From positions 1-64,000 of the IMG/VR virus record IMGVR_UViG_3300047160_002519: DNA of 64,000 nucleotides. The stretch is one strand, 5' to 3'. Positions 1 to 64,000 of this stretch are shown one piece after another. Position 1 is the stretch's first letter. Every line of letters starts with the position of its first letter. The translations under genes and the position numbers were made by a program. The notes below the pieces were generated by a model, which saw nothing but the letters and a program-made list of their open reading frames with translations, was not told the DNA's origin and did not search any database. This stretch comes from a virus.

Positions 1-1
1 C

Positions 2-1765
2 CCCACGGCAGCCCAGGTCATCAACTGGGGCTTTGATGGGGTATGGCCGCAGCCGCCCCGGCAGCGATGGGAACTGCGAGGCGGCATCGGGCACCGCGTG
101 ATGTTCTTCTCCACGGCTCCCCAGGTCATCAACTGGGGCTTTGAGGGGATATGGCCACCGCCACCGCGGAATCGATGGGAACTGCGAGGCGGCGGCATCG
201 GGCACCGCGCGATGATTCCGGTATTCGGCCCGTGGTATAATACCGGCTACGAAGTCCAGTCGGTGCAGCCGCCCCATCCTCGGCCCGAGCGCGCCAGCGG
301 ATTGTTCGCGCGCGGCGATGACGGCGCGGAAAACCCGATGGCGGTACTCGTTCCGTTCTCGAGTTGGGGATTCGATCAGACGGCGACGCAACCGCCGCGT
401 TGGAAGTGGGAACTTCGCGGAGCCGGGCTCAAGCACAGGAGCGAATTTGCATTCTTTCCGACTCCGTTCCCCGAAGGATGGCAAGTCCAGCCGGTACAGC
501 CACCGCACCCGCGCCCCGAGCGGGCGGGCTCGCTCATGCGCGGCGACGACGGCGCTGAAAACGTATTCCAGTTCAGACCACCTGATTTCATCAATATGGG
601 ATCGGACGGCGTCTACCCGCAGCCGCCGCACCGCCGTGTCGAGAAATTCGCTGGGCTCGTAGGCGGCGACCCGGGCATGCAAGCGATCTTCGTGCGCTGG
701 CAAAACATCGGCTGGGAGATTGCGCCGCATCAACCACGGCATCCGCGTGTTGAAAAATTCGCCACGATGGTAGGCGGCGACCCGGGGATCGAGGGGACCT
801 ACACGGCCTGGATCAATGGTGGCTGGCCAGTACAGCCCGTCCAGCCTGGTCACCCGCGTCCAGAACGCTCGGGTTCGATCGCCCGGGGCGAAGATGGGAT
901 CGAGAACATCTACTTCCCGACCGCCCCACAAATCATCAATTTGGGATTCGATGGCGTCTGGCCTCAACCGCCCCATCAACGCCCCGAGCGCGCAGGCGCG
1001 ATTGCCAAGGGCGACGAAGGAACGCAGGGCACCTATCAGGTTTGGCGCAATGGCGGATGGGAGCCGACGCCGGTGCACCCGCCCCATCCCCGCCCGGAGC
1101 GAAGCGGCGCTATAGCGCGCTGGGAGGACGGCACAGAGGCGGTCTACAGCTTCATCCCGCCCGGCTTCGTCTCCTGGGGCTACGAGCCGCCAATCACCTA
1201 CATGCACGTTCGCTATGCGCGAGCGGCTGCGACGATGCGGGGCGACGACGGCATCGAGGGCACCTACTCGCGTTGGATCAATGACGGCTTCGAGCAGGTT
1301 GACTCGCAGGCGCGGGTGTTGCGGCTGGAACGCGACAAGGCCGCCCTGATGCGCGGTGACGACGGGACGGCCATCCCGCTGATCTTCTGGCGCAATAGCG
1401 GCTGGGAAATCCAGCCACCGCAACCGCCGCATCCGCTCCGCGAGAAGTCCGGCTCGCTGATGAAAGGCGACGAAGGCATCGAGGCGGCGTTCGTCTTCGT
1501 GCCGTTCCTGCAAGTCTCGTGGTGGGCACAGACGGACATCACCTACAGCCGCGCTGGCATCTATCACCCGGCTGGCGCGATCATGCCGTGGGAGCAAGAG
1601 GGCTGGTACCAAAAAGTCCTCGTGCCCGTGTTTTATGCATGCTCGGTCATCACGACTTGGACAGCGCAGACGAGCGTAAGCACGGAGAGCGCGCAAAGCG
1701 TGGTAACACAAGCGAGCGGGCAAACGACGGTGAAGGGCGAACCGCAAGGAGGACCCTGCCAATGA
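2..1765 (+). CDS. 5'-truncated Pro/Trp/Gly-rich repeat protein, probably virion-associated
   Basis: Frame is open from base 2 (PTAAQVINWGFDGVWPQPP...); ~41-aa repeats GWxxQPxQPPHPRPERxGxxxRGDDGxE; located in the neck gene cluster. Confidence 0.75.
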   Translation, partial: PTAAQVINWGFDGVWPQPPRQRWELRGGIGHRVMFFSTAPQVINWGFEGIWPPPPRNRWELRGGGIGHRAMIPVFGPWYNTGYEVQSVQPPHPRPERASGLFARGDDGAENPMAVLVPFSSWGFDQTATQPPRWKWELRGAGLKHRSEFAFFPTPFPEGWQVQPVQPPHPRPERAGSLMRGDDGAENVFQFRPPDFINMGSDGVYPQPPHRRVEKFAGLVGGDPGMQAIFVRWQNIGWEIAPHQPRHPRVEKFATMVGGDPGIEGTYTAWINGGWPVQPVQPGHPRPERSGSIARGEDGIENIYFPTAPQIINLGFDGVWPQPPHQRPERAGAIAKGDEGTQGTYQVWRNGGWEPTPVHPPHPRPERSGAIARWEDGTEAVYSFIPPGFVSWGYEPPITYMHVRYARAAATMRGDDGIEGTYSRWINDGFEQVDSQARVLRLERDKAALMRGDDGTAIPLIFWRNSGWEIQPPQPPHPLREKSGSLMKGDEGIEAAFVFVPFLQVSWWAQTDITYSRAGIYHPAGAIMPWEQEGWYQKVLVPVFYACSVITTWTAQTSVSTESAQSVVTQASGQTTVKGEPQGGPCQ

Positions 1766-2079
1766 CAACGAACACGATCACGAGAGGCGCAACGGTACAG
1801 TGGGCGACGACGTTCTATGACGTGAACTCGAATGTCATCCAGCCGGACAACGCGACGATCAACATCCTGCCCTCGATGACACAGATCGCAATCGCGATCC
1901 CGATGACACCTCCCGCCGGGCAGGCAGTGGCATGGACGGCGCTGTGGGACACGCGCGGTATTCCGCCCGGGCAGGTCTACTGGTCGATCCACACCGGACA
2001 TTCCGATCCGATCCCCGTCGTCGCGGAGGACGGATCTTTGGTGCTGAGTGCGAATCCAGCTAACCTTGTGACGTTCTAG
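1762..2079 (+). CDS. Small Ig-like/beta-sandwich virion protein
   Basis: ATGA overlap with upstream stop, RBS AGGAGG; MTTNTITRGATVQWATTFYD... beta-rich. Confidence 0.55.
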   Translation: MTTNTITRGATVQWATTFYDVNSNVIQPDNATINILPSMTQIAIAIPMTPPAGQAVAWTALWDTRGIPPGQVYWSIHTGHSDPIPVVAEDGSLVLSANPANLVTF

Positions 2080-2107
2080 GCGAAGGTATCGAGAGAGGGA
2101 AAAGGTC

Positions 2108-2491
2108 TTGAACTTACACGCGATCGTTGGTCCGATCGTCTCGACGATCAATCCGTCGATCACGATCCAGCTTCAGAAGTCAACCGGCTACGCCACCAAC
2201 GCGGACGGCTCGCGCACACCGGCCTACGCGCCAGCAATCAACGTGACCGCGCAGGTGCAGCCGGAGACATGGCGCGATATTCAACAGATGGACGGCTTGA
2301 ACATCCAGGGCACGCGCAAGGTGATGTACATCAACGGCGCGACCGATGGCCTTGTCCGCGTGTTCGCGATGGGCGGCGATATCGTCACCTTCCCCGATGG
2401 CACGGTCTGGCTGGTCGCGCAGACGCTCGAAGATTTCAGCCTCACGGCAGGATGGACGAAAGCCGCGCTCACCCTGCAGAACGGGAGTTGA
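2108..2491 (+). CDS. Head-closure / head-tail connector protein
   Basis: MNLHAIV...STGY...DGSRTPAY...AQVQ...GGDIVTF...WLV pattern typical of this phage family; synteny. Confidence 0.75.
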   Translation: MNLHAIVGPIVSTINPSITIQLQKSTGYATNADGSRTPAYAPAINVTAQVQPETWRDIQQMDGLNIQGTRKVMYINGATDGLVRVFAMGGDIVTFPDGTVWLVAQTLEDFSLTAGWTKAALTLQNGS

Positions 2492-3007
2492 ATGAAGGCC
2501 ACCATCTTCTGGCTTTGCATTGTGGGGTTTGTCATGACCGTAAGCGGATTGGCACTGAAGAACGGCGAGGACCTACTCGGCCGCTTCATTCTGGCAACCG
2601 GCATATGGATCATGGTCTGCGGGCTGTTGTTGCTACTTGGATCGCAAGTGCTGGCGATGGACGGCGACAACCACGGCAACCACGGCGATCTGAAGCAATG
2701 GTTCGGTGACCTTCACTCCGACAAGGGACCGTGCTGCGCGGATGCGGACGGCTTCGTGATCGAGGACTCGGACTGGGAGTCCAAGGATGGGCACTACCGG
2801 GTGCGGCTGCCGTTCGAAAAGGACATGGACGGACACCCGGTTCTGATCGTAAAGCGGCCGACAGGCCCGGATACCGAGTGGAAGTGGGTCGACGTGCCGA
2901 ACGAATCGGTGGTCCGCGCGCCGAACCTCTACGGCAAGACGGTGGTATGGCCCATCGGTGGGGACTCGACAACGATCCGGTGCTTTATGCCAGGACAGAT
3001 GGGTTAG
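2492..3007 (+). CDS. Membrane-anchored/secreted Cys-containing hypothetical protein
   Basis: Two hydrophobic N-terminal segments, then WF..L.S.KGPCCADADG...PN..G..VVW...IRCFMPG. Confidence 0.6.
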   Translation: MKATIFWLCIVGFVMTVSGLALKNGEDLLGRFILATGIWIMVCGLLLLLGSQVLAMDGDNHGNHGDLKQWFGDLHSDKGPCCADADGFVIEDSDWESKDGHYRVRLPFEKDMDGHPVLIVKRPTGPDTEWKWVDVPNESVVRAPNLYGKTVVWPIGGDSTTIRCFMPGQMG

Positions 3008-3017
3008 GAGGGACACG

Positions 3018-3647
3018 ATGAGCAAGAAAACGTTTCTGAGAGGAGCCACGGGCATCGGGATCATCCTGGCCGCTTCGCTCTCGCTCGCGGTCATGCTGGC
3101 CGTGATCTCGCCCCCGATACGCGATGCCAGGGCGCAGATGCCCGGCGGACTCGGCATGGTCTCGATGGGCGTTTGCCAGATTCCCGCCGTCAGCATGAAC
3201 GCGGGCACGAGCTTTGCGACATGCGTGGCGGCGACCTTCACGGCGACTTGCACGGGCACCTCGATCGCGGCCACCTCGGTTACCGGCGACATTTCGCAGG
3301 GCTGGCTACTCTCCGGGACCGGCATCGTCTCGGGCACCTACATCACCGGCGGTCCGCTGACGGGCGGCGCGGGCACCTACACGGTATCGCAGCCTTGCAC
3401 CTCCTCGGCCAATTCGATCTCCTCGATCGGACCCCCGAACGGCGCGACGGCAGTGTTGCTCGGGGCCGACACGCAAAGCGCTCGCTTCCGGGATGACGGC
3501 GGGGCACCGACCGCCTCGGCCGGGATGCTGATTGTGGCGACGCAACAGCCGTACTTCTTCACCGGGACCGTGCGGCAGCTACAGTTCATCAGCGCGACTG
3601 CAGGCAGCATCCTCAACGCCGCATTCTACAAAACGAGTTCACCATGA
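3018..3647 (+). CDS. Signal-peptide-bearing beta-rich virion-like protein
   Basis: RBS AGGAGG; n/h/c-region ending ARA|Q; one copy of the shared beta module; 4 Cys. Confidence 0.65.
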   Translation: MSKKTFLRGATGIGIILAASLSLAVMLAVISPPIRDARAQMPGGLGMVSMGVCQIPAVSMNAGTSFATCVAATFTATCTGTSIAATSVTGDISQGWLLSGTGIVSGTYITGGPLTGGAGTYTVSQPCTSSANSISSIGPPNGATAVLLGADTQSARFRDDGGAPTASAGMLIVATQQPYFFTGTVRQLQFISATAGSILNAAFYKTSSP

Positions 3648-3793
3648 AAGTCTTGGAAGCGTTGCTAGAGCGGCTGCGGACCCCGACCGGGCTGGCGTTC
3701 TTCCTGGCTGGATGCGCGGTTGCGATTTTCCTGCGACGGTACGTGCTGCATGATTGCTGGTCGGCCATCCTCGTCGGTGTCGCATGCCACTGA
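3644..3793 (+). CDS. Small membrane protein (49 aa)
   Basis: ATGA-coupled ORF MKVLEALLERLRTPTGLAFFLAGCAVAIFL..., hand translated. Confidence 0.45.
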   Translation: MKVLEALLERLRTPTGLAFFLAGCAVAIFLRRYVLHDCWSAILVGVACH

Positions 3794-4512
3794 TCAAGAC
3801 CCTCTCGCCCGCGCAATCCGACGCGCAGACCGCGCTCAAAGCGTTCTTGGCCGATCTCTTCCCAACCGGCGAGATGATCGCGGCCCAGGCGAACCGGGTA
3901 CCCGAGCCGCACACGGCGAACTTCGTCCTCATGAGCCTGATCCGCTTCGAGCGGCAAGCCACGAACGTCGATGGGAATAGCGACGTCCGCCTGCAGGGCT
4001 CGATCGCCGCGACCACCCTGACCGTCACGGCGGTCACGCTCGGCACCATCGTCCCAGGAATGCCCCTGTTCGGCCCAGGGGTGGCCTACGGCACGCTGAT
4101 CGTCGCACAGTTATCCGGTAACCCCGGGAGCACCGGGACCTACTCGGTGAGCGTCTCTCAGACGGTGGGAGCCGAGGTTCTATCGGGCGGCACCAAGATC
4201 GTCACGACCAGCTATACCGCGACAATCCAGTGCGACTTCCACTCGGCCGACTATACGGCGGGCAATTGGGCTCAGATTTTCTCGGGACTATTCCGAGACG
4301 AGTACGCCACAACGTTCTTTGCGGGACTTTCGACCGGCGCGACCATCACCCCGCTCTATTCCGACGATGCCGAACAGCGCCCCTTCATTAACGAGAACCA
4401 ACAGTACGAGTGGCGCTGGGTGGTCGATGCCAAGCTTCAGATCGATCAGACGGTTACGGTCCCGCAGACCTACGACGACGCGGTCACGGTGGTGCCCTAC
4501 TTCGTTCCGTGA
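3784..4512 (+). CDS. Tail terminator / neck protein
   Basis: Immediately upstream of sheath; AQANRVPEP...Q.DF...LFRD.Y...PLYSDD..Q.PFIN...QYE.RW. Confidence 0.75.
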   Translation: MPLIKTLSPAQSDAQTALKAFLADLFPTGEMIAAQANRVPEPHTANFVLMSLIRFERQATNVDGNSDVRLQGSIAATTLTVTAVTLGTIVPGMPLFGPGVAYGTLIVAQLSGNPGSTGTYSVSVSQTVGAEVLSGGTKIVTTSYTATIQCDFHSADYTAGNWAQIFSGLFRDEYATTFFAGLSTGATITPLYSDDAEQRPFINENQQYEWRWVVDAKLQIDQTVTVPQTYDDAVTVVPYFVP

Positions 4513-4551
4513 TAGGCATAGCCCCACGACTCGCCCGAGGGAGAGAGCCTG

Positions 4552-6507
4552 ATGTCCACGATTCCGGCATCACAAATCGTACAGGTCACCCCAAGTGTCC
4601 TCTCCGCAGGCGGCACCGGACTTCAAGGCACCGGGCTGATGCTGGACAACACCTCCCGCATCCCGCTCGGCACGGTCGCAAGTTTCAATTCGGCTCAGGC
4701 GGTCACTGCCTATTTCGGCGCGGCGTCCAAGCAGGCGGCCGAAGCGGCAATCTACTTTGCAGGTTTTGCGGGCGCGACGATCCTGCCCTCGGCGCTCTTG
4801 ATGGCGCAGTACAATCAGAGCGGAGCGGCAGCCTTTCTGCGCGGCGGATCGCTGGCCACCATGACGCTGGCACAGCTTCAATCGATCTCCGGCTCGCTGA
4901 ACATCACGATTGACGGCTACGCACATAACGCGGGCGCGCTGAACCTGTCGGCAGCGACCAGCTTCTCCAATGCTGCCTCGATCATTCAGACCGCGATCAA
5001 CGCCGCGCTGGCGGCGAGCGGCACATCGACCGCTTCGACGATCGCGACCGGCAGCTTTACAGTCACCGGATCGATCGCGGGCAATGTCCTGACCGTAACG
5101 AACGTGGGCTCGGGCGCGGTTATCAACGGCGCGACCATTACCGGCGGCGCGATCCTGGCGGGCACCACGATCCAGGGCCAGCTTTCGGGCACGGCAGGCG
5201 GCATCGGCACCTACGCGGTCAATCAATCGCAGATCGTGGCTTCGCTCTCGATCACCGGCAGCTATGGCTTGCTGACGGTCGGCGGCACGGTGGGCGGCCT
5301 CTGGGCGGTCGGGCAGACAGTCTCGGGCGGCACGACTTCCGCAGGCACCATCATCACTCAGCTTGGCACCGGCACCGGCGGCGCGGGCACGTACTATGTC
5401 AACAATTCACAGACGGTGGCGAGTGCGGCCCTGTCCGGCAATCCGACGCCTGCGCTGGTGACTTTCGATTCCGTGTCGAGCGCGTTCGTGATCACGTCGG
5501 GCATCGGCGGCGCGGCCTCGTCTATTGCATTTGCCACAGGGACCACGGCGGCGGGACTGGCGCTGACTTCGGCCACGGGCGCGGTGATTTCGCAGGGATC
5601 GGCTCCGCTGACCCCCGCCGCGTTCATGACCGGGCTGATCACGGTCAATTCGGCCTGGGTCAACTTCATGACGATCTTCGACCCGGACGGCGGCAGCGGG
5701 AATACGCAGAAGCAAGCCTTCGCCCTGTGGAAAAACACGGCGCTCGGCGGCAACCGCTTCGCCTACTTCTGCTGGGACCCGGACGCCTCTCCGACCGTGA
5801 CGGTGCCCGCCACGTCGAGCCTGGGCTACATCCTTGAGCACAATAATGACACCGGCACGGTTTTGATTTGGGAAGGGCTCGCCACCCAAGACAACGGATT
5901 GTGCGCCTTCGCGCTCGGCTGGGCGGCCTCGATCAACTACAATCAGATCAACGGCCGCGCGGTCTTGGCCTTCCGCAACCAGCCAGGACTCACCGCGAAC
6001 GTCACCGATCCGATCACCGCAGGCAATCTAGCGGGCAACTTCTACAACTATTATGGAGCCTACGGCGCGGCCTCTACGAGCTTCATCTGGGAGTACAGTG
6101 GACAGATCACCGGGCCGTTCAACTGGGCCGACAGTTTCGAGACCCAGGTCTGGCTGAACAGCTTCTTCCAGCAGCAACTGCTCGCGCTATTTAACAACGC
6201 GCTGTCGGTACCTTTTACGCAGCAAGGCATCGGGCTGATCCAACAGGCGTGCCAGACGGTGATCCAGCAAGGGCTGGCCTTCGGCGCATTCGCACCGAAC
6301 ACTTTGACGCCGAGCCAGATCGCGCAGGTGAACGCGCAGGCAGGAGCCAACATCTCCGGGACGCTGCAAACCCAGGGCTACTATCTGCAGGTCAACATTC
6401 CGAGCCAAACGGTGCAGGTGGCGCGCGGGCCGTGGTCGATTACGTTCTTCTACATCGATCGCAACGCGGTGCAGAGCATCACCATGGCCTCGATCATGGT
6501 CCCGTAA
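4552..6507 (+). CDS. Tail sheath protein (DUF3383-like) with two inserted beta modules
   Basis: MSTIPASQIVQVTPSVLSAGG start, YNYYGAY, GYYLQ, C-terminal VQSITMAS; synteny. Confidence 0.9.
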   Translation: MSTIPASQIVQVTPSVLSAGGTGLQGTGLMLDNTSRIPLGTVASFNSAQAVTAYFGAASKQAAEAAIYFAGFAGATILPSALLMAQYNQSGAAAFLRGGSLATMTLAQLQSISGSLNITIDGYAHNAGALNLSAATSFSNAASIIQTAINAALAASGTSTASTIATGSFTVTGSIAGNVLTVTNVGSGAVINGATITGGAILAGTTIQGQLSGTAGGIGTYAVNQSQIVASLSITGSYGLLTVGGTVGGLWAVGQTVSGGTTSAGTIITQLGTGTGGAGTYYVNNSQTVASAALSGNPTPALVTFDSVSSAFVITSGIGGAASSIAFATGTTAAGLALTSATGAVISQGSAPLTPAAFMTGLITVNSAWVNFMTIFDPDGGSGNTQKQAFALWKNTALGGNRFAYFCWDPDASPTVTVPATSSLGYILEHNNDTGTVLIWEGLATQDNGLCAFALGWAASINYNQINGRAVLAFRNQPGLTANVTDPITAGNLAGNFYNYYGAYGAASTSFIWEYSGQITGPFNWADSFETQVWLNSFFQQQLLALFNNALSVPFTQQGIGLIQQACQTVIQQGLAFGAFAPNTLTPSQIAQVNAQAGANISGTLQTQGYYLQVNIPSQTVQVARGPWSITFFYIDRNAVQSITMASIMVP

Positions 6508-6517
6508 GGAGGAGCGG

Positions 6518-6949
6518 ATGTCTCTCACGTCAGCCAATGCGGTGATTTCGCTTTCGCAGGCGACGCTGTTTCCCATCCCGCAGGTGCTGCAGAACTTCGC
6601 GGCCGACGACGTTACTGACATCGAAGCGGCGCGGGTGTTGGAGCATCAGATGGGCGTCGATGGCGTGTTGTCCTTCGGCTTCGTCTGGGTGGAACGAATC
6701 CAAGAGATCACGCTGAAAGGGGACTCGGCTTCGAACGGCTTCTTCGACGCGATCAATCAACAGCAAGAGGCGGCCCAGGACGTCTATCCCTTGAACGGGA
6801 CTATCATCTTGCCGAGCGCGGGCATCATGTTTACGCTGGTCAACGGCGGGCTGGAGACCTACAAGCCGATCCCCGCCGTTCGAAAAATCCTCCAGCCGCG
6901 ACGCTTTCGAATCGTATGGGGACGGGTGCAGCAAGTCCCAACGAGGTAG
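6518..6949 (+). CDS. Tail tube protein
   Basis: MSLTSANA...LQNFAAD...MGVDG.LS.GFV; directly follows sheath. Confidence 0.85.
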   Translation: MSLTSANAVISLSQATLFPIPQVLQNFAADDVTDIEAARVLEHQMGVDGVLSFGFVWVERIQEITLKGDSASNGFFDAINQQQEAAQDVYPLNGTIILPSAGIMFTLVNGGLETYKPIPAVRKILQPRRFRIVWGRVQQVPTR

Positions 6950-6951
6950 GC

Positions 6952-7464
6952 GTGCGACGACAAGAGGTGGTCAAGATCCCAGAGGATCCGAAGTTTCAGC
7001 GTGACATCGGCAAGCATTTCCTCATCACCGAATGGCCAGCGGCGAAGTCCGAACATTGGGCGATCCGTATGCTGTTCGCCTACAACAGAGGCGGCGGCCA
7101 AATCCCGATGGAAGCCATCGGCGGCGGCATGCAGATGATTTTCTGGCTCGGTCTCAACACCTTCCTGCGCGGTCAGGCGCAAGCCGATGAAGTGATCCCG
7201 ATCATCGATGAGCTTCTGGAGTGCGTTAAGATCATCCGCGACCCGAATGCGCGCGGGCCGGACGGGCACATCATCGCGACCGATCTCATTAGCGATGACG
7301 ATATCGAGGAAACCCTCACAAGGCTGTGGCTGCGGTCGGAGGTAATCCGCATCCACACGCATTTTTCGCCTTACGACATCGTCTCGACCTTGATCTTGGC
7401 CGCGATAAAGGCGGCCGAAGTAGCTTCGTCGAACCTCCAAACGTCCCAAGAAGCATCGCGGTAG
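6952..7464 (+). CDS. Tail assembly chaperone (gpG-like)
   Basis: Between tube and tape measure; RD.GK.F.ITE.PA...E.WA.R...DIEE..T...LR.EV...H; GTG start inferred. Confidence 0.75.
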   Translation: MRRQEVVKIPEDPKFQRDIGKHFLITEWPAAKSEHWAIRMLFAYNRGGGQIPMEAIGGGMQMIFWLGLNTFLRGQAQADEVIPIIDELLECVKIIRDPNARGPDGHIIATDLISDDDIEETLTRLWLRSEVIRIHTHFSPYDIVSTLILAAIKAAEVASSNLQTSQEASR

Positions 7465-7625
7465 CGATCACGATGGAGCATCCGCGCGTCACGCTCGCGG
7501 AGCTTCAGACGGTCTACGGTTTGGAGGACCTCTACAATCTGTTAGAAGTCGGGATGGTTCGCGCCCACAACGAGCGACTCGCGCAAGAGCGGGCCGAGCG
7601 GGAGGCGAAACAGCGAGGGATGTGA
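7326..7625 (+). CDS. Tail assembly chaperone extension (gpGT-like), likely via -1 frameshift
   Basis: Overlapping -1 frame encodes NVPRSI...TLAELQTVYGLEDLYNLLE and ends 1 nt before the tape measure gene. Confidence 0.6.
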   Translation: MAAVGGNPHPHAFFALRHRLDLDLGRDKGGRSSFVEPPNVPRSIAVAITMEHPRVTLAELQTVYGLEDLYNLLEVGMVRAHNERLAQERAEREAKQRGM

Positions 7626-7626
7626 T

Positions 7627-9117
7627 ATGGCCACCGTCCTCGACAGCCTCGTGTTGGAGTTCAACCTCGACCCGTCGCAGTTCACGCGAGAGCAGCAACG
7701 CATCCTCGATCAAATCCGCAAGATGCAGGAGGAGGTGAAAACCCGCGCCATCGACATCGAGAGTTCGGTTAAGCGAATCACCAGCACGTTCTCGAACCTG
7801 CAACGCGGCGCGCTCGGCGTGATCGGCGGCTTCTTCGGAGGCGAGGTGCTCAAGACCATTGACGGCTTCGCCCGGATGGAAGCTCAGGTCGGCCGGATCG
7901 CGACCACCATCGGTCTCTCGGCGCAACAAACGCTGGCCTGGGGGAACGCGTTCAAGGCGCTCGGCTACGATACTCAGGCGGGCCTGTCGGCGCTGGCGCA
8001 GACCACCTCCACGATCGAGCAGGGGGCGCTCACCGGAAATCTCAGCGCGGGACTGTTCACGGTATCCCAGGCCCTCGGACGGCAGGGCATGGCACCGATC
8101 AATCTCCTGCGGGGCGGCACCGGACCCGAGGGCCACATGACCGCCCCGGAGGCATGGCTGGCGATCACAAAGCGCCTGGATGAACTCGATATCCAGGGAC
8201 CGAGGCGCGCGGCGTTGCTGGACAAAGCTGGATTGGATCCTTCCACGCGAATGCTGCTGATGGAGGGAGCGCCAGCCATTGCCAAGCTGGTCGCGGAGAT
8301 GCAGCGGCTTGCCCCGCTCACCAAGGAGGAGGCCGACCGGGCGCAGGAGTACGTCAAGAACGTCGCCAAGCTTGATACCGCTTTTTCCCACCTAGGCATG
8401 GTGGTGACCAATCTGGCGACCGGGCCGCTCGCGGCATTCGCGGAGTTCCTGGCGCAATGGCTGGGAGGACAGAGCTCGCAAGGCGCTGGTATCAGCATGC
8501 ATGATTGGATTGTTAATGATTGGATGGGATTTCGTGGTTCGTCGGCAATCAAGGACGCAGCGAAGCGAGCGGCGGGCACCAATGCGGCGGGAGATTTCGC
8601 GGCCGTTACGCAGGGCGGCTACACGGAAGCAACGCCATTCCCGGCGATCCGCCCGGGCGAGGACGCGAACACCGCGCGCATGATCATCGCAGCGGCACAG
8701 CGCGCGGGCATCGATCCGAACATCGCATTGAAGGTCTGGTCGAGCGAAGGGCGCGGGGCCTACACCGGAGACAAGGGAACGTCATTTGGTCCATTCCAAC
8801 TGCATTACGGCGGCGGGCTCGGGGACACCTTCTCGGCCATGACGGGACTGAGCGCGGCCGACCCGCGCACGGTGCCGCAACAGATCGAGTTCGCTATGCA
8901 ACAGGCGAAGCGACTCGGCTGGGGACCGTGGCATGGATGGCATGGCTCTCCGACAGCGGGCGGCGCGGGGCGGCCGGGACCGGCACCCCAGCATACGAGC
9001 TTCAACATCCAGCAAATGAACGTCACCGGCGACAACTCGAAAGAGGTGGCGAGCAACATCGGAAAGCAGGTCGAGCGGATGAAGATCGCCTACCTCGCCA
9101 ACAGCGCAGCGGTGTGA
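7627..9117 (+). CDS. Tape measure protein with C-terminal lysozyme/transglycosylase-like domain
   Basis: MATVLDSLVLEFNLD start, helical Ala-rich body; AA.RAGIDP..ALKV..SEG...SFGPFQL. Confidence 0.85.
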   Translation: MATVLDSLVLEFNLDPSQFTREQQRILDQIRKMQEEVKTRAIDIESSVKRITSTFSNLQRGALGVIGGFFGGEVLKTIDGFARMEAQVGRIATTIGLSAQQTLAWGNAFKALGYDTQAGLSALAQTTSTIEQGALTGNLSAGLFTVSQALGRQGMAPINLLRGGTGPEGHMTAPEAWLAITKRLDELDIQGPRRAALLDKAGLDPSTRMLLMEGAPAIAKLVAEMQRLAPLTKEEADRAQEYVKNVAKLDTAFSHLGMVVTNLATGPLAAFAEFLAQWLGGQSSQGAGISMHDWIVNDWMGFRGSSAIKDAAKRAAGTNAAGDFAAVTQGGYTEATPFPAIRPGEDANTARMIIAAAQRAGIDPNIALKVWSSEGRGAYTGDKGTSFGPFQLHYGGGLGDTFSAMTGLSAADPRTVPQQIEFAMQQAKRLGWGPWHGWHGSPTAGGAGRPGPAPQHTSFNIQQMNVTGDNSKEVASNIGKQVERMKIAYLANSAAV

Positions 9118-9120
9118 GCC

Positions 9121-9891
9121 ATGGTCGCGATCCCTTCAGCCATCAACATCCCGCTTCTATTTTCGGACGCCTCGGACATTCTGCTGGGCGCGCTGCTCCA
9201 GCCGACCTGGGGCGTCTATCTGAACGGGATGCCGGTGCTCTCGCCAGCGCCCTACAATAACACGGGCGGGCTCGCGGGCACGCTGGCAAGCGTGGTGCAG
9301 ATCGCGGGCACGATCGGCAACGTGCTGGGCTCGGTCAACTCGCTGCTCGGCGGCGGCACCGGCGGGGTCTTTCAGGCCCCCGTGGTGCCAGCCATCGCAT
9401 CGACGGTCGAGTTCGAATACCTGCAGGACCTTCCGATCGCGAACTATCCGCAGGAGAACGGGGCCTTCCAAGCCTACAACAAGGCAACGATGCCGTTTTC
9501 GATCCGGCTGCGGGTGTGCTCGGGCGGCTCGGTGTCGGCGCGGCAGGCCTTCCTCTACACATGCCAAGCGATCAAGGACTCGTTTCAACTGTTCACGGTG
9601 ATCACGCCTGAGATGGTTTTTTCGAGTGCGAACTGCTCGCACATCGACTGGCGGCGCACTGCGGATCGCGGCAACACGCTGATTCAGGTGGACTTGACCT
9701 TCGAGCAAGTGCCGATCGTGGCGGCGACCAGCCTGACGAATACGATCGCGCCAGGAGACGCGGGCCAACAATCGATCGGCAGCGTGATCCCGCAACAGAA
9801 TTCATCGGCGGGCTTCACCGCGCCGCTGTTCCAGGGCCAAGGCGTGCCAGGGACCGGGCGGCTGTACGTTTCGCCAGGACCGCCAACGTAA
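9121..9891 (+). CDS. Baseplate/tail-tube initiator (Dit-like) protein
   Basis: IANYPQENGAFQAYNK..P motif; follows tape measure. Confidence 0.7.
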   Translation: MVAIPSAINIPLLFSDASDILLGALLQPTWGVYLNGMPVLSPAPYNNTGGLAGTLASVVQIAGTIGNVLGSVNSLLGGGTGGVFQAPVVPAIASTVEFEYLQDLPIANYPQENGAFQAYNKATMPFSIRLRVCSGGSVSARQAFLYTCQAIKDSFQLFTVITPEMVFSSANCSHIDWRRTADRGNTLIQVDLTFEQVPIVAATSLTNTIAPGDAGQQSIGSVIPQQNSSAGFTAPLFQGQGVPGTGRLYVSPGPPT

Positions 9892-9901
9892 GGGGAGCGC
9901 G

Positions 9902-10231
9902 ATGTTTCTCGTTCCGGTGCAACCGATTGCGAGCCAGACGTTGCAAGTCGCGCTGGGCGGCCAATACTGCACGCTCAATGTCTACCAGCAGGCCTACGGG
10001 CTCTACATGGATGTTTTGATCGGCACGAACCCGATCGTGCAGGGCATTATCGCGCTGAACAACAATCTGATCGTCCGGAATGCATATTTCGGATTTCAGG
10101 GCGACTTCGTTTTCTTCGATACACAGGGCACGAGCGACCCGGTCTACACCGGGCTCGGGACGCGCTATTTCCTGCTCTACTACACGGCCAGCGACATCGC
10201 GGCGTTCAACCTGCCAACAGGAGTGGCGTGA
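9902..10231 (+). CDS. Small baseplate protein
   Basis: VP.QP..SQ...V.LGGQ.C...YFGF.GD..F.DTQG.SDP.Y.GLG.RY.L.Y. Confidence 0.75.
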   Translation: MFLVPVQPIASQTLQVALGGQYCTLNVYQQAYGLYMDVLIGTNPIVQGIIALNNNLIVRNAYFGFQGDFVFFDTQGTSDPVYTGLGTRYFLLYYTASDIAAFNLPTGVA

Positions 10232-11271
10232 TGGGGCTCGGCCTTCCGCTCCCAGGCTTTAGCGGCAATCAAATCCCGAACCGGCAGATCGGGCTGCAAA
10301 TCCAGCTTGCACAGAATACGCAGACCAATCAGCCGAGCACCTTTGCAGGCCTCGGCTCGTCCGGCGGCGGGCTGGGTAGCTTATTCACCGGCGGCGGGCT
10401 GGGATCGCTCTTGAGCGGCGGCATCGGCGGCAACACGCTCAACATTCAGGGTTTGCGGGCATCGGCACACATCCGCGACGTCGGATCGGGCATCTCATCA
10501 TGCGACGTGAAGGTCTGGGGCTTGCCGCCGAACTTGATGAATCAACTGAACTCGCTCGGGCTCGCGCTCAACATCATCAACACGAACAACTTGATCATCA
10601 CGGCGGGAGACCCGAATAGCGGCATGTCACAGGTCTACAACGGGACGATCCTCTACTGCTACGGCGACTACTCCAATCAGCCGGAGACCCCGCTAGTCAT
10701 CGTCGGCAACCCGAGCGGCGTGGTGCTCAATGCGACACCGACGAGCTATCAGAGCACGTTCGCGGTCTCGGATGCGATGAGCAAGCTCGCACAGAAGATG
10801 GGTCTGAACTTCAACAATAGCGGCAACGTCAACACGCAACTGCCCGCGATGTACGTGTCGGGATCGCCGCTCGTGCAGATTCAAAAGCTGGCACGCGCAG
10901 CGGCAATATCCTTCGGCATCAATCCAAATGGGACGCTCGAAATCTTCCAGAAAGGCCAGCCGCGCCAGGGCGCGCAGACCACGACGATCAGCGCGGCAAA
11001 CGGCATGATCGCCTCGCCCTCGTTCATTCCGAATGGCATCACGGTCAAGACGCTGTTCAATCCGGCGATAAAGCTGTTCGACAACATCTCCGTCCAAAGC
11101 AGCGTCATGCAGGCGGTCGCGAGCGCGCAGCCGAGCAGCAACATCTCTCAGACGTGGATGGTCAACAAGATCGATCTCGACCTCGAAACCCAGGTCCCGA
11201 AGGGGCAGTGGATGATGACGATCCAGGCGATCTCGGCTGGCTCAAGCCCAAAGATTCCGGCAGCGACATGA
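10228..11271 (+). CDS. Baseplate hub protein
   Basis: Synteny; I.AGD...MS.VY.GTI...DY..QP, G.I.SP.F...GI.VK.LFNP. Confidence 0.75.
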   Translation: MMGLGLPLPGFSGNQIPNRQIGLQIQLAQNTQTNQPSTFAGLGSSGGGLGSLFTGGGLGSLLSGGIGGNTLNIQGLRASAHIRDVGSGISSCDVKVWGLPPNLMNQLNSLGLALNIINTNNLIITAGDPNSGMSQVYNGTILYCYGDYSNQPETPLVIVGNPSGVVLNATPTSYQSTFAVSDAMSKLAQKMGLNFNNSGNVNTQLPAMYVSGSPLVQIQKLARAAAISFGINPNGTLEIFQKGQPRQGAQTTTISAANGMIASPSFIPNGITVKTLFNPAIKLFDNISVQSSVMQAVASAQPSSNISQTWMVNKIDLDLETQVPKGQWMMTIQAISAGSSPKIPAAT

Positions 11272-12020
11272 CAGACACCACCATCAACCAAGCCGACAAC
11301 ACGCAAACCGCTGCGGGGCAGATGTTTCCGGAGGACTACGCTAACGAGTTCGCGGTGATTTCATTCATCGTTCGCCAAGCCCTGGCCGAGATGGAAACCT
11401 GCACGCCGGTGCAGGTCAAGACCGTGCATGCGGGCAGCGGCAACCCGGCGGCGGGCGGTACGGTCGATGTGCAGCTTCTGGTCTCGCTGCTCGATGGCAA
11501 CGGCAACGCCACCAAGCAAGGTGTCGTCTATGGGCTGCCCTACTTCCGGATGCAGAGCCAGAACTGGGCGATTGCGATGGACCCGGCAGCCGGAGACTAC
11601 GGCTTCATCATCGCGGCCTCGCGCGACATCTCGAACGTCACCAAGACGCCGGGGCAAGCGAATCCGGGCAGCTTTCGGCAGCATTCATTCTCGGACGGTT
11701 TCTTCATTCCGTGCTCGTTCAACACCGCGACCCCGGGCGGCTACATCCAACTCAAAAGCGACGGCAGTCTCAACATCAACACGAAAGACGGAGTCGTGAT
11801 AAAAAGCGACGGATCAGGCGCGCTGACGATCACGACCCAGGGGAATGCGACGGTGAACTGCGGCAGCAACACCCTCGATGTCACGGCGACCACGACGACG
11901 ATCCATGGCGATCTCAACGTCACGGGCGACGTCAAGGCGAAGTCCGGCGGCGCGACCTTCGTCCGGCTGTCGACGCACACCCATCCAGGCAACAATCTTT
12001 CCCCGAATCCAGGGACATGA
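11268..12020 (+). CDS. Baseplate spike (Gp138-like) protein
   Basis: LPYFR.Q...I.MDP..GD.G...RDIS...PGSFR.HS.SDG; C-terminal HTH(P) metal-binding tip. Confidence 0.85.
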   Translation: MTDTTINQADNTQTAAGQMFPEDYANEFAVISFIVRQALAEMETCTPVQVKTVHAGSGNPAAGGTVDVQLLVSLLDGNGNATKQGVVYGLPYFRMQSQNWAIAMDPAAGDYGFIIAASRDISNVTKTPGQANPGSFRQHSFSDGFFIPCSFNTATPGGYIQLKSDGSLNINTKDGVVIKSDGSGALTITTQGNATVNCGSNTLDVTATTTTIHGDLNVTGDVKAKSGGATFVRLSTHTHPGNNLSPNPGT

Positions 12021-12021
12021 G

Positions 12022-12411
12022 ATGGCATCGACCCTCTTCCTCGATCCGGTGGCGTGGGACCTGACGCTCGATGTCAATCTCAACATCGCAGTCGCCCCGG
12101 AGCCCTACGCGCTGGCGCAGGATGCGGCGAGCGCGATCAAGACGTTCCTGGGCGAGGTATACTGGAACACGCAGATCGGCGTACCCTACTTCCAGCAAAT
12201 CTTCGGCTTCGCCCCGCCGGTGGCGCTCCTGAAGCAGTACCTCGTGCAGGCGGCGCTGACGGTGCCGAACGTGGCCTCGGCGCAAGTCTTCCTGGCAAGC
12301 CTGGACCCGACGACTCGGATACTCTCCGGGCAGGTCCAGCTTGTGAGCAAGACGGCCCAGGGTGGGGCGGCGAACTTCACGGTCGGCACTCTGACGGGAG
12401 GAGCGCATTAG
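12022..12411 (+). CDS. Baseplate wedge gp25/W-like protein
   Basis: TL.LD...WDL.LD...NIA...PYALAQD.ASAI.TF.GE. Confidence 0.8.
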   Translation: MASTLFLDPVAWDLTLDVNLNIAVAPEPYALAQDAASAIKTFLGEVYWNTQIGVPYFQQIFGFAPPVALLKQYLVQAALTVPNVASAQVFLASLDPTTRILSGQVQLVSKTAQGGAANFTVGTLTGGAH

Positions 12412-12412
12412 C

Positions 12413-14062
12413 ATGGCAGGCACTCTCGTCCCGACCTTCACCTTCACCTCGACGGGCTTTGTCGCGCCGAGCGGCCCGGCGGTGCTGGCGGGCGTGCAGG
12501 GTGACATCAACGCGGCCTTCGGCAACGTGCTGAACTATTCGCTGACGACCCCGCAGGGCCAGCTTGCGATGAGCTGGGCTGCAATCATCGACAACACCTA
12601 CGCGACGTTTCAATTCTACGCGCAACAGATGGACCCCGCTTATGCAACGGGGCGGATGCAGGATGCGATCGGCCGCATCTACGGTATGCAGCGGCAGCCC
12701 TCGGTCCCGACCCAACTGCAGATTTCGTGCAACGGGCTCTCGGGCGTTACGATTCCCTTCGGCGCGCTGATCCAAGACGGCAATGCGAACCTCTACTCCT
12801 GCGCCACGGTCGGCGGCGGTGTGATCGGCGCGGGTGGATCGGTCACGCTGCAGTTCAACGCAGTGGTGCCCGGGCCGACAGCGGTGCCCGTCTCGGTCTC
12901 GATCTATGGGGCGATCCCGGGATGGGACTCGGCCACAGTGCAGAGCGGCGTGACCGGGCAGTCAATCGAGGGCCGCTCGGCATTCGAGTCCCGGCGGCAG
13001 GCTTCCGTTGCAGGAAATAGTTTCGGCGCAATCGGCTCGATCCTGGGCGCGGTGTCCCAGGTACCGAACGTGACCGACTTTTTCGGCATCAATAACAACT
13101 CGGCCGCTCCGCTCAATGTCTACGGCGTCACGGTGCCCGCGTACTCGATCTTCATTTCCGTTGCGGGCGGCACGAGCACGGCGGTCGCACAGGCGATCTT
13201 TTCCAAGAAGGGCGCGGGAGCGCCGATGGCAGGCAACACCACGGTCACGGTATACGACTCGAACCCGCTCTACACGGCCCCGATCCCCTATCAGATCACC
13301 TATGAAATCCCGGTGCCGATCAATGTCTTGTGGAACATCGTGCTGGTGAACAACCCCGGCATCCCGTCGAACTATGTGACATTGGTGCAGAACGCGATCG
13401 TCGCGGCGGCGAACGGGCAGAGCAATGTCACCAATCCGCCACCGCGGATTCGGATCGGCAGCACGGCCTATGCTCAGAACTATGCATCGGCCATCGCCGC
13501 GCTGGGATCATGGGCGCAGATTTCCTCGATCCAGATCGGCACCATCAACAATGCGGGCAGTGTCAACTTCGGCGGCACGATCTCGGGCACCACGCTGACC
13601 ATCCTCACCGGCACCATCGTCGGCGGCTCGATCGCGCTCGGGCAGTTCGTCGAGGACCCGCGCGTCGTCAACGGCACGCAGATCGTGGCGGGCTCGGGCT
13701 TGAGTTGGACGGTGAACAACCCGCAGACGCTCGGCACCATGACAGCGACGGGCAACACGAGCGGATCATCGACCAGCGTGACGATTTCCGCGGTCTCGGG
13801 TGGTGTCATCAATCAGGGCGGCAACGGCGACGTCATCACCGGCAGCGGCATTCCGACGAACACCACGATCATCTCGCAAACCTCGGGTGCGCCAGGAGGC
13901 GCGGGTGTTTACGTGGTCTCGACGGCAGTCAACCTTGTCGGAGTGGCGCTGACGATCTACCCGGGCCTGATGGCGGCGACCGCGTCGTCGAACACGACCT
14001 CGATCAATGCCGATCAGGTGCCGCAGACCTCGGCCCCGAATATCCTCGTGAGCCACACATGA
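12413..14062 (+). CDS. Baseplate J-like wedge protein with two inserted beta modules
   Basis: TPQGQLA, DP.YA.GRMQDAIGRIY, E.R.AFE.RR..SVA.N. Confidence 0.88.
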   Translation: MAGTLVPTFTFTSTGFVAPSGPAVLAGVQGDINAAFGNVLNYSLTTPQGQLAMSWAAIIDNTYATFQFYAQQMDPAYATGRMQDAIGRIYGMQRQPSVPTQLQISCNGLSGVTIPFGALIQDGNANLYSCATVGGGVIGAGGSVTLQFNAVVPGPTAVPVSVSIYGAIPGWDSATVQSGVTGQSIEGRSAFESRRQASVAGNSFGAIGSILGAVSQVPNVTDFFGINNNSAAPLNVYGVTVPAYSIFISVAGGTSTAVAQAIFSKKGAGAPMAGNTTVTVYDSNPLYTAPIPYQITYEIPVPINVLWNIVLVNNPGIPSNYVTLVQNAIVAAANGQSNVTNPPPRIRIGSTAYAQNYASAIAALGSWAQISSIQIGTINNAGSVNFGGTISGTTLTILTGTIVGGSIALGQFVEDPRVVNGTQIVAGSGLSWTVNNPQTLGTMTATGNTSGSSTSVTISAVSGGVINQGGNGDVITGSGIPTNTTIISQTSGAPGGAGVYVVSTAVNLVGVALTIYPGLMAATASSNTTSINADQVPQTSAPNILVSHT

Positions 14063-14724
14063 CCGGCCCTCCCTATCCACATCCGAGTCCGGCACCGGGC
14101 ACGACGGGAATCGGCCAGTTTCAGATCGGCGTCTCCCCGATCGGTGACGTTCCTACGTTCGATCCTTGGGTTACGCTGCTTTCGCAATACGCCAACTCGC
14201 CCGTCATCACCGCGATGATTCTCGAGTTCAACGCGGCGATGGACATGACCCAGAACTGCTCGAACTTCTACGATATGATGTGGAATATTCAGACAGCGCA
14301 GGGCTACGGCCTCGATGTGTGGGGCCGCATCGTCAACACGACGCGCATTCTGACAATCCCAGGCTCCGCGCAGTTCTTGGGCTTCGGAGAAGCGGGCGGA
14401 AGCTGGACCGGATTTGGCCAGGGCATCTGGGCCTCGCCCGGCGCTGGCCTCACGCAGAACTACCTGTTGGGCGATACCGACTTTCGGCGGCTGATCCTGG
14501 CGAAGGCTGCAACGAACATCACGGACGGCTCGATCCAATCGACCAATGCGATCCTGCTGGCGCTATTTCCTGGCAGGGGCAACGCTTGGGTGGCGGACGG
14601 GCTGAATATGCAACTGACCTATACGTTTGCATTCGCGCTGACGCCCGCCGAGTTCGCGATCGTGCAGACCCCTGGCATTTTGCCCGCTGCGACCGGCGTG
14701 ATAGTAAACATCGCGCAAGTATGA
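14059..14724 (+). CDS. Baseplate wedge DUF2612-like protein
   Basis: TLLSQYANSP, W.I.TA.GYGLDVWGRIV, L.D.DFR.LILAKA..NI. Confidence 0.85.
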   Translation: MTGPPYPHPSPAPGTTGIGQFQIGVSPIGDVPTFDPWVTLLSQYANSPVITAMILEFNAAMDMTQNCSNFYDMMWNIQTAQGYGLDVWGRIVNTTRILTIPGSAQFLGFGEAGGSWTGFGQGIWASPGAGLTQNYLLGDTDFRRLILAKAATNITDGSIQSTNAILLALFPGRGNAWVADGLNMQLTYTFAFALTPAEFAIVQTPGILPAATGVIVNIAQV

Positions 14725-14736
14725 GGGAGGATTATC

Positions 14737-15888
14737 GTGAGGCATCTCCGTGCGCTTCTTCTTGCGGTGCTCGCCGCTCTCGCTCCGATGCAGGCGCACG
14801 CGCTCTCGCGCGGATCACCGCCGAACAAGAACGGCGTGCCCTGGGGCAACAGCGCGGGCACGAGCTACATCCGCGTTATCCCAGTGCCTTCGCAGATCGG
14901 CATTCAGAACTGCGCGGCGAGCTATACCGATGGATTCCCCCCGCTGACCTTCCTGCCCGCAGGCGCGGGCGGCTGTCCGCCGTTCGGCCAGGACATGAAC
15001 GGCATCCTCAATGCGAACGCGCTGGCGATCCAGTGGATGTTTGCAGGCGGCACGGTCAACTATGACGCTACCTTTCAAACCCAGATCGGCGGCTATCCGA
15101 AAGATGCGCTGGTTCAATCGAACATCCTGATCGGGCGCGTATGGCGATCGACTGCCGATAACAATCTGACGAACCCGGACGATCAAACCGGCGCGACGGT
15201 GAACTGGGACGTTCCCGTAGGCTCGATGCGCGCGGGCACGCTGATCGCGACTTATAACGGGGGGACCGCGATGATTGGCGCGGTCTATGCGAACGGCAGT
15301 ACGGTCGGAGACGCGTCCTCGAACGCAACCACGCGAGCGAACTCCGATACTTATTGGCTGTTCTCGTATCTATGGAGCACTTGCGGCTCATGCGGCATCT
15401 TCACCTCGGCGGGCGGCGGTTCGACCAAGACAACGATCGCGGCTGACTGGGCTGCGCATAAGCAGATGGCAACGCCGGACTTGCGCGGTACGACTGTGAT
15501 GGGAGCCGACAACTCTTCTACGCGGCTCACCGGCGTGCCTGTAGTCTCCGGCTCGGCAACAGCAACCGGCTCTATACTCGGTGAGAATCTGCACACTCTG
15601 ACCTCACCCGCCGAGATCCCGGCGCACACGCACTCCCCCACGGTGAGCCAGGGCTGCTCGGCCTCGGACTCCGGGCATTCGCACTCGATCGGCTTTACCT
15701 TCGGCGGCACCGCAGTGGGCTCGCCCGGCGGCTCATTCGCGGCGGCCGGGTCCACTGGCACCACGACCAATAGCGCGAACATCACGTGCTCGACTGCAGT
15801 CGGTGTCACGATTGGCAGCACCGGCAGTAGTGGCGCGCATAACACGGTCCCACGCTCAACGATAATCTTCTGGTACCTGCAGCTATGA
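14737..15888 (+). CDS. Tail fibre (collar-type) with N-terminal signal peptide-like leader
   Basis: DGFPPLTF.P..AGG.PP.G.DMNGIL and IGGYPK anchor motifs; TPDLRG...GE..HTLT...PAHTH...AHNTVP collar-type C-terminus. Confidence 0.85.
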   Translation: MRHLRALLLAVLAALAPMQAHALSRGSPPNKNGVPWGNSAGTSYIRVIPVPSQIGIQNCAASYTDGFPPLTFLPAGAGGCPPFGQDMNGILNANALAIQWMFAGGTVNYDATFQTQIGGYPKDALVQSNILIGRVWRSTADNNLTNPDDQTGATVNWDVPVGSMRAGTLIATYNGGTAMIGAVYANGSTVGDASSNATTRANSDTYWLFSYLWSTCGSCGIFTSAGGGSTKTTIAADWAAHKQMATPDLRGTTVMGADNSSTRLTGVPVVSGSATATGSILGENLHTLTSPAEIPAHTHSPTVSQGCSASDSGHSHSIGFTFGGTAVGSPGGSFAAAGSTGTTTNSANITCSTAVGVTIGSTGSSGAHNTVPRSTIIFWYLQL

Positions 15889-17228
15889 AAAAATCTTGCA
15901 AAAAAATCCTCGGTTTTGGCATTGCGCTGGCGCTGACGATTGCGCCCGCCTTCGCGCAACAGAGTGCGCCGAACTGGAGCTACGGCTACGTGCCGACTCC
16001 AGCCGAATGGAACTTCTGGTTCGCGAAGAAAACCGATTGGCCTGGGCAGCCCTCGTGCTTGGTCACCGGCTGCACGCTGACCGGCCCCGTCTTGACGACG
16101 CCTTCGGTCGCGGGCGCGGCGGGCTTGAACGTTCCCCCAGGCGTCGCCCCGACAGCGCCGAACGCGGGCGATATCTGGACCTCGACTGCCCCGCTCGGCA
16201 TGTACGTGCGGCTCGGCACGACGAACTACAATCTCTTGAGCCCGGTGCATGCGCCGTTGGGGCGGATCACGCTGACCGCCAATACCCCGGTGATGACGGC
16301 AACCGCCTCGGCGCAAACGACACTGCGTTACGATTGCGCGACCAACGCGAGCGGCGGTAGCGGCGTCTGGTACTTCGACGGGGTAAATGATCAGATCGAT
16401 TTTATCGCGGCTTGTGAGGTGACGGACGCGATGGTTTCGGCGGCGAGCGCGGGCCAAGTCGTCTCGGGTCAGATTTACGATCTATGGTGGGCGCACGGCG
16501 GGGCGAACCGCATCTGTCTCGCGATGAGCACTGCAGTTGGAGGCGGCGGCGGATGGGCGAGCGATGCGGGCGGATCGAGCACGTCACGCGGCACCGGCTA
16601 CACGCAACTCGACTATGCGACGCGGGCCTACATCACGAACAAGAATGCGATCTCGAACTGCTTCAACGGAGCGGCCAACTACGGCACGCTGCTCGCCAAT
16701 CAGGCGACCTATCTCGGCACGGTGCTGGCGAGCGCGAACGGGCAAGTCAGCTACATTTTCGGCGCGTCGGCTTCCGGTGGCACGGCGGGCGTATTCGGGG
16801 TTTGCAATCCGTTCAACCAAGTCTTGGTCACCTCGGCCGTCATCGACACCGGCGCGACCTACACCTACTCCTCGGCCACGATCCGGCAGAGCCGCGCGAG
16901 TGCGGGGATGCAGCACCAAGTCGTTAACTGCCTTGGTACGCAAGCCTACGACCTTGCCTACGCCTCGGGAATCACGACGACAGCCACGGCGGCTGCGCAG
17001 GGCAACAAGGGCATCGGGCTAAACTCGACGACGACCTACGCGAGCCAGCGCGCGGTGACGTGGAGCCAAGCGGCGGCGGCGATGCAAGGATCGCCGGTGG
17101 CGATTCTGCGTTCCATCCCAGGCTTCGGCCTGCAGACGTTTTCGGGCAACGAAGCCTCAGACGGTACAAATGCGCATACCTTCGACGCGCAATCGACCGA
17201 CAACCTTTCGATCTCGTTCATGAACTAG
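15885..17228 (+). CDS. Second tail fibre / receptor-binding protein with signal peptide-like leader
   Basis: AFA|QQ leader; PNW..GYVPT..EWN..F..K.D; beta-rich, 8 Cys in the mature part. Confidence 0.7.
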   Translation: MKKSCKKILGFGIALALTIAPAFAQQSAPNWSYGYVPTPAEWNFWFAKKTDWPGQPSCLVTGCTLTGPVLTTPSVAGAAGLNVPPGVAPTAPNAGDIWTSTAPLGMYVRLGTTNYNLLSPVHAPLGRITLTANTPVMTATASAQTTLRYDCATNASGGSGVWYFDGVNDQIDFIAACEVTDAMVSAASAGQVVSGQIYDLWWAHGGANRICLAMSTAVGGGGGWASDAGGSSTSRGTGYTQLDYATRAYITNKNAISNCFNGAANYGTLLANQATYLGTVLASANGQVSYIFGASASGGTAGVFGVCNPFNQVLVTSAVIDTGATYTYSSATIRQSRASAGMQHQVVNCLGTQAYDLAYASGITTTATAAAQGNKGIGLNSTTTYASQRAVTWSQAAAAMQGSPVAILRSIPGFGLQTFSGNEASDGTNAHTFDAQSTDNLSISFMN

Positions 17229-17240
17229 GAGGGTGAACAT

Positions 17241-17444
17241 ATGATCGAGCTATTGATCCAGTTGGTCATCGTCCTATTGATCGCCGGGCTCGTGTGGTGG
17301 ATCATCGAGCAACTGTTGCCGCTCGTCCCGATGCCCGGGCCGATTGCACGAGTGATTCGGGTTCTCGTGATCGCGATCATCGCGCTGATTGTGATCTATT
17401 ACGCGCTGATCCCGCTGTTGCATGAAATCCCGCGCGTGCGGTGA
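17241..17444 (+). CDS. Two-TM membrane protein, holin candidate
   Basis: Two long hydrophobic helices, RBS GGAGG, end of late operon near the lysin. Confidence 0.55.
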   Translation: MIELLIQLVIVLLIAGLVWWIIEQLLPLVPMPGPIARVIRVLVIAIIALIVIYYALIPLLHEIPRVR

Positions 17445-17494
17445 AATAGCTCGGCAACAAAGCGTTGGTAGCCTCTCGATTCGGAGAGGCGACC

Positions 17495-17653
17495 ATGAAA
17501 AACAAAATCATCGTTATTGCATTAGCGCTGCTCGCGCTCGCGCTGTTTACCTGGGCAGTATTTTCAAGTCCGATCAGGGGCAGGGAACGGGTACAAGACA
17601 AGCACCTCGTCATCGGTCGAGAGTTGGAGCGCTTCGAGGAGGCCTGGGGATAG
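17495..17653 (+). CDS. Single-TM small protein
   Basis: RBS GGAGAGG; MKNKIIVIALALLALALF...; overlaps the lysin 3' end convergently. Confidence 0.4.
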   Translation: MKNKIIVIALALLALALFTWAVFSSPIRGRERVQDKHLVIGRELERFEEAWG

Positions 17654-18559
17654 ATCGGCGGCGCGGCCGGTATCCTCATGCGGCCCCCAATCGGCGGGGC
17701 GGGCCAGGAGCGTCTTTCCGGTCTCCACTGCCCGCACGATCGCAACCAAGTTCTGGTCGGCCAGCATCTCTTTCGGCGTGATATCGTAATCCCATCTGCA
17801 CGCGACATAGAACTTGTCCGGATCGAGCCGCCGCGCGAGCCCGGTGGTGCCCGGCGGTTGTTGGGGCAGGAACAGCCCGGGCGCGTCGTCGAGTTCGTAG
17901 ATGAAGGCAAGTCCCTCGCTCGGAGAGACACCATCATCCTCCGGGCCGCCAAACCAACTGCACGGGCCGGAGAAGGCAGTGGTGAACTCGGGCTCCCGCC
18001 TGGGCGGCGGCACGATCTCGGGAGCGGTTTCGACATCGGGCAGCGCGATGGCAATCGCCTTACATATCTCATCGAAGTGCTGATGGTAGAGCGAGACATC
18101 GGCCTCGCTGTCCACGAAACAGATTTCAAGAAGCAGAGCCGGAGCGATAGTGTGATTCAGGAAGTAATAGTTTCCGAGCTTGCCGCCGCGATCCCTGAAG
18201 CCACCGGCATCCGCTATCGCACCGGACACCTTGCGCGCCAAATCTTCCTGGGTTTTGTAATAGACTTCGCAGCCCATCGGCTCACTGGTCGCATTGGAGC
18301 AGTTCAAATGTACTGACACGTCGAGCTTGTGCGGTAGCGAGGCGTTGTGAAAATCGACAATGCGGTTGAGATTCTCCTCCTGATTGTCCGAGACGTCATC
18401 ATGAAAGGTGATGACTTTGGCGCCGAGCTTGCGTAGCTGCAACGCGACCTCCTCGACGATGCGCCGCGCCTCATTCACTTCGTCGAGTCCCCACGGCTTG
18501 GGACCTTCGGCACCGCGAATGTATTTTCCGTGGCCGCTCGAAATAACGACATCCACCAT
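17564..18559 (-). CDS. Endolysin: N-acetylmuramoyl-L-alanine amidase (Amidase_3) plus C-terminal double-psi-barrel-like domain
   Basis: SSGHG, E.NEA, DVSVHLN, G.EVYY, ALLLEICFVD; C-terminal SWFGGP.D...ADWGP...R.ADLSP. Confidence 0.9.
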   Translation of the reverse strand: MVDVVISSGHGKYIRGAEGPKPWGLDEVNEARRIVEEVALQLRKLGAKVITFHDDVSDNQEENLNRIVDFHNASLPHKLDVSVHLNCSNATSEPMGCEVYYKTQEDLARKVSGAIADAGGFRDRGGKLGNYYFLNHTIAPALLLEICFVDSEADVSLYHQHFDEICKAIAIALPDVETAPEIVPPPRREPEFTTAFSGPCSWFGGPEDDGVSPSEGLAFIYELDDAPGLFLPQQPPGTTGLARRLDPDKFYVACRWDYDITPKEMLADQNLVAIVRAVETGKTLLARPADWGPHEDTGRAADLSPGLLEALQLSTDDEVLVLYPFPAPDRT

Positions 18560-18563
18560 TGGA

Positions 18564-18815
18564 TTACCTCTTGGGATTTTCCGCCTGCTCTATCAGCAAT
18601 TTGACATAGTCGCACGTCTCGGTGACGGGAATGGCCTTGCCATCAGCAAGCCCGACCAGACAGTTCGCCTCCTTGGGGAAGTGCAGCGCGTCATGTGAGC
18701 GCACCGCAGGCGGATTGCGCGTGAATGTGATCTGGCCAGGAACCACGGAGACTTCAACCCCACCCGGCGCGTGGAGCACGATCAGAACCACGACGACTGG
18801 AGACCAGATCATCAT
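18564..18815 (-). CDS. Small hypothetical protein with hydrophobic N-terminus
   Basis: Abuts the lysin start; 2 Cys. Confidence 0.55.
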   Translation of the reverse strand: MMIWSPVVVVLIVLHAPGGVEVSVVPGQITFTRNPPAVRSHDALHFPKEANCLVGLADGKAIPVTETCDYVKLLIEQAENPKR

Positions 18816-18884
18816 ACGGCCGAGCCTACACCCGAATCAGATAGAAGGCGCGGGTGCCTCTCTTGGGGCATGCTTCCCAGAACT

Positions 18885-18923
18885 CGGCCGTCTCATCAGC
18901 CCCCTCCATGGCGGCCGTTTTTT
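18885..18923 (+). terminator. Rho-independent terminator-like hairpin
   Basis: CGGCCGTC...GGCGGCCG followed by TTTTTT. Confidence 0.5.
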
Positions 18924-18987
18924 GGGGGCCAGTATGTGCGGCCGCTTCGCCGGAGGAAGTCCCCGACAGGCGGGTTAGGCCCGAAGG

Positions 18988-19128
18988 TCACATTTCCCAG
19001 TACACCCGCTTGGGGTGCTCGGGCGCGGTCTCGGGCAGTTCGGAGTTCCGCCACAGGGGCTCGGCCAGTTCCCAGATCAAGCCTGCGAGCCAGCCACAGA
19101 ACAGCACGCACAGGATTGATGTACACAC
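18988..19128 (-). CDS. Small membrane protein (46 aa)
   Basis: RBS GGAGG, GTG start; MCTSILCVLFCGWLAGLIWELAEPLW..., hand translated. Confidence 0.4.
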   Translation of the reverse strand: MCTSILCVLFCGWLAGLIWELAEPLWRNSELPETAPEHPKRVYWEM

Positions 19129-19185
19129 CTACCCTCCTCCTCGGAAAAAGCACCACGGGCCACGGCTGGCCCGGGACGGGGCATT

Positions 19186-19335
19186 CTAGCGGCAATCCCC
19201 GGCGACCGGGATGCCGATCGCCAGCCGGATGCAATCAGATGGCGGCGGGGCGATCCAGCGCGCCAGTATGACCACCCCGAACGCAAAGGCGAACAGGCCA
19301 CAGATCACGACGAATGACTGGATAAGCTCCTTCAT
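19186..19335 (-). CDS. Small membrane protein (49 aa)
   Basis: ATGA-coupled; MKELIQSFVVICGLFAFAFGVVILARW... Confidence 0.5.
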   Translation of the reverse strand: MKELIQSFVVICGLFAFAFGVVILARWIAPPPSDCIRLAIGIPVAGDCR

Positions 19336-19529
19336 CGGACCCCCACGACGGCTGGAACCTCATGAACGTCCACGACCCGGGAGGACGGGCCGAACAGCCG
19401 CCACCGGGCCCGGGCCTCGATCCAGGCGTCATCCAGATTGAGCGCTTCCACGGTGAAGGTCCAACGGGTGGCGGGCGAGCCCGCGATGCGTTCGACGGTG
19501 GCCGCGTAGGTATTCCGGACTTCGGTCAT
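19332..19529 (-). CDS. Hypothetical protein
   Basis: Tiled in operon with 4-nt overlaps. Confidence 0.55.
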   Translation of the reverse strand: MTEVRNTYAATVERIAGSPATRWTFTVEALNLDDAWIEARARWRLFGPSSRVVDVHEVPAVVGVR

Positions 19530-19702
19530 AGGAGCTTTCTCGGTTCGTAATCGTGCATAATGGCCTCCATCGCCTCGATCTCGCGCTTGGCTTCCTTGTC
19601 CGCCATGCGACCCTGTACGACCCACCTCGGATAATGCTTTTTGCGCAATCCGAGTTCACGCATCGCACAGGCGTATTTTTCCTCCTTTGAGACCTCCCGC
19701 AT
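19526..19702 (-). CDS. Small conserved phage protein
   Basis: K.AC..REL..R...YPRWV..GRM...A.REI..MEAI. Confidence 0.65.
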   Translation of the reverse strand: MREVSKEEKYACAMRELGLRKKHYPRWVVQGRMADKEAKREIEAMEAIMHDYEPRKLL

Positions 19703-19844
19703 TAGACTACCCCCGCCATGATGAGAATGGTGATGAGGCAGGCGACCAGCACGAAGAATGTCCCTATGCCGGGGAACGTCTTGTTCGCCATCACGGTCGA
19801 AGCCGCGATCCACACCCCAGCAACCGCTATCCCCGCTCCTATCG

Positions 19845-20327
19845 TCATCGCTTCATCCTTTTGGCAAATGGTCGAGACGGCCAGGAGCGCTTCCGCTTCG
19901 GCGGGGCTTCCCGCTTCTTCTTGATGCGCATGAGCGCGAGATCGGAGTGCTGACCGTGGTCACCCCGGACCCGCGTCTTGATGTCGTGCGAGCCCACATG
20001 CTGAGCGCCGTGCGGGCGGTAGAACAGGTAGCGGTGATCGTTGGCGTCGGGCTCGTAGATGGTGATCAGCCGACCCTTGACGAACTGCTCCGTCTTGTCG
20101 CGATTGCCGAGTGCCGGATCGTGGTCGAGGCGCAACTCCTCTACCCCGCAGTTGAGCGTGCCCGCGAGCATGCAAAGTTTCGTTTCAAGCAACACGCCGA
20201 GCCCGAGCTTGGAGCGGCGGTAGGCCCAATCGTCGATAACCTTGTCCGGCCATATCTCGCCCAACTGCGTGAGTACCACGTAGCAGCGGACACGAACCGG
20301 AATGTGCGGGCGGTACAGGCGGGTCAT
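19845..20327 (-). CDS. HNH-like nuclease
   Basis: LDHDPAL...DAND...H..KT followed by a basic tail. Confidence 0.55.
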   Translation of the reverse strand: MTRLYRPHIPVRVRCYVVLTQLGEIWPDKVIDDWAYRRSKLGLGVLLETKLCMLAGTLNCGVEELRLDHDPALGNRDKTEQFVKGRLITIYEPDANDHRYLFYRPHGAQHVGSHDIKTRVRGDHGQHSDLALMRIKKKREAPPKRKRSWPSRPFAKRMKR

Positions 20328-20797
20328 TCGTCGGCATCCATCTCGGCATAATCCAAATCGACGATGTCCCAATCCTGACAACAGGCGAACAGCGCGGCAT
20401 CGTGCTCTTGATCGTGGTATTGATGGCGGTCCTGCAAGTTGCATTCGAATCGGTCGAGAAGTTCTGCCTGTTTCTCCGGGCCACCCTTCGCGCCATAGCG
20501 AGCGACGGTGTCACGCCACGTCTCGCCCTCTTGCCGCTCCATACTGATCGTCATCGATATCTTGCGCAGTCCAAGATCGAGATCATTGTCGAAAAGAGCA
20601 AACCACGCGGTGTAGTGGCTTTCGAGGGGCTTACCATTCTTCCTGTTTTCTTCCACGCTCTTATCGTAGGACTGCATGACTTTCGCTTCGTCCAGACCAT
20701 GCAATTTAGCGACGCGCAGCGCAAAGTCGCGCCATGCCTCGCCCTCTTGCCGCTTGACATAGATGCTCAACATTTCTTCGCTCCCGAGCGTGTTCAT
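20324..20797 (-). CDS. Hypothetical protein with internal duplication
   Basis: Two RQEGExWRD units. Confidence 0.65.
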   Translation of the reverse strand: MNTLGSEEMLSIYVKRQEGEAWRDFALRVAKLHGLDEAKVMQSYDKSVEENRKNGKPLESHYTAWFALFDNDLDLGLRKISMTISMERQEGETWRDTVARYGAKGGPEKQAELLDRFECNLQDRHQYHDQEHDAALFACCQDWDIVDLDYAEMDADE

Positions 20798-21024
20798 TTC
20801 TTGCGCGCCTTCTTCTTCGGCTTGCGCTTCGGCGGCGCAAAGACCTCGACCTCGACCACCGCACGCGCGCGATCAAGCTCCTCCCGAATGATTTGGTCGA
20901 TCCTGATCTGCTTCAGCTTCTCCTCGATGTTGCTAATGACATCCTGTCGAGCTAACTCGCGCATAGCGCGCTCCTCGCGGAGCTTGCGGACCTGTTCCTC
21001 CTTCGGACCACGCTTGTCAGTCAT
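20794..21024 (-). CDS. Hypothetical charged protein
   Basis: Tiled in operon. Confidence 0.6.
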   Translation of the reverse strand: MTDKRGPKEEQVRKLREERAMRELARQDVISNIEEKLKQIRIDQIIREELDRARAVVEVEVFAPPKRKPKKKARKK

Positions 21025-21349
21025 GGTGAACCTCCTCGCGGTGCAGGAATTCCTGGGCGGCGATCTTCCAGAATGGCCAGGAGCCCATCAGCAACTCCGC
21101 GACCTCGCGCAAATTGCCGACCGCATAGGCCCCGACCGTCGTTTTCGCCTTGGCCGCATTGGCGATGGCTCGCTCCATGTGTTCGATGCGCTCGCTGCCG
21201 CGCTGCTTGTCGAAGGCGCGATAGTCGGAGGCGATCGATTTCAGGATCAAAAGGAACGTCTGATCGTTGGTCGCGCCGGTGCGCATATCGCGGTGGCTTT
21301 CGATCATCGCCTCGACGGCTTCGAGCTTGTCCTGATAGGTGTAATTCAT
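21017..21349 (-). CDS. Hypothetical protein
   Basis: MNYTYQDKLEA..., overlap-coupled. Confidence 0.6.
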   Translation of the reverse strand: MNYTYQDKLEAVEAMIESHRDMRTGATNDQTFLLILKSIASDYRAFDKQRGSERIEHMERAIANAAKAKTTVGAYAVGNLREVAELLMGSWPFWKIAAQEFLHREEVHHD

Positions 21350-21870
21350 GATGCTGTCCTTCCTGCGTGCTTCACCAGTTGCCCCCGAGTAGTTCGCGAC
21401 ATCGACGCGACTAGATCGAGCACGGCCCACTTCGATTCCTGAAACATCTGCTTCTTCATCGCGGCCATCGATTGCGACATCGCGGTGTAGGCGCGGACCA
21501 CGTTGTCGCGCACGACCAGCACCACATAGGGATCGAGGCGACGCAGCGTGGCCGCGAGCTTCTTCGCTTCCTGCGGCGACGACATCACGTAGTAGCTCTC
21601 ATCGTAGTAGCCGCACTGCACGAGCGCCCAATGGCGCAGGTGGTCGGCCGTTGGAAACTGCGCGGCGTTCTCCTCGGATAGGTTCTTCCAGCCCTCGGTC
21701 ACGGCCGCGAAGTAATGGTTGTGTGAGTTGCGATCGCGCTCCTCCACGACAGCCATGGGGTAGACTTCCCCCACGACGAACTCGCGATTGCAGTAGGCGT
21801 TGAAGGCGGGGTTCGGCTTGAACACCTCGCCATCCCACAACATGAACACGGTGCGCGGGCGGCGGCTCAT
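21346..21870 (-). CDS. NinB/DUF1367-like recombination accessory protein
   Basis: R...SHNHYFA...W.NL...LR..AL..CGY...SQS..AM.K..FQESK. Confidence 0.55.
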   Translation of the reverse strand: MSRRPRTVFMLWDGEVFKPNPAFNAYCNREFVVGEVYPMAVVEERDRNSHNHYFAAVTEGWKNLSEENAAQFPTADHLRHWALVQCGYYDESYYVMSSPQEAKKLAATLRRLDPYVVLVVRDNVVRAYTAMSQSMAAMKKQMFQESKWAVLDLVASMSRTTRGQLVKHAGRTAS

Positions 21871-22115
21871 TTGTTTTTCTCAGCATCAATGAGCTTTCCC
21901 TTCGGGAAAAAGCTTACTGGTTCATATTCGTTGAGACCATAGCGAGAAGCGAGCATCTGAACGCGGAGCCCGGTAAAAAGAGCATTAGCCATCTTAACTT
22001 TAGCGTTTACTTCATTGATCGTGCAGCGATGATGATCAAAATCATCCCATAGGATCGCTAACTTCAGGAGTACATCTTCGCTGTTTTGTATGAACGTCGT
22101 GAGCTTCTTTGACAT
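21867..22115 (-). CDS. Hypothetical protein (lower-GC insert)
   Basis: MSKKLTTFIQNSED..., AT-richer codons. Confidence 0.5.
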   Translation of the reverse strand: MSKKLTTFIQNSEDVLLKLAILWDDFDHHRCTINEVNAKVKMANALFTGLRVQMLASRYGLNEYEPVSFFPKGKLIDAEKNK

Positions 22116-22603
22116 TTGATCGCTTCCCTTATTTTCTCGATGATGGTTTCGCATTGGTCTAGTTTTCTGAGGCAACACCGAAGTTTGTTCCAGCATGAAA
22201 GGCAATACAGTGGATCGTGGCCACCTTTGGTGTTGGCGTAATATTCACACGCATCCGCAAAGACGTCGACAAAATCGCTTTCCCTCCTTCGCCTCGGCAA
22301 TTCTGGATGATGGTGGTTGATTATCCCTGGGCCGCCCGGTCGTCCGCATCCGTCGCATTGGCGAAGTCTGCTTGATGGATAACGAATCTCGATCGGAGGC
22401 CCTATGGGATAGTAGTCTGCATTAAGCCAGTACCCGGGCTTGACGAAGCTATGCCCGATGACTGCGCCTATATCGTCGCGCAACCATCTTTCCCGGAGCG
22501 AGAACCATTTTTCACATTTTTGTTTCTTCCGCTCGATCAGACGTCGCGCGCCTCCATAGTAGGTCCAATGAAAGCGAGCTTCGGTGCGCGGGCGACGGCT
22601 CAT
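22064..22603 (-). CDS. Zn-binding hypothetical protein (lower-GC insert)
   Basis: CDGC and CLSC pairs. Confidence 0.5.
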   Translation of the reverse strand: MSRRPRTEARFHWTYYGGARRLIERKKQKCEKWFSLRERWLRDDIGAVIGHSFVKPGYWLNADYYPIGPPIEIRYPSSRLRQCDGCGRPGGPGIINHHHPELPRRRRESDFVDVFADACEYYANTKGGHDPLYCLSCWNKLRCCLRKLDQCETIIEKIREAIKCQRSSRRSYKTAKMYS

Positions 22604-22902
22604 AGATCGACCTGCGGGAGCGCGCTGATCGATCGACAAAATACGGCATCGAGCACTTTGCGATCGATGTCCTCGACGTGCTCGGTGCGGCCGGTCTTAT
22701 CGATGTGGATCGCGATTTTCATGTTCGATCCGCCCTTGGAAGAGAGATAGCCTATGCGCTTGCCATCGAGCCTCACCTGCACGGCATAGCGATCGAAGCG
22801 ATTGTCCGGCTCACGCACGAGCAGCACCGGCGTGCCAGGAAGCACGCCTTCGTTGTAGTTCGTTTCGCCGCAATGTCTCTGACCAACGATCGAATATCTC
22901 AT
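22600..22902 (-). CDS. HIRAN domain protein
   Basis: L.REPDN.FD.YAV.V...G..IGYL. Confidence 0.85.
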   Translation of the reverse strand: MRYSIVGQRHCGETNYNEGVLPGTPVLLVREPDNRFDRYAVQVRLDGKRIGYLSSKGGSNMKIAIHIDKTGRTEHVEDIDRKVLDAVFCRSISALPQVDL

Positions 22903-23078
22903 TTGCGCGCCTCCATCATCTGATCGGCCAGGGCGTAGGCATGGAGGGCGATCCCCTTCTTGAAGTCGACCTTATGCGCGACGGCGAAATCGTCGAAGCC
23001 TTCCACCCACGCGCTGCTCGACATCAAAGCGATCAGCGCAACCATGGCGAACTGATCGCGTAAGTTCTCTTCACTCAT
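22899..23078 (-). CDS. Small conserved phage protein
   Basis: LRDQFAM.AL...AY.LAD.MM.AR. Confidence 0.65.
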   Translation of the reverse strand: MSEENLRDQFAMVALIALMSSSAWVEGFDDFAVAHKVDFKKGIALHAYALADQMMEARK

Positions 23079-23812
23079 CCCATCCTCCTGATTTTCTCGA
23101 CAAGCTGGTGCAGTTCGAAGTCGAACACTTCGACAGCATTGGATAACGTCCGAATGTAGGTCTCGTCCCGCCGCACGGTGAACCTCGGCGTGATCGGGAA
23201 GCCGGTGTAGAACAGCATCACGTCCACGGCGACGAGATCGCCCACCCACATCGTGCCCTGGACCTGCGCGCGGTGCTCGGACGGCATGCCGGCCCCGCGT
23301 TCCAGCCGCTCGATGATCAGGTCCGGCTGCATGGTCTTGATTTCGAGGGCCTTGTCCTTGTCGACCAGCCCGTCCGGCGAGGACCCGACCCAGCGACCCG
23401 TGGGCAGCTTGCGACGGATGAAACTGATGCGGCGCATCGGGCTGAAGGTCCGAGTGGCATAGTGCTCGAAGGCCTCGTCCTCCATGGTTTTCCCGCGCTG
23501 CATCGCAGCGGTGACGATCTTTCCCTCGGCTGGGCGGCCGGTCAGGATTTCACCAGCGAGCGAACGCATGTACTTTGGACGCTGCACCGACTCCCCACCA
23601 TCGACACCCTGCGCCAGGACGATATGGAAGTTTGAAGCAGTCGGGATGCCGAGCCGCAGATCGAACCACTCCTGGCTGCCCTGCGGAGCCGCGTCCCATT
23701 CGATGATCTCGATCTCGGGCCGAGCGTCAACCGGCTTCCCATTGTCGCTCTCGTCGAACGTTTGCGGAGTGCGCCGATCGTCGAACGTTTGCGGAGTGCG
23801 CCGACCTCTCAT
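23075..23812 (-). CDS. YqaJ/lambda-exonuclease family protein
   Basis: QGS.EW...RLG.PTAS, AMQRG..ME, G.SPDGL...LEIK, QVQG.MW. Confidence 0.92.
   Translation of the reverse strand: MRGRRTPQTFDDRRTPQTFDESDNGKPVDARPEIEIIEWDAAPQGSQEWFDLRLGIPTASNFHIVLAQGVDGGESVQRPKYMRSLAGEILTGRPAEGKIVTAAMQRGKTMEDEAFEHYATRTFSPMRRISFIRRKLPTGRWVGSSPDGLVDKDKALEIKTMQPDLIIERLERGAGMPSEHRAQVQGTMWVGDLVAVDVMLFYTGFPITPRFTVRRDETYIRTLSNAVEVFDFELHQLVEKIRRMG
23751..23804. repeat. Perfect 27-bp tandem duplication
   Basis: TCGTCGAACGTTTGCGGAGTGCGCCGA x2. Confidence 0.95.
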
Positions 23813-24669
23813 GTCCCCTCCTTCGCATGAGCGAGCTTGTAGTTGGCACACGATGTGAGCGTGGCTTCGAGCAGCGACGCGGGCAGGTCCTTCAGGTTCT
23901 TGATGCGGTACTTCTTGAGGACTTGGTCCTGGGTGACCCCGCAATCGGCAATGGCCTCAACGAGCTTCGCGAACCCTTCCGCGTCGATCGAGGGCTCGCG
24001 GTTGAAGGGAATGTCGCCTGGGAAATCCCCACCGACAGACCCTGGAGCCGGGCCGACACGCGCGCCATCACGATCTTGATCCATGGGAGCCTCACTGACG
24101 ATATCGAGCAGCATGATGAGATTGTAGCGCTTGCCGTAGGATGCGCCGGAGCCGAAGCCCTGCTGGTTGTTCTTCTTGCCCGTGACATCCACCATTAGCG
24201 GGAAGCGCGAGACCATCGCGTGCCCACCGACGTGCGTGAGATAGCCGACGACGTCCGCCTTCACGCCATCGAGCGAGGGCTCGATGACGTTGTTGAAAGT
24301 GAAGCCGTTCTGCTTCAAGCGCGGCCGACAGACGCCCATCAGATTCGGGTAGGTCGAGTAGCTGGTTTTGAGCTTCTTATTACCCTTCGCCGTGAGGCCG
24401 TCGCCATGGTCGATGAAGCCATCGCGGGTGATGACCGGCAGAGAGGACTGCAACTCATTGAAGGCGCGCGTGAACGCCATGCGCGCCTCGTCCTTCGCGA
24501 TCGAGCGCTGCATGTCGAGCAGCGCCCGCATCTTCTCGGGATCACACTTCGGGTTGATGCTCGCCCGAAAGATCACTTCTATCATCGACTTCGGCGGCGG
24601 CTGTGGCTTCGGCCGGAACGGCACGATCTCCGCACTCTTGCGAGACGTCGTCAGGGACTTTTTCGGCAT
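23809..24669 (-). CDS. erf: ERF-family single-strand annealing protein
   Basis: L.H..GH, Q.FGS..SYGKRY.L...L.I...D.DG. Confidence 0.9.
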   Translation of the reverse strand: MPKKSLTTSRKSAEIVPFRPKPQPPPKSMIEVIFRASINPKCDPEKMRALLDMQRSIAKDEARMAFTRAFNELQSSLPVITRDGFIDHGDGLTAKGNKKLKTSYSTYPNLMGVCRPRLKQNGFTFNNVIEPSLDGVKADVVGYLTHVGGHAMVSRFPLMVDVTGKKNNQQGFGSGASYGKRYNLIMLLDIVSEAPMDQDRDGARVGPAPGSVGGDFPGDIPFNREPSIDAEGFAKLVEAIADCGVTQDQVLKKYRIKNLKDLPASLLEATLTSCANYKLAHAKEGT

Positions 24670-24835
24670 GGAAACCTCCTGCTTCGCGCATGGCCAGATA
24701 TTCGAGCCTAATATCGTCCAACAGCGCGCAGAACCGCTCGATGCCCATCGCGCGCATCATTGATTTGACGATCTCCTCGGCGGTGCCTTTCGGCACCACC
24801 ATCATGAACGTGAGATGTTCTTTCTCTTCGGACAT
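24542..24835 (-). CDS. Hypothetical protein
   Basis: Starts right after upstream stop, but overlaps erf by 128 nt. Confidence 0.4.
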   Translation of the reverse strand: MSEEKEHLTFMMVVPKGTAEEIVKSMMRAMGIERFCALLDDIRLEYLAMREAGGFHAEKVPDDVSQECGDRAVPAEATAAAEVDDRSDLSGEHQPEV

Positions 24836-25720
24836 TCAGCGCACCCTCGACTTCGCACGCTTGCCGAACGTTGCGCCCTTGATCTGCACGGTCTTGTCCG
24901 AGGAGAACCCGACCGAACGGGCGTAGCCGTAGAGCGCCTGTTGCAACGCAGCCAAAGTCAGATACGGCCGCAGCTTCTCCAGATCGATCACCTTCGGGTC
25001 GGTCACTTCGTAGAAGTTTTCCTGCTCCCGGGTGCCGAGCGTGCCCGTCGAGGTGCGGGTGCGCATGCTCGCGGCGGGCGTGCGGAGCGTCTCGATGCGG
25101 GCTTCGACAGCCCGGGCACTGGTCACCTCCACCTCGACGTTGGCCTTTGCCTGGGCTTCTCTGGCCTCCTGGGCGGCCTTCTCGGCGGCAGCCCTGGTTG
25201 CCTCGGTTCGCGCGCGGGAGGCCTTTAGCTCGGCTTCCTTGCGCTCCTGCTCGGCCTTCGCGGCGGCGGCCTCGGCTTCCTCCTTCTTCTTCCGTGCCTC
25301 CTCCTCGACGAGCCGCGCCTTCTCCTTGATCTCGGCCTCGATCCGATCATCGTATTCGGTGATCAGCCGGTTGATACGATCGGCGTGCCCTTCCTTGTTC
25401 TTCTTGTCGCGCCGCGAGAGCAGATCGATCTTGGCGAAGAAGAACTGATCCGCTGCCTGCGCGCGTCGCATGTGCGGCATCTTCTCAAGCGCGTGGAGGC
25501 CGTCCGAGCGCTTGGCCTCATCGCGGAACCGCTTCACGAGGTTCATGCCGGTTGCCTTGGTGTCGGCGTCAATCACCTCGGTGAAAAGCTTGCCCTCGGC
25601 GTCGAGCTTCTCGACTTCCTCGGTGAGCCACGCATATTCGGCATCGAGCCGCTCGGACTCGATCGCGGCAAAATCGATGTTGGTGAGATTGTCGCCCATG
25701 CCGGGCGTTTCGTCAGTCAC
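24836..25720 (-). CDS. Coiled-coil protein of the recombination operon
   Basis: RBS GGAG, GTG start; E/A/K/R-rich coiled coil, C-terminal I.GA.F. Confidence 0.7.
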   Translation of the reverse strand: MTDETPGMGDNLTNIDFAAIESERLDAEYAWLTEEVEKLDAEGKLFTEVIDADTKATGMNLVKRFRDEAKRSDGLHALEKMPHMRRAQAADQFFFAKIDLLSRRDKKNKEGHADRINRLITEYDDRIEAEIKEKARLVEEEARKKKEEAEAAAAKAEQERKEAELKASRARTEATRAAAEKAAQEAREAQAKANVEVEVTSARAVEARIETLRTPAASMRTRTSTGTLGTREQENFYEVTDPKVIDLEKLRPYLTLAALQQALYGYARSVGFSSDKTVQIKGATFGKRAKSRVR

Positions 25721-25770
25721 GATGTTGACTCCAAAAGTTTGATTGCCAGGATAATCGCGCAGATTGCGTC

Positions 25771-26286
25771 TCACTTCTTGCCCCCCTTCGGCTTGCGGGC
25801 GGGCTTGACCACCTTCTGGACCTTCTTGCTGTTGGCGGCCATCACGTCGAACTTCGGCTCCGGCTCCCCGATCCAATCCCCGAAGTCGAACGTGCGCTCG
25901 ACGGGAGCCTGGGAATGCCAGGACGGCACCGGACCTGACTGCGAGCGCAGCTTCTTGTAGCCGGAATACGGCCCGGGCTTCTGCATGTCCGCCGTGGCGT
26001 TCCAAATGCGCAGGTAGCAGTGGTGCAGATCGTGATCTTTCACGGAGTCCTTGAAGTTGCCATAGGTGATGCCGAACAACTCGCGGCGCATCACGTCGGC
26101 AACGATCGCCTGCCCGATCCGGGCGCGGTAGAGGTAGTCCGCGAATTCGTCGCGTTCGACCTTCACGTCGCGACCGAATACCTTCTCGATGTCGCCTTCG
26201 CGGCGGGCGCGGACCAGCAACTGGTCGGGATCGGTGCAATCCTTGCGGACGATGGAGAAGAACGCGTCATTGAGGCAAATCCACAT
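25771..26286 (-). CDS. Conserved phage hypothetical protein
   Basis: MWI...AFFSIV...L.VRAR..GD...ADY.YRA...I.Y.NFKDSV. Confidence 0.7.
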   Translation of the reverse strand: MWICLNDAFFSIVRKDCTDPDQLLVRARREGDIEKVFGRDVKVERDEFADYLYRARIGQAIVADVMRRELFGITYGNFKDSVKDHDLHHCYLRIWNATADMQKPGPYSGYKKLRSQSGPVPSWHSQAPVERTFDFGDWIGEPEPKFDVMAANSKKVQKVVKPARKPKGGKK

Positions 26287-26380
26287 GAGATAGAACCCTT
26301 TCAGTGAGTGAGAAGAACAAGAACCCCGATGCCCAGGGCGAGTGAGAGTAGGTAGAGCATTCCGAACCGAACTTCGGTCA

Positions 26381-26659
26381 TTAGCCTCCTTTGGATTGGC
26401 ACACCGACAGCCGGTGGCGAACCGGGTAGCCCCGGCGATCGTCCTCTTGCTGCAGGCGCTGGGTGATGAGGCGGATCGCCGCCTCGGCATGGGGACGGGT
26501 CTTGAACACGAACCCGTCGTAGTAGCTGTCCGACCATGACACGCCATTGCCATAGACGGTCAGGAAGTAGTTGCCGCCATCGGCGTGCTCCATCTTGATG
26601 CGGAACTCGGGCGGCGGATCCTCCCGGAAGTTCATGGTGACTTTGACTTCGAGCTTCAT
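26381..26659 (-). CDS. Hypothetical protein
   Basis: RBS GGGAG; MKLEVKVTMNF... Confidence 0.55.
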   Translation of the reverse strand: MKLEVKVTMNFREDPPPEFRIKMEHADGGNYFLTVYGNGVSWSDSYYDGFVFKTRPHAEAAIRLITQRLQQEDDRRGYPVRHRLSVCQSKGG

Positions 26660-26765
26660 AGGGCGACTCCCCCGAACATGAGCGAACCGAAATCCAGATG
26701 CGCCGCGTGCAGCGCCACCGACAGCGCGAGCTTCAGCCCGAACCGCCGAACGAAATAGAACAACA

Positions 26766-26993
26766 TCACTTCCCCCAGATGCGAATGAGAGTGTCGGAAA
26801 GGTTCTCGCCCGGCTTCGCCAGCGTTTGCAGTTGATCGAGACCGCAGCGGGAAATGCCAATGTCGATCTTGCCATCGGGGCGATTCAGAGCGACGCCACC
26901 GAATAGCCTCGAAGCTGGCTTGAGGCGGACCACCAAATTGAACGCGTGGGCGGAAAGCGTGAGGCGGTAGAGACTTGGCTTTGCGAGCTTCAT
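26766..26993 (-). CDS. First gene of leftward operon; paralog of 34388..34618
   Basis: C-terminal GENLSDTLIR. Confidence 0.55.
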   Translation of the reverse strand: MKLAKPSLYRLTLSAHAFNLVVRLKPASRLFGGVALNRPDGKIDIGISRCGLDQLQTLAKPGENLSDTLIRIWGK

Positions 26994-27048
26994 TTTAGAC
27001 CCCTAACGGCGGGGCCTCGATTCGCCCCCGGCGCACCACAAGCTATGA

Positions 27049-27062
27049 GGGATGATTGTCCC
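27049..27062. promoter_or_regulatory. GGGA-N6-TCCC operator-like palindrome in the divergent control region
   Basis: GGGATGATTGTCCC; related copies at 27443, 36052, 36645, 42336, 43362, 50280, 62511. Confidence 0.55.
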
Positions 27063-27158
27063 CGAGACAAGTTCTATTTCAGCGGGTGAGAAAAAATGTT
27101 TGGAGGCGTGGCCGACACCCCCTTGTGCGGCGCGGGATACCGATGATATGAGTTCCAA

Positions 27159-27410
27159 ATGTTCGAAATCCTCATCCGCCAGAATCTCAACGCGCTGGTC
27201 GCGGCCTACCGGAAGGCCACGGGCAAGAGTCTTACGTCCATCTCCAAGGAGTTCTATGGACGCGGCGATTTCTTGCGCGAGTTTCAGGCGGGCCGCCACA
27301 CCATTAGCGTCGATCGCCTGGGCGCGATGATCCGGCAGTTTGAGGAGCGCTGGCCGGACGGCGAGAAGATGCCCGTGCTGCGCCCGATCTTCATGGTCCG
27401 CCGGAAATAA
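27159..27410 (+). CDS. Cro-like small DNA-binding regulator
   Basis: First rightward gene of the divergent switch; AY..A.G.SL..IS...G.G.F...AG...WP. Confidence 0.65.
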   Translation: MFEILIRQNLNALVAAYRKATGKSLTSISKEFYGRGDFLREFQAGRHTISVDRLGAMIRQFEERWPDGEKMPVLRPIFMVRRK

Positions 27411-27544
27411 CCGGAGCTACCCTCCTACGCCTAATAGGCCTGGGGAAAACTATCCCCTAGCCCCACTTATCCTATGTTATTTTTACACGGGGAAAAGTGC
27501 CGGTACCACTTCCGGGAATCAGAGCGGCGTGCAAGGAAGCGGCC

Positions 27545-27745
27545 ATGATGCAACCCACCGACAATCCCCTGGACGAAATCGAGGAGATCGAATTGGTCCC
27601 CTTGGCGCTCCCGCTTGACCCGGCTACGGTCGAGTGGCTGCGCAAAATATCGAAAGGCAACGATATTGAGGCAGCGGAGATCGTCGCCTCCATCATCCGC
27701 GCGATCCGGGAGGACGATGAGGAAACCCAAACCACTCTGCATTGA
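27545..27745 (+). CDS. Hypothetical acidic protein
   Basis: MMQPTDNPLDEIEE... Confidence 0.5.
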   Translation: MMQPTDNPLDEIEEIELVPLALPLDPATVEWLRKISKGNDIEAAEIVASIIRAIREDDEETQTTLH

Positions 27746-27754
27746 GGAGCGATC

Positions 27755-28120
27755 ATGGCGCGAAAGAAAACCACCGAGGAAACCGAGCAGCCGCAAGAGA
27801 CAGTAGTAAAGCTGATCTCGGCACCGAAGTTGAAGTCCATTCTGTCCAGCACACAGAAGGCCAAGGAAGATATCGCGGAGATAACCGGACCCCTGGGCGA
27901 GGAAATCAAGAGCGCGATCGAGAAGCACCACCTGCACCGCAAGGCCTTCAACGCGATCAAGTCGATCTACAATGCGCCCCCGGAGAAGCTGCGGGAGTTC
28001 AAGGACCACTTCGACTACTACTGGGAGGCCTCGGGCCTCGAAAAGAAAGCCAACTCGGCACCGCGTCTCCCGATGGGGGCCGAGGAAGATGAAAGCAACG
28101 TCACGCAACTGCATGGCTGA
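27755..28120 (+). CDS. GapR/DUF2312-like DNA-binding protein
   Basis: Helical LKS...EIK.A.EK..L..KAF..I...D.Y..A.GL architecture. Confidence 0.45.
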   Translation: MARKKTTEETEQPQETVVKLISAPKLKSILSSTQKAKEDIAEITGPLGEEIKSAIEKHHLHRKAFNAIKSIYNAPPEKLREFKDHFDYYWEASGLEKKANSAPRLPMGAEEDESNVTQLHG

Positions 28121-28679
28121 ACCGGACAGCGCGGTCATCCGTGTTGTCCTGATCGGAGAGCCGAAGGGCAAGGATCGGCCGCGCTTCCGGATCGTCAAGC
28201 CGAAGTGCAAGCAATGCGCTGGCAGAGGCTGCTATAATTGCAGGGGTACCGGGCGAGGCCCGGAGTTCGTCAGCGTCTACACCACCAAAGAAACCCAGCA
28301 ATACGAGGCCGCGCTGAAGCTCGCGGCCAACGTCGCCATGCGGCGGCGAGCGCCGCTCGAAGGCCCGCTGCGCTGCATCGCTACCGCGATCATCGAAGTG
28401 CCGCAGTCTTGGTCGGGCAAGAAAAAGAGGGATGCGCTGCACGGCATGATCCGGCCGACAGTTGCGCCCGACTGGGACAACTACGCGAAAATCCTCGACG
28501 CCTTCAACGGCACGGTCTGGATCGACGACAAGCAAGTCGTCGAGGGAGGCGTAATGAAGTGGTACGGCACCACCCCGCGCTTCGAGATCGAGGTAGCGGA
28601 AATCAAGCCCTTGGGGCTCTTTTCCACGGAACACACAAGCCTCGCAGAGCGGCTGGACTGTCCTCCCGCGACGCGGTAA
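28113..28679 (+). CDS. rusA: RusA-family Holliday junction resolvase with Zn-finger insertion
   Basis: GEP.GK.RPR, PD.DNY.K..DA.NG..W.DD.QVV. Confidence 0.88.
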   Translation: MAEPDSAVIRVVLIGEPKGKDRPRFRIVKPKCKQCAGRGCYNCRGTGRGPEFVSVYTTKETQQYEAALKLAANVAMRRRAPLEGPLRCIATAIIEVPQSWSGKKKRDALHGMIRPTVAPDWDNYAKILDAFNGTVWIDDKQVVEGGVMKWYGTTPRFEIEVAEIKPLGLFSTEHTSLAERLDCPPATR

Positions 28680-28723
28680 GCCGAATCTTGGGGCTACCCC
28701 GATTCGGGGAAGATCGTCTCTTC

Positions 28724-29338
28724 ATGAAGCACGCGCCGAACATCGCATTCGACGGATTGCCCCTGCGCCATTTCGGCGCGATCGTCGCTGATCCACCCTG
28801 GAATTGGAAAAGCTATCGCGATGATATCGGCAGTAGATCGGCCGCACGGCATTATTCCGTGATGCAGCTTTCCGAGATCAAGATTTTGCCAGTGGCAAGC
28901 CTGACAGCGCCGACCGGCTGCCATCTGTTTCTCTGGACCACGGGTCCTCACCTCCAGCAAGCCTTTGAAGTGATCAATGCCTGGGGCTTCAAGTACTCGT
29001 CCGTCGCGTTCACGTGGCTGAAGCTCAAGCGCAGGTTCGAGAAGCCGCAACTGCGCTTCGTGTCCGACCTGACCCACGATTTCCACTTCGGTCTCGGCAA
29101 GACAACCCGCAAGAACATGGAGTTCTGCCTGCTCGCCCGGCGCGGCAACGCCCGTCGACTCGCGACCGATGTGCGCGAGCTAATCATCGCGCCAGTGCGC
29201 GAGCACAGCCGCAAGCCAGATGAAGCCATGGAGCGGATCGAGCGCTATAGCGTCGGGCCCTACCTCGAATTGTTCGCGCGCACCGAGCGGCCCGGCTGGA
29301 CATCCTGGGGAAACGAGAGGGAGAAGTTCAATGCTTAA
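28724..29338 (+). CDS. MT-A70 family adenine methyltransferase
   Basis: ADPPW, LFLWTT, WGF.Y, HSRKP, LELFAR...GW..WGNE. Confidence 0.92.
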   Translation: MKHAPNIAFDGLPLRHFGAIVADPPWNWKSYRDDIGSRSAARHYSVMQLSEIKILPVASLTAPTGCHLFLWTTGPHLQQAFEVINAWGFKYSSVAFTWLKLKRRFEKPQLRFVSDLTHDFHFGLGKTTRKNMEFCLLARRGNARRLATDVRELIIAPVREHSRKPDEAMERIERYSVGPYLELFARTERPGWTSWGNEREKFNA

Positions 29339-30131
29339 GAAAACCAATAGTAAGCTAGTGGACAAAGACGCCATTGAGATCGGTAAATGGTACTCCAAGA
29401 TTGGAGTAGTTGAGAATGTTAAAGCCGCAATCGAGTGCGGGACTAGATTAAAGTTGAAGAAGGATGTGCTTGATCACGGCGAATGGCTGCCATGGTTAGA
29501 GGTTAATGCTGACGTATTAGGTTTTGGCGAACGCACTGCGCGACTATTGATGTCGGCGGCAAAACGGAAGTTAACTGCCGATTTGGGCGAAGAAGAAGCT
29601 CGCCACATCCTCCGCGAGATTTGGGGGAATAAAGATGGCCAACTGATCCAACAGCATCTTTCCAACGAACACTACACCCCAAAGCAATATCTCGATGCAG
29701 CGCGCAAGGTGTTGGGAGGCATCGATCTCGATCCGGCATCCTGTGCTGAAGCGAATGCCATAGTAGGCGCGAAGAAGTTCTACACCGCCGATGATGATGG
29801 CTTGACGAAAACATGGTCCGGCCGTGTCTGGTTGAACCCGCCCTATGGCCGCAACGCTGGCGATTTCATCGCGAAGTTTATCAGCGACCACACAGCCAAA
29901 CGGATCAAGTGCGGCATCATTCTGGTCAACGCGCATTGTACCGATACGGATTGGTTTCAGCCGCTATGGGATGGCGTGCTCTGTTTCACCAATCACCGCA
30001 TTAACTTCTACGGCGATGACGAGCGCAGCGGGTCAACGCATGGATCGGTATTCACCTATTTCGGTGAGGAGAGGGCTCTTTTTGCGGAGACGTTTCCGCA
30101 GTTCGGCCCAGTGGTTCGGAGATACGCATAA
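29331..30131 (+). CDS. DUF3102-like domain fused to phage Dam-type N6-adenine methyltransferase
   Basis: G..L...K..L.HGEW..W; NEHYTP, IDLDPAS, DGL...W.G.VWLNPPY. Confidence 0.88.
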   Translation: MLKKTNSKLVDKDAIEIGKWYSKIGVVENVKAAIECGTRLKLKKDVLDHGEWLPWLEVNADVLGFGERTARLLMSAAKRKLTADLGEEEARHILREIWGNKDGQLIQQHLSNEHYTPKQYLDAARKVLGGIDLDPASCAEANAIVGAKKFYTADDDGLTKTWSGRVWLNPPYGRNAGDFIAKFISDHTAKRIKCGIILVNAHCTDTDWFQPLWDGVLCFTNHRINFYGDDERSGSTHGSVFTYFGEERALFAETFPQFGPVVRRYA

Positions 30132-30605
30132 ATGCCGATTGACCGTCCCCAAAAATATCTGGAGGGCATCTGGGATTGGGGTTTCCTCAATGAAGTCTGT
30201 TTTCCGGGCACATCACCGAATTATGGCATCAGTGATCTTGATGGGTTTTCGGATTACGAGGGCATCGAGCCGAAGCAGGGCTACAACCACAGACGAGGTC
30301 ATCATCTGTTGATTGAAGCCAAGGATGTGAATGTCAGGATTAAGAAGGGCCAACTGATCTATCACGCCGATCTCACCAAGATCGGATTCTCGATAATTTA
30401 TTTGTGGGGAAAAGCAAACACCTTCCCCATTCGCAAATTGCAGTGGTGGAGAGAATTCAGAGAAAATCCCAACGAGCCACGCCAAGAAGTCAGCAAAGAT
30501 CGACTTATAGAGCTGGTCTGCAAGTGGTTTCAACATGCGGATCGCTATCCCATTAGCCCCCCGCCTGAAGCGGCATTTTATACCAGCAAAGAGGGAGATT
30601 TTTGA
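30132..30605 (+). CDS. PD-(D/E)xK-like hypothetical protein (lower GC)
   Basis: SDLDG...LLIEAK...GQ. Confidence 0.5.
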   Translation: MPIDRPQKYLEGIWDWGFLNEVCFPGTSPNYGISDLDGFSDYEGIEPKQGYNHRRGHHLLIEAKDVNVRIKKGQLIYHADLTKIGFSIIYLWGKANTFPIRKLQWWREFRENPNEPRQEVSKDRLIELVCKWFQHADRYPISPPPEAAFYTSKEGDF

Positions 30606-31291
30606 TGCCGAACGGGACGAGCGAGACGCCAATCTGCGACCTGATCGAGCGTTTAGTGTTGTCACGCGTGACAGGCGTGACTGTCACGCGTGACAGCGTG
30701 ACAGAAGCCCTCGCGGCAGCCCGTCCCGTCGAGCTTGCACTTCAAAAAAACCCAATGAGTACAATGGAAAAAAGGGAAAAGGACCGTGTGCGGCAGGCCG
30801 CGTGGCGGGCTCGGACGTCACGCGATGTCACACGTGACAAGCGTGACAAGCGTGAATCTGCTCTTACTTACTTAGATAGTAGTTATAATACTGAATTCTC
30901 TCAGAAAAAAGGAAGTAAGAAAGTAAGTAAGGTGTCGAATGTCACGCCTGTCACGCGTGACAAGCCGATGCGCAACAAGGGACATGAGTTGCCGGTTGAC
31001 TGGAAGCCAACCGAGAAGCACTACGCGAAGGGCGAGACGCTCGGATTCCACCGAGGGCAGATCGACTGGTTCGCGGAACGGATGCGCAACTGGGCAGAAG
31101 CAAACAAGCACAGGGCGGTCGCACGGAAATCAAACTGGGATGCTGCGTTTAGCAATTGGATCGCGGACAAGGCTGGCCGCGATCAGCCGAGAGGAGGGGT
31201 CAATGGACAAGCTACCGGACATCAGCAAAGTTTCCCGCTTGCAAGACTCGCAATGCACCTCAAGCGACGCCAACAAGCTGGCGAGGGTTAG
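30605..31291 (+). CDS. Replication initiator (lambda O-analogous) containing the origin
   Basis: Internal iterons; LP.DW.P...K.NWDAAF.NW C-terminal motif. Confidence 0.75.
   Translation: MPNGTSETPICDLIERLVLSRVTGVTVTRDSVTEALAAARPVELALQKNPMSTMEKREKDRVRQAAWRARTSRDVTRDKRDKRESALTYLDSSYNTEFSQKKGSKKVSKVSNVTPVTRDKPMRNKGHELPVDWKPTEKHYAKGETLGFHRGQIDWFAERMRNWAEANKHRAVARKSNWDAAFSNWIADKAGRDQPRGGVNGQATGHQQSFPLARLAMHLKRRQQAGEG
30660..30962. repeat. Replication origin: TGTCAC(G/A)CGTGACA iterons flanking an AT-rich tract
   Basis: Full copies at 30660, 30682, 30826, 30949 plus GCGTGACA half-sites; AT-rich 30862-30931. Confidence 0.8.
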
Positions 31292-31811
31292 GAAGGCTGG
31301 CATTAGGCCGCCGGTCGTCAATACCGAGGCCGATCTGATCATTCCGAAGTCGGCCTGGAGCACGTGGAAGGAAACCGGCAAGCCGCGCAAGCTGCGGCGC
31401 GGGTTGACGAAGGATGAACGCGACGCGCTTGTCCGACGTAGGAACGAACTGCAGCCGTGGGTGGTTGGCTTCCACGAATCGGAAAGGGATGCGGTCGCGT
31501 TTGCGCTCTCCGAAATGCTGATGATGTTTCCCGGCTACTCGATGCAAAGGGGTGACGAAGGCGCGGTGGCGCATGTCGATCTGCTGATGGGCAAGGTCGC
31601 GGATTCCCCAGCATGGGCGATCATCAAGGCGTGCGAGAAGATCGGGACGCACGGCTATACCAAAACGACGGGCATCGGTGAGTACCACACCGAGCGGCAC
31701 TGGCCGCCATCGGGACCCGAACTGTTCATCGTCGTTGAGGAATGCACCAAGATGTATAGGGACCAGTTCGATAGCGCGACGCGGCTACTCGAAGCGGAGG
31801 TGGGAGAATGA
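31203..31811 (+). CDS. Putative helicase-loader-like replication protein
   Basis: Follows initiator; P.WAI..AC...WPPS..EL. Confidence 0.5.
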   Translation: MDKLPDISKVSRLQDSQCTSSDANKLARVRKAGIRPPVVNTEADLIIPKSAWSTWKETGKPRKLRRGLTKDERDALVRRRNELQPWVVGFHESERDAVAFALSEMLMMFPGYSMQRGDEGAVAHVDLLMGKVADSPAWAIIKACEKIGTHGYTKTTGIGEYHTERHWPPSGPELFIVVEECTKMYRDQFDSATRLLEAEVGE

Positions 31812-32170
31812 TGGGGTTTTTAGATTGGGACAATCTGCCATCGCTGATGCGGGACATGATCCTCGAAAACGATCCCTTCATGAAATTATTAGGAGACGTC
31901 GGGCCGGACTATCCCGAGGTTGAGGAGGGGCGGAATCGTTTCCTCAAATACGATGCAAGCTGGATGAGCGACTTTATTGAGCAGGCAGGGAGCAAAAACG
32001 AACGGCGAGCCTTGATTGCAATTCAATCCGTCTGCCTAAACTTGACGGAGAGCAGGCACATTCCGGACTGGAAGGGGATTTACCTCGCTTCGGTAGGGGG
32101 AGTCGTACAAGAAGCACACGAGAAAATGCGAAAGGATTGGGACTATGACCAACATCCTGAACTACGTTGA
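31808..32170 (+). CDS. Hypothetical protein (lower GC)
   Basis: ATGA-coupled ORF. Confidence 0.55.
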   Translation: MMGFLDWDNLPSLMRDMILENDPFMKLLGDVGPDYPEVEEGRNRFLKYDASWMSDFIEQAGSKNERRALIAIQSVCLNLTESRHIPDWKGIYLASVGGVVQEAHEKMRKDWDYDQHPELR

Positions 32171-32286
32171 CGTGACGCCGCTGTTTGCGCCGTTCCATTG
32201 CCCGAACCAGCGCCTCGAACTGCCAGGGATGGAAAGCGAGGTGGTGGTTTCCCAGATCGAATTCGACAAGCTTTGCAAGATGCTCG

Positions 32287-32443
32287 TACGGTGCTCGATC
32301 CATTTGGTGGCGCTGGTACGACCGGACTCGTCGCTGATCGCCTGCAACGCAATGCGATCCTAATCGAACTCAACTCTAGTTATGCCGAGATGGCCGAACG
32401 ACGCTTAGTGATGGATGCCGGTCTGTTTGCTCAAATGGAATAG
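32287..32443 (+). pseudogene. C-terminal remnant of an N4/N6 DNA methyltransferase
   Basis: TVLDPFGGAGTTGLVA..L.RNAILIELN..Y with no upstream catalytic motif in frame. Confidence 0.75.
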
Positions 32444-32460
32444 GAGAATTTGGTCAAGTC

Positions 32461-32913
32461 ATGAAGCATGGCAACGCAGGAGAGTACGATCGCGTGCGGC
32501 GGCACGCCTCGATCAAGAAGCAAATGGACCGTGAGCGCGAGCGCGGCTTCGAGGAGGAGCCGCGCGACACCGACCGGGTGCAGGCGGCGCTCGATGACTT
32601 CAACGCACGCATGGCTGTGCTGGAGGAGGCCGAGATCAGGGCGAAGGCCGAACGTCTGAAGCACGCGTTCGAGTTCACGATGCGTGCCAACGAAGCGGTG
32701 CTAATCCGGGAGTGGCAGGCCGCCGGTGTCGAGTGCCTGTGGAAGGATCAGCGCGGCGTGCCGACGATGTCCTACTCGCTGGCCAAGATGTTCGGCTGGA
32801 CGATCCGCGAAAAGAACGGCACCCGCACGTTGGTGAAGCCCCCGCCCCCGAGGAAGCCGGAGCGCCGCGAAGCGCCCCAGGAGCCCGAGGACTCGATCAA
32901 GGACACGTTCTGA
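32461..32913 (+). CDS. Hypothetical protein
   Basis: RBS GGAG, coupled to next gene. Confidence 0.6.
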   Translation: MKHGNAGEYDRVRRHASIKKQMDRERERGFEEEPRDTDRVQAALDDFNARMAVLEEAEIRAKAERLKHAFEFTMRANEAVLIREWQAAGVECLWKDQRGVPTMSYSLAKMFGWTIREKNGTRTLVKPPPPRKPERREAPQEPEDSIKDTF

Positions 32914-34469
32914 TGGCGAAGCAACCGGACGCACAATGGCCGACCACGAAAAAGGATTGGTGGCCGCTCAACAAGATCAAGCCATACGAGAAGAACCCGC
33001 GCACACATCCGAAGGACCAGATCGCGCTACTTGCCACGATGATGAAAAAGTTCGGCGTCGACCAGCCAATCGTCGTCGACGAGAAGGGCGTGATCATCAA
33101 GGGGCACGGACGGCTGCAGGCGGCATACGAGGCGGGCTTCACGAGCTTTCCGGTGGTAGTGCATCGCGGACTGTCGGCCGCCAACAAGCAGGCGATGCGG
33201 ATCGCGGACAATCAGGTCGCGCTGCTGTCGGGCTGGGATGACAACTTGCTGCGCACCGAGATGACGACGCTATCAAGCGCCGGGTTCGACATGGCGCTGA
33301 CGGGCTTTGACGGCAAGACGGTGGACCGCCTCATTGGCACCTTCGCCACCCCGACCAAGGACCCAGACGATCGGCCGCCGCTGCCGAAGAAAACCTACGT
33401 CAAGAAGGGCGACCTATTCATCCTGGGGGAGCACAAGATTCTTTGCGGTGATGCCACCGACAAGCAAGCATGGGGCCAATTGATGGGGGATCGGTGGGCC
33501 TCGATGGTTTTTACCGATCCGCCATACGGCGTGAGTTATCTCGATGATGCGATCAAGGGCGATAGCAAGCGGCGGGACGAACTGTTCGGGATGTTGGTGA
33601 AGGCGTTCAAGGAGATGGTGCAGCGGGCTACTGAGACGGCCGCATATTACATTTGGCACGCTTCTAGCACGCGGCGGGACTTCGAGCAGGCCATGCAAGC
33701 GGCGGGTCTGATGGAGCGCCAGTACCTGATCTGGGCGAAGCCGAGCCCGGTGCTCGGGCACGCCGACTATCAATGGGCGCACGAGCCCTGCTTTTACGCG
33801 AGCGATGCAAGGTACGCGCCAACCTTCTACGGCGATCGGGCCGAACAGACCGTTTGGCGGATCGAGGCGGTGCGAAGCAAGACTGAGGCCAGCACGGTCT
33901 TAGGATCGGGGGTGCTCGTGCTGTCGGGGACCGGCATGCAGCTCTGGGTCCAGCCGAAGGCACCGAAGGGCAAGAAGGTCAGGGAAGTACGGTTGACCCA
34001 AAAACTCGAGAAACTCGTACTGACGGACGGCACCGGGACGGGCACGGTCTGGGAGGTGAGCCGGGACCAGGGCACGATCCACCCGACGCAGAAGCCGGTG
34101 GCGCTGGCGACCAGGGCGATCGAGAACTCCAGCCGACCGGGGGATATCGTGGCGGACGGGTTCTCGGGGAGCGGGACCACGCTGATCGCCTGCGAACTGA
34201 CGGGGCGGCGGGCCAGGGTTATGGAACTGGACCCGATCTACGTCCAGGCGGCGGTTGAGAGGTGGGAACAGTTTACCGGCGGCAAGGCGGTCAAGCCCCA
34301 GGTCGAGCAGCCCAAGAAAAAGGCCCCGCGCCGCGCCGCGCGAGGCCGTACAGAAGCCGGGGCGAAGGGCCGCCCCAACGGCAGGGGTCAGGACAGACCG
34401 ACCCCACGGGCCGCCCAAACGGCGCAGAGCCGCTCGACGGTATCCGACAGCGACTCGCCCTCGAACTGA
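32913..34469 (+). CDS. ParB-like N-terminal domain fused to N4/N6 DNA methyltransferase
   Basis: PY.KNPR.H, PIVVD, GHGRL.AA, IADN; DPPY, HPTQKP, DGFSGSGTT. Confidence 0.93.
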   Translation: MAKQPDAQWPTTKKDWWPLNKIKPYEKNPRTHPKDQIALLATMMKKFGVDQPIVVDEKGVIIKGHGRLQAAYEAGFTSFPVVVHRGLSAANKQAMRIADNQVALLSGWDDNLLRTEMTTLSSAGFDMALTGFDGKTVDRLIGTFATPTKDPDDRPPLPKKTYVKKGDLFILGEHKILCGDATDKQAWGQLMGDRWASMVFTDPPYGVSYLDDAIKGDSKRRDELFGMLVKAFKEMVQRATETAAYYIWHASSTRRDFEQAMQAAGLMERQYLIWAKPSPVLGHADYQWAHEPCFYASDARYAPTFYGDRAEQTVWRIEAVRSKTEASTVLGSGVLVLSGTGMQLWVQPKAPKGKKVREVRLTQKLEKLVLTDGTGTGTVWEVSRDQGTIHPTQKPVALATRAIENSSRPGDIVADGFSGSGTTLIACELTGRRARVMELDPIYVQAAVERWEQFTGGKAVKPQVEQPKKKAPRRAARGRTEAGAKGRPNGRGQDRPTPRAAQTAQSRSTVSDSDSPSN

Positions 34470-34618
34470 AGCTTGACCAGCCGGGCGACCAGGGCGTCGT
34501 CGAGTTCGACCCCCCGGTTCCCATTCGATAGCCGGGTGGAGATATCCCGCCACTCGGCCCCAGGGGTGCATTGCGCCCGGACGGCTTGACTGGCGCGCTC
34601 GGTGAGTTCCACGAACAT
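34388..34618 (-). CDS. Small protein, paralog of 26766..26993
   Basis: GESLSDTVERL. Confidence 0.55.
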   Translation of the reverse strand: MFVELTERASQAVRAQCTPGAEWRDISTRLSNGNRGVELDDALVARLVKLQFEGESLSDTVERLCAVWAARGVGLS

Positions 34619-34627
34619 GAGACCCCC

Positions 34628-34975
34628 CTATGCCGCCCAATAGCGGGTTTCGCGGCCGATCTTCTCGGTGCGGAGCTTGATGCCCAGGGACCGCGCCTGC
34701 TGGGGCATCGACACGGCTGGCCAATCACAGGCCTCCATGACGTCCTTCGCAGTGCAACCGTTCTTCCGGGCGAGCAGCTTCGCGATGATCTCCAGCTTGG
34801 AGCCGGGCTTCGGGGCACCGCCGTTCTTCTTGGCGGCGGCTTTCTTCTTCGGGGTTTTGGCTTCGGGCAAGGCATCCTCCTTTTTGATGTGGTCGGCGTT
34901 TTCATGGTGGTAGGCCCCGCACTGGTCGCACCACGGCATCGCGGGATCGGCCGGGGTTTCGTTGTCTGTTTCCAT
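34628..34975 (-). CDS. DUF3489-like winged-helix protein
   Basis: PGSKL..I..LL.R..G.T...VM.A.DW..VS...RY. Confidence 0.7.
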   Translation of the reverse strand: METDNETPADPAMPWCDQCGAYHHENADHIKKEDALPEAKTPKKKAAAKKNGGAPKPGSKLEIIAKLLARKNGCTAKDVMEACDWPAVSMPQQARSLGIKLRTEKIGRETRYWAA

Positions 34976-35039
34976 AGGCAGCCTCCTCATTCAAGTTTGA
35001 AAACCCGGGGGCCGGAGCCCCCGGGGCAGGACAGTGGGG

Positions 35040-35348
35040 TTAGAGAGTATCGATCGCGGCGAGGAGCATGCGGTAGTGCTCGATCGCACCGAGTAGCGCC
35101 TCCTGACGATCCATCGGCACGGCGACGACGCCGGAACGATTGGTGACGTACTGGTTCGTTGAGGTGACGGTGGCCTCATCGACGGCGACCGGATAAACGG
35201 AGCCATCGGGCTGAAATTGCGCGCCGAGCCAGTAGAGCTTCCAGACGTAAACAACGCCCTTTTTCTCTTCCTTGATCATCGCGGCTTCGAGCCGGACGAT
35301 GTGCCCGAGCAGAACTTCGCGGACCTCTTTGATCGCACAGCGATCCAT
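35040..35348 (-). CDS. Hypothetical protein
   Basis: RBS AGGAGG; MDRCAIKEVRE... Confidence 0.6.
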   Translation of the reverse strand: MDRCAIKEVREVLLGHIVRLEAAMIKEEKKGVVYVWKLYWLGAQFQPDGSVYPVAVDEATVTSTNQYVTNRSGVVAVPMDRQEALLGAIEHYRMLLAAIDTL

Positions 35349-35543
35349 GGGCTTCCTCCTTAAAAGGGTTGGCGAGAAGCTTGCTCGATGCAGTGACGCC
35401 GGAATGTCACTTCTGGGCACTAACCGTTTTAAGGGCGGACACCTGCAAGCCTCTCTGACGCCTCAAGCCCGGTAAGCTTTCGCTGCCGGGCGTAGGTGGC
35501 AATCAGAAAAAACAATCCATGAGCCAGTTGAGGAAGCGGTTGA

Positions 35544-36032
35544 TCATGCGGCCACCGCCTCGAAGTGCTTGATACATTCAGGGCCGAATCCGGACTCGAT
35601 CGACTCGGGATGGGTGAGGCGGATGCCGCAGCGCCCGCAGCGTCCCTCATGCCAGACCTCAAGGGTCTTCGGGATCGAGCCATTCTCGATCGCCTGCCAA
35701 GCCCAGGCGAACGCGGCGGCAGAGCGAGCATCGGGCGCGACCTTGGCCTTTTGACCGCCATGCTTGAACACCTGCGCGCCGTCGAGCGCACCGGCGACCG
35801 CAGGCTTTACGAAACCGAAGTAGAGGTAGTTCTTGTCCGCACCGGACAGCACCTTGACGAACCGGAAGCCATTGTCGGTCTCGCCTTCCTTCAGCTTCGG
35901 CGCACGCACCGAGAAGGTGAAGTGCGAGCCGGAGGACTTGGACTTGAGGGTGAGGTAGGCATTGCCAGCAAGTGCGAACTTGCGAACCTGGGCGGGGTCA
36001 GTGAGAAGGCGCGGGTGAAACTCTTTCGACAT
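35544..36032 (-). CDS. DUF6011-like Zn-finger protein
   Basis: GRCGRCG..LT.PESI..GFGPEC. Confidence 0.8.
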   Translation of the reverse strand: MSKEFHPRLLTDPAQVRKFALAGNAYLTLKSKSSGSHFTFSVRAPKLKEGETDNGFRFVKVLSGADKNYLYFGFVKPAVAGALDGAQVFKHGGQKAKVAPDARSAAAFAWAWQAIENGSIPKTLEVWHEGRCGRCGIRLTHPESIESGFGPECIKHFEAVAA

Positions 36033-36086
36033 TCTGTTCTCCTATCGGCGGGGGATGAGCGTCCCCCGGCGCAGGAGTTGTGTGCC

Positions 36087-36105
36087 ATGGTTAACGGCGG
36101 GTTGA
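36087..36105 (-). promoter_or_regulatory. CtrA-box-like site
   Basis: Minus strand TCAA-CCCGCCG-TTAACCAT, one mismatch to TTAA-N7-TTAA. Confidence 0.35.
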
Positions 36106-36145
36106 AAGAAAAAAGCGTTGTAATCATGTTGCTATTTTCGAGGGC

Positions 36146-36180
36146 AAAAAAAGCCCGGCAGCGCGGAGCCGCCACCGGGC
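36146..36180 (-). terminator. Rho-independent terminator
   Basis: GCCCGGTGGCG...CGCTGCCGGGC followed by TTTTTTT on minus strand. Confidence 0.75.
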
Positions 36181-36239
36181 AAGGATTCGGGAGGTAGGGG
36201 GACAGTCAGACGTTCGCTCTCCCCCAGAGCGGCCATAGA

Positions 36240-36581
36240 TTAGCGACGTAGCGAAACCAAGGCAGGACTGGGCACCGCGAGCACGCCCGGCTGCTCGGAC
36301 ACGCGGCACAAGGCATCGGCCCAGTTCGCCAGGGCTTCCGCGAGCGCGGCGCGGCCAGCTTCCGTAATGACAGTCTCACAGCCGACCCCATCGGCGCACG
36401 CCCGGGTACAGAGGAACCGCCGCGCAATCAAGGAGGCGACCAGCCGCCGCCGCGATGCCATATCGGCCCGCGCGCCGAGCGTGGCGTCCTTGGTCGGGGA
36501 GTGGAGGGCGACGGGGCGACCGTCGAGATGTTCAATGAGGAGATCACGGGCGAGAATGCACACCAAGGGGTCTGTCGACAT
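36240..36581 (-). CDS. Hypothetical protein, possible wHTH
   Basis: RBS GGAGG; ITEAGRAAL. Confidence 0.5.
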   Translation of the reverse strand: MSTDPLVCILARDLLIEHLDGRPVALHSPTKDATLGARADMASRRRLVASLIARRFLCTRACADGVGCETVITEAGRAALAEALANWADALCRVSEQPGVLAVPSPALVSLRR

Positions 36582-36683
36582 TATAGCCTCCGGGCTGGAT
36601 TCATAGGCTTACCCCCAAGGATTTGGATTGTCCACTAGCTATCGGGGATGATAATCCCTATCGTAGGCAAAGAGGAATCTACC

Positions 36684-37457
36684 ATGAAGCGCTACCAGGG
36701 CGATTTCAAACAGCATCAACAGAACATGCGCTCTGGAAGCTGCAAGTGGCTGCAATCGTACACCGATGATCTAAACGACGATCTCAAAGGGGAATCCATG
36801 AAACAAGGCGTCAAATCCACCGAACGAAAAAGCGTCTTCACGATCTGCTCGATGAACATTGAGGGCGCGACCCGCAGGGCCATGCGGGCGACTTGCGTCA
36901 ACTGCGGGCATACGCAGAACACGGTCGCCAACGCGCAGCACTACAACGACTCGGGCTCAGATGAGCGCGAGGACCGGCGCATCGGTCGGAAGTTCATCAA
37001 GGAAGGCTGGGAAGTCGATCTCTTCGGCGGCAAACACATTTGCCCAGGCTGCAGGAGCCCGCAGGCGATTAAGCAACAGACACTAGAAAAGGAGCACGAG
37101 ATGGAGGCCACGGTGGTAGCGATGCCGGTGCGCGGGATGAGCCGCGAGGATAAGCGGATCGTTTTTCAGAAGATCAGCGAAGTCTACGTCGGGGAGCAAG
37201 CCGGCTATCAGCCTCCGTGGACGGACGAGCTTGTCGCGCGCGACCTCGGCGTGCCTCGCGCCTGGGTGGCAGAGATCAGGGAGGAGATGTTCGGACCCCT
37301 GGCCTCGAACAGCGACATTGACGATGCGGTCAAGGCGGCGCAGACCCTCACCAACGAGATGGTTGCGATCCGCGAGCGATCCGAGGAATTGGGGCGGCAG
37401 GCTGAGACCATGCTCAAGCGGCTCGGCAGCATCGTGAAAAACCTGGGAGCGAATTGA
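36684..37457 (+). CDS. Zn-ribbon/HTH hypothetical protein
   Basis: CVNC and CPGC; TD..VA..LGVPRAWV..IREE.FG; start uncertain. Confidence 0.65.
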   Translation: MKRYQGDFKQHQQNMRSGSCKWLQSYTDDLNDDLKGESMKQGVKSTERKSVFTICSMNIEGATRRAMRATCVNCGHTQNTVANAQHYNDSGSDEREDRRIGRKFIKEGWEVDLFGGKHICPGCRSPQAIKQQTLEKEHEMEATVVAMPVRGMSREDKRIVFQKISEVYVGEQAGYQPPWTDELVARDLGVPRAWVAEIREEMFGPLASNSDIDDAVKAAQTLTNEMVAIRERSEELGRQAETMLKRLGSIVKNLGAN

Positions 37458-37580
37458 TGGGCTTCGATCGCGCCACGGGACTGTTCAACTCGCCCATGAT
37501 GGGCGAGTCGATGCGCATCAGCGGCGACGACATGGTCTGCGGAGCGGGCCATCCTGCTAGAAAAAAGAAAGGAGGGGACC

Positions 37581-37790
37581 ATGATCGACGACAGTGACAT
37601 CCTGATCCTGCGCTACCTGCGCGCGGCGAACCGCCCGATCTTCGGCGGCCATCTTTCGCGCAACGAGCCGCTGACCGACACGCGGTTGCTCCGCATGATC
37701 GAGAACGGCTGGGTCACTGCCGATGGCGAAGGGATCGGCTATTCGATCACCGATGCCGGGCGTGAGGCGTTGAAGCAGGCGGGCAAATGA
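37581..37790 (+). CDS. Small wHTH-like protein
   Basis: Y.ITDAGREAL; strong RBS. Confidence 0.55.
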   Translation: MIDDSDILILRYLRAANRPIFGGHLSRNEPLTDTRLLRMIENGWVTADGEGIGYSITDAGREALKQAGK

Positions 37791-38180
37791 ACAAAACGAG
37801 GAAAGCGAATGGATATGCTTTGCATCGCCATTGGACTGCTCATGCTTTGCATCACCGCCGCTGACGTCATCATCGGCATCGTCTACGGAGAGGACGAATG
37901 GACCCACAGGCCGCACTGACCAGACTGATCGAGAGCGCACTCGAAAGCGACGATCCCAATCTATCCGACACCGCACACGGTCTCATCAGTTGGCACGCCA
38001 GAGGCGGTTTTCTGCCGGACCTCAAGCTGGCACTCGATCGAGCCGTGGAGAAGGGACTGCACAAATGAACGATGACTTCGAGGATGCCAAGGCTTTCATC
38101 CACGGAGTTATCTGGGGCATCGCGGTGTCGGCGCTGCTGTGCGCTGTCGTGGCGATCAAGGTGATAACGGATTTCCCGCA

Positions 38181-38489
38181 ATGAAGCATAACAACGAAGG
38201 AAGCATCAACGTGAAGATTGGCGAAGCGACCGGCAACGGCGGCCGGGCGGCTGAATCGTGCGACATCGACGTCGAAAGGATGATCCGCGATCTGCGCGCG
38301 ATGATGGGGCATCGGCGGCTGCAGGGGAAGATCGATGAGCAGCGCAATGCCGACATGCGCCACCTCGTCGCGCTGCTGTCACAGCTTTATTGTCTGTGCA
38401 GAGGAAAGACTGATTTCATCAGCGCTGACAGCCCGCTGATGAAGTCGATCGCGATTGCCCTCGAACAGCAAGGGAGGTTCTGGAGATGA
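38181..38489 (+). CDS. Hypothetical protein
   Basis: ATGA-coupled ORF. Confidence 0.45.
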   Translation: MKHNNEGSINVKIGEATGNGGRAAESCDIDVERMIRDLRAMMGHRRLQGKIDEQRNADMRHLVALLSQLYCLCRGKTDFISADSPLMKSIAIALEQQGRFWR

Positions 38490-38561
38490 GCGATATGCCG
38501 GGCAACGGATTTTTATGGAGGGAGAGATGACGAGCAGTCAACCAGGGCACTAACGATTGAC

Positions 38562-38780
38562 ATGGAGGGAGAGATGATCCTGTTTTTAGCACCCGAAGGA
38601 CCGAAGATGTCCTACGACAACGGCATGCTCGTGATGGAGGATTTGAACCCCGAGCAGAAGATGACGTGGCGCATGAGCCGGGGCGACATGGTCCGCCTCG
38701 CCCTGAAATGTTTGCGCTGCGCGATCACAAGGGGTAATCAGGGACAACCACCCCTGCCGAGGGAAGCCAGTCATGATTGA
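38562..38780 (+). CDS. Hypothetical protein
   Basis: Tiled ORF. Confidence 0.5.
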   Translation: MEGEMILFLAPEGPKMSYDNGMLVMEDLNPEQKMTWRMSRGDMVRLALKCLRCAITRGNQGQPPLPREASHD

Positions 38781-38946
38781 GCTTGAGGAGATCGATCTCG
38801 CCGCGCACAGCCCCGCGAGCGCGAACAAGACCAGGGCAGGCCGCAAGCATATGGCACGCGCCATCGAGAGATGGAAGGCGATGCCGAAATGGAGGCGGCA
38901 GTTGCGCGTCATTGAGGGCAAAAATAGAAAGAAGCGGGGCCAATGA
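38773..38946 (+). CDS. Small basic protein, paralog 1
   Basis: MIELEEIDLAAH...W.AMPKWRRQLRVIE, hand translated. Confidence 0.65.
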   Translation: MIELEEIDLAAHSPASANKTRAGRKHMARAIERWKAMPKWRRQLRVIEGKNRKKRGQ

Positions 38947-39152
38947 TTGATCTCGACGAAATCGACCTCTCAGCGCACCACGATCACGAGAGCAAGCGCC
39001 CGAGCGCGAAGCGAATCAGGCAGGCCAAGAAGATGATCCCGCTATCGCGAGCGACATGGGAAAGGATGCCGCACTGGAAACGGCAATTGCGCGTGATCGA
39101 GGCAGCCAAGAAGCGCAAGAACCGGCGACTGTGTACAGCTTGTGAGGGGTAA
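38943..39152 (+). CDS. Small basic protein, paralog 2
   Basis: MIDLDEIDLSAH...W.RMPHWKRQLRVIE. Confidence 0.65.
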   Translation: MIDLDEIDLSAHHDHESKRPSAKRIRQAKKMIPLSRATWERMPHWKRQLRVIEAAKKRKNRRLCTACEG

Positions 39153-39194
39153 TACTATCCGGGTAAAATAGAGAGAATGAGGGAGATTCGCAGA

Positions 39195-39662
39195 ATGGGT
39201 AGCCGAATGGGCAGACCGAAGGGCGCAAAGAACCTTTCCACCCGCGCCAGGGAGGAAAAGCAGAAGGCTGACATAGCAGCCGCGCTGAAGAAGGCCAGAG
39301 CGGCTGGCCGGGCCGATCCGCGGAGCGCGATGGACGAAATCTATAAGGCCCTGGCGCTTTCGGAAGCAGTCACGTCGAGGCTGCGGCCGCGTGCGATCGA
39401 GCAGGACATGCACGGCAACCTGACGATTATCGGCGGGGACATCGATCGGTTCGGGGATTGGTTCGATCGCTGGAAGGGCTGCATCGATTCGCTGGCGAAA
39501 TACCAATTGGCACCGATCAAGGCCATGGATGCACCGACTCCGCCGCCGACCCCAGAGGATATCGAGAAGGGCTCGAAGGTGGTGTTCGGGCTGCGCGTCT
39601 TCGAGGGCGGCCGTCCGGTCACGCCGCTCGGCCAGGACGAGTCCGAGGACGATGACGATTAA
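39195..39662 (+). CDS. terS: Terminase small subunit candidate
   Basis: GRPKGAKN start, LAKY...P motif, upstream of TerL. Confidence 0.6.
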   Translation: MGSRMGRPKGAKNLSTRAREEKQKADIAAALKKARAAGRADPRSAMDEIYKALALSEAVTSRLRPRAIEQDMHGNLTIIGGDIDRFGDWFDRWKGCIDSLAKYQLAPIKAMDAPTPPPTPEDIEKGSKVVFGLRVFEGGRPVTPLGQDESEDDDD

Positions 39663-39676
39663 GGGAGGCTGCATCC

Positions 39677-39865
39677 ATGAGTGAGATCGAGCAAGCCTAC
39701 GAACGCGGCCGTAGAGACATGGCACAGGAAGTGTTCGCTCTGGCTGAGGAGACCCGGGATAAGTTCCACGGCAAGGATGCGGACTTCGATCGCGGCCGTA
39801 TGGTCGAGGCCAAGTCGATCGCAAAAGCCATCGGCGCAATCCTGCCGCCCAAGGAGGACGAGTGA
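39677..39865 (+). CDS. Hypothetical protein
   Basis: RBS GGAGG, tiled. Confidence 0.5.
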   Translation: MSEIEQAYERGRRDMAQEVFALAEETRDKFHGKDADFDRGRMVEAKSIAKAIGAILPPKEDE

Positions 39866-40414
39866 AATGACCGAACCGAGACGTGAGGACATCAACTGCA
39901 CGGCGGAACTGATCGAGACGGCCGACCTTGTTATGATCCAGCACGGCGACAAGAGGGGCGCGTTTGACCGCCAGATTCAGGCGTTGATCGCGACTGCGCT
40001 GCGGCACTATGCCGATCGAGATGCGCGGGAAGATGACGCTTGGGACACGCAGGAGCGTAATAACTGATGAATCCCGACCGGGCTATTCGCAATCTTTCGA
40101 TCGCCATTGTCTGCCTGGGCATCTCACAGTTTATGATTGTGGTGGCTGTCCTGCTCCACATTTGGAAGTGACAATGAAGATGGAAGGCGCAATCACCCTA
40201 TGATGACAGACGCAGAGATGGTGCGCTGGCTGGAGCTTTCGCCGGAGGAAGGCCGCAAGCTCGTCGAGGAGGAGTTGACGCCGGAAAAGCGGGTGCTGCT
40301 CGATCGATTGAAAAAGATGACAGATGAGCGGGAGATCGTAATGACACGAGGGTGCGTGCGTGCGATGGGCATCATGAGTGCGGCCGACTTTCATCGCATC
40401 TGCGGGGAGGCTGA

Positions 40415-41737
40415 GTGAATGTCCACCCGACCAAATGGGTAGAGTTTCAGCGACCGTCGCTCTACCGCAAACAATTCAAAGCGATCTACGATCCACACCG
40501 TTACTCGCTGATCGAGGCATCGACTAAATCCGGTAAGACATCGGGCTGCATTGCGTGGCTGGTCGAGCAGGCGCTCGCCGGTCATGACGGCATGAACTAT
40601 TGGTGGGTGGCCCCGGTAAGCGATCAATCGCTGATTGCCTTTCGCCGCATGCGCCGCTCGATCGGGCCGAAGAATCACACCGCGAACATTTCGCTCAAGA
40701 CCATCACGCTGCTCAACGGCGCGGTGGTCTGGTTCAAGTCGGGCGACAAGCCCGACAGCCTCTACGGCGAGGACGTCTATGCGTGCGTGCTCGATGAAGC
40801 GAGCCGCATGAAAGAGGAAAGCTACATCGCGGTTCGGACCACGCTGACCTACACGCGCGGCCCGGTGCGCATCATCGGAAATGTCAGAGGGCGCAAGAAC
40901 TGGTTCTACCAGATGGCCCGGCGCGCGGAGCGCGAGACCAAGCTGGGGATCGAGCCGCGCGAGTTGAGCTACCACAAGATCGTGGCGGGCGACGCGGTCA
41001 AGGCGGGCGTGCTTGAGGAAAAGGAGATCGAGGAAGCCAGGGGGCAGATGCCGGAGTCGTGGTTTCGCGAATTGTACTATGCGGAGGCCAGCGACGACGG
41101 CGGCAATCCATTTGGGCAACAGCACATCGACGCCTGCACGCTACCGAACCTGGGCGGGGGCGTCTGCTCGAACAAGCCGCCGCGTGCTTGGGGCTGGGAC
41201 TTCGCCAAGAAGCGGGACTTCTGCGTCGGGATCGGACTCGATGAGGACGGCGCGGTCTGCCGCTTCATCCGGTACCAGGGGGTGCCATGGGGCGAGGTGA
41301 TCAACCGCGTGGTGGCAGAGACCGGCTACACCCCGGCGCTGGGCGACTCTACTGGCGTCGGGGACCCGGTGGTCGAGGATATCCAGCGAAGGCTCTCAGG
41401 AGCCGTTCCGGAGCCCGGTGAGGGGACTTTCCAGGGCTACAACTTCACCAACGCCAGCAAGCAGAAACTCATGGAGGGCCTCGCTGTGGCCATCCAGACC
41501 CGAACCTGCTGGTTTCCTGCGGGCGTCATCAAGGACGAGCTTGAGCAGTTCGAGTACACGATCTCGAAGGTGGGGGTAGTCAAGTACAGCGCGCCGGAGG
41601 GCTACCACGACGACTGCGTGATGGCGCTGGCGCTGGCGCGGATGTGCTTCGCGATGGTGCCCGGGCAAGTCCGGGTATCTCAGGACCTCATCCGGCAGGT
41701 CCGGCAGATGCCCAGGCGGCGACGGATCGGGGGCTGA
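40415..41737 (+). CDS. terL: Terminase large subunit
   Basis: Walker A-like TKSGKT, WWVAP, VLDEA, GWDFAK, HDDCVMALALA. Confidence 0.95.
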   Translation: MNVHPTKWVEFQRPSLYRKQFKAIYDPHRYSLIEASTKSGKTSGCIAWLVEQALAGHDGMNYWWVAPVSDQSLIAFRRMRRSIGPKNHTANISLKTITLLNGAVVWFKSGDKPDSLYGEDVYACVLDEASRMKEESYIAVRTTLTYTRGPVRIIGNVRGRKNWFYQMARRAERETKLGIEPRELSYHKIVAGDAVKAGVLEEKEIEEARGQMPESWFRELYYAEASDDGGNPFGQQHIDACTLPNLGGGVCSNKPPRAWGWDFAKKRDFCVGIGLDEDGAVCRFIRYQGVPWGEVINRVVAETGYTPALGDSTGVGDPVVEDIQRRLSGAVPEPGEGTFQGYNFTNASKQKLMEGLAVAIQTRTCWFPAGVIKDELEQFEYTISKVGVVKYSAPEGYHDDCVMALALARMCFAMVPGQVRVSQDLIRQVRQMPRRRRIGG

Positions 41738-41818
41738 TTCTGGGTTTGTTCTTACGTGGAGATAAATGGTCGGATTTCGAGCTATTTTTCTCCATGCATC
41801 AAAAAGGGAGTACCAAGG

Positions 41819-42046
41819 ATGAACGAAGCCTTTGCGATGTGGATGCTGATGCTCGTGTTCCCGGGCTCGAACTATGCGGTCTACAACTTCCACGACGAGC
41901 CAAGCTGCGAGATCGTCCGCAAGCAAGTCGTTGAAAAGATTAAGAACGTGGAGGCCGCCTGCATGTTCGTCCCCGCGCTTGATGCGCAGATTGCGGGCAG
42001 GCAGCGGCAGGCCGACCACGACCACCCGCACCCGGATCAGCACTGA
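41819..42046 (+). CDS. Small hydrophobic-leader Cys-pair protein
   Basis: MWMLMLVF...F.D..SC...A.C. Confidence 0.5.
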   Translation: MNEAFAMWMLMLVFPGSNYAVYNFHDEPSCEIVRKQVVEKIKNVEAACMFVPALDAQIAGRQRQADHDHPHPDQH

Positions 42047-42323
42047 TGCAGCAATGGACCCAGACCACGACCACCTACTGGGACACAAACGCGATTGAGT
42101 GGTGGACCCCAGCGCCCGAGCCACCGCGATGGGAGCTTGACGACAAGGGCAAGAAGCGGAGCGCGATGTGGTTGTTCTGGGTTTTGCCCCAGCGTAGTCT
42201 CCGGGCCGATCGGCGGACGGCAGGGCGAGTCGATGTCGTCGTTTTTATCGATCGACATAAACGACTCGCCCGATCCCGAACCAAACGGCATGCATTTGGA
42301 CATTCGCCGCGAAAGGGAAGCGC

Positions 42324-42581
42324 ATGAGAATGCAGGGGATGATTATCCCAGCGGCCATAATCCTGACGTTGTTTGGGGCGGCCATGCCCGTAGCGGGAGC
42401 AGAGGAGAAGCGGGGCGGGGGCTTCGATTATTTCGGAGCTTGGCACGCAGATGTCGATCAAAGTCACGTCCAGCAACCGGCGGCGACGGCTGGAGCACGC
42501 AACCGCCACCATTATCCACGAGCTAAACGGCATGTCCGCTGCAGCCCTGACGCACAGGGCGAGATGCATTGCAGACAATGA
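42324..42581 (+). CDS. Small secreted protein
   Basis: Signal peptide ending AGA|E; C-terminal Cys pair. Confidence 0.5.
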   Translation: MRMQGMIIPAAIILTLFGAAMPVAGAEEKRGGGFDYFGAWHADVDQSHVQQPAATAGARNRHHYPRAKRHVRCSPDAQGEMHCRQ

Positions 42582-42790
42582 GATGCGGCTGCGTTTCGAA
42601 CTGCAGTGGCAGCGCGAGATAGCCGCCCTGAAGGAAGGTTCACATGAAGGCCACGAAAGCAGCTAACAAGCCGTCAAAGAAGCATGCTACAGCTTCGGCA
42701 TCAAAGGCGAGTTCGGCATCGGGCTCGGCATCGGGCTCCGTCGACGTTGACATCGATATTTCAACACCACTCTCAAAGGAGGCACGAAGA

Positions 42791-43267
42791 ATGGCACAGC
42801 AAGTCACCATCATCGGCAAAATGACGAAGGCGGACGGCACGACCGAATCCGTACAGATTGACGGCATCGCCGCATTGCAGGTTGATCCGGGGTATGGAAT
42901 CCCCGCCCCGCCCTATCCGGGACAGCCGCCGGTGCAGCCGCCCGGCATCTGGGGACCGCCCGGACCCTGGCCGACCCCGCCGATCTTTCTGCCGCCCGGT
43001 GGCGGCGGAATGCCTCCGGGTGTGGTCACACCACCGATCTACTATCCGCCGGAGGTGTCGCATCCGATCGTGCTGCCCGAGCCGCCGGAGATTCCGGAAA
43101 TCCCGGAACGCCCGCCGATCACGCCGCCCGGTGGCATCCTCGGTGAGGGCTGGCAGTGGTACTACACGCAGATGTTCGGCTGGATACTCGTCTATCGCCC
43201 GCCCGGTGGCGGTGGCAAGCCGCAGCCGCCGCTTGGCAACGCGCCGATTGCGACCCCGCACAAGTAG
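42791..43267 (+). CDS. Proline-rich repeat protein
   Basis: RBS AGGAGG; PPGIWG, PTPPI.LPP repeats. Confidence 0.7.
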   Translation: MAQQVTIIGKMTKADGTTESVQIDGIAALQVDPGYGIPAPPYPGQPPVQPPGIWGPPGPWPTPPIFLPPGGGGMPPGVVTPPIYYPPEVSHPIVLPEPPEIPEIPERPPITPPGGILGEGWQWYYTQMFGWILVYRPPGGGGKPQPPLGNAPIATPHK

Positions 43268-43325
43268 CGTGATAGGCGCGGCGGCATCGGATGTGCTACC
43301 CCGATGCAAGCCGCGCCACCCCAGG

Positions 43326-43353
43326 GGAGCCGACGCGCCACGTCGGCTCCTTT
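43326..43353 (+). terminator. Terminator-like hairpin
   Basis: GGAGCCGACG/CGTCGGCTCC followed by TTT. Confidence 0.6.
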
Positions 43354-43493
43354 GCGTTTCGGGGATGATAATCCCGCAAAGATACACAGATGACATCTAA
43401 GTGTGCCAGTGTGGCACAAAAGCACTAGCAATCATCCGCGAACCCTGAGATGTACACGGCGTCACTTCAACCGACGACTTAGGGGTTTTCATC

Positions 43494-44375
43494 ATGAAGC
43501 GGACTTTGATGGCTGCCATCACCCTGATGGCGGTATCGCCTGCATGCGCGGGCGACAAGACTAACGCCACTGCGATCTCAGGATCGCAATCCAACTCAGC
43601 CTCTCTCTCAGCCTCGAAGGCCAGCGCCACCGCGATCGGCAACAGGAACTCGGCCAACGCGCAGGGCGGCACCGGCGTCGGCGTCGGCACCGGCGGGAAC
43701 GTCAATATCGCTGGCGCACCCGCGCAGACCGCGCAGACCATCACGCAACAGGGCTCCACCTCAGTCACCACCGTTCCAAGCGTGTTCGCGCCAGGATTGG
43801 CGGCGGCGGGCATCGAAAGCTGCCTGGGTTCGGTCTCGGGCGGCGGCTCTTGGCTGGGAACCGGCATTACGCTCGGTGGTTCGATCCCGGACTTGGACTG
43901 CACCCGCAGGCTCGATGCCAGGACGCTCTGGAGTTTCGGGCTGCGCGAACAGGCGGTGGCCCGCATGTGTGACAGCCCGGCGAACCGGCGCGTCATGCCC
44001 GACATTTGCGCCCGCTTCGGCTACGCAGTCGAAGTCGCGCCAGGACCGGCGTCCTTCTTCGCTCCAGCACCGGCAGTGTATGCTCCGGAGGCAGGGCAGG
44101 TCCCGAACAGCGACCATTACTCGGGCTCGCTTCAGCAGGGCGCTTACTACAGCGACCCGTCCACCTATCGCGGCGGGCCGATCATGCTCACTGACGGCAG
44201 GACCGGACAGGAGCGCCTCTGCAATAATTACGATCTGAAGCACACCAAGTGCCGCGCCTGGGATGGCGTGCAGATCGCGCACAGTTCTCCGCGACCGAAG
44301 CAAATGGCCGCGAAGAAGTCCGCCCCGATCAGGACGGACGGTAACCCGGCCGTGGCATCCGCCCCGGTCAACTGA
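43494..44375 (+). CDS. Secreted protein, Ser/Ala/Gly-rich N-half plus Cys-paired domain
   Basis: Signal peptide ending ACA|G; CLGSVSGG...C..RLDAR.L...G...AVARMC. Confidence 0.75.
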   Translation: MKRTLMAAITLMAVSPACAGDKTNATAISGSQSNSASLSASKASATAIGNRNSANAQGGTGVGVGTGGNVNIAGAPAQTAQTITQQGSTSVTTVPSVFAPGLAAAGIESCLGSVSGGGSWLGTGITLGGSIPDLDCTRRLDARTLWSFGLREQAVARMCDSPANRRVMPDICARFGYAVEVAPGPASFFAPAPAVYAPEAGQVPNSDHYSGSLQQGAYYSDPSTYRGGPIMLTDGRTGQERLCNNYDLKHTKCRAWDGVQIAHSSPRPKQMAAKKSAPIRTDGNPAVASAPVN

Positions 44376-44403
44376 AACCTTACCAAACGAGGATGATACT
44401 CAC

Positions 44404-44760
44404 ATGAAGAAGCTTTTGATCTCTGCGTCGCTGGCGGCTGCTTTGGCTCTGATCTCTGCCCCGGCGATGTCCCAGACCGCCATCACGGCATCCGGCTCCG
44501 GCCAGATCACGTCGAGCGCCTCGGGCGTCGTCACCCACGGCTTGGCGGTTGGCGTCGCAGCGGGTAATCAGGTGAACACCGGGCAGGCTGCTGGTGTGGC
44601 AGTCAACACTCCGGCGGGGAGCTTGACGGCTGCGATCTCGCAGAACCAGAGCCTGGGCAACTCCAGCACCTTCACGGCTGGCGCGCTGGGTGGCAGCGCA
44701 GCGGCTGCGAACACTGGTTTCAACCTGGGCGCGGCTGGCTCGGTCGCGAACACTCACTAG
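44404..44760 (+). CDS. Secreted low-complexity A/G/S/N/Q protein
   Basis: MKKLLISASLAAALALISAPAMS|Q; no D/E/K/R in the mature part. Confidence 0.75.
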   Translation: MKKLLISASLAAALALISAPAMSQTAITASGSGQITSSASGVVTHGLAVGVAAGNQVNTGQAAGVAVNTPAGSLTAAISQNQSLGNSSTFTAGALGGSAAAANTGFNLGAAGSVANTH

Positions 44761-44813
44761 AGTTGGCTTGGGAGCCGGATGACGTTCGCGTGATCCGGTA
44801 AATCAAGTACAAG

Positions 44814-44858
44814 TCGGCCCGCCTCTGTCCCCAAAGGAAGCGGGCCGATCTGCTTTTT
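44814..44858 (+). terminator. Rho-independent terminator
   Basis: TCGGCCCGC/GCGGGCCGA followed by T tract. Confidence 0.55.
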
Positions 44859-44992
44859 ACGGGTCAAGTCATTTTTCAAGTTTCAAGTTAGCCTACTGCC
44901 GCAAGGGCTCCGTGTCCTGAAACGAGCCGATTCCGCGATTTGGCAAAAGTCGATTTGGTATGATGCGCGCGTCAATAACAGTGGGTAGCACC

Positions 44993-45232
44993 ATGACGCA
45001 CGAACTCGACATTCCCGACTTCCTCAAAGCCACGCCGGAGAACACGGCCGCCGCGCGCAAAGCGTGGAAGGCCAAGAAGTCGGGCAAGAAGAAGGCGATC
45101 AAGCGGCGGCCGTTTCATCTGCCCAAGACCATGGAGCCTGCAGGACTAGCGCTTTTGAAGCAGATCGAGGCCGACAAGGCGGCCAAGCGCGAGGCACGCT
45201 TCGCCATGCTAAAGTCACGCAACCGCCGTTAG
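44993..45232 (+). CDS. Small basic protein
   Basis: LDIPDFLK motif near N-terminus. Confidence 0.5.
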   Translation: MTHELDIPDFLKATPENTAAARKAWKAKKSGKKKAIKRRPFHLPKTMEPAGLALLKQIEADKAAKREARFAMLKSRNRR

Positions 45233-45407
45233 ACTTCATGGCCCGCGCGTGATAGACGTCCCCTCCGTCGCCAGGGCTCCACGCTCGAAGCGGCTTCATG
45301 AGAGACCCCAGGCCCTCCGGGTGTGATGCCCCTATCCGGAGGGCCGTCTTGTGTCCGCATTCGCGATCTGCGATCTTGAAAAAGAATCAAGACGTGGGGA
45401 ATCAAAG

Positions 45408-48400
45408 ATGGCGAACGGTTGGGGTGGACACCGCAACGGCTCCGGGCGCAAGCGCACGCGCTCCAATGTGATTCCCTTCAAAGCCAAGCCGAAGCTGATC
45501 GAGGCCACGGCGATCGAGCGGCCCCGCCCGATGTTCTCCGACGAATCGGTGCGGCTGATCATTGAAGCGATGAGCGAGCAGCAAGGGCGGGCGCGCAACC
45601 GGCCCCGCACGCCCGATTGGAATCCGTACATCATCCGCCAGCATCTCTTCGGTGCATCTGCGAATCACATCGCGAGGCACAAGCCACAGATGGCAATGGA
45701 TGCGAACCCGGCGCTGGCGGACGCCAACGCGGTCGCGGTGCAGGCGTGGCAGACCGGCGGGCTCGCGGGCAATGACGCGGCCGAAGGGCTGCTGTTCCTG
45801 GGCTACCCGTTCCTTTCCGAGATGGCGCAACGTGCGGAGTTTCGGCTGTTCGGGGAGATCATGTCAGAGGAGATGACCCGCAAATTCATCGACTTCAAAG
45901 GGACTGACGACGAATCCACAAAGGATGAGAAAAAAGACAAGGACAAGGGTCGCGAGGATGATGATGAGCGCGATCAAGACGACATGGCCGGTGATGAGGC
46001 CCCGCAACCGCTGTTCGGGGAGGACCCCCTCAAGCAGGAGGGAGCCGACCCGCTTGGACAGAAGCGCGATGACCCCGAGACCGACAAGGATGAAAAAGAG
46101 GCCCGATCCGACGATCGCAATAAGGAGATCGAACGCAAGATCGTCGAGCTTCGCGAGTTCGCTGACGACATCAAGCTGCGTCAGGTTTTCAAGATGCTGG
46201 CGCAACACGACAGCCAGTTCGGGATCGGTCATCTCTTCCTCGACTTGAAGGGCGCGAACCTCGACGATCCGCGCGACCCCGAGAACCGGATGGACATTGG
46301 TGACGGCCGCAATGACGTCTCGAAGTCCAAGCTATCACGGAACTGCTTGAAGGGGCTGCGCACGATCGAGCCGGTGTGGTGCTATCCGACGCTCTACAAC
46401 GCGACCAATCCGCTGCACCCGTCATGGTACGATCCCCAGGTCTGGTACGTGATGGGAAGCGAGATTCACAAGTCGCGACTGATCCCGCTGATCGGCCGCC
46501 CGGTGCCCGACATCCTGAAGCCCGCCTATGCATTCGGTGGATTGCCGATGACGCAGATGGCGCAGCCCTACGTCGATATCTGGCTGCGCACCCGGCAGAG
46601 CGTCGCGGAGATCATCCACGCCTTCTCGGTAATGGTGCTGCAAACCAACATGGGCACCACGGTGCAGCCGGGCGGATCGAGCGGCGGCGCGGGCGACGTC
46701 GTGGCGCGGATGATGTTGATGAACGCGCTGCGCGACAACCAGGGCATGATGATCATCGACAAGAGCACCGAGGACTTCAAGAACATCTCGGCTCCGCTCG
46801 GCACGCTCGATCAACTGCAGGCGCAAAGCCAAGAGCACATGTACAGTGTGGCGCGTATCCCGGCGGTAAAATGGACCGGGATTCAACCCCAAGGTCTCAA
46901 CGCCACGAGCGAAGGCGAAATGCGCGCCTTCAACGATACCATCCACGGCTATCAAGAGCAGCTATTCAGGACGGCGCTCAACACCATCGTCGACATCATG
47001 ATGATCTCGCTGTGGGGCAAGCGGGACCCAGACATCACGTTCGATTTCGCGGCGCTGCACGAGTTGACCGAAAAGGAGCAGGCCGAAGTCGAGAAGATGA
47101 AAGCCGAGACCGCGCAAATCCGCGTCGACTCGGGGATCGTCAGCCAGGAGGAGATCAGGGGCGTCTTGGTCGCGGACCCGGATTCGGATTTCCACGGGTT
47201 GGACCCGGAGGACACCCCAGACCTGCTGGGAGAGGAGGAACAAGGCCTCATCCCCCCAGGCGCAGGGAAGGCCGAACAGGGCATCCTGGGCGCGGGGGGT
47301 GCAGGTGGACCGCCCCAGCCCGGAAAGCCCCCAGGCGGGCCGCCCCAGGGCGGCAAGGGGCCTTTCAACGCGCCTGCCAAGCCCAAGCGGGCACCAGCAT
47401 TCGGCAAGGACGAAGCCCTGGGCCTTGGAACCGCGTTCCAAGACGCCGAGGGCAAGGACAAGCTCGGCTACTTCGAAGGCCTGGGCAAATTGGAGGTGAT
47501 CCCGGACAAGGACCAATGGCACGCGGAATACATCAGCGACTCTGACACAATCGAGGTGCAGCGAAAGCTGACGTTCGACCCAGCACAAGAGATCGTCCGG
47601 ACCTTGCTGCACGAGGCCGGTCACCGGGGCCAGATGCGGGAGGACAAGGCGGCCTTCCGGAGGTTCAAGAAGGCCAAGCTCGATACCACAGAGCACTTCG
47701 TGGCGCTGGCGAACAACGTCCACCTCGCGGACTTCCGCTGCACCGGGCACATCGAGGACAAGTCGGGCGAGATTTTCTCGGAGAGCTATGCGCACTGGTG
47801 TCTCGACATGCCAATGCCGGAGAAGCTGCAGCGGTTCTGGGACCGCGAGGGCGGTGATCCGATGGCGATGGATGCCGAGTGGGATGAGAGCAAGCATCCG
47901 CGCGATAAGAGCGGCAAGTTCGGCTCCGGCGGCGGGGGTGGGGCAAAAAAAGCTGAAGGCGCGGGAGCCGCCAAGCCAAAAGCCTCCCACCACGGCGGGC
48001 CGAACGCGAGCCCGCAGAAGCCGTTCGCTCCGCTGCACCCGTCGAGCCTGACGAAGGTCTCGGGCAAGATGGGATCGAACGAGGGGGGCGTCTACAAGGA
48101 CAAGGGCGGGCAGGAATACTACGTCAAGCAACCGAAGTCGGCGGCACACGTCACCAACGAGAACACCGCTGCGCGGCTCTACCAACTCACGGGCGCGCAT
48201 ACGCTCGAATACATGGATGCCGGGCCGAAACACGTCGCGACGAAGCTGGAGAAGCTCGTCGCGAACAACGTCAGCCAAATGACGTCCGAGGAGAAAAAGA
48301 CCGCGCAAAAGGACTTCATGACGCACGCATGGCTGGGCAATTGGGATGCGGCTGGGATGGGCGGCGACAATCAGGGTGTCCTCAACGGCAAAGTCACGAC

Positions 48401-50027
48401 GCTCGATGTCGGCGGATCGCTGCTGTTCCGGGCACAGGGCGAACCGAAGGGCGACAAGTGGGGACCGAAGGTTAGCGAGACGCTCACGCTGCTCGACTCT
48501 GGCATGAACCCGGACACGGCGGCGCTGTTCGGCGGCATGACGAAGGATGAGAAGATCGCCAGCGCCAAGCAAGTCACGGAAATTCCGAACAACGCGATCC
48601 GCGAGGTGGTCGCTGCGGGCGGGATGGATGAGGAGATGGCGAACACGCTGATCGCGCGCAAGAACGATATCGCGGCGCAAGTCGGCCTGACACCTGCGGG
48701 CGACACCAATCCTGAGTGGGAAGCGCTGCACCCGCGCGGTCCTGGCGGCAAGTTCGTGGCCAAGCCGGGCGGCGAGGAGCCTGCCGGATTGGGCGGCAAC
48801 GAGCCGAGCCCGACCCCGCAGTTCAAAACTAAGAAGGAATTGGTCGGGCATCTGCTCTCGAACCCCGATGGCGTGACGATGGCCGAGGTGCTCAAGCAGA
48901 CCGGCTGGCCGTCCGTCTCGATGAATGCCCAGGCGGCTGCGATGGGAATGAAACTCGAGAAAAAGAAGGTCGGCGGCGAGGTGAAGTACTTCGGCACGCC
49001 GATGACGGACGCCGAGAAGGCCGATCTCAAGAACAAAGCAAAAGCGAAGCTGGCGAAATCAGCCGCGCCCATTGCGCCCGCGCCGCCACCGAAGCCTGCA
49101 GCAAGCGAGTTTCCGACCCCGAGCCCGGAGGAGGCGACAAAAGCCAAGAAGGGCACGCCACTCAAGATGGCCTACATCCCCGAGCCGAAGCCATTGGTCA
49201 AAGCCAATTTCGACATCGCTGAGAAGATCATCAAAGGCTTCAATGATAAGTGGGCGGGCAAAGAACTGACTGATCCGAAGGAGATCGCGCAGAAGGTTTT
49301 TCATTTCAAGCAGATCGCGGGCGCAATCAACGATATCGGGGCGCAGGAGCAAAAGGATAAGCAGGCCAAGCAGGCGGTCGAGCAGAAAAAGGCCGCCGAG
49401 GAACTCAAGAAAACGCAGGCATCGCAGAAGGGCCAACTCGATGCCTACATGAAGGAACTGGGCATCACCGCGAGCGAGGCACAGGGCTTCCTCGCGCTCG
49501 CCAATATGCACGCGGGATCGAAGGGCGATCTGGTCAAGAAGTTTCAGAGCTACAAGGATCAGGCGGGAAACCTCGGGCTGCCGATCTCGGGATTCCAGTA
49601 CGCACTCTTGCAGGACTACATCGACGGCGGCTACGGCACGATCAACAAGGCGCTACGTGAGGGCGTGATCAGCCAGGAACAGCACGTCTACACCAAGATG
49701 ATGAACAAGGCGCTCGATGCCTTCCCGAAGTTCGAAGGCATGCTGTCACGCGGCACGCATCTCTCCAACCAAGACATCGCGCGCTACAAGCCGGGCCATG
49801 TCATCACGCACCATTCGTTCACCTCGGCTGGCGAAGGCTTCAGTTTCGGCGGCAACGTCCACTACAAGATCAAGGCGATCGGCAAGCGCGGCGCGAACGT
49901 GCAGGCGGTCAACCCGCACGAGAAGGAAATCATCTTCAAGGCCAACACGCAGTTCTTGGTCAAGAGCGTCGAGACCAAGGGCGGCAAGACCACCATCGAG
50001 CTAGAGGAGATGGAGGACTATGGCTAA
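45408..50027 (+). CDS. Portal protein (DUF1073-like) fused to metallopeptidase, kinase-like, DUF3489-like and ADP-ribosyltransferase domains
   Basis: FLGYP.L.E.AQR.E.R, IH.SRL, PD.LKPAY.FGG, IP.VK..GI.P.GLNATSEGE; then HEAGH; GSNEGG/YVK/WLGNWD/DVGGSL; R-S-ExE. Confidence 0.92.
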   Translation: MANGWGGHRNGSGRKRTRSNVIPFKAKPKLIEATAIERPRPMFSDESVRLIIEAMSEQQGRARNRPRTPDWNPYIIRQHLFGASANHIARHKPQMAMDANPALADANAVAVQAWQTGGLAGNDAAEGLLFLGYPFLSEMAQRAEFRLFGEIMSEEMTRKFIDFKGTDDESTKDEKKDKDKGREDDDERDQDDMAGDEAPQPLFGEDPLKQEGADPLGQKRDDPETDKDEKEARSDDRNKEIERKIVELREFADDIKLRQVFKMLAQHDSQFGIGHLFLDLKGANLDDPRDPENRMDIGDGRNDVSKSKLSRNCLKGLRTIEPVWCYPTLYNATNPLHPSWYDPQVWYVMGSEIHKSRLIPLIGRPVPDILKPAYAFGGLPMTQMAQPYVDIWLRTRQSVAEIIHAFSVMVLQTNMGTTVQPGGSSGGAGDVVARMMLMNALRDNQGMMIIDKSTEDFKNISAPLGTLDQLQAQSQEHMYSVARIPAVKWTGIQPQGLNATSEGEMRAFNDTIHGYQEQLFRTALNTIVDIMMISLWGKRDPDITFDFAALHELTEKEQAEVEKMKAETAQIRVDSGIVSQEEIRGVLVADPDSDFHGLDPEDTPDLLGEEEQGLIPPGAGKAEQGILGAGGAGGPPQPGKPPGGPPQGGKGPFNAPAKPKRAPAFGKDEALGLGTAFQDAEGKDKLGYFEGLGKLEVIPDKDQWHAEYISDSDTIEVQRKLTFDPAQEIVRTLLHEAGHRGQMREDKAAFRRFKKAKLDTTEHFVALANNVHLADFRCTGHIEDKSGEIFSESYAHWCLDMPMPEKLQRFWDREGGDPMAMDAEWDESKHPRDKSGKFGSGGGGGAKKAEGAGAAKPKASHHGGPNASPQKPFAPLHPSSLTKVSGKMGSNEGGVYKDKGGQEYYVKQPKSAAHVTNENTAARLYQLTGAHTLEYMDAGPKHVATKLEKLVANNVSQMTSEEKKTAQKDFMTHAWLGNWDAAGMGGDNQGVLNGKVTTLDVGGSLLFRAQGEPKGDKWGPKVSETLTLLDSGMNPDTAALFGGMTKDEKIASAKQVTEIPNNAIREVVAAGGMDEEMANTLIARKNDIAAQVGLTPAGDTNPEWEALHPRGPGGKFVAKPGGEEPAGLGGNEPSPTPQFKTKKELVGHLLSNPDGVTMAEVLKQTGWPSVSMNAQAAAMGMKLEKKKVGGEVKYFGTPMTDAEKADLKNKAKAKLAKSAAPIAPAPPPKPAASEFPTPSPEEATKAKKGTPLKMAYIPEPKPLVKANFDIAEKIIKGFNDKWAGKELTDPKEIAQKVFHFKQIAGAINDIGAQEQKDKQAKQAVEQKKAAEELKKTQASQKGQLDAYMKELGITASEAQGFLALANMHAGSKGDLVKKFQSYKDQAGNLGLPISGFQYALLQDYIDGGYGTINKALREGVISQEQHVYTKMMNKALDAFPKFEGMLSRGTHLSNQDIARYKPGHVITHHSFTSAGEGFSFGGNVHYKIKAIGKRGANVQAVNPHEKEIIFKANTQFLVKSVETKGGKTTIELEEMEDYG

Positions 50028-50286
50028 ACGACCCCCGAACCGCAGCATGGAAACCGACGATGTGCCGCTCGGGATGTTCGGCGGCGAACTCGACAGCGTA
50101 CCGCTTGCGGAGTTTGAAAATCGCCGCCGCGAGCGCAATGACTACGAAAAGCACTGGGACGAAGTGATGCGGCTGCTCGAACGCACCGGCGAGGACCAGC
50201 CAACTGAAGTCGACCTCGACGCGATGAGCCCCGAGGAGTTGGAAGATTTAATAGCAGGGCTGGACGAAAAGCCGGGCAAGGGATAA
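50020..50286 (+). CDS. Small acidic protein coupled to the portal-ART gene
   Basis: 8-nt overlap, RBS GGAGG, D/E-rich. Confidence 0.65.
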   Translation: MAKRPPNRSMETDDVPLGMFGGELDSVPLAEFENRRRERNDYEKHWDEVMRLLERTGEDQPTEVDLDAMSPEELEDLIAGLDEKPGKG

Positions 50287-50319
50287 AAGTCCCCGCCGCA
50301 CGAGGCCAGGGGAATGCAC

Positions 50320-50529
50320 ATGACAGCAGAACAGGCAGAGTGGCTGCGAGAGCACCGCGCCGAAGGCTATCGCGTGTGCGGGCAGCCACCCGCCGATGGG
50401 CATCACCGCTTCGTTAAGGTCGGGATGCTCTATCCGGACGGCAGCTTCGAGCGCAAGCAGAGCGCACACTGGCGCTACACCAAGGCGATCGAGGGCATGT
50501 TTGAGTGCGGGGTTTTGACGGAAGTTTAA
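50320..50529 (+). CDS. Hypothetical protein, related to 53086..53436
   Basis: EQ..WL...F...G.L...G.F. Confidence 0.55.
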   Translation: MTAEQAEWLREHRAEGYRVCGQPPADGHHRFVKVGMLYPDGSFERKQSAHWRYTKAIEGMFECGVLTEV

Positions 50530-50548
50530 ACAAAAGGGAGAGAGACAA

Positions 50549-50881
50549 ATGCGGAAGATGCTCGCACTCTATGCCACGTTGCTGGCAGGCACTCACATGG
50601 TCAGCGACTACATCAAGCCGTTCCAGATGGAAGGCGATTTTGATGAGCCGATCGTGGTCCCGATCCAATGGGGCGGCTACGGCTACGGGGGTCCTTACTA
50701 CTACGGCCCCAATCCGTACTATCAACGCCGAGGCGATGGCTTTAGCTACAATCGACGAGGTTATGAGACTCCCTTCTCTGGCGAGATGGGAGAAGGAGGC
50801 ATGCGACAGATGCAACGCTGGCGCTACCAAAACCAATACTATGGTGGTCGCTATGGCTATGGCGGTGGATGGAACTGGTAG
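50549..50881 (+). CDS. Gly/Tyr-rich protein with hydrophobic leader
   Basis: GGYGYGG repeats. Confidence 0.55.
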   Translation: MRKMLALYATLLAGTHMVSDYIKPFQMEGDFDEPIVVPIQWGGYGYGGPYYYGPNPYYQRRGDGFSYNRRGYETPFSGEMGEGGMRQMQRWRYQNQYYGGRYGYGGGWNW

Positions 50882-50901
50882 CGGTATCAACGAGGGAAGC
50901 A

Positions 50902-51249
50902 ATGCTGAATACGGTGATCCGGCTCGCCATCGGGCCGAAGGACAAGGCGATGTGGGGTTCACACGACATGTTGCACGATGTGATCTGGCGCATCCAGAAG
51001 CCGGTCCTGCGGGTGACGGAGCTACGCGCGGTCAATGACACTGCCGGTCCCGCATGGTGCTCGATCCTGCGCAACACCGAGACCCACATCTGCGAAATCC
51101 TGGCCGATCGCGGGGTGCGCTGGGCGTACCGGAAAAAGACCGGCAACGATCCGCTGCCCGAGATTGTGGGCGACATCAAAGCTTGGTCGGCGTTCACCGA
51201 CCACGACATCGATGCCTACTGGGGACTGAAGGCATGGCCAGCGGTGTAG
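50902..51249 (+). CDS. Hypothetical protein
   Basis: Tiled ORF. Confidence 0.5.
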   Translation: MLNTVIRLAIGPKDKAMWGSHDMLHDVIWRIQKPVLRVTELRAVNDTAGPAWCSILRNTETHICEILADRGVRWAYRKKTGNDPLPEIVGDIKAWSAFTDHDIDAYWGLKAWPAV

Positions 51250-51259
51250 GGGTTAGCCC

Positions 51260-52042
51260 ATGAAGCGGCCGAAAACCCTGCGCGCGATCCAGCCGAACGC
51301 GGGCATCGCGGCGGCATACGAGGGCAAGCTGCGGCGTGCGATCGAGGCGATGATCAAATCTTATTCATGGTGGGTGACGGCAGCCTACCGCGCGAATCCA
51401 CCCGCCACCATGGCCATGGACTCGTTCCGCGATCTGGAGAAGGCGCTGCGCCAGCTTGGCATCGCCTGGGAAAAGAAGTTCGACCGGATGGCAAAGGAGA
51501 TGGGCGAATACTTCGCGATCGCGCTTGCCAAGCGGGACAAGCAACAAATCCATGCCATCATGAAAAAGGCCGGGTGGACGGTCCCCTACAAGAAAACCCG
51601 GGCGATGAACGAAGTGATGACCGCGATCACCGCCGAGAATGTCGCGCTAATCAAAACCATCCCGAAACAATTTCACGGCAAGATCGAGCCGATGGTGATG
51701 GCCTCGGTTGCGGCCGGGCGTGACATCGGCACGCTGCGCAAGCAACTCCAGAGCACTTTCAAGGTCACGCGGACGCGAGCCACGCTGATCGCGCGCGACC
51801 AGAACAACAAGGCGACAAACCAGCTTGCGCGCGTGCGCTACATGGGGATGGACCTCAAGCAAGCGGTATGGATGCACTCCCACGCGGGAAAAACGCCCCG
51901 CAAGAGCCACCTCGCAAACCACGGAAAAACCTTTAATCTTGATACCGGATGGTTTGATCCGGATGAGCGGAAATGGATATTGCCGGGGTTTTTGATAAAT
52001 TGCCGCTGCACGATGCGGCCAGTGGTGGCGGCGTTTACATGA
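51260..52042 (+). CDS. MuF / head morphogenesis protein (SPP1 gp7-like)
   Basis: ENV.LIK.IP, RA.LIARDQNNKA, W.HS...PR.SH, PG..INCRC. Confidence 0.92.
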   Translation: MKRPKTLRAIQPNAGIAAAYEGKLRRAIEAMIKSYSWWVTAAYRANPPATMAMDSFRDLEKALRQLGIAWEKKFDRMAKEMGEYFAIALAKRDKQQIHAIMKKAGWTVPYKKTRAMNEVMTAITAENVALIKTIPKQFHGKIEPMVMASVAAGRDIGTLRKQLQSTFKVTRTRATLIARDQNNKATNQLARVRYMGMDLKQAVWMHSHAGKTPRKSHLANHGKTFNLDTGWFDPDERKWILPGFLINCRCTMRPVVAAFT

Positions 52043-52293
52043 CGTGGACGCGCGAGCGCAAAGAGGCAATGAGGCAACGCTACCTCGGGCGCAAGATGTC
52101 GGATGAAGCGCGGCGCAACATGGCCGAAGCGCACACCGGCAAGCGGCATTCCGAGGAGACCAAAGCCAAGATCGGCGCGGCGCGGCGCGAGGCCTACCGG
52201 CTCAAGGCGCTGGAGCAGATACGGCGGATGGAGCAGATCGCGGATGAACCGCCCGGCTGGCGCTCGCGCGAGATCAGGCAGCAACGATCATGA
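52039..52293 (+). CDS. NUMOD3-repeat DNA-binding protein without nuclease domain
   Basis: GRKMSDEAR..M and GKRHSEETKAKI. Confidence 0.7.
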   Translation: MTWTRERKEAMRQRYLGRKMSDEARRNMAEAHTGKRHSEETKAKIGAARREAYRLKALEQIRRMEQIADEPPGWRSREIRQQRS

Positions 52294-52459
52294 TCGTGAC
52301 ACATCCGCGCTATTGGTGGGGAATCCGCCACATCCGCTATTTCCACCTGCTCTATCTTGTGAATCGGCACTACGACCAGTGGATGGAACTCGGCGTTCTG
52401 CCTGTTCACGCCGATCGCGACTACGAACACCTCGATGCGATCTGGCGGGGAGAGGCGTG

Positions 52460-52738
52460 ATGGATGAGTTCGCGGCCGTTTTCTATTTCATCATCGCCAC
52501 GGTGGCCGACTCGCCATTGCAGCCAACGCAGATCGGGCCGTTGACGCAGGTTGGCTGCGCCGAGCTACAGGCAAACATGCCGAAGTCGGTCCCGGGAATC
52601 TGCAAGCGAGTGGTGGGAATGAAGTCATGTAACGATCCGGATAAGCCGTGGATGGGCTACGCATGTCCGGTATTTGAAGGGGAGACCAAGTCAACGAGTG
52701 GAGGCAACAATGCGAAGAAACAAAGCAAGGGGAAGTGA
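52460..52738 (+). CDS. Small 4-Cys protein with hydrophobic leader
   Basis: TGATG coupling. Confidence 0.45.
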   Translation: MDEFAAVFYFIIATVADSPLQPTQIGPLTQVGCAELQANMPKSVPGICKRVVGMKSCNDPDKPWMGYACPVFEGETKSTSGGNNAKKQSKGK

Positions 52739-52970
52739 AACTCCGAACGGAGGGCGTCAGATATCGGTGAAGTTCGAACCCGACGATTTCGAGGAGATCG
52801 CGGAGATCGCGGATATCAGTCAGGTGCCGTTTGGCGCGCTGATCCGGATCTGGGCATTGCAGGCGCGCGATTCGTGGAAGCGGGAAAATTGGCAGCACGG
52901 CAAGCTGACCAGCGAAGCATTCCATGCTAATAAAATCGAGCAGGTGCGTGGTAGGGCTGCGGGCTCATAA
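52710..52970 (+). CDS. Ribbon-helix-helix-like protein
   Basis: RQISVKF...F.EI...A...P..ALIR. Confidence 0.55.
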   Translation: MRRNKARGSETPNGGRQISVKFEPDDFEEIAEIADISQVPFGALIRIWALQARDSWKRENWQHGKLTSEAFHANKIEQVRGRAAGS

Positions 52971-53085
52971 CCCTCGGCCGGACGTTCAAATCGATCCACC
53001 TGCTGTTCATGGTAGGCAGAACCAATGGCGGCGGCCGTGCCGTTATCCTCCTGGCGGCACGGCCAGCCGGGATAAGGAGATCGTG

Positions 53086-53436
53086 ATGCCAGACGAACCG
53101 CAGGGAATGGTGGTGCTGCCCGAGACGCAACCCGCGCCCGCGCCCAACAAGCCGCCAATCGATCCGCCGCCAATCGACCCGCCGCCAATCGACCCGCCCG
53201 GACCTGTCGATCCGGTTGAGGAGATCACCTACGTCGGACCCCAGATACCACCACCGAACGATGCGCAATATGCGTGGCTGGCACAGAACCCGCAATTCAT
53301 GCGCATCTCGCATGCGCTTAGCACTTTCACCGCGCGCGGCACGCTCGATACGGGCGGCAACTTCACGCCCGAGGGACCGGGCACGCCGGTGCTGGACAGC
53401 ATGGATGGCAGTTTTGGAGTCGGAATCCCGAGGTAG
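53086..53436 (+). CDS. Pro-rich N-terminal hypothetical protein
   Basis: RBS AAGGAG; (PPIDP)x3. Confidence 0.6.
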   Translation: MPDEPQGMVVLPETQPAPAPNKPPIDPPPIDPPPIDPPGPVDPVEEITYVGPQIPPPNDAQYAWLAQNPQFMRISHALSTFTARGTLDTGGNFTPEGPGTPVLDSMDGSFGVGIPR

Positions 53437-53484
53437 CCAACGGGTAACCCGGCCAGCCTCCCGTCCGTAAGCTACCCGGGGTGG

Positions 53485-53518
53485 GCCTCCCGTCGCCCCA
53501 ACGGCGGGAGGCTTTTTT
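53485..53518 (+). terminator. Rho-independent terminator
   Basis: GCCTCCCGTCG/CGGCGGGAGGC followed by TTTTTT. Confidence 0.8.
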
Positions 53519-53551
53519 GCGACTCGCAAGGGCGCGTGATACAGAGCGCGC

Positions 53552-55990
53552 ATGATCCCGCAGCTATCCACCGTTCCGAATGCAGGACTCCCGGCGGGCT
53601 ACCGCAAGAAAACGCCCAACGGCAACGCGCGCATGGGCGCGGGGATCATGTTCACGAACGACGAAGGCAAGGCGCTGTTCGTTCGCCGCAGCAAGGAGGC
53701 AAGCGATCACCAGGGTGAGTGGGCTTTTCCTGGCGGTCACGTCGAGGAAGATGAGGAGCCCGCAGATGCAGCTCGTCGAGAGGCCATGGAGGAGGTTGGT
53801 CATATCGAGGGGTGGGACCTTGCGCCGATCCACCGCGAGACCTCGAATGAGGATCACGTGGATTTCACGACATTCGGTCAGCCTGTCTCAATGGAGTTTA
53901 AGCCCCGCCTCAATCATGAACACGATGCCCATGAATGGTGCGATCCTGCTCATCCTCCTGAGCCTTTGCACCCCGGCGTTGCTTCTTTGCTTGCTCGCTT
54001 TTTCAAGGAGGAAGCCCGAGAACCAGAGCACGCGGGAGACCAAAGAATGAAGGCGGCCAAGAAGGACGTCGCCTACACCGACTACGCCTCGGACCAATCC
54101 GAGCGCTGCGGCATCTGCCGCGCCTTCAATGAGGACAAGTGCAAGAAGGTGGCGGGCGTCATCGAATCGTCCGGGTGGTGCAAGCTGTTCTCTCACGTCC
54201 CGATCGGCGCGACTGATTCGCAGTTGGTCCTGGCGCTAGATGCCACGGTGCGGAGTTTCGACACGGACGGCCGGATGCGGGTGAGCCGGACCAACATCTC
54301 GAAGGCGACCGTCAATCCGTACCGGGGCGAGGAAATCCCGACCTGGGAGGCGCTCGGCCTGATCCCCGACAAGGTCTATCAGATGTATCGCCCGGCGCAT
54401 GAACTGGCGCTCGGCGCAAAAACGTTCAACAGCGTGCAACTGCTGAAAAAGCACACGCCAGTGGACATCGAAGATCACAAGATGTGGGACATCGTAGGCA
54501 CCACCGGGAGCGACGCGGAGTTCGACGGGACCTACCTGACTAATTCGCTTTCGGTGTGGGCGAAGGAAGCGATTGACTTCATCGAGTCCGGGGCACAGCG
54601 GGAGTTGAGCTGCGGCTATCACTATGTCCCGGTAATGACACCCGGCATCTTTGATGGTAAGCCTTACGACGGTGTCATGACCCAGATCGAGGGAAATCAT
54701 GTCGCTCTCGTTGAGGAAGGCAGGGCGGGGCACGACTGTGTCGTCGGAGACTCGGCCCTCTCTCAGAGGGACAGCAAGATGACCAAGCCAACTCGCCTCG
54801 AACATGCAGTCCTAACGCGCACTGCATCTGCGATCAATCCGCTTCTTGCCAAGGACGCCAAGGTCAACTACGCCCCGCTGTTCAAAGGGCTCACCACCAA
54901 GAATTTCAAGGAACGCAGGCCCGCCATCGTCGAGGGCATGCGCAAGCTGATCAAGGGCAAGACGATTGCCCAGGACGCCTCGATCGAGCATCTGGCGCAT
55001 ATGCTGGATCACTTCGAGCACGCACCCGCGATTGCGGACGAATCGGTGTCCGGTTCGCAGCACCGCGCCATGGAGGCGGCGGCGCACGGCCACTCGACGC
55101 TCGGCATCCCGAAAAATGTGGGTGAGGAGTTCTCGAAGGCCGACAAGGGAAAGACGTTCGGGGACATGATTCGCGACTGGGCGGCCGCGAAGGACTGGAA
55201 TGCCGGAATGTCCGATGACGACTTCTCGGCTTTGGACAAGATGCACTCCGACTGCAAGGATGGAGCCATGGGCGGACGCGACAAAGAAGAGACCCCCGAG
55301 GAATTCGAGAAGGCCGAGCACGAGATCGGTGGAGGCGAGGATCGCCGCGCTGATGACCGGCGAGGAGGCCGCGACCGGCGAGGCCACGATCGCCGCGCCG
55401 ATGATGAGGAGGAGGAAGGCGGCGAGGAATTTGGCAAGTTTCATGAGAAGGAAGGCGAGGACGAATGGGAGGACAAGGAGGACGAGGGCGAGGATCAACT
55501 CGAAAACCTCGGCTCCGCTGCCCGCGACCGTCGCGCCGACGACCGGCGAGCGGATGATCGTCGCGATGCGCGCGATCGCCGCGATGGCTATGATCGCAAG
55601 GGCGGCCGTGACAAGAAGGGCGCGAAGGATGCCGCGCTGACCCAGGATTCGGTCAACAAAATGATCGAGGATGCCAGGATGCAGGAGCGCAGGCGGGCCA
55701 AGAACGCCAACGCCGCGCGCGAGTTCATTCGGCCCTATGTCGGTGCCGTCTCGATGGCGCTCGATTCCGCGGAGCAGGTCTTGCGGGCTGGCGCGAAGGC
55801 GCTGGAGATCGAGAATGCCGACAAGCTGCACCCGGACGCGCTCAAGCCGCTGATCAAGATGACCGGCGACATGCGGATGCGGCGCGTGGAGTATAATGGC
55901 GGCGAACTGGCGATGGACACCGATATGAAGGATGACGGTATCGCCAAGTTCAACAATATGTTCGGGGCAGACCGCATCAAGACGGTCTGA
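53552..55990 (+). CDS. Nudix + HiPIP-like + DUF2213 prohead protease + scaffold polyprotein
   Basis: Nudix box GGHVEEDEEPADAARREAMEEVG; CxxC..C..GWC; ISKA.VNPY.G.EIP, RELSCGY, GNHVALVEEGRAG; acidic scaffold. Confidence 0.92.
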   Translation: MIPQLSTVPNAGLPAGYRKKTPNGNARMGAGIMFTNDEGKALFVRRSKEASDHQGEWAFPGGHVEEDEEPADAARREAMEEVGHIEGWDLAPIHRETSNEDHVDFTTFGQPVSMEFKPRLNHEHDAHEWCDPAHPPEPLHPGVASLLARFFKEEAREPEHAGDQRMKAAKKDVAYTDYASDQSERCGICRAFNEDKCKKVAGVIESSGWCKLFSHVPIGATDSQLVLALDATVRSFDTDGRMRVSRTNISKATVNPYRGEEIPTWEALGLIPDKVYQMYRPAHELALGAKTFNSVQLLKKHTPVDIEDHKMWDIVGTTGSDAEFDGTYLTNSLSVWAKEAIDFIESGAQRELSCGYHYVPVMTPGIFDGKPYDGVMTQIEGNHVALVEEGRAGHDCVVGDSALSQRDSKMTKPTRLEHAVLTRTASAINPLLAKDAKVNYAPLFKGLTTKNFKERRPAIVEGMRKLIKGKTIAQDASIEHLAHMLDHFEHAPAIADESVSGSQHRAMEAAAHGHSTLGIPKNVGEEFSKADKGKTFGDMIRDWAAAKDWNAGMSDDDFSALDKMHSDCKDGAMGGRDKEETPEEFEKAEHEIGGGEDRRADDRRGGRDRRGHDRRADDEEEEGGEEFGKFHEKEGEDEWEDKEDEGEDQLENLGSAARDRRADDRRADDRRDARDRRDGYDRKGGRDKKGAKDAALTQDSVNKMIEDARMQERRRAKNANAAREFIRPYVGAVSMALDSAEQVLRAGAKALEIENADKLHPDALKPLIKMTGDMRMRRVEYNGGELAMDTDMKDDGIAKFNNMFGADRIKTV

Positions 55991-56030
55991 GACGTCGCGG
56001 TAACCGAGAACACGGCAGAGGAGAATCGAG

Positions 56031-56999
56031 ATGCCCGGCGGATTCCAGACGCAAGTCTACAATCAGGAAGCCCAGGCCGTAGCAGGCGACCGCGCTTCGC
56101 AGAACCCGATCGCGACGCTCGATGCAGGGCCCGGCGGACTGATCGCTGATCCCGGTGGCATCATCATCGGTAACTTCGCCTGGACCACGCCCCCGACTGA
56201 TCCAGACGGCTCGAACAGCTACGCGACCCAGGTCAACGGCGCGGGCAATGTTGCTGGCCTTGCCTACAATTGGACGCAAGGGCTCAACACGGTGTTCTTG
56301 TCGGACGCCTCGATGCTGATCCCGCAGGGCTTGCCCGTGGCGCTGGCGGTGCAAGGTGATTTCTGGGTGGTGAACAACGGCTCTACGTTCGCTGCCCCAG
56401 GACAGAAGGCGTTCGCGGCCTTCGGCACCGGCGCAGTGTCGTTCGGCGCGGCGGGCTCGGTCACGGTGACCTCGGCGGCGTCGGGCTCCTCGATCGCGGC
56501 CTCGACCTTCTCGGCTACGGGCTCGATCCAGAATGACATCATGACGATCACGGTAGTCGGCGCTGGCACGCTGGTTCGTGGTGCGACGATCTCCGGCACC
56601 GGCATCAACGGCTCACCGACGATCACCGGGCAGTTGAGCGGCACTCCGGGCGGCGTCGGTACCTACACGATCTCCCCGAGCCAGCAGAAGGCGATCGCCT
56701 CCGAAACCATCTCGGGCACCTACGGCACGATGACGGTCGGCACGATGACGACGGGCACGGCGTTCTCGGTCGGGCAGACGCTGCAGGCGACTGGCGCGGT
56801 GGTTGCGGGCACGCAAATAACGCAGCTTTTGACCGGCTCCGGCGGCAATGGCTCGACCTTCGCGGTGAACAACAACACCGTGGTCTCGTCCCAGGTCATC
56901 AATGCGCTTGGCGCTGCCGAAACGAAGTGGACGGCGGCGAGCGCGGGCAATCCGGGCGGCTTGGTCAAGATCACGTCGTGGGTAGGCTCGCAGGGCTGA
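56031..56999 (+). CDS. Head decoration/cement protein with two inserted beta modules
   Basis: FQT.V...A.AVAGD.AS.NP, G.FAW, GDFWV, ETKW; immediately upstream of MCP. Confidence 0.8.
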   Translation: MPGGFQTQVYNQEAQAVAGDRASQNPIATLDAGPGGLIADPGGIIIGNFAWTTPPTDPDGSNSYATQVNGAGNVAGLAYNWTQGLNTVFLSDASMLIPQGLPVALAVQGDFWVVNNGSTFAAPGQKAFAAFGTGAVSFGAAGSVTVTSAASGSSIAASTFSATGSIQNDIMTITVVGAGTLVRGATISGTGINGSPTITGQLSGTPGGVGTYTISPSQQKAIASETISGTYGTMTVGTMTTGTAFSVGQTLQATGAVVAGTQITQLLTGSGGNGSTFAVNNNTVVSSQVINALGAAETKWTAASAGNPGGLVKITSWVGSQG

Positions 57000-57032
57000 C
57001 TTTAGACAGGGCGGCTTAGAGGAGAAGCAAGG

Positions 57033-58184
57033 ATGGAACCCATCAGCATCAGGTCCGTGGATGAGGGCCGCGCCCTGTTTCGGCAACACCGGCAGTACCT
57101 CGCGGATCGCGGTGTACATTTGCCCTATCAGATGCAGCGCTATCTCACTGACAGGGAGAAGGCGACGGGCAATCTGATCATGGCGATGGACGCCCCGAAC
57201 CCGCCGATCGCACCGATGGGCGCGCTGCCCGGGCCGCTGTCGAGCGACCCGAACGCGGCGCTGCCGTGGATGCTGACCTCGGCTATCGACCCGGAGATTA
57301 TCCGGGTGATCTTCTCGCCGCTCGATTTCGCGGAAATCCTGGGGGAGAGGAAGGCAGGCGACTGGACCGAACAGACCCGCTTCTTCCCGCTCGTTGAGGC
57401 GACCGGCGAGGTGTCGAGCTACGACGACTTCGTCAATAACGGCCGCGCCGGGGCGAACTTCAACTACCCGCAACTGCAGAGCTACCTGTTCCAGACCATC
57501 GTCAACTACGGCGAGTTGCAGATCGCGCGCGCTGGCTTGGCGAAGATCAACTGGGTCTCGGAACTGGGGCTGGCAGCGGCGGATCTGCTCAATCGCTTCC
57601 AGAACCTCTCCTATGCGTTCGGCGTGGCAGGCCTGCAGAACTACGGCGTGATGAACAATCCCTTTATCTCGTCCGCGCTGACCCCGGCAACGAAGGCCTG
57701 GGGCGGAACCGGGTGGTTCAATGCCGGATCGCCCGCGGCGACCGCCAACGAAGCCTACAATGACATCGTCGCGATGGTGACGCAGTTGGTGGCGCAGACC
57801 AACGGCGCGATCAACATCAAGGACTCGATGACGCTGGCGATGAGCCCGCAGAGCGAGATCGCCATGACCTTCGCGAACAGCTTCGGCGTTTACGTCGAGA
57901 ACCTGCTCAAGAAGGGCTACCCGAACCTGAAGGTCAAAACGGCCCCGCAGTACGGCCAACAGAACACGAATAACCCGCAGGGCTACTCGGCCGCTGGTAA
58001 CGTGCTGCAGCTTTGGCCGGACAAGATTCAGGGACAGACGGTGGTCTACGCGGCCTACAATGAGAAGCTGCGCAGCCACAAGATCATTCCGGACCTGTCA
58101 AGCTGGAAGCAAAAGCAGACCTCGGGCACGTGGGGTACGGTCATCCGCATGCCGGTCGGCTTTGTCACAATGATTGGTGTTTAG
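57033..58184 (+). CDS. Major capsid protein (DUF2184-like)
   Basis: GE.K.GDW, E.TGEVSSY.D, QSY.FQT...YGE, FGVAGLQNYG..N.P, QK.T.GTWG. Confidence 0.93.
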   Translation: MEPISIRSVDEGRALFRQHRQYLADRGVHLPYQMQRYLTDREKATGNLIMAMDAPNPPIAPMGALPGPLSSDPNAALPWMLTSAIDPEIIRVIFSPLDFAEILGERKAGDWTEQTRFFPLVEATGEVSSYDDFVNNGRAGANFNYPQLQSYLFQTIVNYGELQIARAGLAKINWVSELGLAAADLLNRFQNLSYAFGVAGLQNYGVMNNPFISSALTPATKAWGGTGWFNAGSPAATANEAYNDIVAMVTQLVAQTNGAINIKDSMTLAMSPQSEIAMTFANSFGVYVENLLKKGYPNLKVKTAPQYGQQNTNNPQGYSAAGNVLQLWPDKIQGQTVVYAAYNEKLRSHKIIPDLSSWKQKQTSGTWGTVIRMPVGFVTMIGV

Positions 58185-58321
58185 TTCCTGTAAATCAGGA
58201 ATCGCCAGAGGGGAGAGCCGCGCGCGGTGAGTGCTTGCACTCTTTTGCCCGCCTGGGAATGAGCCCGCGAGGGACCCCAAGCTTAACAGCGGCGCATCGC
58301 AATGGGCATGGGAGCTGAGGA

Positions 58322-58603
58322 ATGCGTAAGATTATTTTTGCTTTTGGAGTGTTTTTGACTTTTGCAGCATCTCCCGCAGCCGCGCAGTGCGGCTGCGGTG
58401 GTTTCCAGCCTTGGCCGAGCGGCTGGGGCAATGCTGGTTATGACGCGGATGGCTACGGACAATCCGCGGCCGTGACAGTCATCGCGCAGCCCGGATTCGG
58501 TGGCGGCTGGGGCGGTGGCTGGGATGGACGGCCCTGGGGCTGGCGTGGCGGCTACGGCTGGCGCGGTGGCGGATGGGGCTGGCATCGCCGGGTGGTGTGG
58601 TAA
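58322..58603 (+). CDS. Secreted Gly/Trp-rich protein
   Basis: Signal peptide ending AAA|Q; GWRGG repeats. Confidence 0.65.
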   Translation: MRKIIFAFGVFLTFAASPAAAQCGCGGFQPWPSGWGNAGYDADGYGQSAAVTVIAQPGFGGGWGGGWDGRPWGWRGGYGWRGGGWGWHRRVVW

Positions 58604-58631
58604 TAGCGTGCGGTGAGAGGGACGGGCGCAA

Positions 58632-58928
58632 ATGAGGAAAGCAATCGAAGCAATCGTCCTGGCGGCGGGCCTTGTGCTCGCCGCTTCGCCCGCCTGGGCG
58701 CAGCAAGGCCAGGGCGGGCTCTACATCGATGAGAACGGCGCGGTGATCACGAGCCCGAGCCATGGCTACGGCACCGAGCGACGCGGCAACGGCTACGAGC
58801 GCGGCAGCGTCTATGTTGGCCCGCGCGAACCTGTGGTACACCGCGACGGCTACTACCATCGCGGCTACGGCTACGAGCGGCACCATTACCACCCCTACCG
58901 CCATGCCGTGCCCTACGGAGGCTACTGA
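58632..58928 (+). CDS. Secreted Gly/Tyr/His-rich protein
   Basis: Signal peptide ending AWA|Q; GYER repeats. Confidence 0.65.
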   Translation: MRKAIEAIVLAAGLVLAASPAWAQQGQGGLYIDENGAVITSPSHGYGTERRGNGYERGSVYVGPREPVVHRDGYYHRGYGYERHHYHPYRHAVPYGGY

Positions 58929-59506
58929 TGGCCAAGAAGCCCGCCGCACCTATCGAGGCACCGGCGATCGTCAACGTACCCAAGAACGGCCGCACGGTCT
59001 GTGTGGCATGCAAGGTGCCCCAGGGTATCCGGCTTCAACTACAGCACCCAATGAAGCGGCGCATGCCGAAAGGCCTGGGCGGCGACAATGACTACGAAGA
59101 AACCATGTTCAACGTGTTCGGCGGGCAGATTTACAACTGCTTCGGCCCGGCGATCCCGGCGATGGGTGGCGTACCCGATGGCTATGTGATGCCGCCCGAC
59201 ATCAAGGGTGGCTACGCTTTCACGCCCGGCATCCCGGTGGATTTCTGGGAGCAATGGCTGAAGCAGAATGCCCAGGCCGACTACGTCTTGAACCACATGG
59301 TATTCGCGCTGCCCGCGATGGCGGACGCCAAGATCAAGGCGGTCTCGCACGAGGCCGAGAAGTCGGGGCTCGAACCCGTTTCACGTGAAATCGATGAAAA
59401 GACGGGCATGCTGAAGGACCGCCGCGTCCCGAAGCCGATCAACCAAAGCCTGTCCCGGATCATGTTCGATCAGGAGCGCAGCGCGCGGCAGCAAAGCTCG
59501 GAATGA
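58928..59506 (+). CDS. Conserved post-capsid head protein
   Basis: V.VACK.P.G..L, GGYA.T.GI..DFWE.W, SGLEP. Confidence 0.7.
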   Translation: MAKKPAAPIEAPAIVNVPKNGRTVCVACKVPQGIRLQLQHPMKRRMPKGLGGDNDYEETMFNVFGGQIYNCFGPAIPAMGGVPDGYVMPPDIKGGYAFTPGIPVDFWEQWLKQNAQADYVLNHMVFALPAMADAKIKAVSHEAEKSGLEPVSREIDEKTGMLKDRRVPKPINQSLSRIMFDQERSARQQSSE

Positions 59507-59521
59507 GCGATGGGGTGAGGC

Positions 59522-60052
59522 ATGACGGTCCCCCCGAGCCCTGTCGTCACATTCGACTTTCCCACCTTCATCGGGCTGTTTCCTGAGTTCGCCGCACTGT
59601 CACCGACGCTGGCGAACGCCTATTTCATCCGCGCCACGGCAACCGTGTTCGCCAACGATGTGACGAACCTCGCCTACGACAACGGCGCGAACATTCCGGT
59701 ATTCACCTACTGGGTTTATCTGGCGACCGCGCATGTGGCGTGGCTGTTCTGCCAGAAGGATGCGATGGGGATACCGACATCGGACCCGTCAACGGCCCAG
59801 GCGGCGTCGCCCTTGGTCGGCCGCGTCAGCCAAGCGAGCGAGGGCTCGGTCTCGGTCTCGACGGAATATCCGCTCGATGGATCGTCGAGCGCGCAAGAGA
59901 AGTACCTCGCGCAAACCAAGTACGGCACCGAGCTATGGGCGGCGCTGGCACCGTTCCGCACCGCACAATACGCGGCACGGCCGACCATCGTGTTCGGCGG
60001 CCGGTTCCGAGGACCCTACAACCGAGCCTTCCCGTGGTGGGGATGGCGATAG
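59522..60052 (+). CDS. Head-tail adaptor (DUF4054-like)
   Basis: F...FPEF, LVGRVS.ASEGSVSVS, QTKYG..LW. Confidence 0.88.
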   Translation: MTVPPSPVVTFDFPTFIGLFPEFAALSPTLANAYFIRATATVFANDVTNLAYDNGANIPVFTYWVYLATAHVAWLFCQKDAMGIPTSDPSTAQAASPLVGRVSQASEGSVSVSTEYPLDGSSSAQEKYLAQTKYGTELWAALAPFRTAQYAARPTIVFGGRFRGPYNRAFPWWGWR

Positions 60053-60064
60053 GAGGCGGCGGCA

Positions 60065-60424
60065 ATGGACGAAGGTGAAAAGCATGCCAAGGCGATGGAT
60101 GCCTACAACAAGGGCGACCTCGAAGGCGCGGGCGAAGCGCTCGGGCTGCAGCCAGTAGCCAAGAAGTTCGGGCACGAGTTCGACGAAACCGCGGAATCCT
60201 ATGACAAGCGATTGCGGGCGGCTCTGGGCTTGCCCGCTCCGGCCACAGAGGAAGGCACAGGGAGCCATCTCGGGGCGGGCGGCCCGGTAGTCGTAGACCC
60301 GGTGGAAGGCGGCCCGGTGGGCTCGGCGGGCCCGGTGGAGGGCCATGTAGAGCACGAGGACAACCCCGAGCCCGAGGACAACGATGAGCACGGGCACCGG
60401 AGCGGCCGGAGGCACCGGAAATGA
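60065..60424 (+). CDS. Acidic hypothetical protein
   Basis: RBS AGGAGG, tiled. Confidence 0.55.
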   Translation: MDEGEKHAKAMDAYNKGDLEGAGEALGLQPVAKKFGHEFDETAESYDKRLRAALGLPAPATEEGTGSHLGAGGPVVVDPVEGGPVGSAGPVEGHVEHEDNPEPEDNDEHGHRSGRRHRK

Positions 60425-60618
60425 AGGATGCGATCAAGATCAATCCGACCGATAGCGACAATGCCGCCCGCAAGCGGCACGAGGAGATCGAGGACCGACT
60501 GGAGCAACTCGGCAAGGATCAAGTTGAGACCATGCTCAAGACTGGCGGGCTGCCGACCGAGTGGGGACCGATCATCCGGTCCTGGCTCGCGGGCGACAAG
60601 CTGGAGCGCAAGGCCTGA
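60421..60618 (+). CDS. Hypothetical protein
   Basis: Coupled on both sides. Confidence 0.55.
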   Translation: MKDAIKINPTDSDNAARKRHEEIEDRLEQLGKDQVETMLKTGGLPTEWGPIIRSWLAGDKLERKA

Positions 60619-61067
60619 TGGCGACGATCAGAGGCGGCGAGCAGGTGGCGGCAAAACTGCGCGAGTTGGCTGACCGGCTGCGCAATCCCGGGACGCTGCG
60701 CGTTGGCTTTTTAGAGAAAGCCACCTACCCGGACGGCAAGCCCGTCGCCATGATCGCGGCGATCCAAGAATATGGCGCACCGCGCGCGGGCATTCCGCCG
60801 CGTCCCTTCTTCCGCAACATGATCGCAGCCAAGCAGGCGGAGTGGGCTCCGGCCATTGCGCAGCTACTAGTGCAGAACAACTACGATGCAACGCGCGCAC
60901 TGGATATCGCAGGGGCGGCGATTGCGGGACAACTCCGACAAAGCGTGATAGACACCAACGCACCGCCGCTAAAACCGGCGACGATTCGCCGTAAGGGCTT
61001 CTCGAAGCCGTTGATCGAAACCTCGGTGATGATCAACAGCATCGATCACGACGTGAAGCCGGGCTGA
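60618..61067 (+). CDS. Neck/tail-completion protein
   Basis: LRVGF, A.IA..QEYG, IPPRPFFR, PPL..ATI.RKG..KPLI.T. Confidence 0.85.
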   Translation: MATIRGGEQVAAKLRELADRLRNPGTLRVGFLEKATYPDGKPVAMIAAIQEYGAPRAGIPPRPFFRNMIAAKQAEWAPAIAQLLVQNNYDATRALDIAGAAIAGQLRQSVIDTNAPPLKPATIRRKGFSKPLIETSVMINSIDHDVKPG

Positions 61068-61080
61068 GAGGAGGCGTGGA

Positions 61081-61683
61081 ATGAGCAGAGTTGTTCTCTG
61101 GGACACCCGGATCGGTGACCGACCGGGGCAGATGGCGATCAACAATAACCTCGGCGCGACGACCAATCCCGGCGCGTCGAACGACTCCACGCAGGGCTAC
61201 GAGGTGGGATCGCAATGGTTCAACACCTCGACAAAGACGGCCTGGGTCTGCGTCTCGGCCGCAGCGGGAGCGGCGAACTGGATCGAGTACGGCTCAAGCG
61301 GCACCATCGTCTCTGATACTTCCTCGGCCTACAACGCGGCGAATAACGCGGCGGGCTTCCAGGCGACGGGCGCACAGATTTCAGGCGGCTCAGCCTTCGT
61401 CGAGCTTGATCTGACCGGCAACCCCGCAGGTGCGGCAAACCTCCAGCTTCCGACCGTTGCAAATCTGGTCGCGGCGATCCCGGGTGTTGCGGCTGGAGAC
61501 AGCTACACGCTGCGGGTCAAGAACAGCGCTAACTCGAATACTTGGACGGTCACGACGGCTACGGGCTGGACGCTCAACGGCACGATGTCGATCGCGACCG
61601 GCACATGGCGCGACTTCGTGCTGACCTTCACTTCGCTGGCGGCGGCGACCCTGCAGAACGCGGGCGGTGGTGCGACGCTGTAA
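61081..61683 (+). CDS. Beta-rich virion/fibre protein
   Basis: ATTNP...D...GY.VGS.W.N...WVC; LPT...LVAAIP. Confidence 0.6.
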   Translation: MSRVVLWDTRIGDRPGQMAINNNLGATTNPGASNDSTQGYEVGSQWFNTSTKTAWVCVSAAAGAANWIEYGSSGTIVSDTSSAYNAANNAAGFQATGAQISGGSAFVELDLTGNPAGAANLQLPTVANLVAAIPGVAAGDSYTLRVKNSANSNTWTVTTATGWTLNGTMSIATGTWRDFVLTFTSLAAATLQNAGGGATL

Positions 61684-61727
61684 CTTGATGTAGGTTTCAC
61701 CGACTCGACGATGAAAGGGACCCCGAG

Positions 61728-62219
61728 ATGGCCAATTTCTCTGCCCCCTTGCTGAACGCCCCGATCGGCACGGCGTTTCGAACTACGGGTTTCCTCTTCA
61801 CACCAACTGCATCCTTCCGCCGCGCCATGCTCTATGAAGTGGAGATGGGGCAGACGGCGGCCTACGCGTCGACCGACGCGCCGATGCAGTGGGACCTGTC
61901 CCGCGCTTCCAATACCGCAGGCATCGTCGGAACTACCGTGGCGGGCAACCTGCTTGATCCGGGCGACATCGCCTCGATTACGCTGTTCATGCAGAACCTG
62001 ACTACCGAGCCGACCAACTACACCACGGCAGGTAACGGGTTGAACCTCAAGCAGTGGGGCATCAACCAGCGCGGAAGCTATCGCTGGCGCGCACTTGACG
62101 ACGGCGACAACATCATCATCGCAGCCGTCGCATCCCAGGGCATCGGCATCCGGGCCGCGTCGATTGCCTCGGGCTTCGCCGGATCGGCACTCGGGACCTT
62201 GGCCTATATCGAGCGCTGA
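61728..62219 (+). CDS. Small beta-rich putative fibre subunit
   Basis: LDPGD.AS, TTEPT, INQRGSYRW.A. Confidence 0.55.
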   Translation: MANFSAPLLNAPIGTAFRTTGFLFTPTASFRRAMLYEVEMGQTAAYASTDAPMQWDLSRASNTAGIVGTTVAGNLLDPGDIASITLFMQNLTTEPTNYTTAGNGLNLKQWGINQRGSYRWRALDDGDNIIIAAVASQGIGIRAASIASGFAGSALGTLAYIER

Positions 62220-62509
62220 TGCCGAAGCTTCTGCAGATGAACCCGGGTGGCATCAACTTCTATAGCCACCCGGACTTCGGAATGGTCGAGGCCTACTCGT
62301 CGACCTGCAGCCATTGCCAGCACATCACTGATTTCCCGTCGAAAAAGCAGATGATGGATCACGTCGACTTCTGTCGATCGTGCATGAAGCTGATTTGCCT
62401 CGCCTGCTACGGCCGCCCGTGCATGCCCTACGAGAAGGAAGCCGAGCGCCAGGAGTTTGAGTATAAGCTCCGAAGCCGGGTACACATGCAGGGCTGGCGG
62501 TGCTACTGA
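62219..62509 (+). CDS. Cys-rich Zn-binding protein
   Basis: CSHC, CRSC, CLAC, C.P. Confidence 0.65.
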   Translation: MPKLLQMNPGGINFYSHPDFGMVEAYSSTCSHCQHITDFPSKKQMMDHVDFCRSCMKLICLACYGRPCMPYEKEAERQEFEYKLRSRVHMQGWRCY

Positions 62510-62540
62510 GGGGACACGAATCCCCTCAACGAGGCACCCC

Positions 62541-63062
62541 ATGGATGATTGCCTGACATGCAAAAGCTGGATTTGCCAGCGTGTGATGTGCTACGGCGAC
62601 GGTTCCACCGTCATCAAGTTTGAAACCCCCGAAGGTCGCGGCGAATGCACGCTGCTCAAGATCGAGACCACGGCTGATTTTGGCTGCAAGCGCTTCATCG
62701 AAGGGCGCGACCACATCGAGGTGCTCGGCCACAAGGCGGGTTCGCCATGGCAGTATTTCACTCTCGGCCCCTGCCCCGATTGCAAGGACTCCGCTGGACC
62801 CGGATGGATGTGCCGACGCTGCGCGGGCACAGCCAAGGTCCGCTATTACGATGACGGCTTCGTTGGCGACGAGCAAACCAAGCGGCATCCCAAGGAGCCG
62901 AGCGACAAGGTCGCTGCCGAGCTTCTGTGCATCGATTGCGGGAGCCCACTGGATCAGGACTGGATCGCATGCCCGCGCTGCGGCGCGCGCACCAACAAGT
63001 CGGAGGAAATGGTGATCATTGAAGGCGAAGCATTCAACGTCGGAGGAGGCGGACTGAAATGA
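62541..63062 (+). CDS. Multi Zn-ribbon protein
   Basis: CLTC, CPDC, CRRC, CIDC, CPRC. Confidence 0.65.
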   Translation: MDDCLTCKSWICQRVMCYGDGSTVIKFETPEGRGECTLLKIETTADFGCKRFIEGRDHIEVLGHKAGSPWQYFTLGPCPDCKDSAGPGWMCRRCAGTAKVRYYDDGFVGDEQTKRHPKEPSDKVAAELLCIDCGSPLDQDWIACPRCGARTNKSEEMVIIEGEAFNVGGGGLK

Positions 63063-64000
63063 GAAGCGATAAGTTCTGGGAGTGGTACGGAGTCTATGCA
63101 GCGCCACGGCTCGATGAACTCAAAATGATGAGCATGGGCCGGGCCGATACCTTCCGCCAGATGTTCGAATATCTCGACGACATCGGACGTCCGGTCTGCA
63201 TCGTCGAGACCGGTTGCATCGAGAACGGCGAGAAGGACTGGGGCGGCTCGGGGTGCTCCACCATCCTATTCGACCACTACATCGCGGAGCACCCGGGCTC
63301 GGTCTGCTATTCCTTTGAGAGCGACATCGCCAAGGTCCGGGCGGCTATGGAGCTTTGCCCGCGTGTCTCGTTTGGTCCGGTGCGGCATTCTCCTGGCGAA
63401 GGCGCGGCCTACGACAGTGTGGTCGGCATTCAGGAAATGATTGGGCACGGTCCCATCGACTTGCTCTATCTCGACGCCTCGCACCACAACTGGATCAACG
63501 AATCGCCATCGCAGGTTCACCATTACAACGAACTGCTGGCCGCGATGCATCTGCTCCGATCGCATTCGCTTGTGGTGGTGGATGACAGCCCGATCGCGAT
63601 CGACGACTACCCGCAGAACAAGATCATCGGCAAGGGCGCGCTGGTCGCGCAATACGCCTTCGAGGTCGGGGCGGAAATGGTGTTCCACGGTTATCAGGTG
63701 GGCTTCACCGGAATGACCGGCATCCCGGAGGAACACCGCGACCTCGGCTATCTGATCAACCGCGCCAGGACGCATGTCGAGGCGGGCGAGCTTGTGGCGG
63801 CCGATCACATCTATCGCCTGATTTTGGCGGCGACCCCGCCGAACACATGGCAGCAACCGCTCGTGCGGCTGTGCCGTGGGGAAGCCTGCGCCAACTTCGC
63901 GCGGCATGCGCACAAGCTGAAGCGGTACGGGATCGCGATCGATTGGTTCAGGCAGGCGCTCGGCGCGGACCTGATCGCGGCCGAATATCGCTGCGAGCTT
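63059..64000 (+). CDS. 3'-truncated class I SAM methyltransferase (Methyltransf_24-like) with TPR-like helices
   Basis: Hand translation, absent from ORF track: MRSDKFWEW...IVETGC...STILFD...IDLLYLDAS...LVVVDDS...GKG; then A..IYR.IL and AIDWFRQAL. Confidence 0.8.
   Translation, partial: MRSDKFWEWYGVYAAPRLDELKMMSMGRADTFRQMFEYLDDIGRPVCIVETGCIENGEKDWGGSGCSTILFDHYIAEHPGSVCYSFESDIAKVRAAMELCPRVSFGPVRHSPGEGAAYDSVVGIQEMIGHGPIDLLYLDASHHNWINESPSQVHHYNELLAAMHLLRSHSLVVVDDSPIAIDDYPQNKIIGKGALVAQYAFEVGAEMVFHGYQVGFTGMTGIPEEHRDLGYLINRARTHVEAGELVAADHIYRLILAATPPNTWQQPLVRLCRGEACANFARHAHKLKRYGIAIDWFRQALGADLIAAEYRCEL

What the first reader, a model, noticed from the sequence alone, without database searches (positions are those of the whole stretch)
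14737..17228. Both tail-fibre genes carry Sec-type signal peptides and paired cysteines: possible periplasm-matured fibres
Seen: MRHLRALLLAVLAALAPMQAHA|L (good RBS) precedes the baseplate-anchoring motif, and MKKSCKKILGFGIALALTIAPAFA|Q (ATGA-coupled start) precedes the second fibre. The mature parts have even Cys counts (6 and 8), including two Cys flanking DGFPPLTF. Known: tailed virions normally assemble in the cytoplasm and their fibres lack signal peptides. Inference: the fibres are exported, oxidatively folded, and join virions at or after lysis. They may also mask receptors in the infected cell.
Basis: partly seen in the sequence, partly recalled or inferred. Interest (0 to 1): 0.88.

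Follow-up and report, generated by a model that had tools for sequence, protein, structure and literature searches.

The report
Phage tail fibres carrying export signals
Both host-recognition fibre genes of this complete soil phage begin with ordinary bacterial secretion signals and carry cysteines that come and go in pairs, so the fibres most likely fold outside the cytoplasm where the rest of the particle is built, a route not described for tailed phages.

Summary
The window is 64 kb of a complete 73,233-bp contractile-tailed phage genome. Straight after the baseplate genes lie two fibre genes (14737-15888, 15885-17228), each opening with a Sec-type leader.

The leaders are family traits:
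- My home-made rule flags 87 of 119 listed relatives of fibre 1 and 95 of 119 of fibre 2.
- It flags 0 of 97 baseplate-J and 1 of 102 DUF2612 controls.

Evidence that the leaders matter:
- Cleavage would recreate the N-terminus of leaderless relatives.
- The Cys59/Cys80 pair occurs in 98 leader-bearing and 0 leaderless sequences of 198, but this rests on few independent events.
- Four cysteine pairs in fibre 2 appear and vanish together.
- In related loci an accessory protein gained a leader together with fibre 1.

Evidence that fibre 1 is still a virion part:
- Its anchor stays conserved, and it is the only such gene in the genome.
- A model docks the anchor on the DUF2612 protein through the cysteine-bearing motif.

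Export and oxidative folding are well supported. Joining the particle at lysis is inference. This scan noted the same theme before on other DNA, and I found no paper describing it. No trained signal-peptide predictor and no experiment were available.

The parts
12413..14062 (+). Baseplate J-like wedge protein, 549 aa, no leader
   Evidence: phrog_6 baseplate wedge subunit, E 6.9e-36. 0 of 97 homologues in related loci are flagged by the leader rule.
14062..14724 (+). DUF2612 baseplate protein, 220 aa, no leader. Predicted docking partner of the fibre 1 anchor.
   Evidence: PF11041, E 4.5e-50. 1 of 102 homologues flagged. Complex model: score 0.78 against a best control of 0.00, with interface residues 103-126 and 130.
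14726..14730 (+). Shine-Dalgarno core GGAGG, 6 nt before the GTG start of fibre 1
   Evidence: Read directly from the sequence. SD scan.
14737..14802 (+). Fibre 1 leader: 22 codons with a basic start, a Leu/Ala-rich core and A-H-A before the predicted signal peptidase I cut
   Evidence: Leaders of the same build occur in 87 of 119 listed relatives.
14803..15888 (+). Mature fibre 1 (residues 23-383) with stop codon. Residues 29-150 form the conserved baseplate anchor. The C-terminal part is variable.
   Evidence: Tail-fibre PHROGs match from residue 29. Cultured-phage fibres match from residues 29-61. It is the only match in the complete genome. Anchor identity within the leader-bearing group is 0.665.
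14911..14976 (+). Anchor motif bounded by the codons of Cys59 (14911-14913) and Cys80 (14974-14976), enclosing DGFPPLTF
   Evidence: The Cys pair is present in 98 leader-bearing and 0 leaderless of 198 unique sequences. Residues 59-60, 67, 71-76 and 79-85 are at the predicted interface with DUF2612.
15382..15393 (+). Cys216-x-x-Cys219 of fibre 1. Cys219 is shared with leaderless relatives. Cys216 is present almost only in leader-bearing ones.
   Evidence: Column states in the alignment of 121 sequences.
15885..15956 (+). Fibre 2 leader: 24 codons, start overlapping the fibre 1 stop (ATGA), ending A-F-A before Q
   Evidence: 95 of 119 listed relatives are flagged, and 70 of those 95 have Q at +1.
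15957..17228 (+). Mature fibre 2 (residues 25-447) with stop codon. It has an N-terminal fibre-type domain and a beta-rich C-terminal body with a TNF/C1q-like jelly-roll part. It carries four candidate disulfide pairs: 58-63, 151-177, 211-259 and 307-349.
   Evidence: AlphaFold2 model: mean pLDDT 79.4, above 90 over most of residues 230-447. Foldseek matches to BC2L-C and PLTL lectins and the phi812 spike knob, E about 3.5e-4. Pairwise co-occurrence of the cysteines.
17241..17444 (+). 67-aa hydrophobic membrane protein directly after fibre 2. Possible holin, unproven.
   Evidence: No Pfam or PHROG hit. A weak NCBIfam match below its cutoff to a membrane-protein family.
17564..18559 (-). Leaderless Amidase_3 endolysin, so lysis should need a holin to open the inner membrane
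   Evidence: PF01520, E 8e-23. phrog_435 endolysin, E 3.5e-45.

Best explanation
Both genes encode true tail-fibre (receptor-binding) proteins made as Sec-dependent precursors.

Proposed steps:
1. The leaders take the unfolded chains across the inner membrane.
2. Signal peptidase I cuts after A-H-A (fibre 1, residue 22) and A-F-A (fibre 2, residue 24).
3. The mature chains trimerise in the periplasm.
4. The host's periplasmic oxidation system closes their cysteine pairs. In fibre 1 the pair is 59-80, probably also 216-219 and 307-351. In fibre 2 the pairs are 58-63, 151-177, 211-259 and 307-349.
5. The rest of the particle (head, sheath, tube, baseplate) has no leaders and is built in the cytoplasm.
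6. The fibres dock on the baseplate through the conserved fibre 1 anchor and the DUF2612 protein. This happens only when the holin opens the inner membrane and the two compartments mix, at or just after lysis.

What is shown by comparison: the leaders are real, conserved additions; cysteine pairs and an accessory protein follow the leader; the anchor is kept.

What is inferred: cleavage, disulfide formation, and above all late docking of the exported pool onto particles.
For: 1. Context. The record is complete: 73,233 bp, 97-bp terminal repeat, CheckV 100%. It has sheath, tube, tape measure, hub and wedge genes. The two genes follow baseplate J and DUF2612 with a 12-nt gap and an ATGA overlap. 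Promoter-like sites are no more frequent than chance (2 found, 2.0 expected).

2. The leader is an addition.
- PHROG tail-fibre profiles match from residue 29.
- 161 phage records match only from residues 29-61.
- The fibre of cultured phage Orisa03 has no leader and no Cys pair.
- The predicted mature N-terminus has the same extent as the leaderless N-terminus.

3. The leader is conserved as a pattern, not as a sequence. It is flagged in 87 of 119 and 95 of 119 listed relatives, against 0 of 97 and 1 of 102 baseplate controls.

4. No leaderless isoform is generally possible. 18 of 34 unique leader-bearing loci have no in-frame start codon near the cut site. None of the 16 internal candidates has an SD.

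5. Cysteines.
- Fibre 1, 198 unique sequences: leader with Cys pair 98; leader without 11; leaderless without 85; leaderless with 0; start unknown with pair 4.
- Fibre 2 pairs co-occur: 58/63 both Cys 12, neither 35, mixed 0; 151/177 both 92, neither 22, mixed 0; 211/259 both 117, mixed 2; 307/349 both 8, neither 112, mixed 0.
- The fibres hold 1.6-2.0% Cys, against 0-0.6% in sheath, tape measure, baseplate J and capsid.

6. Module-wide shift.
- The gene after fibre 1 has a leader in 23 of 28 leader-bearing loci, against 9 of 45 leaderless loci.
- In 31 of those 45 leaderless loci it is a short ORF without a leader.
- A roughly 220-aa accessory protein carries an inserted leader in 5 of 5 loci where fibre 1 has one, and in 0 of 7 where it has none.

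7. Still a virion part.
- It is the only anchor-bearing gene in the genome.
- Anchor identity is 0.665 within the leader-bearing group, against 0.563 among leaderless ones.
- Complex model of DUF2612 with three copies of fibre 1 residues 23-160: score 0.78, best of 3 controls 0.00. That mark was reached by 58 of 80 solved complexes and 2 of 110 mismatched pairs. The runs agree in at least 81% of contacts, and the partner's pLDDT is at least 61.
- The counts hold only roughly, because I used my own alignments and three copies.
- The interface is the Cys59/Cys80 motif.

8. The endolysin has no leader, so lysis should pass through a holin step.
Against: - No trained signal-peptide predictor and no experiment. 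The leader rule is home-made and also flags small membrane ORFs: 12 of 100 crude ORFs of this genome.
- The leader/cysteine link rests on few independent events. Only 2-3 contrasts lie on well-supported branches. None goes the opposite way, but the sign test is not significant.
- 11 leader-bearing sequences lack the Cys59/80 pair.
- Two as-called proteins with the pair start right after the predicted cut (P0048, P0080). I could not see their DNA.
- The public gene call for fibre 1 itself starts at codon 18.
- Nothing shows that exported fibres reach particles. No tailed phage is known to assemble this way, and dilution at lysis would work against it.
- The genome holds five further large ORFs of unknown function without leaders (65420-73233, running on to 1765) that could be the working appendages.
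- The complex model may pass through likeness to solved baseplate-fibre complexes, for example the weak match to 9b45. It would pass equally for a cytoplasmic fibre.
- The monomer model of the fibre 1 anchor is poor: pLDDT below 50 for residues 16-86.
- Earlier follow-ups in this scan on other genomes were later priced at about 10 in 100 for the virion-joining claim.
Confidence: 0.5

Rival explanations
1. The proteins are exported but are not virion parts. They act in the envelope of the infected or lysogenic cell. They might bind or mask the receptor from inside (superinfection exclusion, or keeping progeny off debris), or serve as lectins. The particle would use other appendages.
For: - The leaders and cysteine pairs fit any periplasmic role.
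- The fibre 2 body resembles TNF/C1q-like sugar-binding lectins.
- Leader-bearing fibre-2-type genes also sit beside leaderless fibre 1 genes in many prophages, for example those of Rhizobium freirei and Labrys.
- The genome holds other large leaderless ORFs of unknown function.
Against: - The genes lie inside the late tail operon with translational coupling and no promoter-like signal above chance.
- Fibre 1 is the only gene with the baseplate anchor.
- The anchor, including the predicted docking motif, is as conserved as in leaderless fibres. A decoy would not need that.
- No PADLOC defence family matches.
Confidence: 0.2
2. Dual fate. Export is partial. A cytoplasmic fraction, with the leader or from inefficient targeting, is built into particles in the usual way and its cysteines oxidise after release. 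The exported fraction has a second job.
For: - Virion disulfides exist in cytoplasm-built tails of a Rhizobiales phage (Milano, PMC10811340; title and start of abstract seen, passages).
- 9-10 of 34 leader-bearing loci keep a start codon at the old leaderless position.
Against: - 18 of 34 loci have no in-frame start near the cut site, and 0 of 16 internal starts has an SD.
- The accessory protein also gains a leader where fibre 1 has one, so the helper would be in the wrong compartment for a cytoplasmic pool.
- The Cys pair never occurs without a leader: 0 of 85 leaderless sequences.
Confidence: 0.15
3. Uncleaved signal-anchor. The hydrophobic N-terminus tethers the fibre to the inner membrane with its body in the periplasm. 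It is released when the membrane is depolarised, as with signal-arrest-release endolysins.
For: This timing would suit a step gated by the holin. My rule cannot tell cleaved leaders from uncleaved ones.
Against: - The cores are Leu/Ala-rich and are followed by small residues at -3 and -1 (A-x-A) in most relatives. In fibre 2 relatives Q follows at +1 in 70 of 95.
- The cut would recreate the leaderless N-terminus.
- SAR domains are, from recall, Gly/Ala/Ser-rich and lack such sites.
Confidence: 0.1
4. No export. Fibre 1 starts at the ATG of codon 18, as in the public gene call, or the leaders are translated but do not work, and the fibres stay cytoplasmic.
For: P0001, the record's own called protein, has 366 aa and starts at codon 18.
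Against: - A strong SD lies before the GTG and none before the ATG.
- The closest relative L037 lacks that ATG yet keeps the leader in frame.
- About 100 relatives keep leaders.
- Fibre 2 has no alternative start before residue 106, the next Met in its translation (read).
- The covarying cysteines and accessory-protein leader argue the same way.
Confidence: 0.05

Closest known systems
Leaderless tail fibres and tailspikes with the same N-terminal anchor. Examples: Pseudomonas phage Orisa03 gp29, the Burkholderia phage Bcep1/BcepNY3 tail fibre, and Acinetobacter phage tail fibres and tailspikes.
   Same: - The anchor domain is homologous: 52% identity over residues 29-148 to Orisa03.
- The gene sits in the same place after baseplate J and DUF2612.
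- The C-terminal parts are mosaic.
   Different: They start directly with the anchor, have no leader and lack the Cys59/Cys80 pair. They are often followed by a short ORF without a leader.
Filamentous (Ff) phage receptor-binding protein g3p. Recalled; not from a call.
   Same: A phage attachment protein made with a Sec leader, cut by signal peptidase, with disulfides formed in the periplasm before it joins the virion.
   Different: Ff phages are assembled at and extruded through the envelope, so all coat proteins pass the membrane. Here a tailed particle is built in the cytoplasm and only its fibres carry leaders.
Bdellovibrio bacteriovorus MAT fibres (Caulton et al. 2024, PMC10769870; passages read)
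   Same: Trimeric proteins like phage tail fibres that carry a signal peptide followed by a conserved N-terminal beta-rich domain and variable tips.
   Different: They are cellular adhesins of a predatory bacterium, not encoded in a phage tail operon, and do not dock on a baseplate. No sequence relation was tested here.
Signal peptides on phage genes of Porphyromonas phages (Matrishin et al. 2023, PMC10367356; passages read)
   Same: Phage-encoded proteins predicted to use the host's general secretion route, with Q exposed at +1.
   Different: Reported for capsid proteins (where cleavage is ascribed to the prohead protease), spanins and genes of unknown function. Tail fibres are not mentioned: 0 occurrences of 'tail fiber' in the listing.
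Disulfide-crosslinked phage tails: Agrobacterium phage Milano (PMC10811340) and a siphovirus tail tube (PMC13576161; listings only)
   Same: Cysteine bonds stabilise tail parts of phages, including one infecting a member of the Rhizobiales.
   Different: Those proteins are not reported there with leaders. The Milano text does not mention periplasm or cytoplasm.

Membership tests
Sec-type (signal peptidase I) signal peptide | Basic n-region, uncharged hydrophobic h-region of about 10-15 residues, and small residues at -3 and -1 before the cut | tested here: met
   Both leaders pass a home-made rule. The same build is seen in 87 of 119 and 95 of 119 relatives. Controls: 0 of 97 and 1 of 102.
Sec-type (signal peptidase I) signal peptide | Called by a trained predictor (SignalP or similar), or shown to be exported and cleaved | not testable with these tools
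   No such predictor in the tool set and no experiment.
Lipoprotein (signal peptidase II) signal | Lipobox with an invariant Cys at +1 | tested here: not met
   The +1 residues are L (fibre 1) and Q (fibre 2). The only leader Cys is residue 5 of fibre 2.
Tat signal | Twin-arginine motif in the n-region | tested here: not met
   Neither leader has consecutive arginines (read).
Myophage tail fibre with conserved baseplate anchor (phrog_12796, phrog_8763, phrog_38625) | Profile match of the N-terminal domain | tested here: met
   Fibre 1: E 4.4e-26, 2.1e-29 and 1.1e-16, matching from residues 29-58.
Myophage tail fibre with conserved baseplate anchor (phrog_12796, phrog_8763, phrog_38625) | Gene placed directly after the baseplate wedge genes (J-like, DUF2612) | tested here: met
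   True in the window and in nearly all related loci that have upstream sequence.
Myophage tail fibre with conserved baseplate anchor (phrog_12796, phrog_8763, phrog_38625) | Presence in the virion, bound to the baseplate | tested here: inconclusive
   Only a model: score 0.78 against a best control of 0.00. The mark was reached by 58 of 80 solved complexes and 2 of 110 mismatched pairs. At least 81% of contacts are shared between runs, and the partner's pLDDT is at least 61. No proteomics.
Pfam Phage_tail_collar / 'microcystin-dependent protein' (a name JGI gave two relatives) | Match to the Pfam model above its gathering score | tested here: not met
   0 Pfam families for fibre 1 at E up to 0.01. 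The name comes only from JGI labels on P0004 and P0005.
TNF/C1q-like jelly-roll knob (fibre 2 C-terminus) | Structural match to trimeric TNF-like lectins or phage spike knobs | tested here: inconclusive
   Foldseek E 3.5e-4 to 8e-4. TM-score normalised to the target is 0.5-0.6 for BC2L-C, PLTL and ExsFA, and 0.23 for the phi812 spike. No sequence match in PDB.
Signal-arrest-release (SAR) domain | Weakly hydrophobic, Gly/Ala/Ser-rich N-terminal segment without a cleavage site (feature recalled) | tested here: not met
   Leu/Ala-rich cores with A-x-A sites.
Known anti-phage defence or superinfection-exclusion families (PADLOC) | Profile match | tested here: not met
   0 families for either fibre.

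The most novel reading that the evidence does not exclude
The last step of building this tailed phage crosses a membrane. The host-recognition fibres, and in relatives their helper protein, are exported, trimmed and disulfide-locked in the periplasm. Fibreless particles made in the cytoplasm are armed only when the holin opens the inner membrane. Infectivity is thus switched on by lysis itself. Meanwhile the periplasmic fibres may occupy receptors in the dying cell. This would be a new assembly route for tailed phages, widespread in uncultured soil phages of Bradyrhizobium-type hosts.
Probability: 0.4. Interest if true: 0.9.

Novelty: new variant of a known kind. Interest (0 to 1): 0.78.

Why it matters
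Textbook morphogenesis of tailed phages happens entirely in the cytoplasm. If receptor-binding fibres mature in the periplasm, several things follow:
- Assembly has a step gated by compartment and by lysis.
- Fibres can use disulfides for stability in soil.
- Host factors such as Sec, signal peptidase and Dsb become determinants of phage infectivity.
- Recombinant production and engineering of such fibres would need periplasmic expression.
- Gene callers that trim the leader, as happened for this record, hide the trait.

A cultured lysogen with the same arrangement, Bradyrhizobium oropedii Pear76 (locus L003), makes the question directly testable.

Tried and rejected
I therefore could not read the DNA upstream of the as-called leaderless proteins that carry the Cys pair (P0048, P0080, P0004, P0005) or of P0092.
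- A metagenome scan with P0048 did not return its own contig; the best match was 57% identical. Of the 11 loci it returned, 5 with the pair had an in-frame leader (L117, L119, L120, L122, L123). 3 without the pair had none (L121, L124, L126). L118 has the pair but no leader in frame and looks frameshifted. L125 and L127 gave no motif.
- PDB sequence searches found nothing for either fibre.
- Foldseek for fibre 1 found nothing at E up to 0.001. There were only weak hits to Acinetobacter tailspike anchors and the Pa193 baseplate and fibre.
- The fibre 1 monomer model is poor in the anchor. The structure tool returns no coordinates, so Cys-Cys distances could not be measured.
- PADLOC and NCBIfam gave no family for the fibres. 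Pfam gave none.
- A tblastn search with a leader-bearing fibre-2-type protein from Rhizobium freirei found no cultured phage with that N-terminal domain. The weak hit in phage Paso is internal to a T7-like fibre.
- The phylogenetic independent-pairs test is not significant, so I do not claim statistical co-evolution, only a one-way rule.
- The dual-start idea was rejected as a general mechanism.
- The promoter and terminator scan was uninformative.
- Rows dropped: 10 loci in which my motif search found no fibre (L030, L032-L036, L045, L086, L101, L104). Rows with fewer than 100 residues of anchor. Identical anchor sequences were merged (218 rows to 198).
- Of the 518 relatives of fibre 1 at E up to 0.001, only the 120 listed were examined. 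For fibre 2 it was 120 of 154.
- Literature: six searches and passages of eight papers gave no report of Sec leaders on tail fibres of tailed phages. The library lacks most subscription journals, and supplements were closed, so annotation tables that might list such leaders could not be seen.


Full report
WHAT IS THERE

The window is bases 1-64000 of a virus record of 73,233 bp. The record has a 97-bp direct terminal repeat and is rated 100% complete. It is a contractile-tailed phage:
- sheath 4552-6507
- tube-like protein 6518-6949
- tail chaperone 6916-7464
- tape measure 7627-9117
- hub 10228-11271
- wedge 11878-12411
- baseplate J-like 12413-14062
- DUF2612 14062-14724
- portal fusion 45351-50027
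- protease 53552-55990
- major capsid protein 57033-58184
.

The two ORFs of the finding follow DUF2612 directly.

Fibre 1 (14737-15888, 383 aa) starts at a GTG. The Shine-Dalgarno core GGAGG lies at 14726-14730, 6 nt upstream. Fibre 2 (15885-17228, 447 aa) starts at an ATG that overlaps the fibre 1 stop as ATGA.

Both open with a basic stretch, an uncharged Leu/Ala-rich core and small residues at -3 and -1. The predicted cuts are A-H-A before L at 22/23 and A-F-A before Q at 24/25. Neither has a lipobox cysteine at +1 or a twin arginine.

Fibre 1 has six in the mature part, at 59, 80, 216, 219, 307 and 351. Fibre 2 has eight, at 58, 63, 151, 177, 211, 259, 307 and 349. Fibre 2 also has one in its leader at residue 5.

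One correction to the public record. The called protein for fibre 1 (P0001, 366 aa) starts at the ATG of codon 18. That ATG has no SD. It is missing from the closest relative L037, which nevertheless keeps a leader in frame.

THEY ARE FIBRES

Fibre 1:
- It matches tail-fibre PHROGs from residue 29 (phrog_12796, E 4.4e-26; phrog_8763, E 2.1e-29).
- It matches fibres or tailspikes in 161 phage records, but only from residues 29-61 onwards.
- It is the only such gene in the complete genome.
- The Orisa03 homologue sits in the same place after its J-like and DUF2612-like genes. It starts directly with the anchor.

Fibre 2:
- It has no family match and no PDB sequence relative.
- Its model is confident over the C-terminal body: mean pLDDT 79.4, above 90 over most of residues 230-447.
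- Part of the model matches TNF/C1q-like jelly rolls: the BC2L-C and PLTL lectins, exosporium ExsFA and the phage phi812 spike knob. E is about 3.5e-4 to 8e-4. The TM-score to the small targets is 0.5-0.6.
- Its relatives run from about 250 to about 1,650 aa. They share a short N-terminal domain and have mosaic bodies, as receptor-binding proteins do.

THE LEADERS ARE A FAMILY TRAIT

My rule asks for four things: net charge not negative before the core, at least 10 uncharged residues, an 8-residue window with mean hydropathy of at least 2.0, and small residues at -3 and -1.
- Of the 119 listed relatives of each protein, it flags 87 for fibre 1 and 95 for fibre 2.
- Most of the 24 unflagged fibre 2 rows are N-terminal fragments, or have leader-like starts that the rule misses. 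About five look like full-length leaderless forms.
- The sequences of the leaders differ freely while the build is kept.
- In fibre 2 relatives the residue after the predicted cut is Q in 70 of 95.
- As a control I gave the baseplate neighbours the same liberal choice of start codon. 0 of 97 J-like and 1 of 102 DUF2612 proteins were flagged.
- The rule does flag small membrane ORFs: 12 of 100 crude ORFs of this genome. It cannot tell a cleaved leader from an anchor. No trained predictor was available.

THE LEADER IS AN ADDITION THAT LEAVES THE FIBRE INTACT

Leaderless relatives begin about 29 residues before the conserved S-Q-I-G. Leader-bearing ones begin about 47-55 residues before it. The predicted cut falls where the leaderless proteins start.

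A leaderless isoform from an internal start is not a general option. Of 34 unique leader-bearing loci, 18 have no in-frame ATG, GTG or TTG near the cut. None of the 16 that have one shows an SD before it.

CYSTEINES FOLLOW THE LEADER

Among 198 unique anchor domains, drawn from 218 rows of listed proteins and DNA loci:

| State | Sequences |
|---|---|
| Leader and Cys59/Cys80 pair | 98 |
| Leader, no pair | 11 |
| No leader, no pair | 85 |
| No leader, with pair | 0 |
| Start unknown, with pair | 4 |

- All seven rows first scored as uncertain turned out to have the pair.
- Cys216 is likewise almost confined to leader-bearing proteins, while Cys219 is general.
- Caution: on the tree these are few events. 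The fewest changes are 11-12 for the leader and 7-10 for the pair. Only 2-3 contrasts lie on well-supported branches. The cysteines never go the opposite way, but the sign test cannot reach significance.
- What the tree does show is several separate leader-bearing lineages among leaderless ones, for example P0090/P0110, L088 and L061/L066/L080.

In fibre 2 the cysteines appear and vanish strictly in pairs across 120 sequences:

| Pair | Both Cys | Neither | Mixed |
|---|---|---|---|
| 58/63 | 12 | 35 | 0 |
| 151/177 | 92 | 22 | 0 |
| 211/259 | 117 | not printed | 2 |
| 307/349 | 8 | 112 | 0 |

That is the signature of disulfide partners. The two fibres hold 1.6% and 2.0% Cys. The sheath, tape measure, baseplate J and capsid protein hold 0-0.5%.

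THE WHOLE FIBRE MODULE SHIFTS

In loci where fibre 1 has a leader, the next gene has one too in 23 of 28. Where fibre 1 has none, the next gene has a leader in 9 of 45. In 31 of those 45 it is a short ORF without a leader, of the kind usually taken for a fibre helper.

One such helper family, about 220 aa, exists in both settings. In L042, L052, L053, L054 and L057 fibre 1 has a leader. There the helper carries a roughly 20-residue hydrophobic insert right after its first residues. In L005, L006, L048-L051 and L077 fibre 1 is leaderless and the helper has no insert. The rest of the protein aligns, with blastp E down to 1e-30. These loci fall in few clades, so again the events are few. A helper that follows its client into the periplasm is still hard to explain unless the working pool of the fibre is the exported one.

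Fibre-2-type genes with leaders also stand next to leaderless fibre 1 genes in prophages of cultured Rhizobium, Bradyrhizobium and Labrys. Leaderless fibre-2-type forms exist too, in Shinella (L016) and in L020, L094 and L113.

IS IT STILL A VIRION PART?

Three indirect points:
1. The anchor is not relaxed. Mean pairwise identity is 0.665 in the group with leader and pair, against 0.563 among leaderless proteins. The invariant columns cluster in residues 29-148.
2. It is the sole anchor-bearing gene of a complete genome.
3. A complex model of the DUF2612 protein with three copies of fibre 1 residues 23-160 supports binding.
   - Score 0.78, best of 3 controls 0.00.
   - The mark was reached by 58 of 80 solved complexes and 2 of 110 mismatched pairs.
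   - The runs share at least 81% of contacts, and the partner's pLDDT is at least 61.
   - The counts hold only roughly, because I used my own alignments and three copies.
   - A likeness to solved baseplate-fibre complexes may contribute.
   - The interface on the fibre is residues 43, 46, 57, 59-60, 67, 71-76, 79-85 and 87. That is the motif bracketed by Cys59 and Cys80. It faces residues 103-126 and 130 of DUF2612.

None of this shows that exported fibres reach particles.

HOW IT MOST LIKELY WORKS

Late in infection the tail operon is translated. The baseplate, tube, sheath and head assemble in the cytoplasm. The two fibre precursors go through Sec, are cut by signal peptidase I, trimerise and are oxidised in the periplasm.

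The endolysin (17564-18559, minus strand) has no leader. Lysis should therefore begin when a holin opens the inner membrane. The 67-aa membrane ORF at 17241-17444 is a candidate, unproven. At that moment particles and fibres share one space at high concentration, and the anchor can dock on the baseplate.

Shown by comparison: the leaders, their conservation, the paired cysteines, the helper's leader and the kept anchor. Inferred: cleavage, oxidation, the timing and place of docking, and any receptor masking.

I give the whole chain 0.5 and export alone about 0.85.

WHAT SPEAKS AGAINST IT

- There is no precedent among tailed phages.
- Dilution at lysis would work against docking.
- The comparative signals rest on few independent events.
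- The leader rule is home-made.
- The genome holds five more large leaderless ORFs of unknown function: 65420-66064, 66069-68309, 68604-70070, 70072-70806, and a 1,360-aa ORF from 70819 across the terminal repeat to window position 1765. These could be working appendages.
- Earlier follow-ups in this scan reported the same theme on other genomes. Later checks there priced the virion-joining claim near 10 in 100 while letting the observation stand.

COMPARISON WITH WHAT IS KNOWN

- The nearest relatives by descent are ordinary leaderless fibres.
- The nearest by mechanism is the g3p attachment protein of filamentous phages (recalled), which is exported and disulfide-bonded. That virion is assembled at the membrane.
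- Bdellovibrio MAT fibres are cellular proteins like phage fibres, with a signal peptide followed by a conserved N-terminal domain (PMC10769870, passages).
- Matrishin et al. 2023 report signal peptides on capsid, spanin and unknown genes of Porphyromonas phages, not on fibres (PMC10367356, passages).
- Disulfide networks in tails are known for phage Milano (PMC10811340). Its text does not discuss compartments.
- Six full-text searches found no description of Sec leaders on tail fibres of tailed phages. Subscription journals and supplements were out of reach.

HOST AND SPREAD

- Among one genome per species, two records have both leader and pair. One is a prophage region of Bradyrhizobium oropedii Pear76 (L003): fibre 46%, J-like 57% and DUF2612 66% identical. 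The other is a 5-kb contig binned to Terracidiphilus (L004).
- 26 further loci that could be scored are leaderless. They come from Rhizobium, Mesorhizobium, Bradyrhizobium, Labrys, Methylobacterium, Shinella, Burkholderiaceae, Pseudomonas and others. 6 of the 34 loci gave no motif.
- In the viral collection 329 stretches encode a relative. The 80 kept hold both forms.
- The trait is therefore common in uncultured, probably soil, phages and rare in cultured ones.

VERDICT

This is a new variant of a known kind (tail fibres) that points to an undescribed assembly route.

Noticed in passing
window 98-1765 and genome 70819-73233 (L129 7819-10233): The ORF at 98-1765 is the tail end of a 1,360-aa leaderless ORF. 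It starts at genome position 70819 and reads through the 97-bp terminal repeat once the genome is circularised. It has no Pfam or PHROG match.
   Followed up: partly
genome 65420-70806 (L129 2420-7806), beyond the window: A lower-GC stretch (0.53-0.57, against about 0.61) holds four co-directional ORFs of 214, 746, 488 and 244 aa with no leader and no family match. They may be further appendages. They follow a 783-aa protein with TPR repeats and a glycosyltransferase-9 match (63059-65410).
   Followed up: partly
window 58632-58928 (+): A 98-aa ORF between the capsid gene and the neck genes has a clear leader ending A-W-A before QQ. It has no family match.
   Followed up: no
window 43494-44375 (+): A 293-aa ORF between the terminase-like gene and the portal has a leader-like start ending in A-C-A and 7 cysteines. 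There is a weak PHROG match of unknown function only.
   Followed up: no
relatives of fibre 2 (P0122-P0240): Glutamine follows the predicted cut in 70 of 95 flagged relatives. This recalls the Q rule described for Bacteroidetes signal peptidase I substrates, yet the cultured genomes that hold related fibre-2-type genes here are Rhizobiales (proteobacteria).
   Followed up: no
L039 7137-12074: A fibre-2-type gene of 1,645 aa with a leader. If the leader works, a very large exported fibre-like protein.
   Followed up: no
window 45351-50027 and 53552-55990: The portal is fused to a long C-terminal extension (1,558 aa). The prohead protease is fused to a Nudix domain. Earlier notes of this scan deal with both.
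   Followed up: no

Follow-up and report, generated by a model that had tools for sequence, protein, structure and literature searches.

Can a phage portal protein double as the carrier of an enzymatic payload? The question is raised by a gene on the + strand of a viral DNA window of 64,000 nucleotides (IMGVR_UViG_3300047160_002519:1-64000, the whole stretch that we analysed), in which an initial annotation had recognized a portal followed by metallopeptidase, kinase-like, DUF3489-like and ADP-ribosyltransferase (ART) domains.

A portal gene continued by four further domains

The reading frame is open on the + strand from a GTG at 45351 or an ATG at 45408 to 50027, and the ATG agrees with the N-terminus conserved among relatives (MxxxWGGxRxGxGRK). 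The encoded protein is identical to a 1539-aa fusion on record in a 73,233-bp contig, and the soil-phage genome record (73 kb) is complete, with direct repeats at its termini and 100% completeness by CheckV. We confirmed that the product comprises a PF06381 portal and four further domains, namely a zincin, an atypical kinase fold, DUF3489 and an R-S-ExE ART, and all motifs listed in the initial annotation were found at their assigned positions when checked on the sequence. The gene and its portal part are laid out as follows.

45408..50027, + strand: whole gene, portal-cargo fusion protein of 1539 aa, stop codon included (read from sequence)
45408..45701, + strand: candidate propeptide, N-terminal 98 residues ending M95-A96-M97-D98 (conservation, Pbunavirus comparison)
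46110..47117, + strand: portal core, PF06381 Phage_portal_3, residues 235-570 (Pfam and PDB sequence match)
47241..47402, + strand: Pro/Gly-rich linker, residues 612-665 (read from sequence)

The portal core matches PF06381 at 222.4 bits against a gathering cut-off of 33.8, covering profile positions 37-356 of 357 (Pfam), and the phrog_146 portal profile matches the fusion protein at E 7e-88. A PDB sequence search returned E217 gp19 (8fvh, 9b41), a dodecameric virion portal, at E 4e-33 and the Pam3 portal at E 2e-12. The complete 73-kb genome, searched for PF06381 alone among portal families, contains one match to it, and TerL, MuF, protease and capsid genes lie close to the portal-cargo gene.

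The fusion recurs among related phages

The portal-cargo fusion looks real and is recurrent. Among the 120 long relatives listed, a portal is present in 75 and portal, kinase-like domain and ART occur together in 69, while at least 100 aa extend beyond the portal domain in 45 of 80 related IMG/VR loci. The C-terminal cargo of related portals, a comparison suggested in the initial annotation, is strongly variable in length, ranging from 0 to 1467 aa. A relative on another 68-kb contig (P0003) has the whole architecture in common, peptidase included. It is scarcely credible that an assembly or frame artefact, a concern raised in the initial annotation, brought together an ordinary portal gene and a distinct gene for a polyvalent protein: although the whole gene is spanned by no single contig from other runs, and run X3 has one back-joint from 47944 to 45591 at low depth (2), mismatch-free contigs from other soil runs bridge 47202-47936, 47315-47754, 47769-48008 and 48545-48915, and both P0003 and the 69 independent relatives with the same domain order in one ORF speak against it.

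Predicted catalytic residues of the cargo domains are conserved

Beyond the linker, the following segments make up the cargo.

47433..47852, + strand: zincin-like metallopeptidase module, residues 676-815; H735-E736-x-x-H739, E788, E792
48015..48695, + strand: atypical protein-kinase-like domain, residues 870-1096; K907, E918, D980, D987-N988, D1000
about 48819..48974, + strand: DUF3489-type winged-helix domain, residues 1138-1189 (PF11994)
49158..49532, + strand: middle region before the ART, residues 1251-1375, poorly conserved (alignment)
49533..50024, + strand: R-S-ExE ADP-ribosyltransferase, residues 1376-1539; R1448, S1473, E1505-x-E1507

The four domain calls of the initial annotation (zincin, HipA/PI4K-like kinase fold, DUF3489 and R-S-ExE ART) were all supported. 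Every segment has many relatives among which the motif residues are invariant, and the motifs are thus beyond chance; every predicted catalytic residue varies little or not at all in alignments of 18 to 251 relatives.

The metallopeptidase motif LLHEAGH (H735 at 47610) is followed by GEIFSESYA, which contains E788 and E792, and HExGH and these two candidate downstream Glu ligands are invariant in 27 sequences. The AF2 model of the module (pLDDT 94.1) has zinc peptidases as its best structural matches, none of them reaching E <= 0.001 in Foldseek. Together, the HExxH motif, the downstream Glu and the modelled zincin core fold place the module in the zincin-like superfamily. We rejected membership of MPTase-PolyVal PF18818 (24.0 bits against a cut-off of 27.5, with only 2 of 27 family members matching at E <= 0.01); the module is related to, yet distinct from, that family. 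Proteins made up of portal and peptidase, about 750-800 aa long, are found repeatedly.

In the kinase-like domain, GSNEGG, YYVK, NE..A..LY, WLGNWD, DN and DVGGSL all lie within 48015-48695, and relatives show little or no variation at GSNxGG, K907, E918, D980, D987-N988 and D1000. These predicted catalytic residues were assigned by reading the sequence together with the predicted secondary structure, where each sits on the element expected for it. The structures closest to the domain, whose AF2 model has a pLDDT of 94.9, are CtkA, CotH and PI4KII, and the best solved fold match is CtkA, a Helicobacter pylori kinase (PDB 3akj-3akl), at 14-17% identity. As modelled, the domain has a two-lobed protein-kinase-like (PKL) fold. 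The family comprises about 3,770 representatives with no Pfam or NCBIfam model, and in the sample of proteins fetched the domain often lies directly upstream of an ART. The HipA (PF07804, PF20613) and PI3/PI4-kinase (PF00454) families gave no Pfam match even at E 10 and the domain had no NCBIfam hit; in Atlas, HipA_2, PI3_PI4 and LepB_N are listed only as its nearest named clusters (0.91-0.92).

The DUF3489 segment, a small domain of DNA-binding type for which 58 homologous segments were aligned, is borderline as a PF11994 match: when excised it scores 29.5 bits (E 8e-7) against a cut-off of 29.5, whereas the whole protein yields 23.7 bits. P0003 has a precomputed PF11994 assignment. In the middle region the sole conserved patch is FN.KWAGK (66 homologous segments aligned). 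The ART region contains GGY..IN..LR, SRG (R1448), FTS (S1473) and EKE (E1505, E1507). All of 18 sequences have R1448, S1473 and E1507; over 131 aligned segments, conservation of these three residues is 95% or more, and that of E1505 is 80% or more. A phmmer search against the PDB returned Tre1 (6dre_B) at E 2.3e-5 and Vis at E 0.017, and the Arg, Ser and ExE motifs align with their Tre1 counterparts. Scores against ART families in Pfam fall under the cut-offs (PF03496, 15.6 against 23.4; PF01129, 9.8 against 22.3), and many relatives bear precomputed PF03496 or PF01129. Judged by its sequence, the C-terminal domain has the Arg, Ser-Thr-Ser and ExE catalytic motifs of the R-S-E clade of ARTs.

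Cargo junctions combine an A-x-D site with a conserved tag

Two boundaries within the cargo are built alike, each having an A-x-D site and then a tag of the form (W/F)xExxHPRx3GKF.

47862..47921, + strand: junction 1, M819-A820-M821-D822 | A823, then the tag EWDESKHPRDKSGKF (to F838)
48696..48755, + strand: junction 2, A1097-G1098-D1099 | T1100, then the tag variant NPEWEALHPRGPGGKF (to F1116)

At junction 1, D822, E827, H830, P831, R832, G836 and F838 are invariant among relatives. Junction 2, whose tag has a W-to-H spacing one residue under the usual, is also present in P0003, P0004 and P0010. An [AGS]xD lies at most 8 residues upstream of the tag in 193 of 249 unique tags, compared with 10% of random 8-mers. 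Tags occur in 37 of the 80 related IMG/VR loci and the metallopeptidase module in none of the 80, which argues that the tag is independent of the peptidase. Read directly, the sequence at the portal-to-peptidase junction has no tag; a looser candidate cut site directly after the Pro/Gly linker, G666-K667-D668|E669, resembles the PxFGAxD junction of relatives.

Similar sites occur in the neighbouring head genes, among which MuF is unfused, as the initial annotation had claimed.

51260..52042, + strand: MuF head protein, unfused, 260 aa, MAMD at residues 51-54
53552..55990, + strand: Nudix-Cys4-DUF2213 head-maturation protease/scaffold protein
57033..58184, + strand: major capsid protein, MAMD at residues 50-53, preceding the capsid-family match

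The capsid, MuF and portal proteins thus all have MAMD not far from their N-termini. In the Nudix-Cys4-DUF2213 protein, where DUF2213 is named a protease by PHROG annotation and Iyer 2022 only, LALD|A lies at the boundary between Nudix and protease, and LAMD|T is close to the C-terminus. Five head proteins together contain 7 occurrences of [LIMV]A[LM]D, where 0.41 would be expected, a count reached in 0 of 5000 shuffles. Residues 70-383 of the capsid protein match phrog_264; A-x-D is conserved in the capsid proteins of relatives, and of 28 related loci, 16 show A-x-D-[AS] in the printed stretch that precedes the capsid match. In the candidate portal propeptide, A96 and D98 are kept by all of 18 portal-cargo relatives and M97 by nearly all. 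Pbunavirus LMA2 has A-M-D at residues 70-72 of its portal and 62-64 of its capsid protein. According to the text available for the Pbunavirus structures, the first 93-96 residues of the E217 and Pa193 portals are unmodelled (PMC10329688, PMC11456595), and in Pa193 the same N-terminal residues are missing in LC-MS (PMC11456595). The E217 capsid model begins at residue 66, and in the available text its authors suggest that the N-terminus may be cleaved (PMC10329688).

The A-x-D at the junctions, the MAMD in head-protein N-termini and the A-M-D of Pbunavirus together make it likely that a head protease cuts the cargo at its A-x-D junctions. The combination of A-x-D and HPR tag was not found in the available text of Iyer 2017 and Iyer 2022 (PMC5512222, PMC9503650). 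A-M-D in the Pbunavirus capsid stands just ahead of the first residue modelled by cryo-EM.

Proposed loading, processing and delivery of the cargo

Starting from the observed domain identities, conserved catalytic residues, recurrent architecture and common junction motif, the reading that we favor, and regard as fairly probable, is that the portal with its polyvalent cargo train is built into the prohead, cut at A-x-D and ejected with the DNA, modifying host proteins. We infer its cleavage, packaging, ejection and targets as follows. The train would run from the Pro/Gly linker through zincin, atypical kinase, DUF3489 winged helix and middle region to the R-S-ExE ART, and since a portal C-terminus faces the capsid interior, each prohead would hold twelve copies. 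In E217 the C-terminal barrel is directed into the head, as seen in the available text (PMC10329688), and this, together with a junction site common with the capsid propeptide, makes loading of the cargo into the head via the portal plausible. The DUF2213 head-maturation protease would cut after Asp in the A-x-D sites, at D822|A823 and D1099|T1100 and possibly at D668|E669 and D98|A99, freeing inside the head two fragments headed by the tag, one with the kinase and the other with wHTH and ART. The freed fragments would exit with the DNA, and host proteins would be phosphorylated and ADP-ribosylated on arginine early in infection. The cargo is probably cut apart in the head, and it may be delivered to the host. 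In phi24B, the available preprint text describes a large polyvalent protein, gp47, detected in virions by proteomics (10.64898/2026.04.10.717836). A bolder extension, possible though doubtful, is that the portal serves as a 12-copy loader that can be programmed, whereby a module behind A-x-D and tag is cut free and the tag handles retention or ejection; the kinase-like family could join the ART on the same host target.

It is unlikely, in our estimate, that the cargo is never ejected and instead remains attached to the twelve portal subunits, or is freed yet kept in the head, where it would serve assembly or have internal functions, for instance as a peptidase aiding maturation or a bulk internal protein organising DNA. 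A portal-tethered domain can leave only if cut, and both the untagged portal-to-peptidase junction and the recurring portal-plus-peptidase proteins suit retention, as does the C-terminal extension of the E217 and Pa193 portals, whose 237 residues are without cryo-EM density in the available text (PMC10329688, PMC11456595) and could still be there; loss and flexible retention both fit this missing density. However, ART, kinase and wHTH have no obvious capsid-internal substrate, the predicted catalytic residues of the cargo are invariant, and the same modules also occur fused to MuF or to the protease and within free-standing giant proteins, which indicates a host-directed payload.

Somewhat more improbable is late action, inside the cell that makes the phage or once it has lysed, like that of polymorphic toxins, with the portal serving as an expression or assembly scaffold. 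The related loci have no conserved small immunity-like ORF after the ART, and the junction site is that of the capsid and portal propeptides, which ties cutting to the prohead; these points weigh against a late role even though one has been proposed for MuF toxins (Jamet et al. 2017), even though temperate phages are known to carry toxins fused to MuF, among them an active ART, EFV (both from the available text of PMC5576092), and even though the cargo length of related portals varies as in polymorphic toxins. That the domains are decayed remnants, now an inert internal head protein, is very improbable, since the predicted catalytic residues are conserved across relatives and the kinase and zincin AF2 models are both confident, despite several family scores under curated cut-offs.

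Relation to known head-borne effectors

Several conflict-type domains on one polypeptide in a head-packaging context liken the portal-cargo protein to phage-type polyvalent proteins, and with at least two such domains it fits their definition (Iyer 2017). The initial annotation implied novelty in a portal rather than MuF as the carrier, but portal fusions to effector, Nudix and ART domains had already been described (Iyer 2017, PMC5512222; Iyer 2022, PMC9503650). The available text of these two papers states portal fusions to PBECR, 2H, InPase, Nudix and ART, terms PBECR fusions to MuF and portal the simplest architectures and gives MPTase and ART as the commonest polyvalent domains; its polyvalent kinases are without the C-terminal subdomain and come mainly from (pro)phages of Verrucomicrobia-Chlamydia and Bacteroidetes. 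Unlike the portal fusions described there, four domains stand behind the PF06381 portal here, and the fresher points are this four-domain train, the rare protease insertion and the large model-less kinase-like family.

Pbunavirus E217 and Pa193 gp19 belong to the same portal family, within a myovirus head module that likewise has MuF, a DUF2213-type protease and a related capsid. Their portals also have a long C-terminal extension past the barrel and an N-terminus that, here a candidate propeptide, is unmodelled there in the available text, and A-M-D sites lie in the portal and capsid N-terminal regions of Pbunavirus as they do here. By contrast, the 237-aa extension of E217 and Pa193 is a different domain, with no tag and no kinase-like, DUF3489 or ART domain. 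Tre1, a Serratia T6SS ART (PDB 6dre/6drh), is the best solved match of the ART sequence; both Tre1 and CtkA have low identity to the cargo and other delivery routes, such that no target can be inferred from either likeness.

T4 Alt is an arginine-type ART that, like the T4 internal proteins, is packaged in the head, processed by the prohead protease and ejected with the DNA, background that the introduction of Iyer 2022 (PMC9503650) gives in part. The cargo ART is likewise of the arginine type, and the head carriage, protease processing and delivery known for Alt are here proposed. Alt is a separate gene product with an N-terminal capsid-targeting sequence and no portal fusion, and the T4 prohead protease cuts at L/I-x-E sites, unlike the A-x-D found at the cargo junctions. 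MuF polymorphic toxins join an N-terminal head-protein domain to a C-terminal toxin or enzyme that varies and can be an ART, in the available text of PMC5576092. The portal-cargo protein resembles them as a head protein carrying a C-terminal enzyme, and MuF genes adjoin the portal gene; unlike in those toxins, MuF is unfused here and the carrier is the 12-copy portal.

A portal and four-domain cargo in one reading frame

The IMG/VR virus genome that carries the portal-cargo gene is 73,233 bp long, has direct terminal repeats and is rated 100% complete by CheckV. The gene's frame is open on the + strand from either a GTG at 45351 or an ATG at 45408 to position 50027; the ATG start yields 1539 residues and agrees with the conserved N-terminus of the relatives, MxxxWGGxRxGxGRK. 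Every motif that the initial annotation had reported for this gene is present in the translated ORF where it had been placed, confirming that a portal and a four-domain cargo share a single ORF. When the full 73,233-bp record was searched with the PF06381 portal model, and with that model only, exactly one match was obtained, and it is this gene. The surrounding genes form a myovirus-type structural module in which MuF is a separate gene, as had been claimed, and sheath and baseplate genes are present elsewhere within the window.

Structural genes around the portal-cargo gene
40415-41737, large terminase
45408-50027, +, portal-cargo fusion
51260-52042, +, MuF, unfused
53552-55990, +, Nudix-DUF2213 protease/scaffold protein
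56031-56999, decoration-like protein
57033-58184, +, major capsid protein

Domains of the 1539-residue protein
Residues 235-570, portal (PF06381 match)
Residues about 676-815, zincin-like metallopeptidase with HExxH
Residues 870-1096, kinase-like domain
Residues 1138-1189, DUF3489 winged helix
Residues 1376-1539, ADP-ribosyltransferase (ART)

The portal assignment is supported by a PF06381 score of 222 bits against a cut-off of 33.8 and by a match to the portal family phrog_146 (E 7e-88). Among solved structures, the dodecameric portals of Pseudomonas phage E217 (8fvh and 9b41; E 4e-33) and Pam3 are closest in sequence. In E217, the gp19 portal was modelled over residues 97-528 of 765 and its C-terminal helical barrel points into the head (PMC10329688); in Pa193, the model covers residues 94-528, the first 93 residues were absent from LC-MS and residues 529-765 were without density (PMC11456595). 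Together, these cryo-EM data indicate that portals of the PF06381 type tolerate a long C-terminal extension that starts inside the capsid. Within our protein, a long, strongly charged insert rich in Asp, Glu and Lys precedes the portal core (45900-46150, +; residues about 165-250), and the basic conserved N-terminus WGGxRxGxGRK sits upstream of the first MAMD site of the portal.

The fusion recurs among related portals

Comparing the C-terminal cargo of related portals, a check that the initial annotation had proposed, shows that the fusion recurs. Among 120 listed long relatives, 75 have a PF06381-type portal and 69 combine portal, kinase-like domain and ART by segment labels; the metallopeptidase is found in 4 of these 120 proteins, the query included. 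One relative, encoded on another 68-kb contig, has the whole architecture and is 59% identical over the cargo. Of 573 related IMG/VR loci, the best 80 were examined, with ORFs taken from stop to stop and some of them cut by contig ends: in 45 the ORF runs at least 100 aa past the portal match, in 34 it stops less than 70 aa after it, and 13 encode the kinase-like domain and 10 an ART. Among 725 cultured phage records, none reaches 80% coverage of the protein. In isolates, the kinase-like and ART parts are found separately and away from head genes, for example in Dolphis gp117.

An assembly artefact, which the initial annotation had named as the possible undoing of the fusion, is very unlikely. 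Logan contigs from soil metagenome runs, drawn from four studies, align to the gene with no mismatches and bridge the junction stretches at 47202-47936, 47315-47754, 47769-48008 and 48545-48915. These contigs are short and of depth 2-7, leave several bins without cover, and none spans the whole gene; the best-covering run may be the source sample itself. In one soil run, a single depth-2 contig joins 47944 back to 45591 with 39 foreign letters between them, and this backward joint is probably a chimeric contig.

Cargo domains

Run on the whole protein, Pfam gave only weak matches to the cargo, and cutting out the segments improved the result for DUF3489 alone. In NCBIfam, TIGR01555 stayed far under its cut-off and XopAI matched weakly. 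The metallopeptidase scores 24.0 bits with the Pfam MPTase-PolyVal model, under its cut-off of 27.5; of 27 family members, just 2 reach E ≤ 0.01 with this model. A profile built from four metallopeptidase segments picked up the module in 63 proteins; 14 of these carry a precomputed PF06381 match (several being portals of about 750-800 aa) and 3 a precomputed MuF match. Residues H735, E736, G738, H739, E788 and E792 are invariant across 27 aligned sequences, and the AF2 model (pLDDT 94.1) shows one helix and three strands in addition to the HExxH helix. Foldseek returned no match to this model at E ≤ 0.001, its best rows, all above that value, being anthrax lethal factor, selecase, PprI, abylysin, PPEP-1, SPRTN and ArdC; a PDB profile search with the metallopeptidase alignment gave as its sole match a chance pilin (E 0.097). 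We read this segment as a zincin-fold peptidase module that is a relative of PF18818 but not a member of it, such that the zincin call of the initial annotation holds for the fold and the HExxH..E residues but misses the Pfam cut-off.

The second domain had been likened to HipA and PI3/PI4 kinases. A kinase-like fold is borne out by structure prediction, but the domain has no Pfam match even at E 10, and none in NCBIfam. Its AF2 model (pLDDT 94.9) has as its top Foldseek match the Helicobacter pylori kinase CtkA (E 5.7e-6, TM 0.58), followed by VPS34, TTK, JAK2 and aminoglycoside phosphotransferases. The GSNxGG loop, K907, E918, D980, D987-N988 and D1000 are invariant or nearly so and occupy the positions expected for the Gly-rich loop, beta-3 Lys, alpha-C Glu, catalytic loop and DFG-like Asp, a placement made from sequence and secondary structure rather than by superposition. 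In a PDB profile search with an alignment that included this domain, all matches fell in the ART parts of other members and none in the kinase-like part, and an Atlas search gave unnamed clusters only, plus HipA_2, PI3_PI4 and LepB_N as leads. An exhaustive phmmer search with the domain retrieved 3,770 representative proteins at E ≤ 0.001, of which 2,429 remain at E ≤ 1e-10. This family, abundant in phage polyvalent proteins and without a curated model in the libraries searched, is thus an obvious target for biochemistry. Predicted viral structures with the domain include Gordonia phage proteins, giant proteins named 'ADP-ribosyltransferase' and a 1201-aa protein named as an HK97-type portal (BFVD entry A0A6J5S481), the last of which suggests that this cargo may also ride on another portal family.

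The predicted DUF3489-like unit reaches the DUF3489 model exactly at its cut-off (29.5 bits) when the segment is cut out, and the region that follows, residues 1251-1375, is poorly conserved. The C-terminal domain had been called an ART by its R-S-ExE motif, and an ExE motif in ARTs is the mark of arginine-directed enzymes. R1448, S1473 and E1507 are invariant in 18 sequences and at least 95% conserved across 131 aligned ART segments, in which E1505 is at least 80% conserved, and phmmer against PDB sequences matches Tre1 (E 2.3e-5) and Vis (E 0.017). The catalytic motif and the Tre1 match speak for the call, but the query's own Pfam scores fall under their cut-offs; many relatives have precomputed PF03496 or PF01129 matches.

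Shared junctions and a proposed route of cargo release

Both cargo junctions pair an A-x-D site with a downstream tag of the form (W/F)xExxHPRx3GKF, the spacing at the second being one residue shorter.

Cargo junctions
Junction 1, MAMD822|A823-EWDESKHPRDKSGKF
Junction 2, AGD1099|T1100-NPEWEALHPRGPGGKF

The pattern HPRx(2-6)Gx[FWY] occurs 292 times in 297 fetched proteins, with E at -3 in 96% and W or F at -5 in 89%. Among 249 unique (W/F/Y)xExxHPR tags, 193 have [AGS]xD within 8 residues upstream, compared to 10% of random 8-mers from the same proteins, and P3 is Ala in 173 of these 193. The related motif [LIMV]A[LM]D is found seven times in five head proteins against 0.41 expected, a count reached by none of 5000 shuffles.

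[LIMV]A[LM]D sites (first nucleotide, strand, protein and residues)
45690, +, portal 95-98
47862, +, portal 819-822
51410, +, MuF 51-54
54230, +, protease 227-230
55754, +, protease 735-738
55907, +, protease 786-789
57180, +, capsid 50-53

The exact 4-mer MAMD accounts for four of the seven sites: two in the portal, one in MuF and one in the capsid protein. The capsid site precedes the capsid-family match, which begins at residue 70, and the protease site at 227-230 (LALD|A) falls exactly at the Nudix/DUF2213 boundary. A-[MLFCV]-D-[AS] occurs in the upstream stretch of 16 of 28 related loci with a capsid homologue, the other 12 stretches being too short to judge. In the Pbunavirus Pseudomonas phage LMA2 (portal gene 2150-4447, capsid gene 8240-9388), which we liken to E217 by the identical lengths of its portal and capsid proteins, A-M-D lies at capsid residues 62-64 and portal residues 70-72. 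These positions fit the fact that the N-termini were left unmodelled by cryo-EM in E217 and Pa193; in E217, the capsid model begins at residue 66, and cleavage of the N-terminus is suggested as a possibility by the authors of that structure (PMC10329688). No HPR tag is present in the 237-aa C-terminal extension of the LMA2 portal.

The DUF2213 protein itself (53552-55990, +) has an N-terminal Nudix domain, a Cys-rich segment and an LAMD|T site 23 residues from its C-terminus, and in relatives the kinase-like domain is also found between Nudix and DUF2213.

We rejected recognition of the tag by the fused metallopeptidase: tags are present in 37 of the 80 related loci, yet the module is absent from all 80, which makes the junction independent of it. 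Most economically, the data can be read as cutting by the DUF2213 head protease after the Asp of A-x-D sites. Two fragments would thereby be released inside the head, a kinase fragment of about 29 kDa and a winged helix-ART fragment of about 48 kDa, and the metallopeptidase may be freed as well, at a looser site, FGKD668|E669. By analogy with T4 Alt, and from the polyvalent-protein hypothesis, the fragments would then leave the head together with the DNA and act on proteins of the host. A large polyvalent protein detected by proteomics in phi24B virions, as described in a preprint (10.64898/2026.04.10.717836), offers a precedent for packaging by analogy. Should the cargo be cut free and ejected, a virion would bring in a kinase and an arginine ADP-ribosyltransferase, each in about a dozen copies, before phage gene expression; this would be a takeover or anti-defence kit carried in the head, comparable to T4 Alt but loaded through the portal. 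The shared junction provides concrete cut sites that can be tested by virion mass spectrometry, and suggests a route for loading foreign proteins into phage heads.

Relation to described polyvalent proteins

Iyer et al. 2017 (PMC5512222) define polyvalent proteins, with MPTase as their commonest domain, describe ARTs and one kinase group among them, and report PBECR, 2H and InPase domains fused to portal domains, as in BcepF1.124. Iyer et al. 2022 (PMC9503650) add fusions of Nudix to MuF, portal and capsid-processing peptidase, and the window has the third of these at 53552-55990; ART fusions to portals are likewise described in these two papers. With these portal fusions in print, the portal as a carrier is already published, and the novelty implied by the initial annotation falls away; its interpretation is partly supported, standing for the four domains and the real fusion. 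We found no description in the literature of the four-domain train, the junction tag or the kinase-like family, by word searches that miss differently written motifs. Since the general principle is established, the gene is mainly a well-documented new example, and judged from its sequence it would contribute a clean complete-genome case, cut sites that are open to testing, and a kinase-fold family that is abundant yet without a curated model.

Other reading frames

No conserved immunity-like ORF was found after the ART in related loci. Here, an acidic 88-aa ORF (50020-50286, +), whose start codon overlaps the stop codon of the portal gene, has no family match and no homologue in the 80 related loci. 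Further upstream, a gene at 32712-34469 (+) encodes a ParB-like nuclease domain fused to a DNA methyltransferase (phrog_498, phrog_620).
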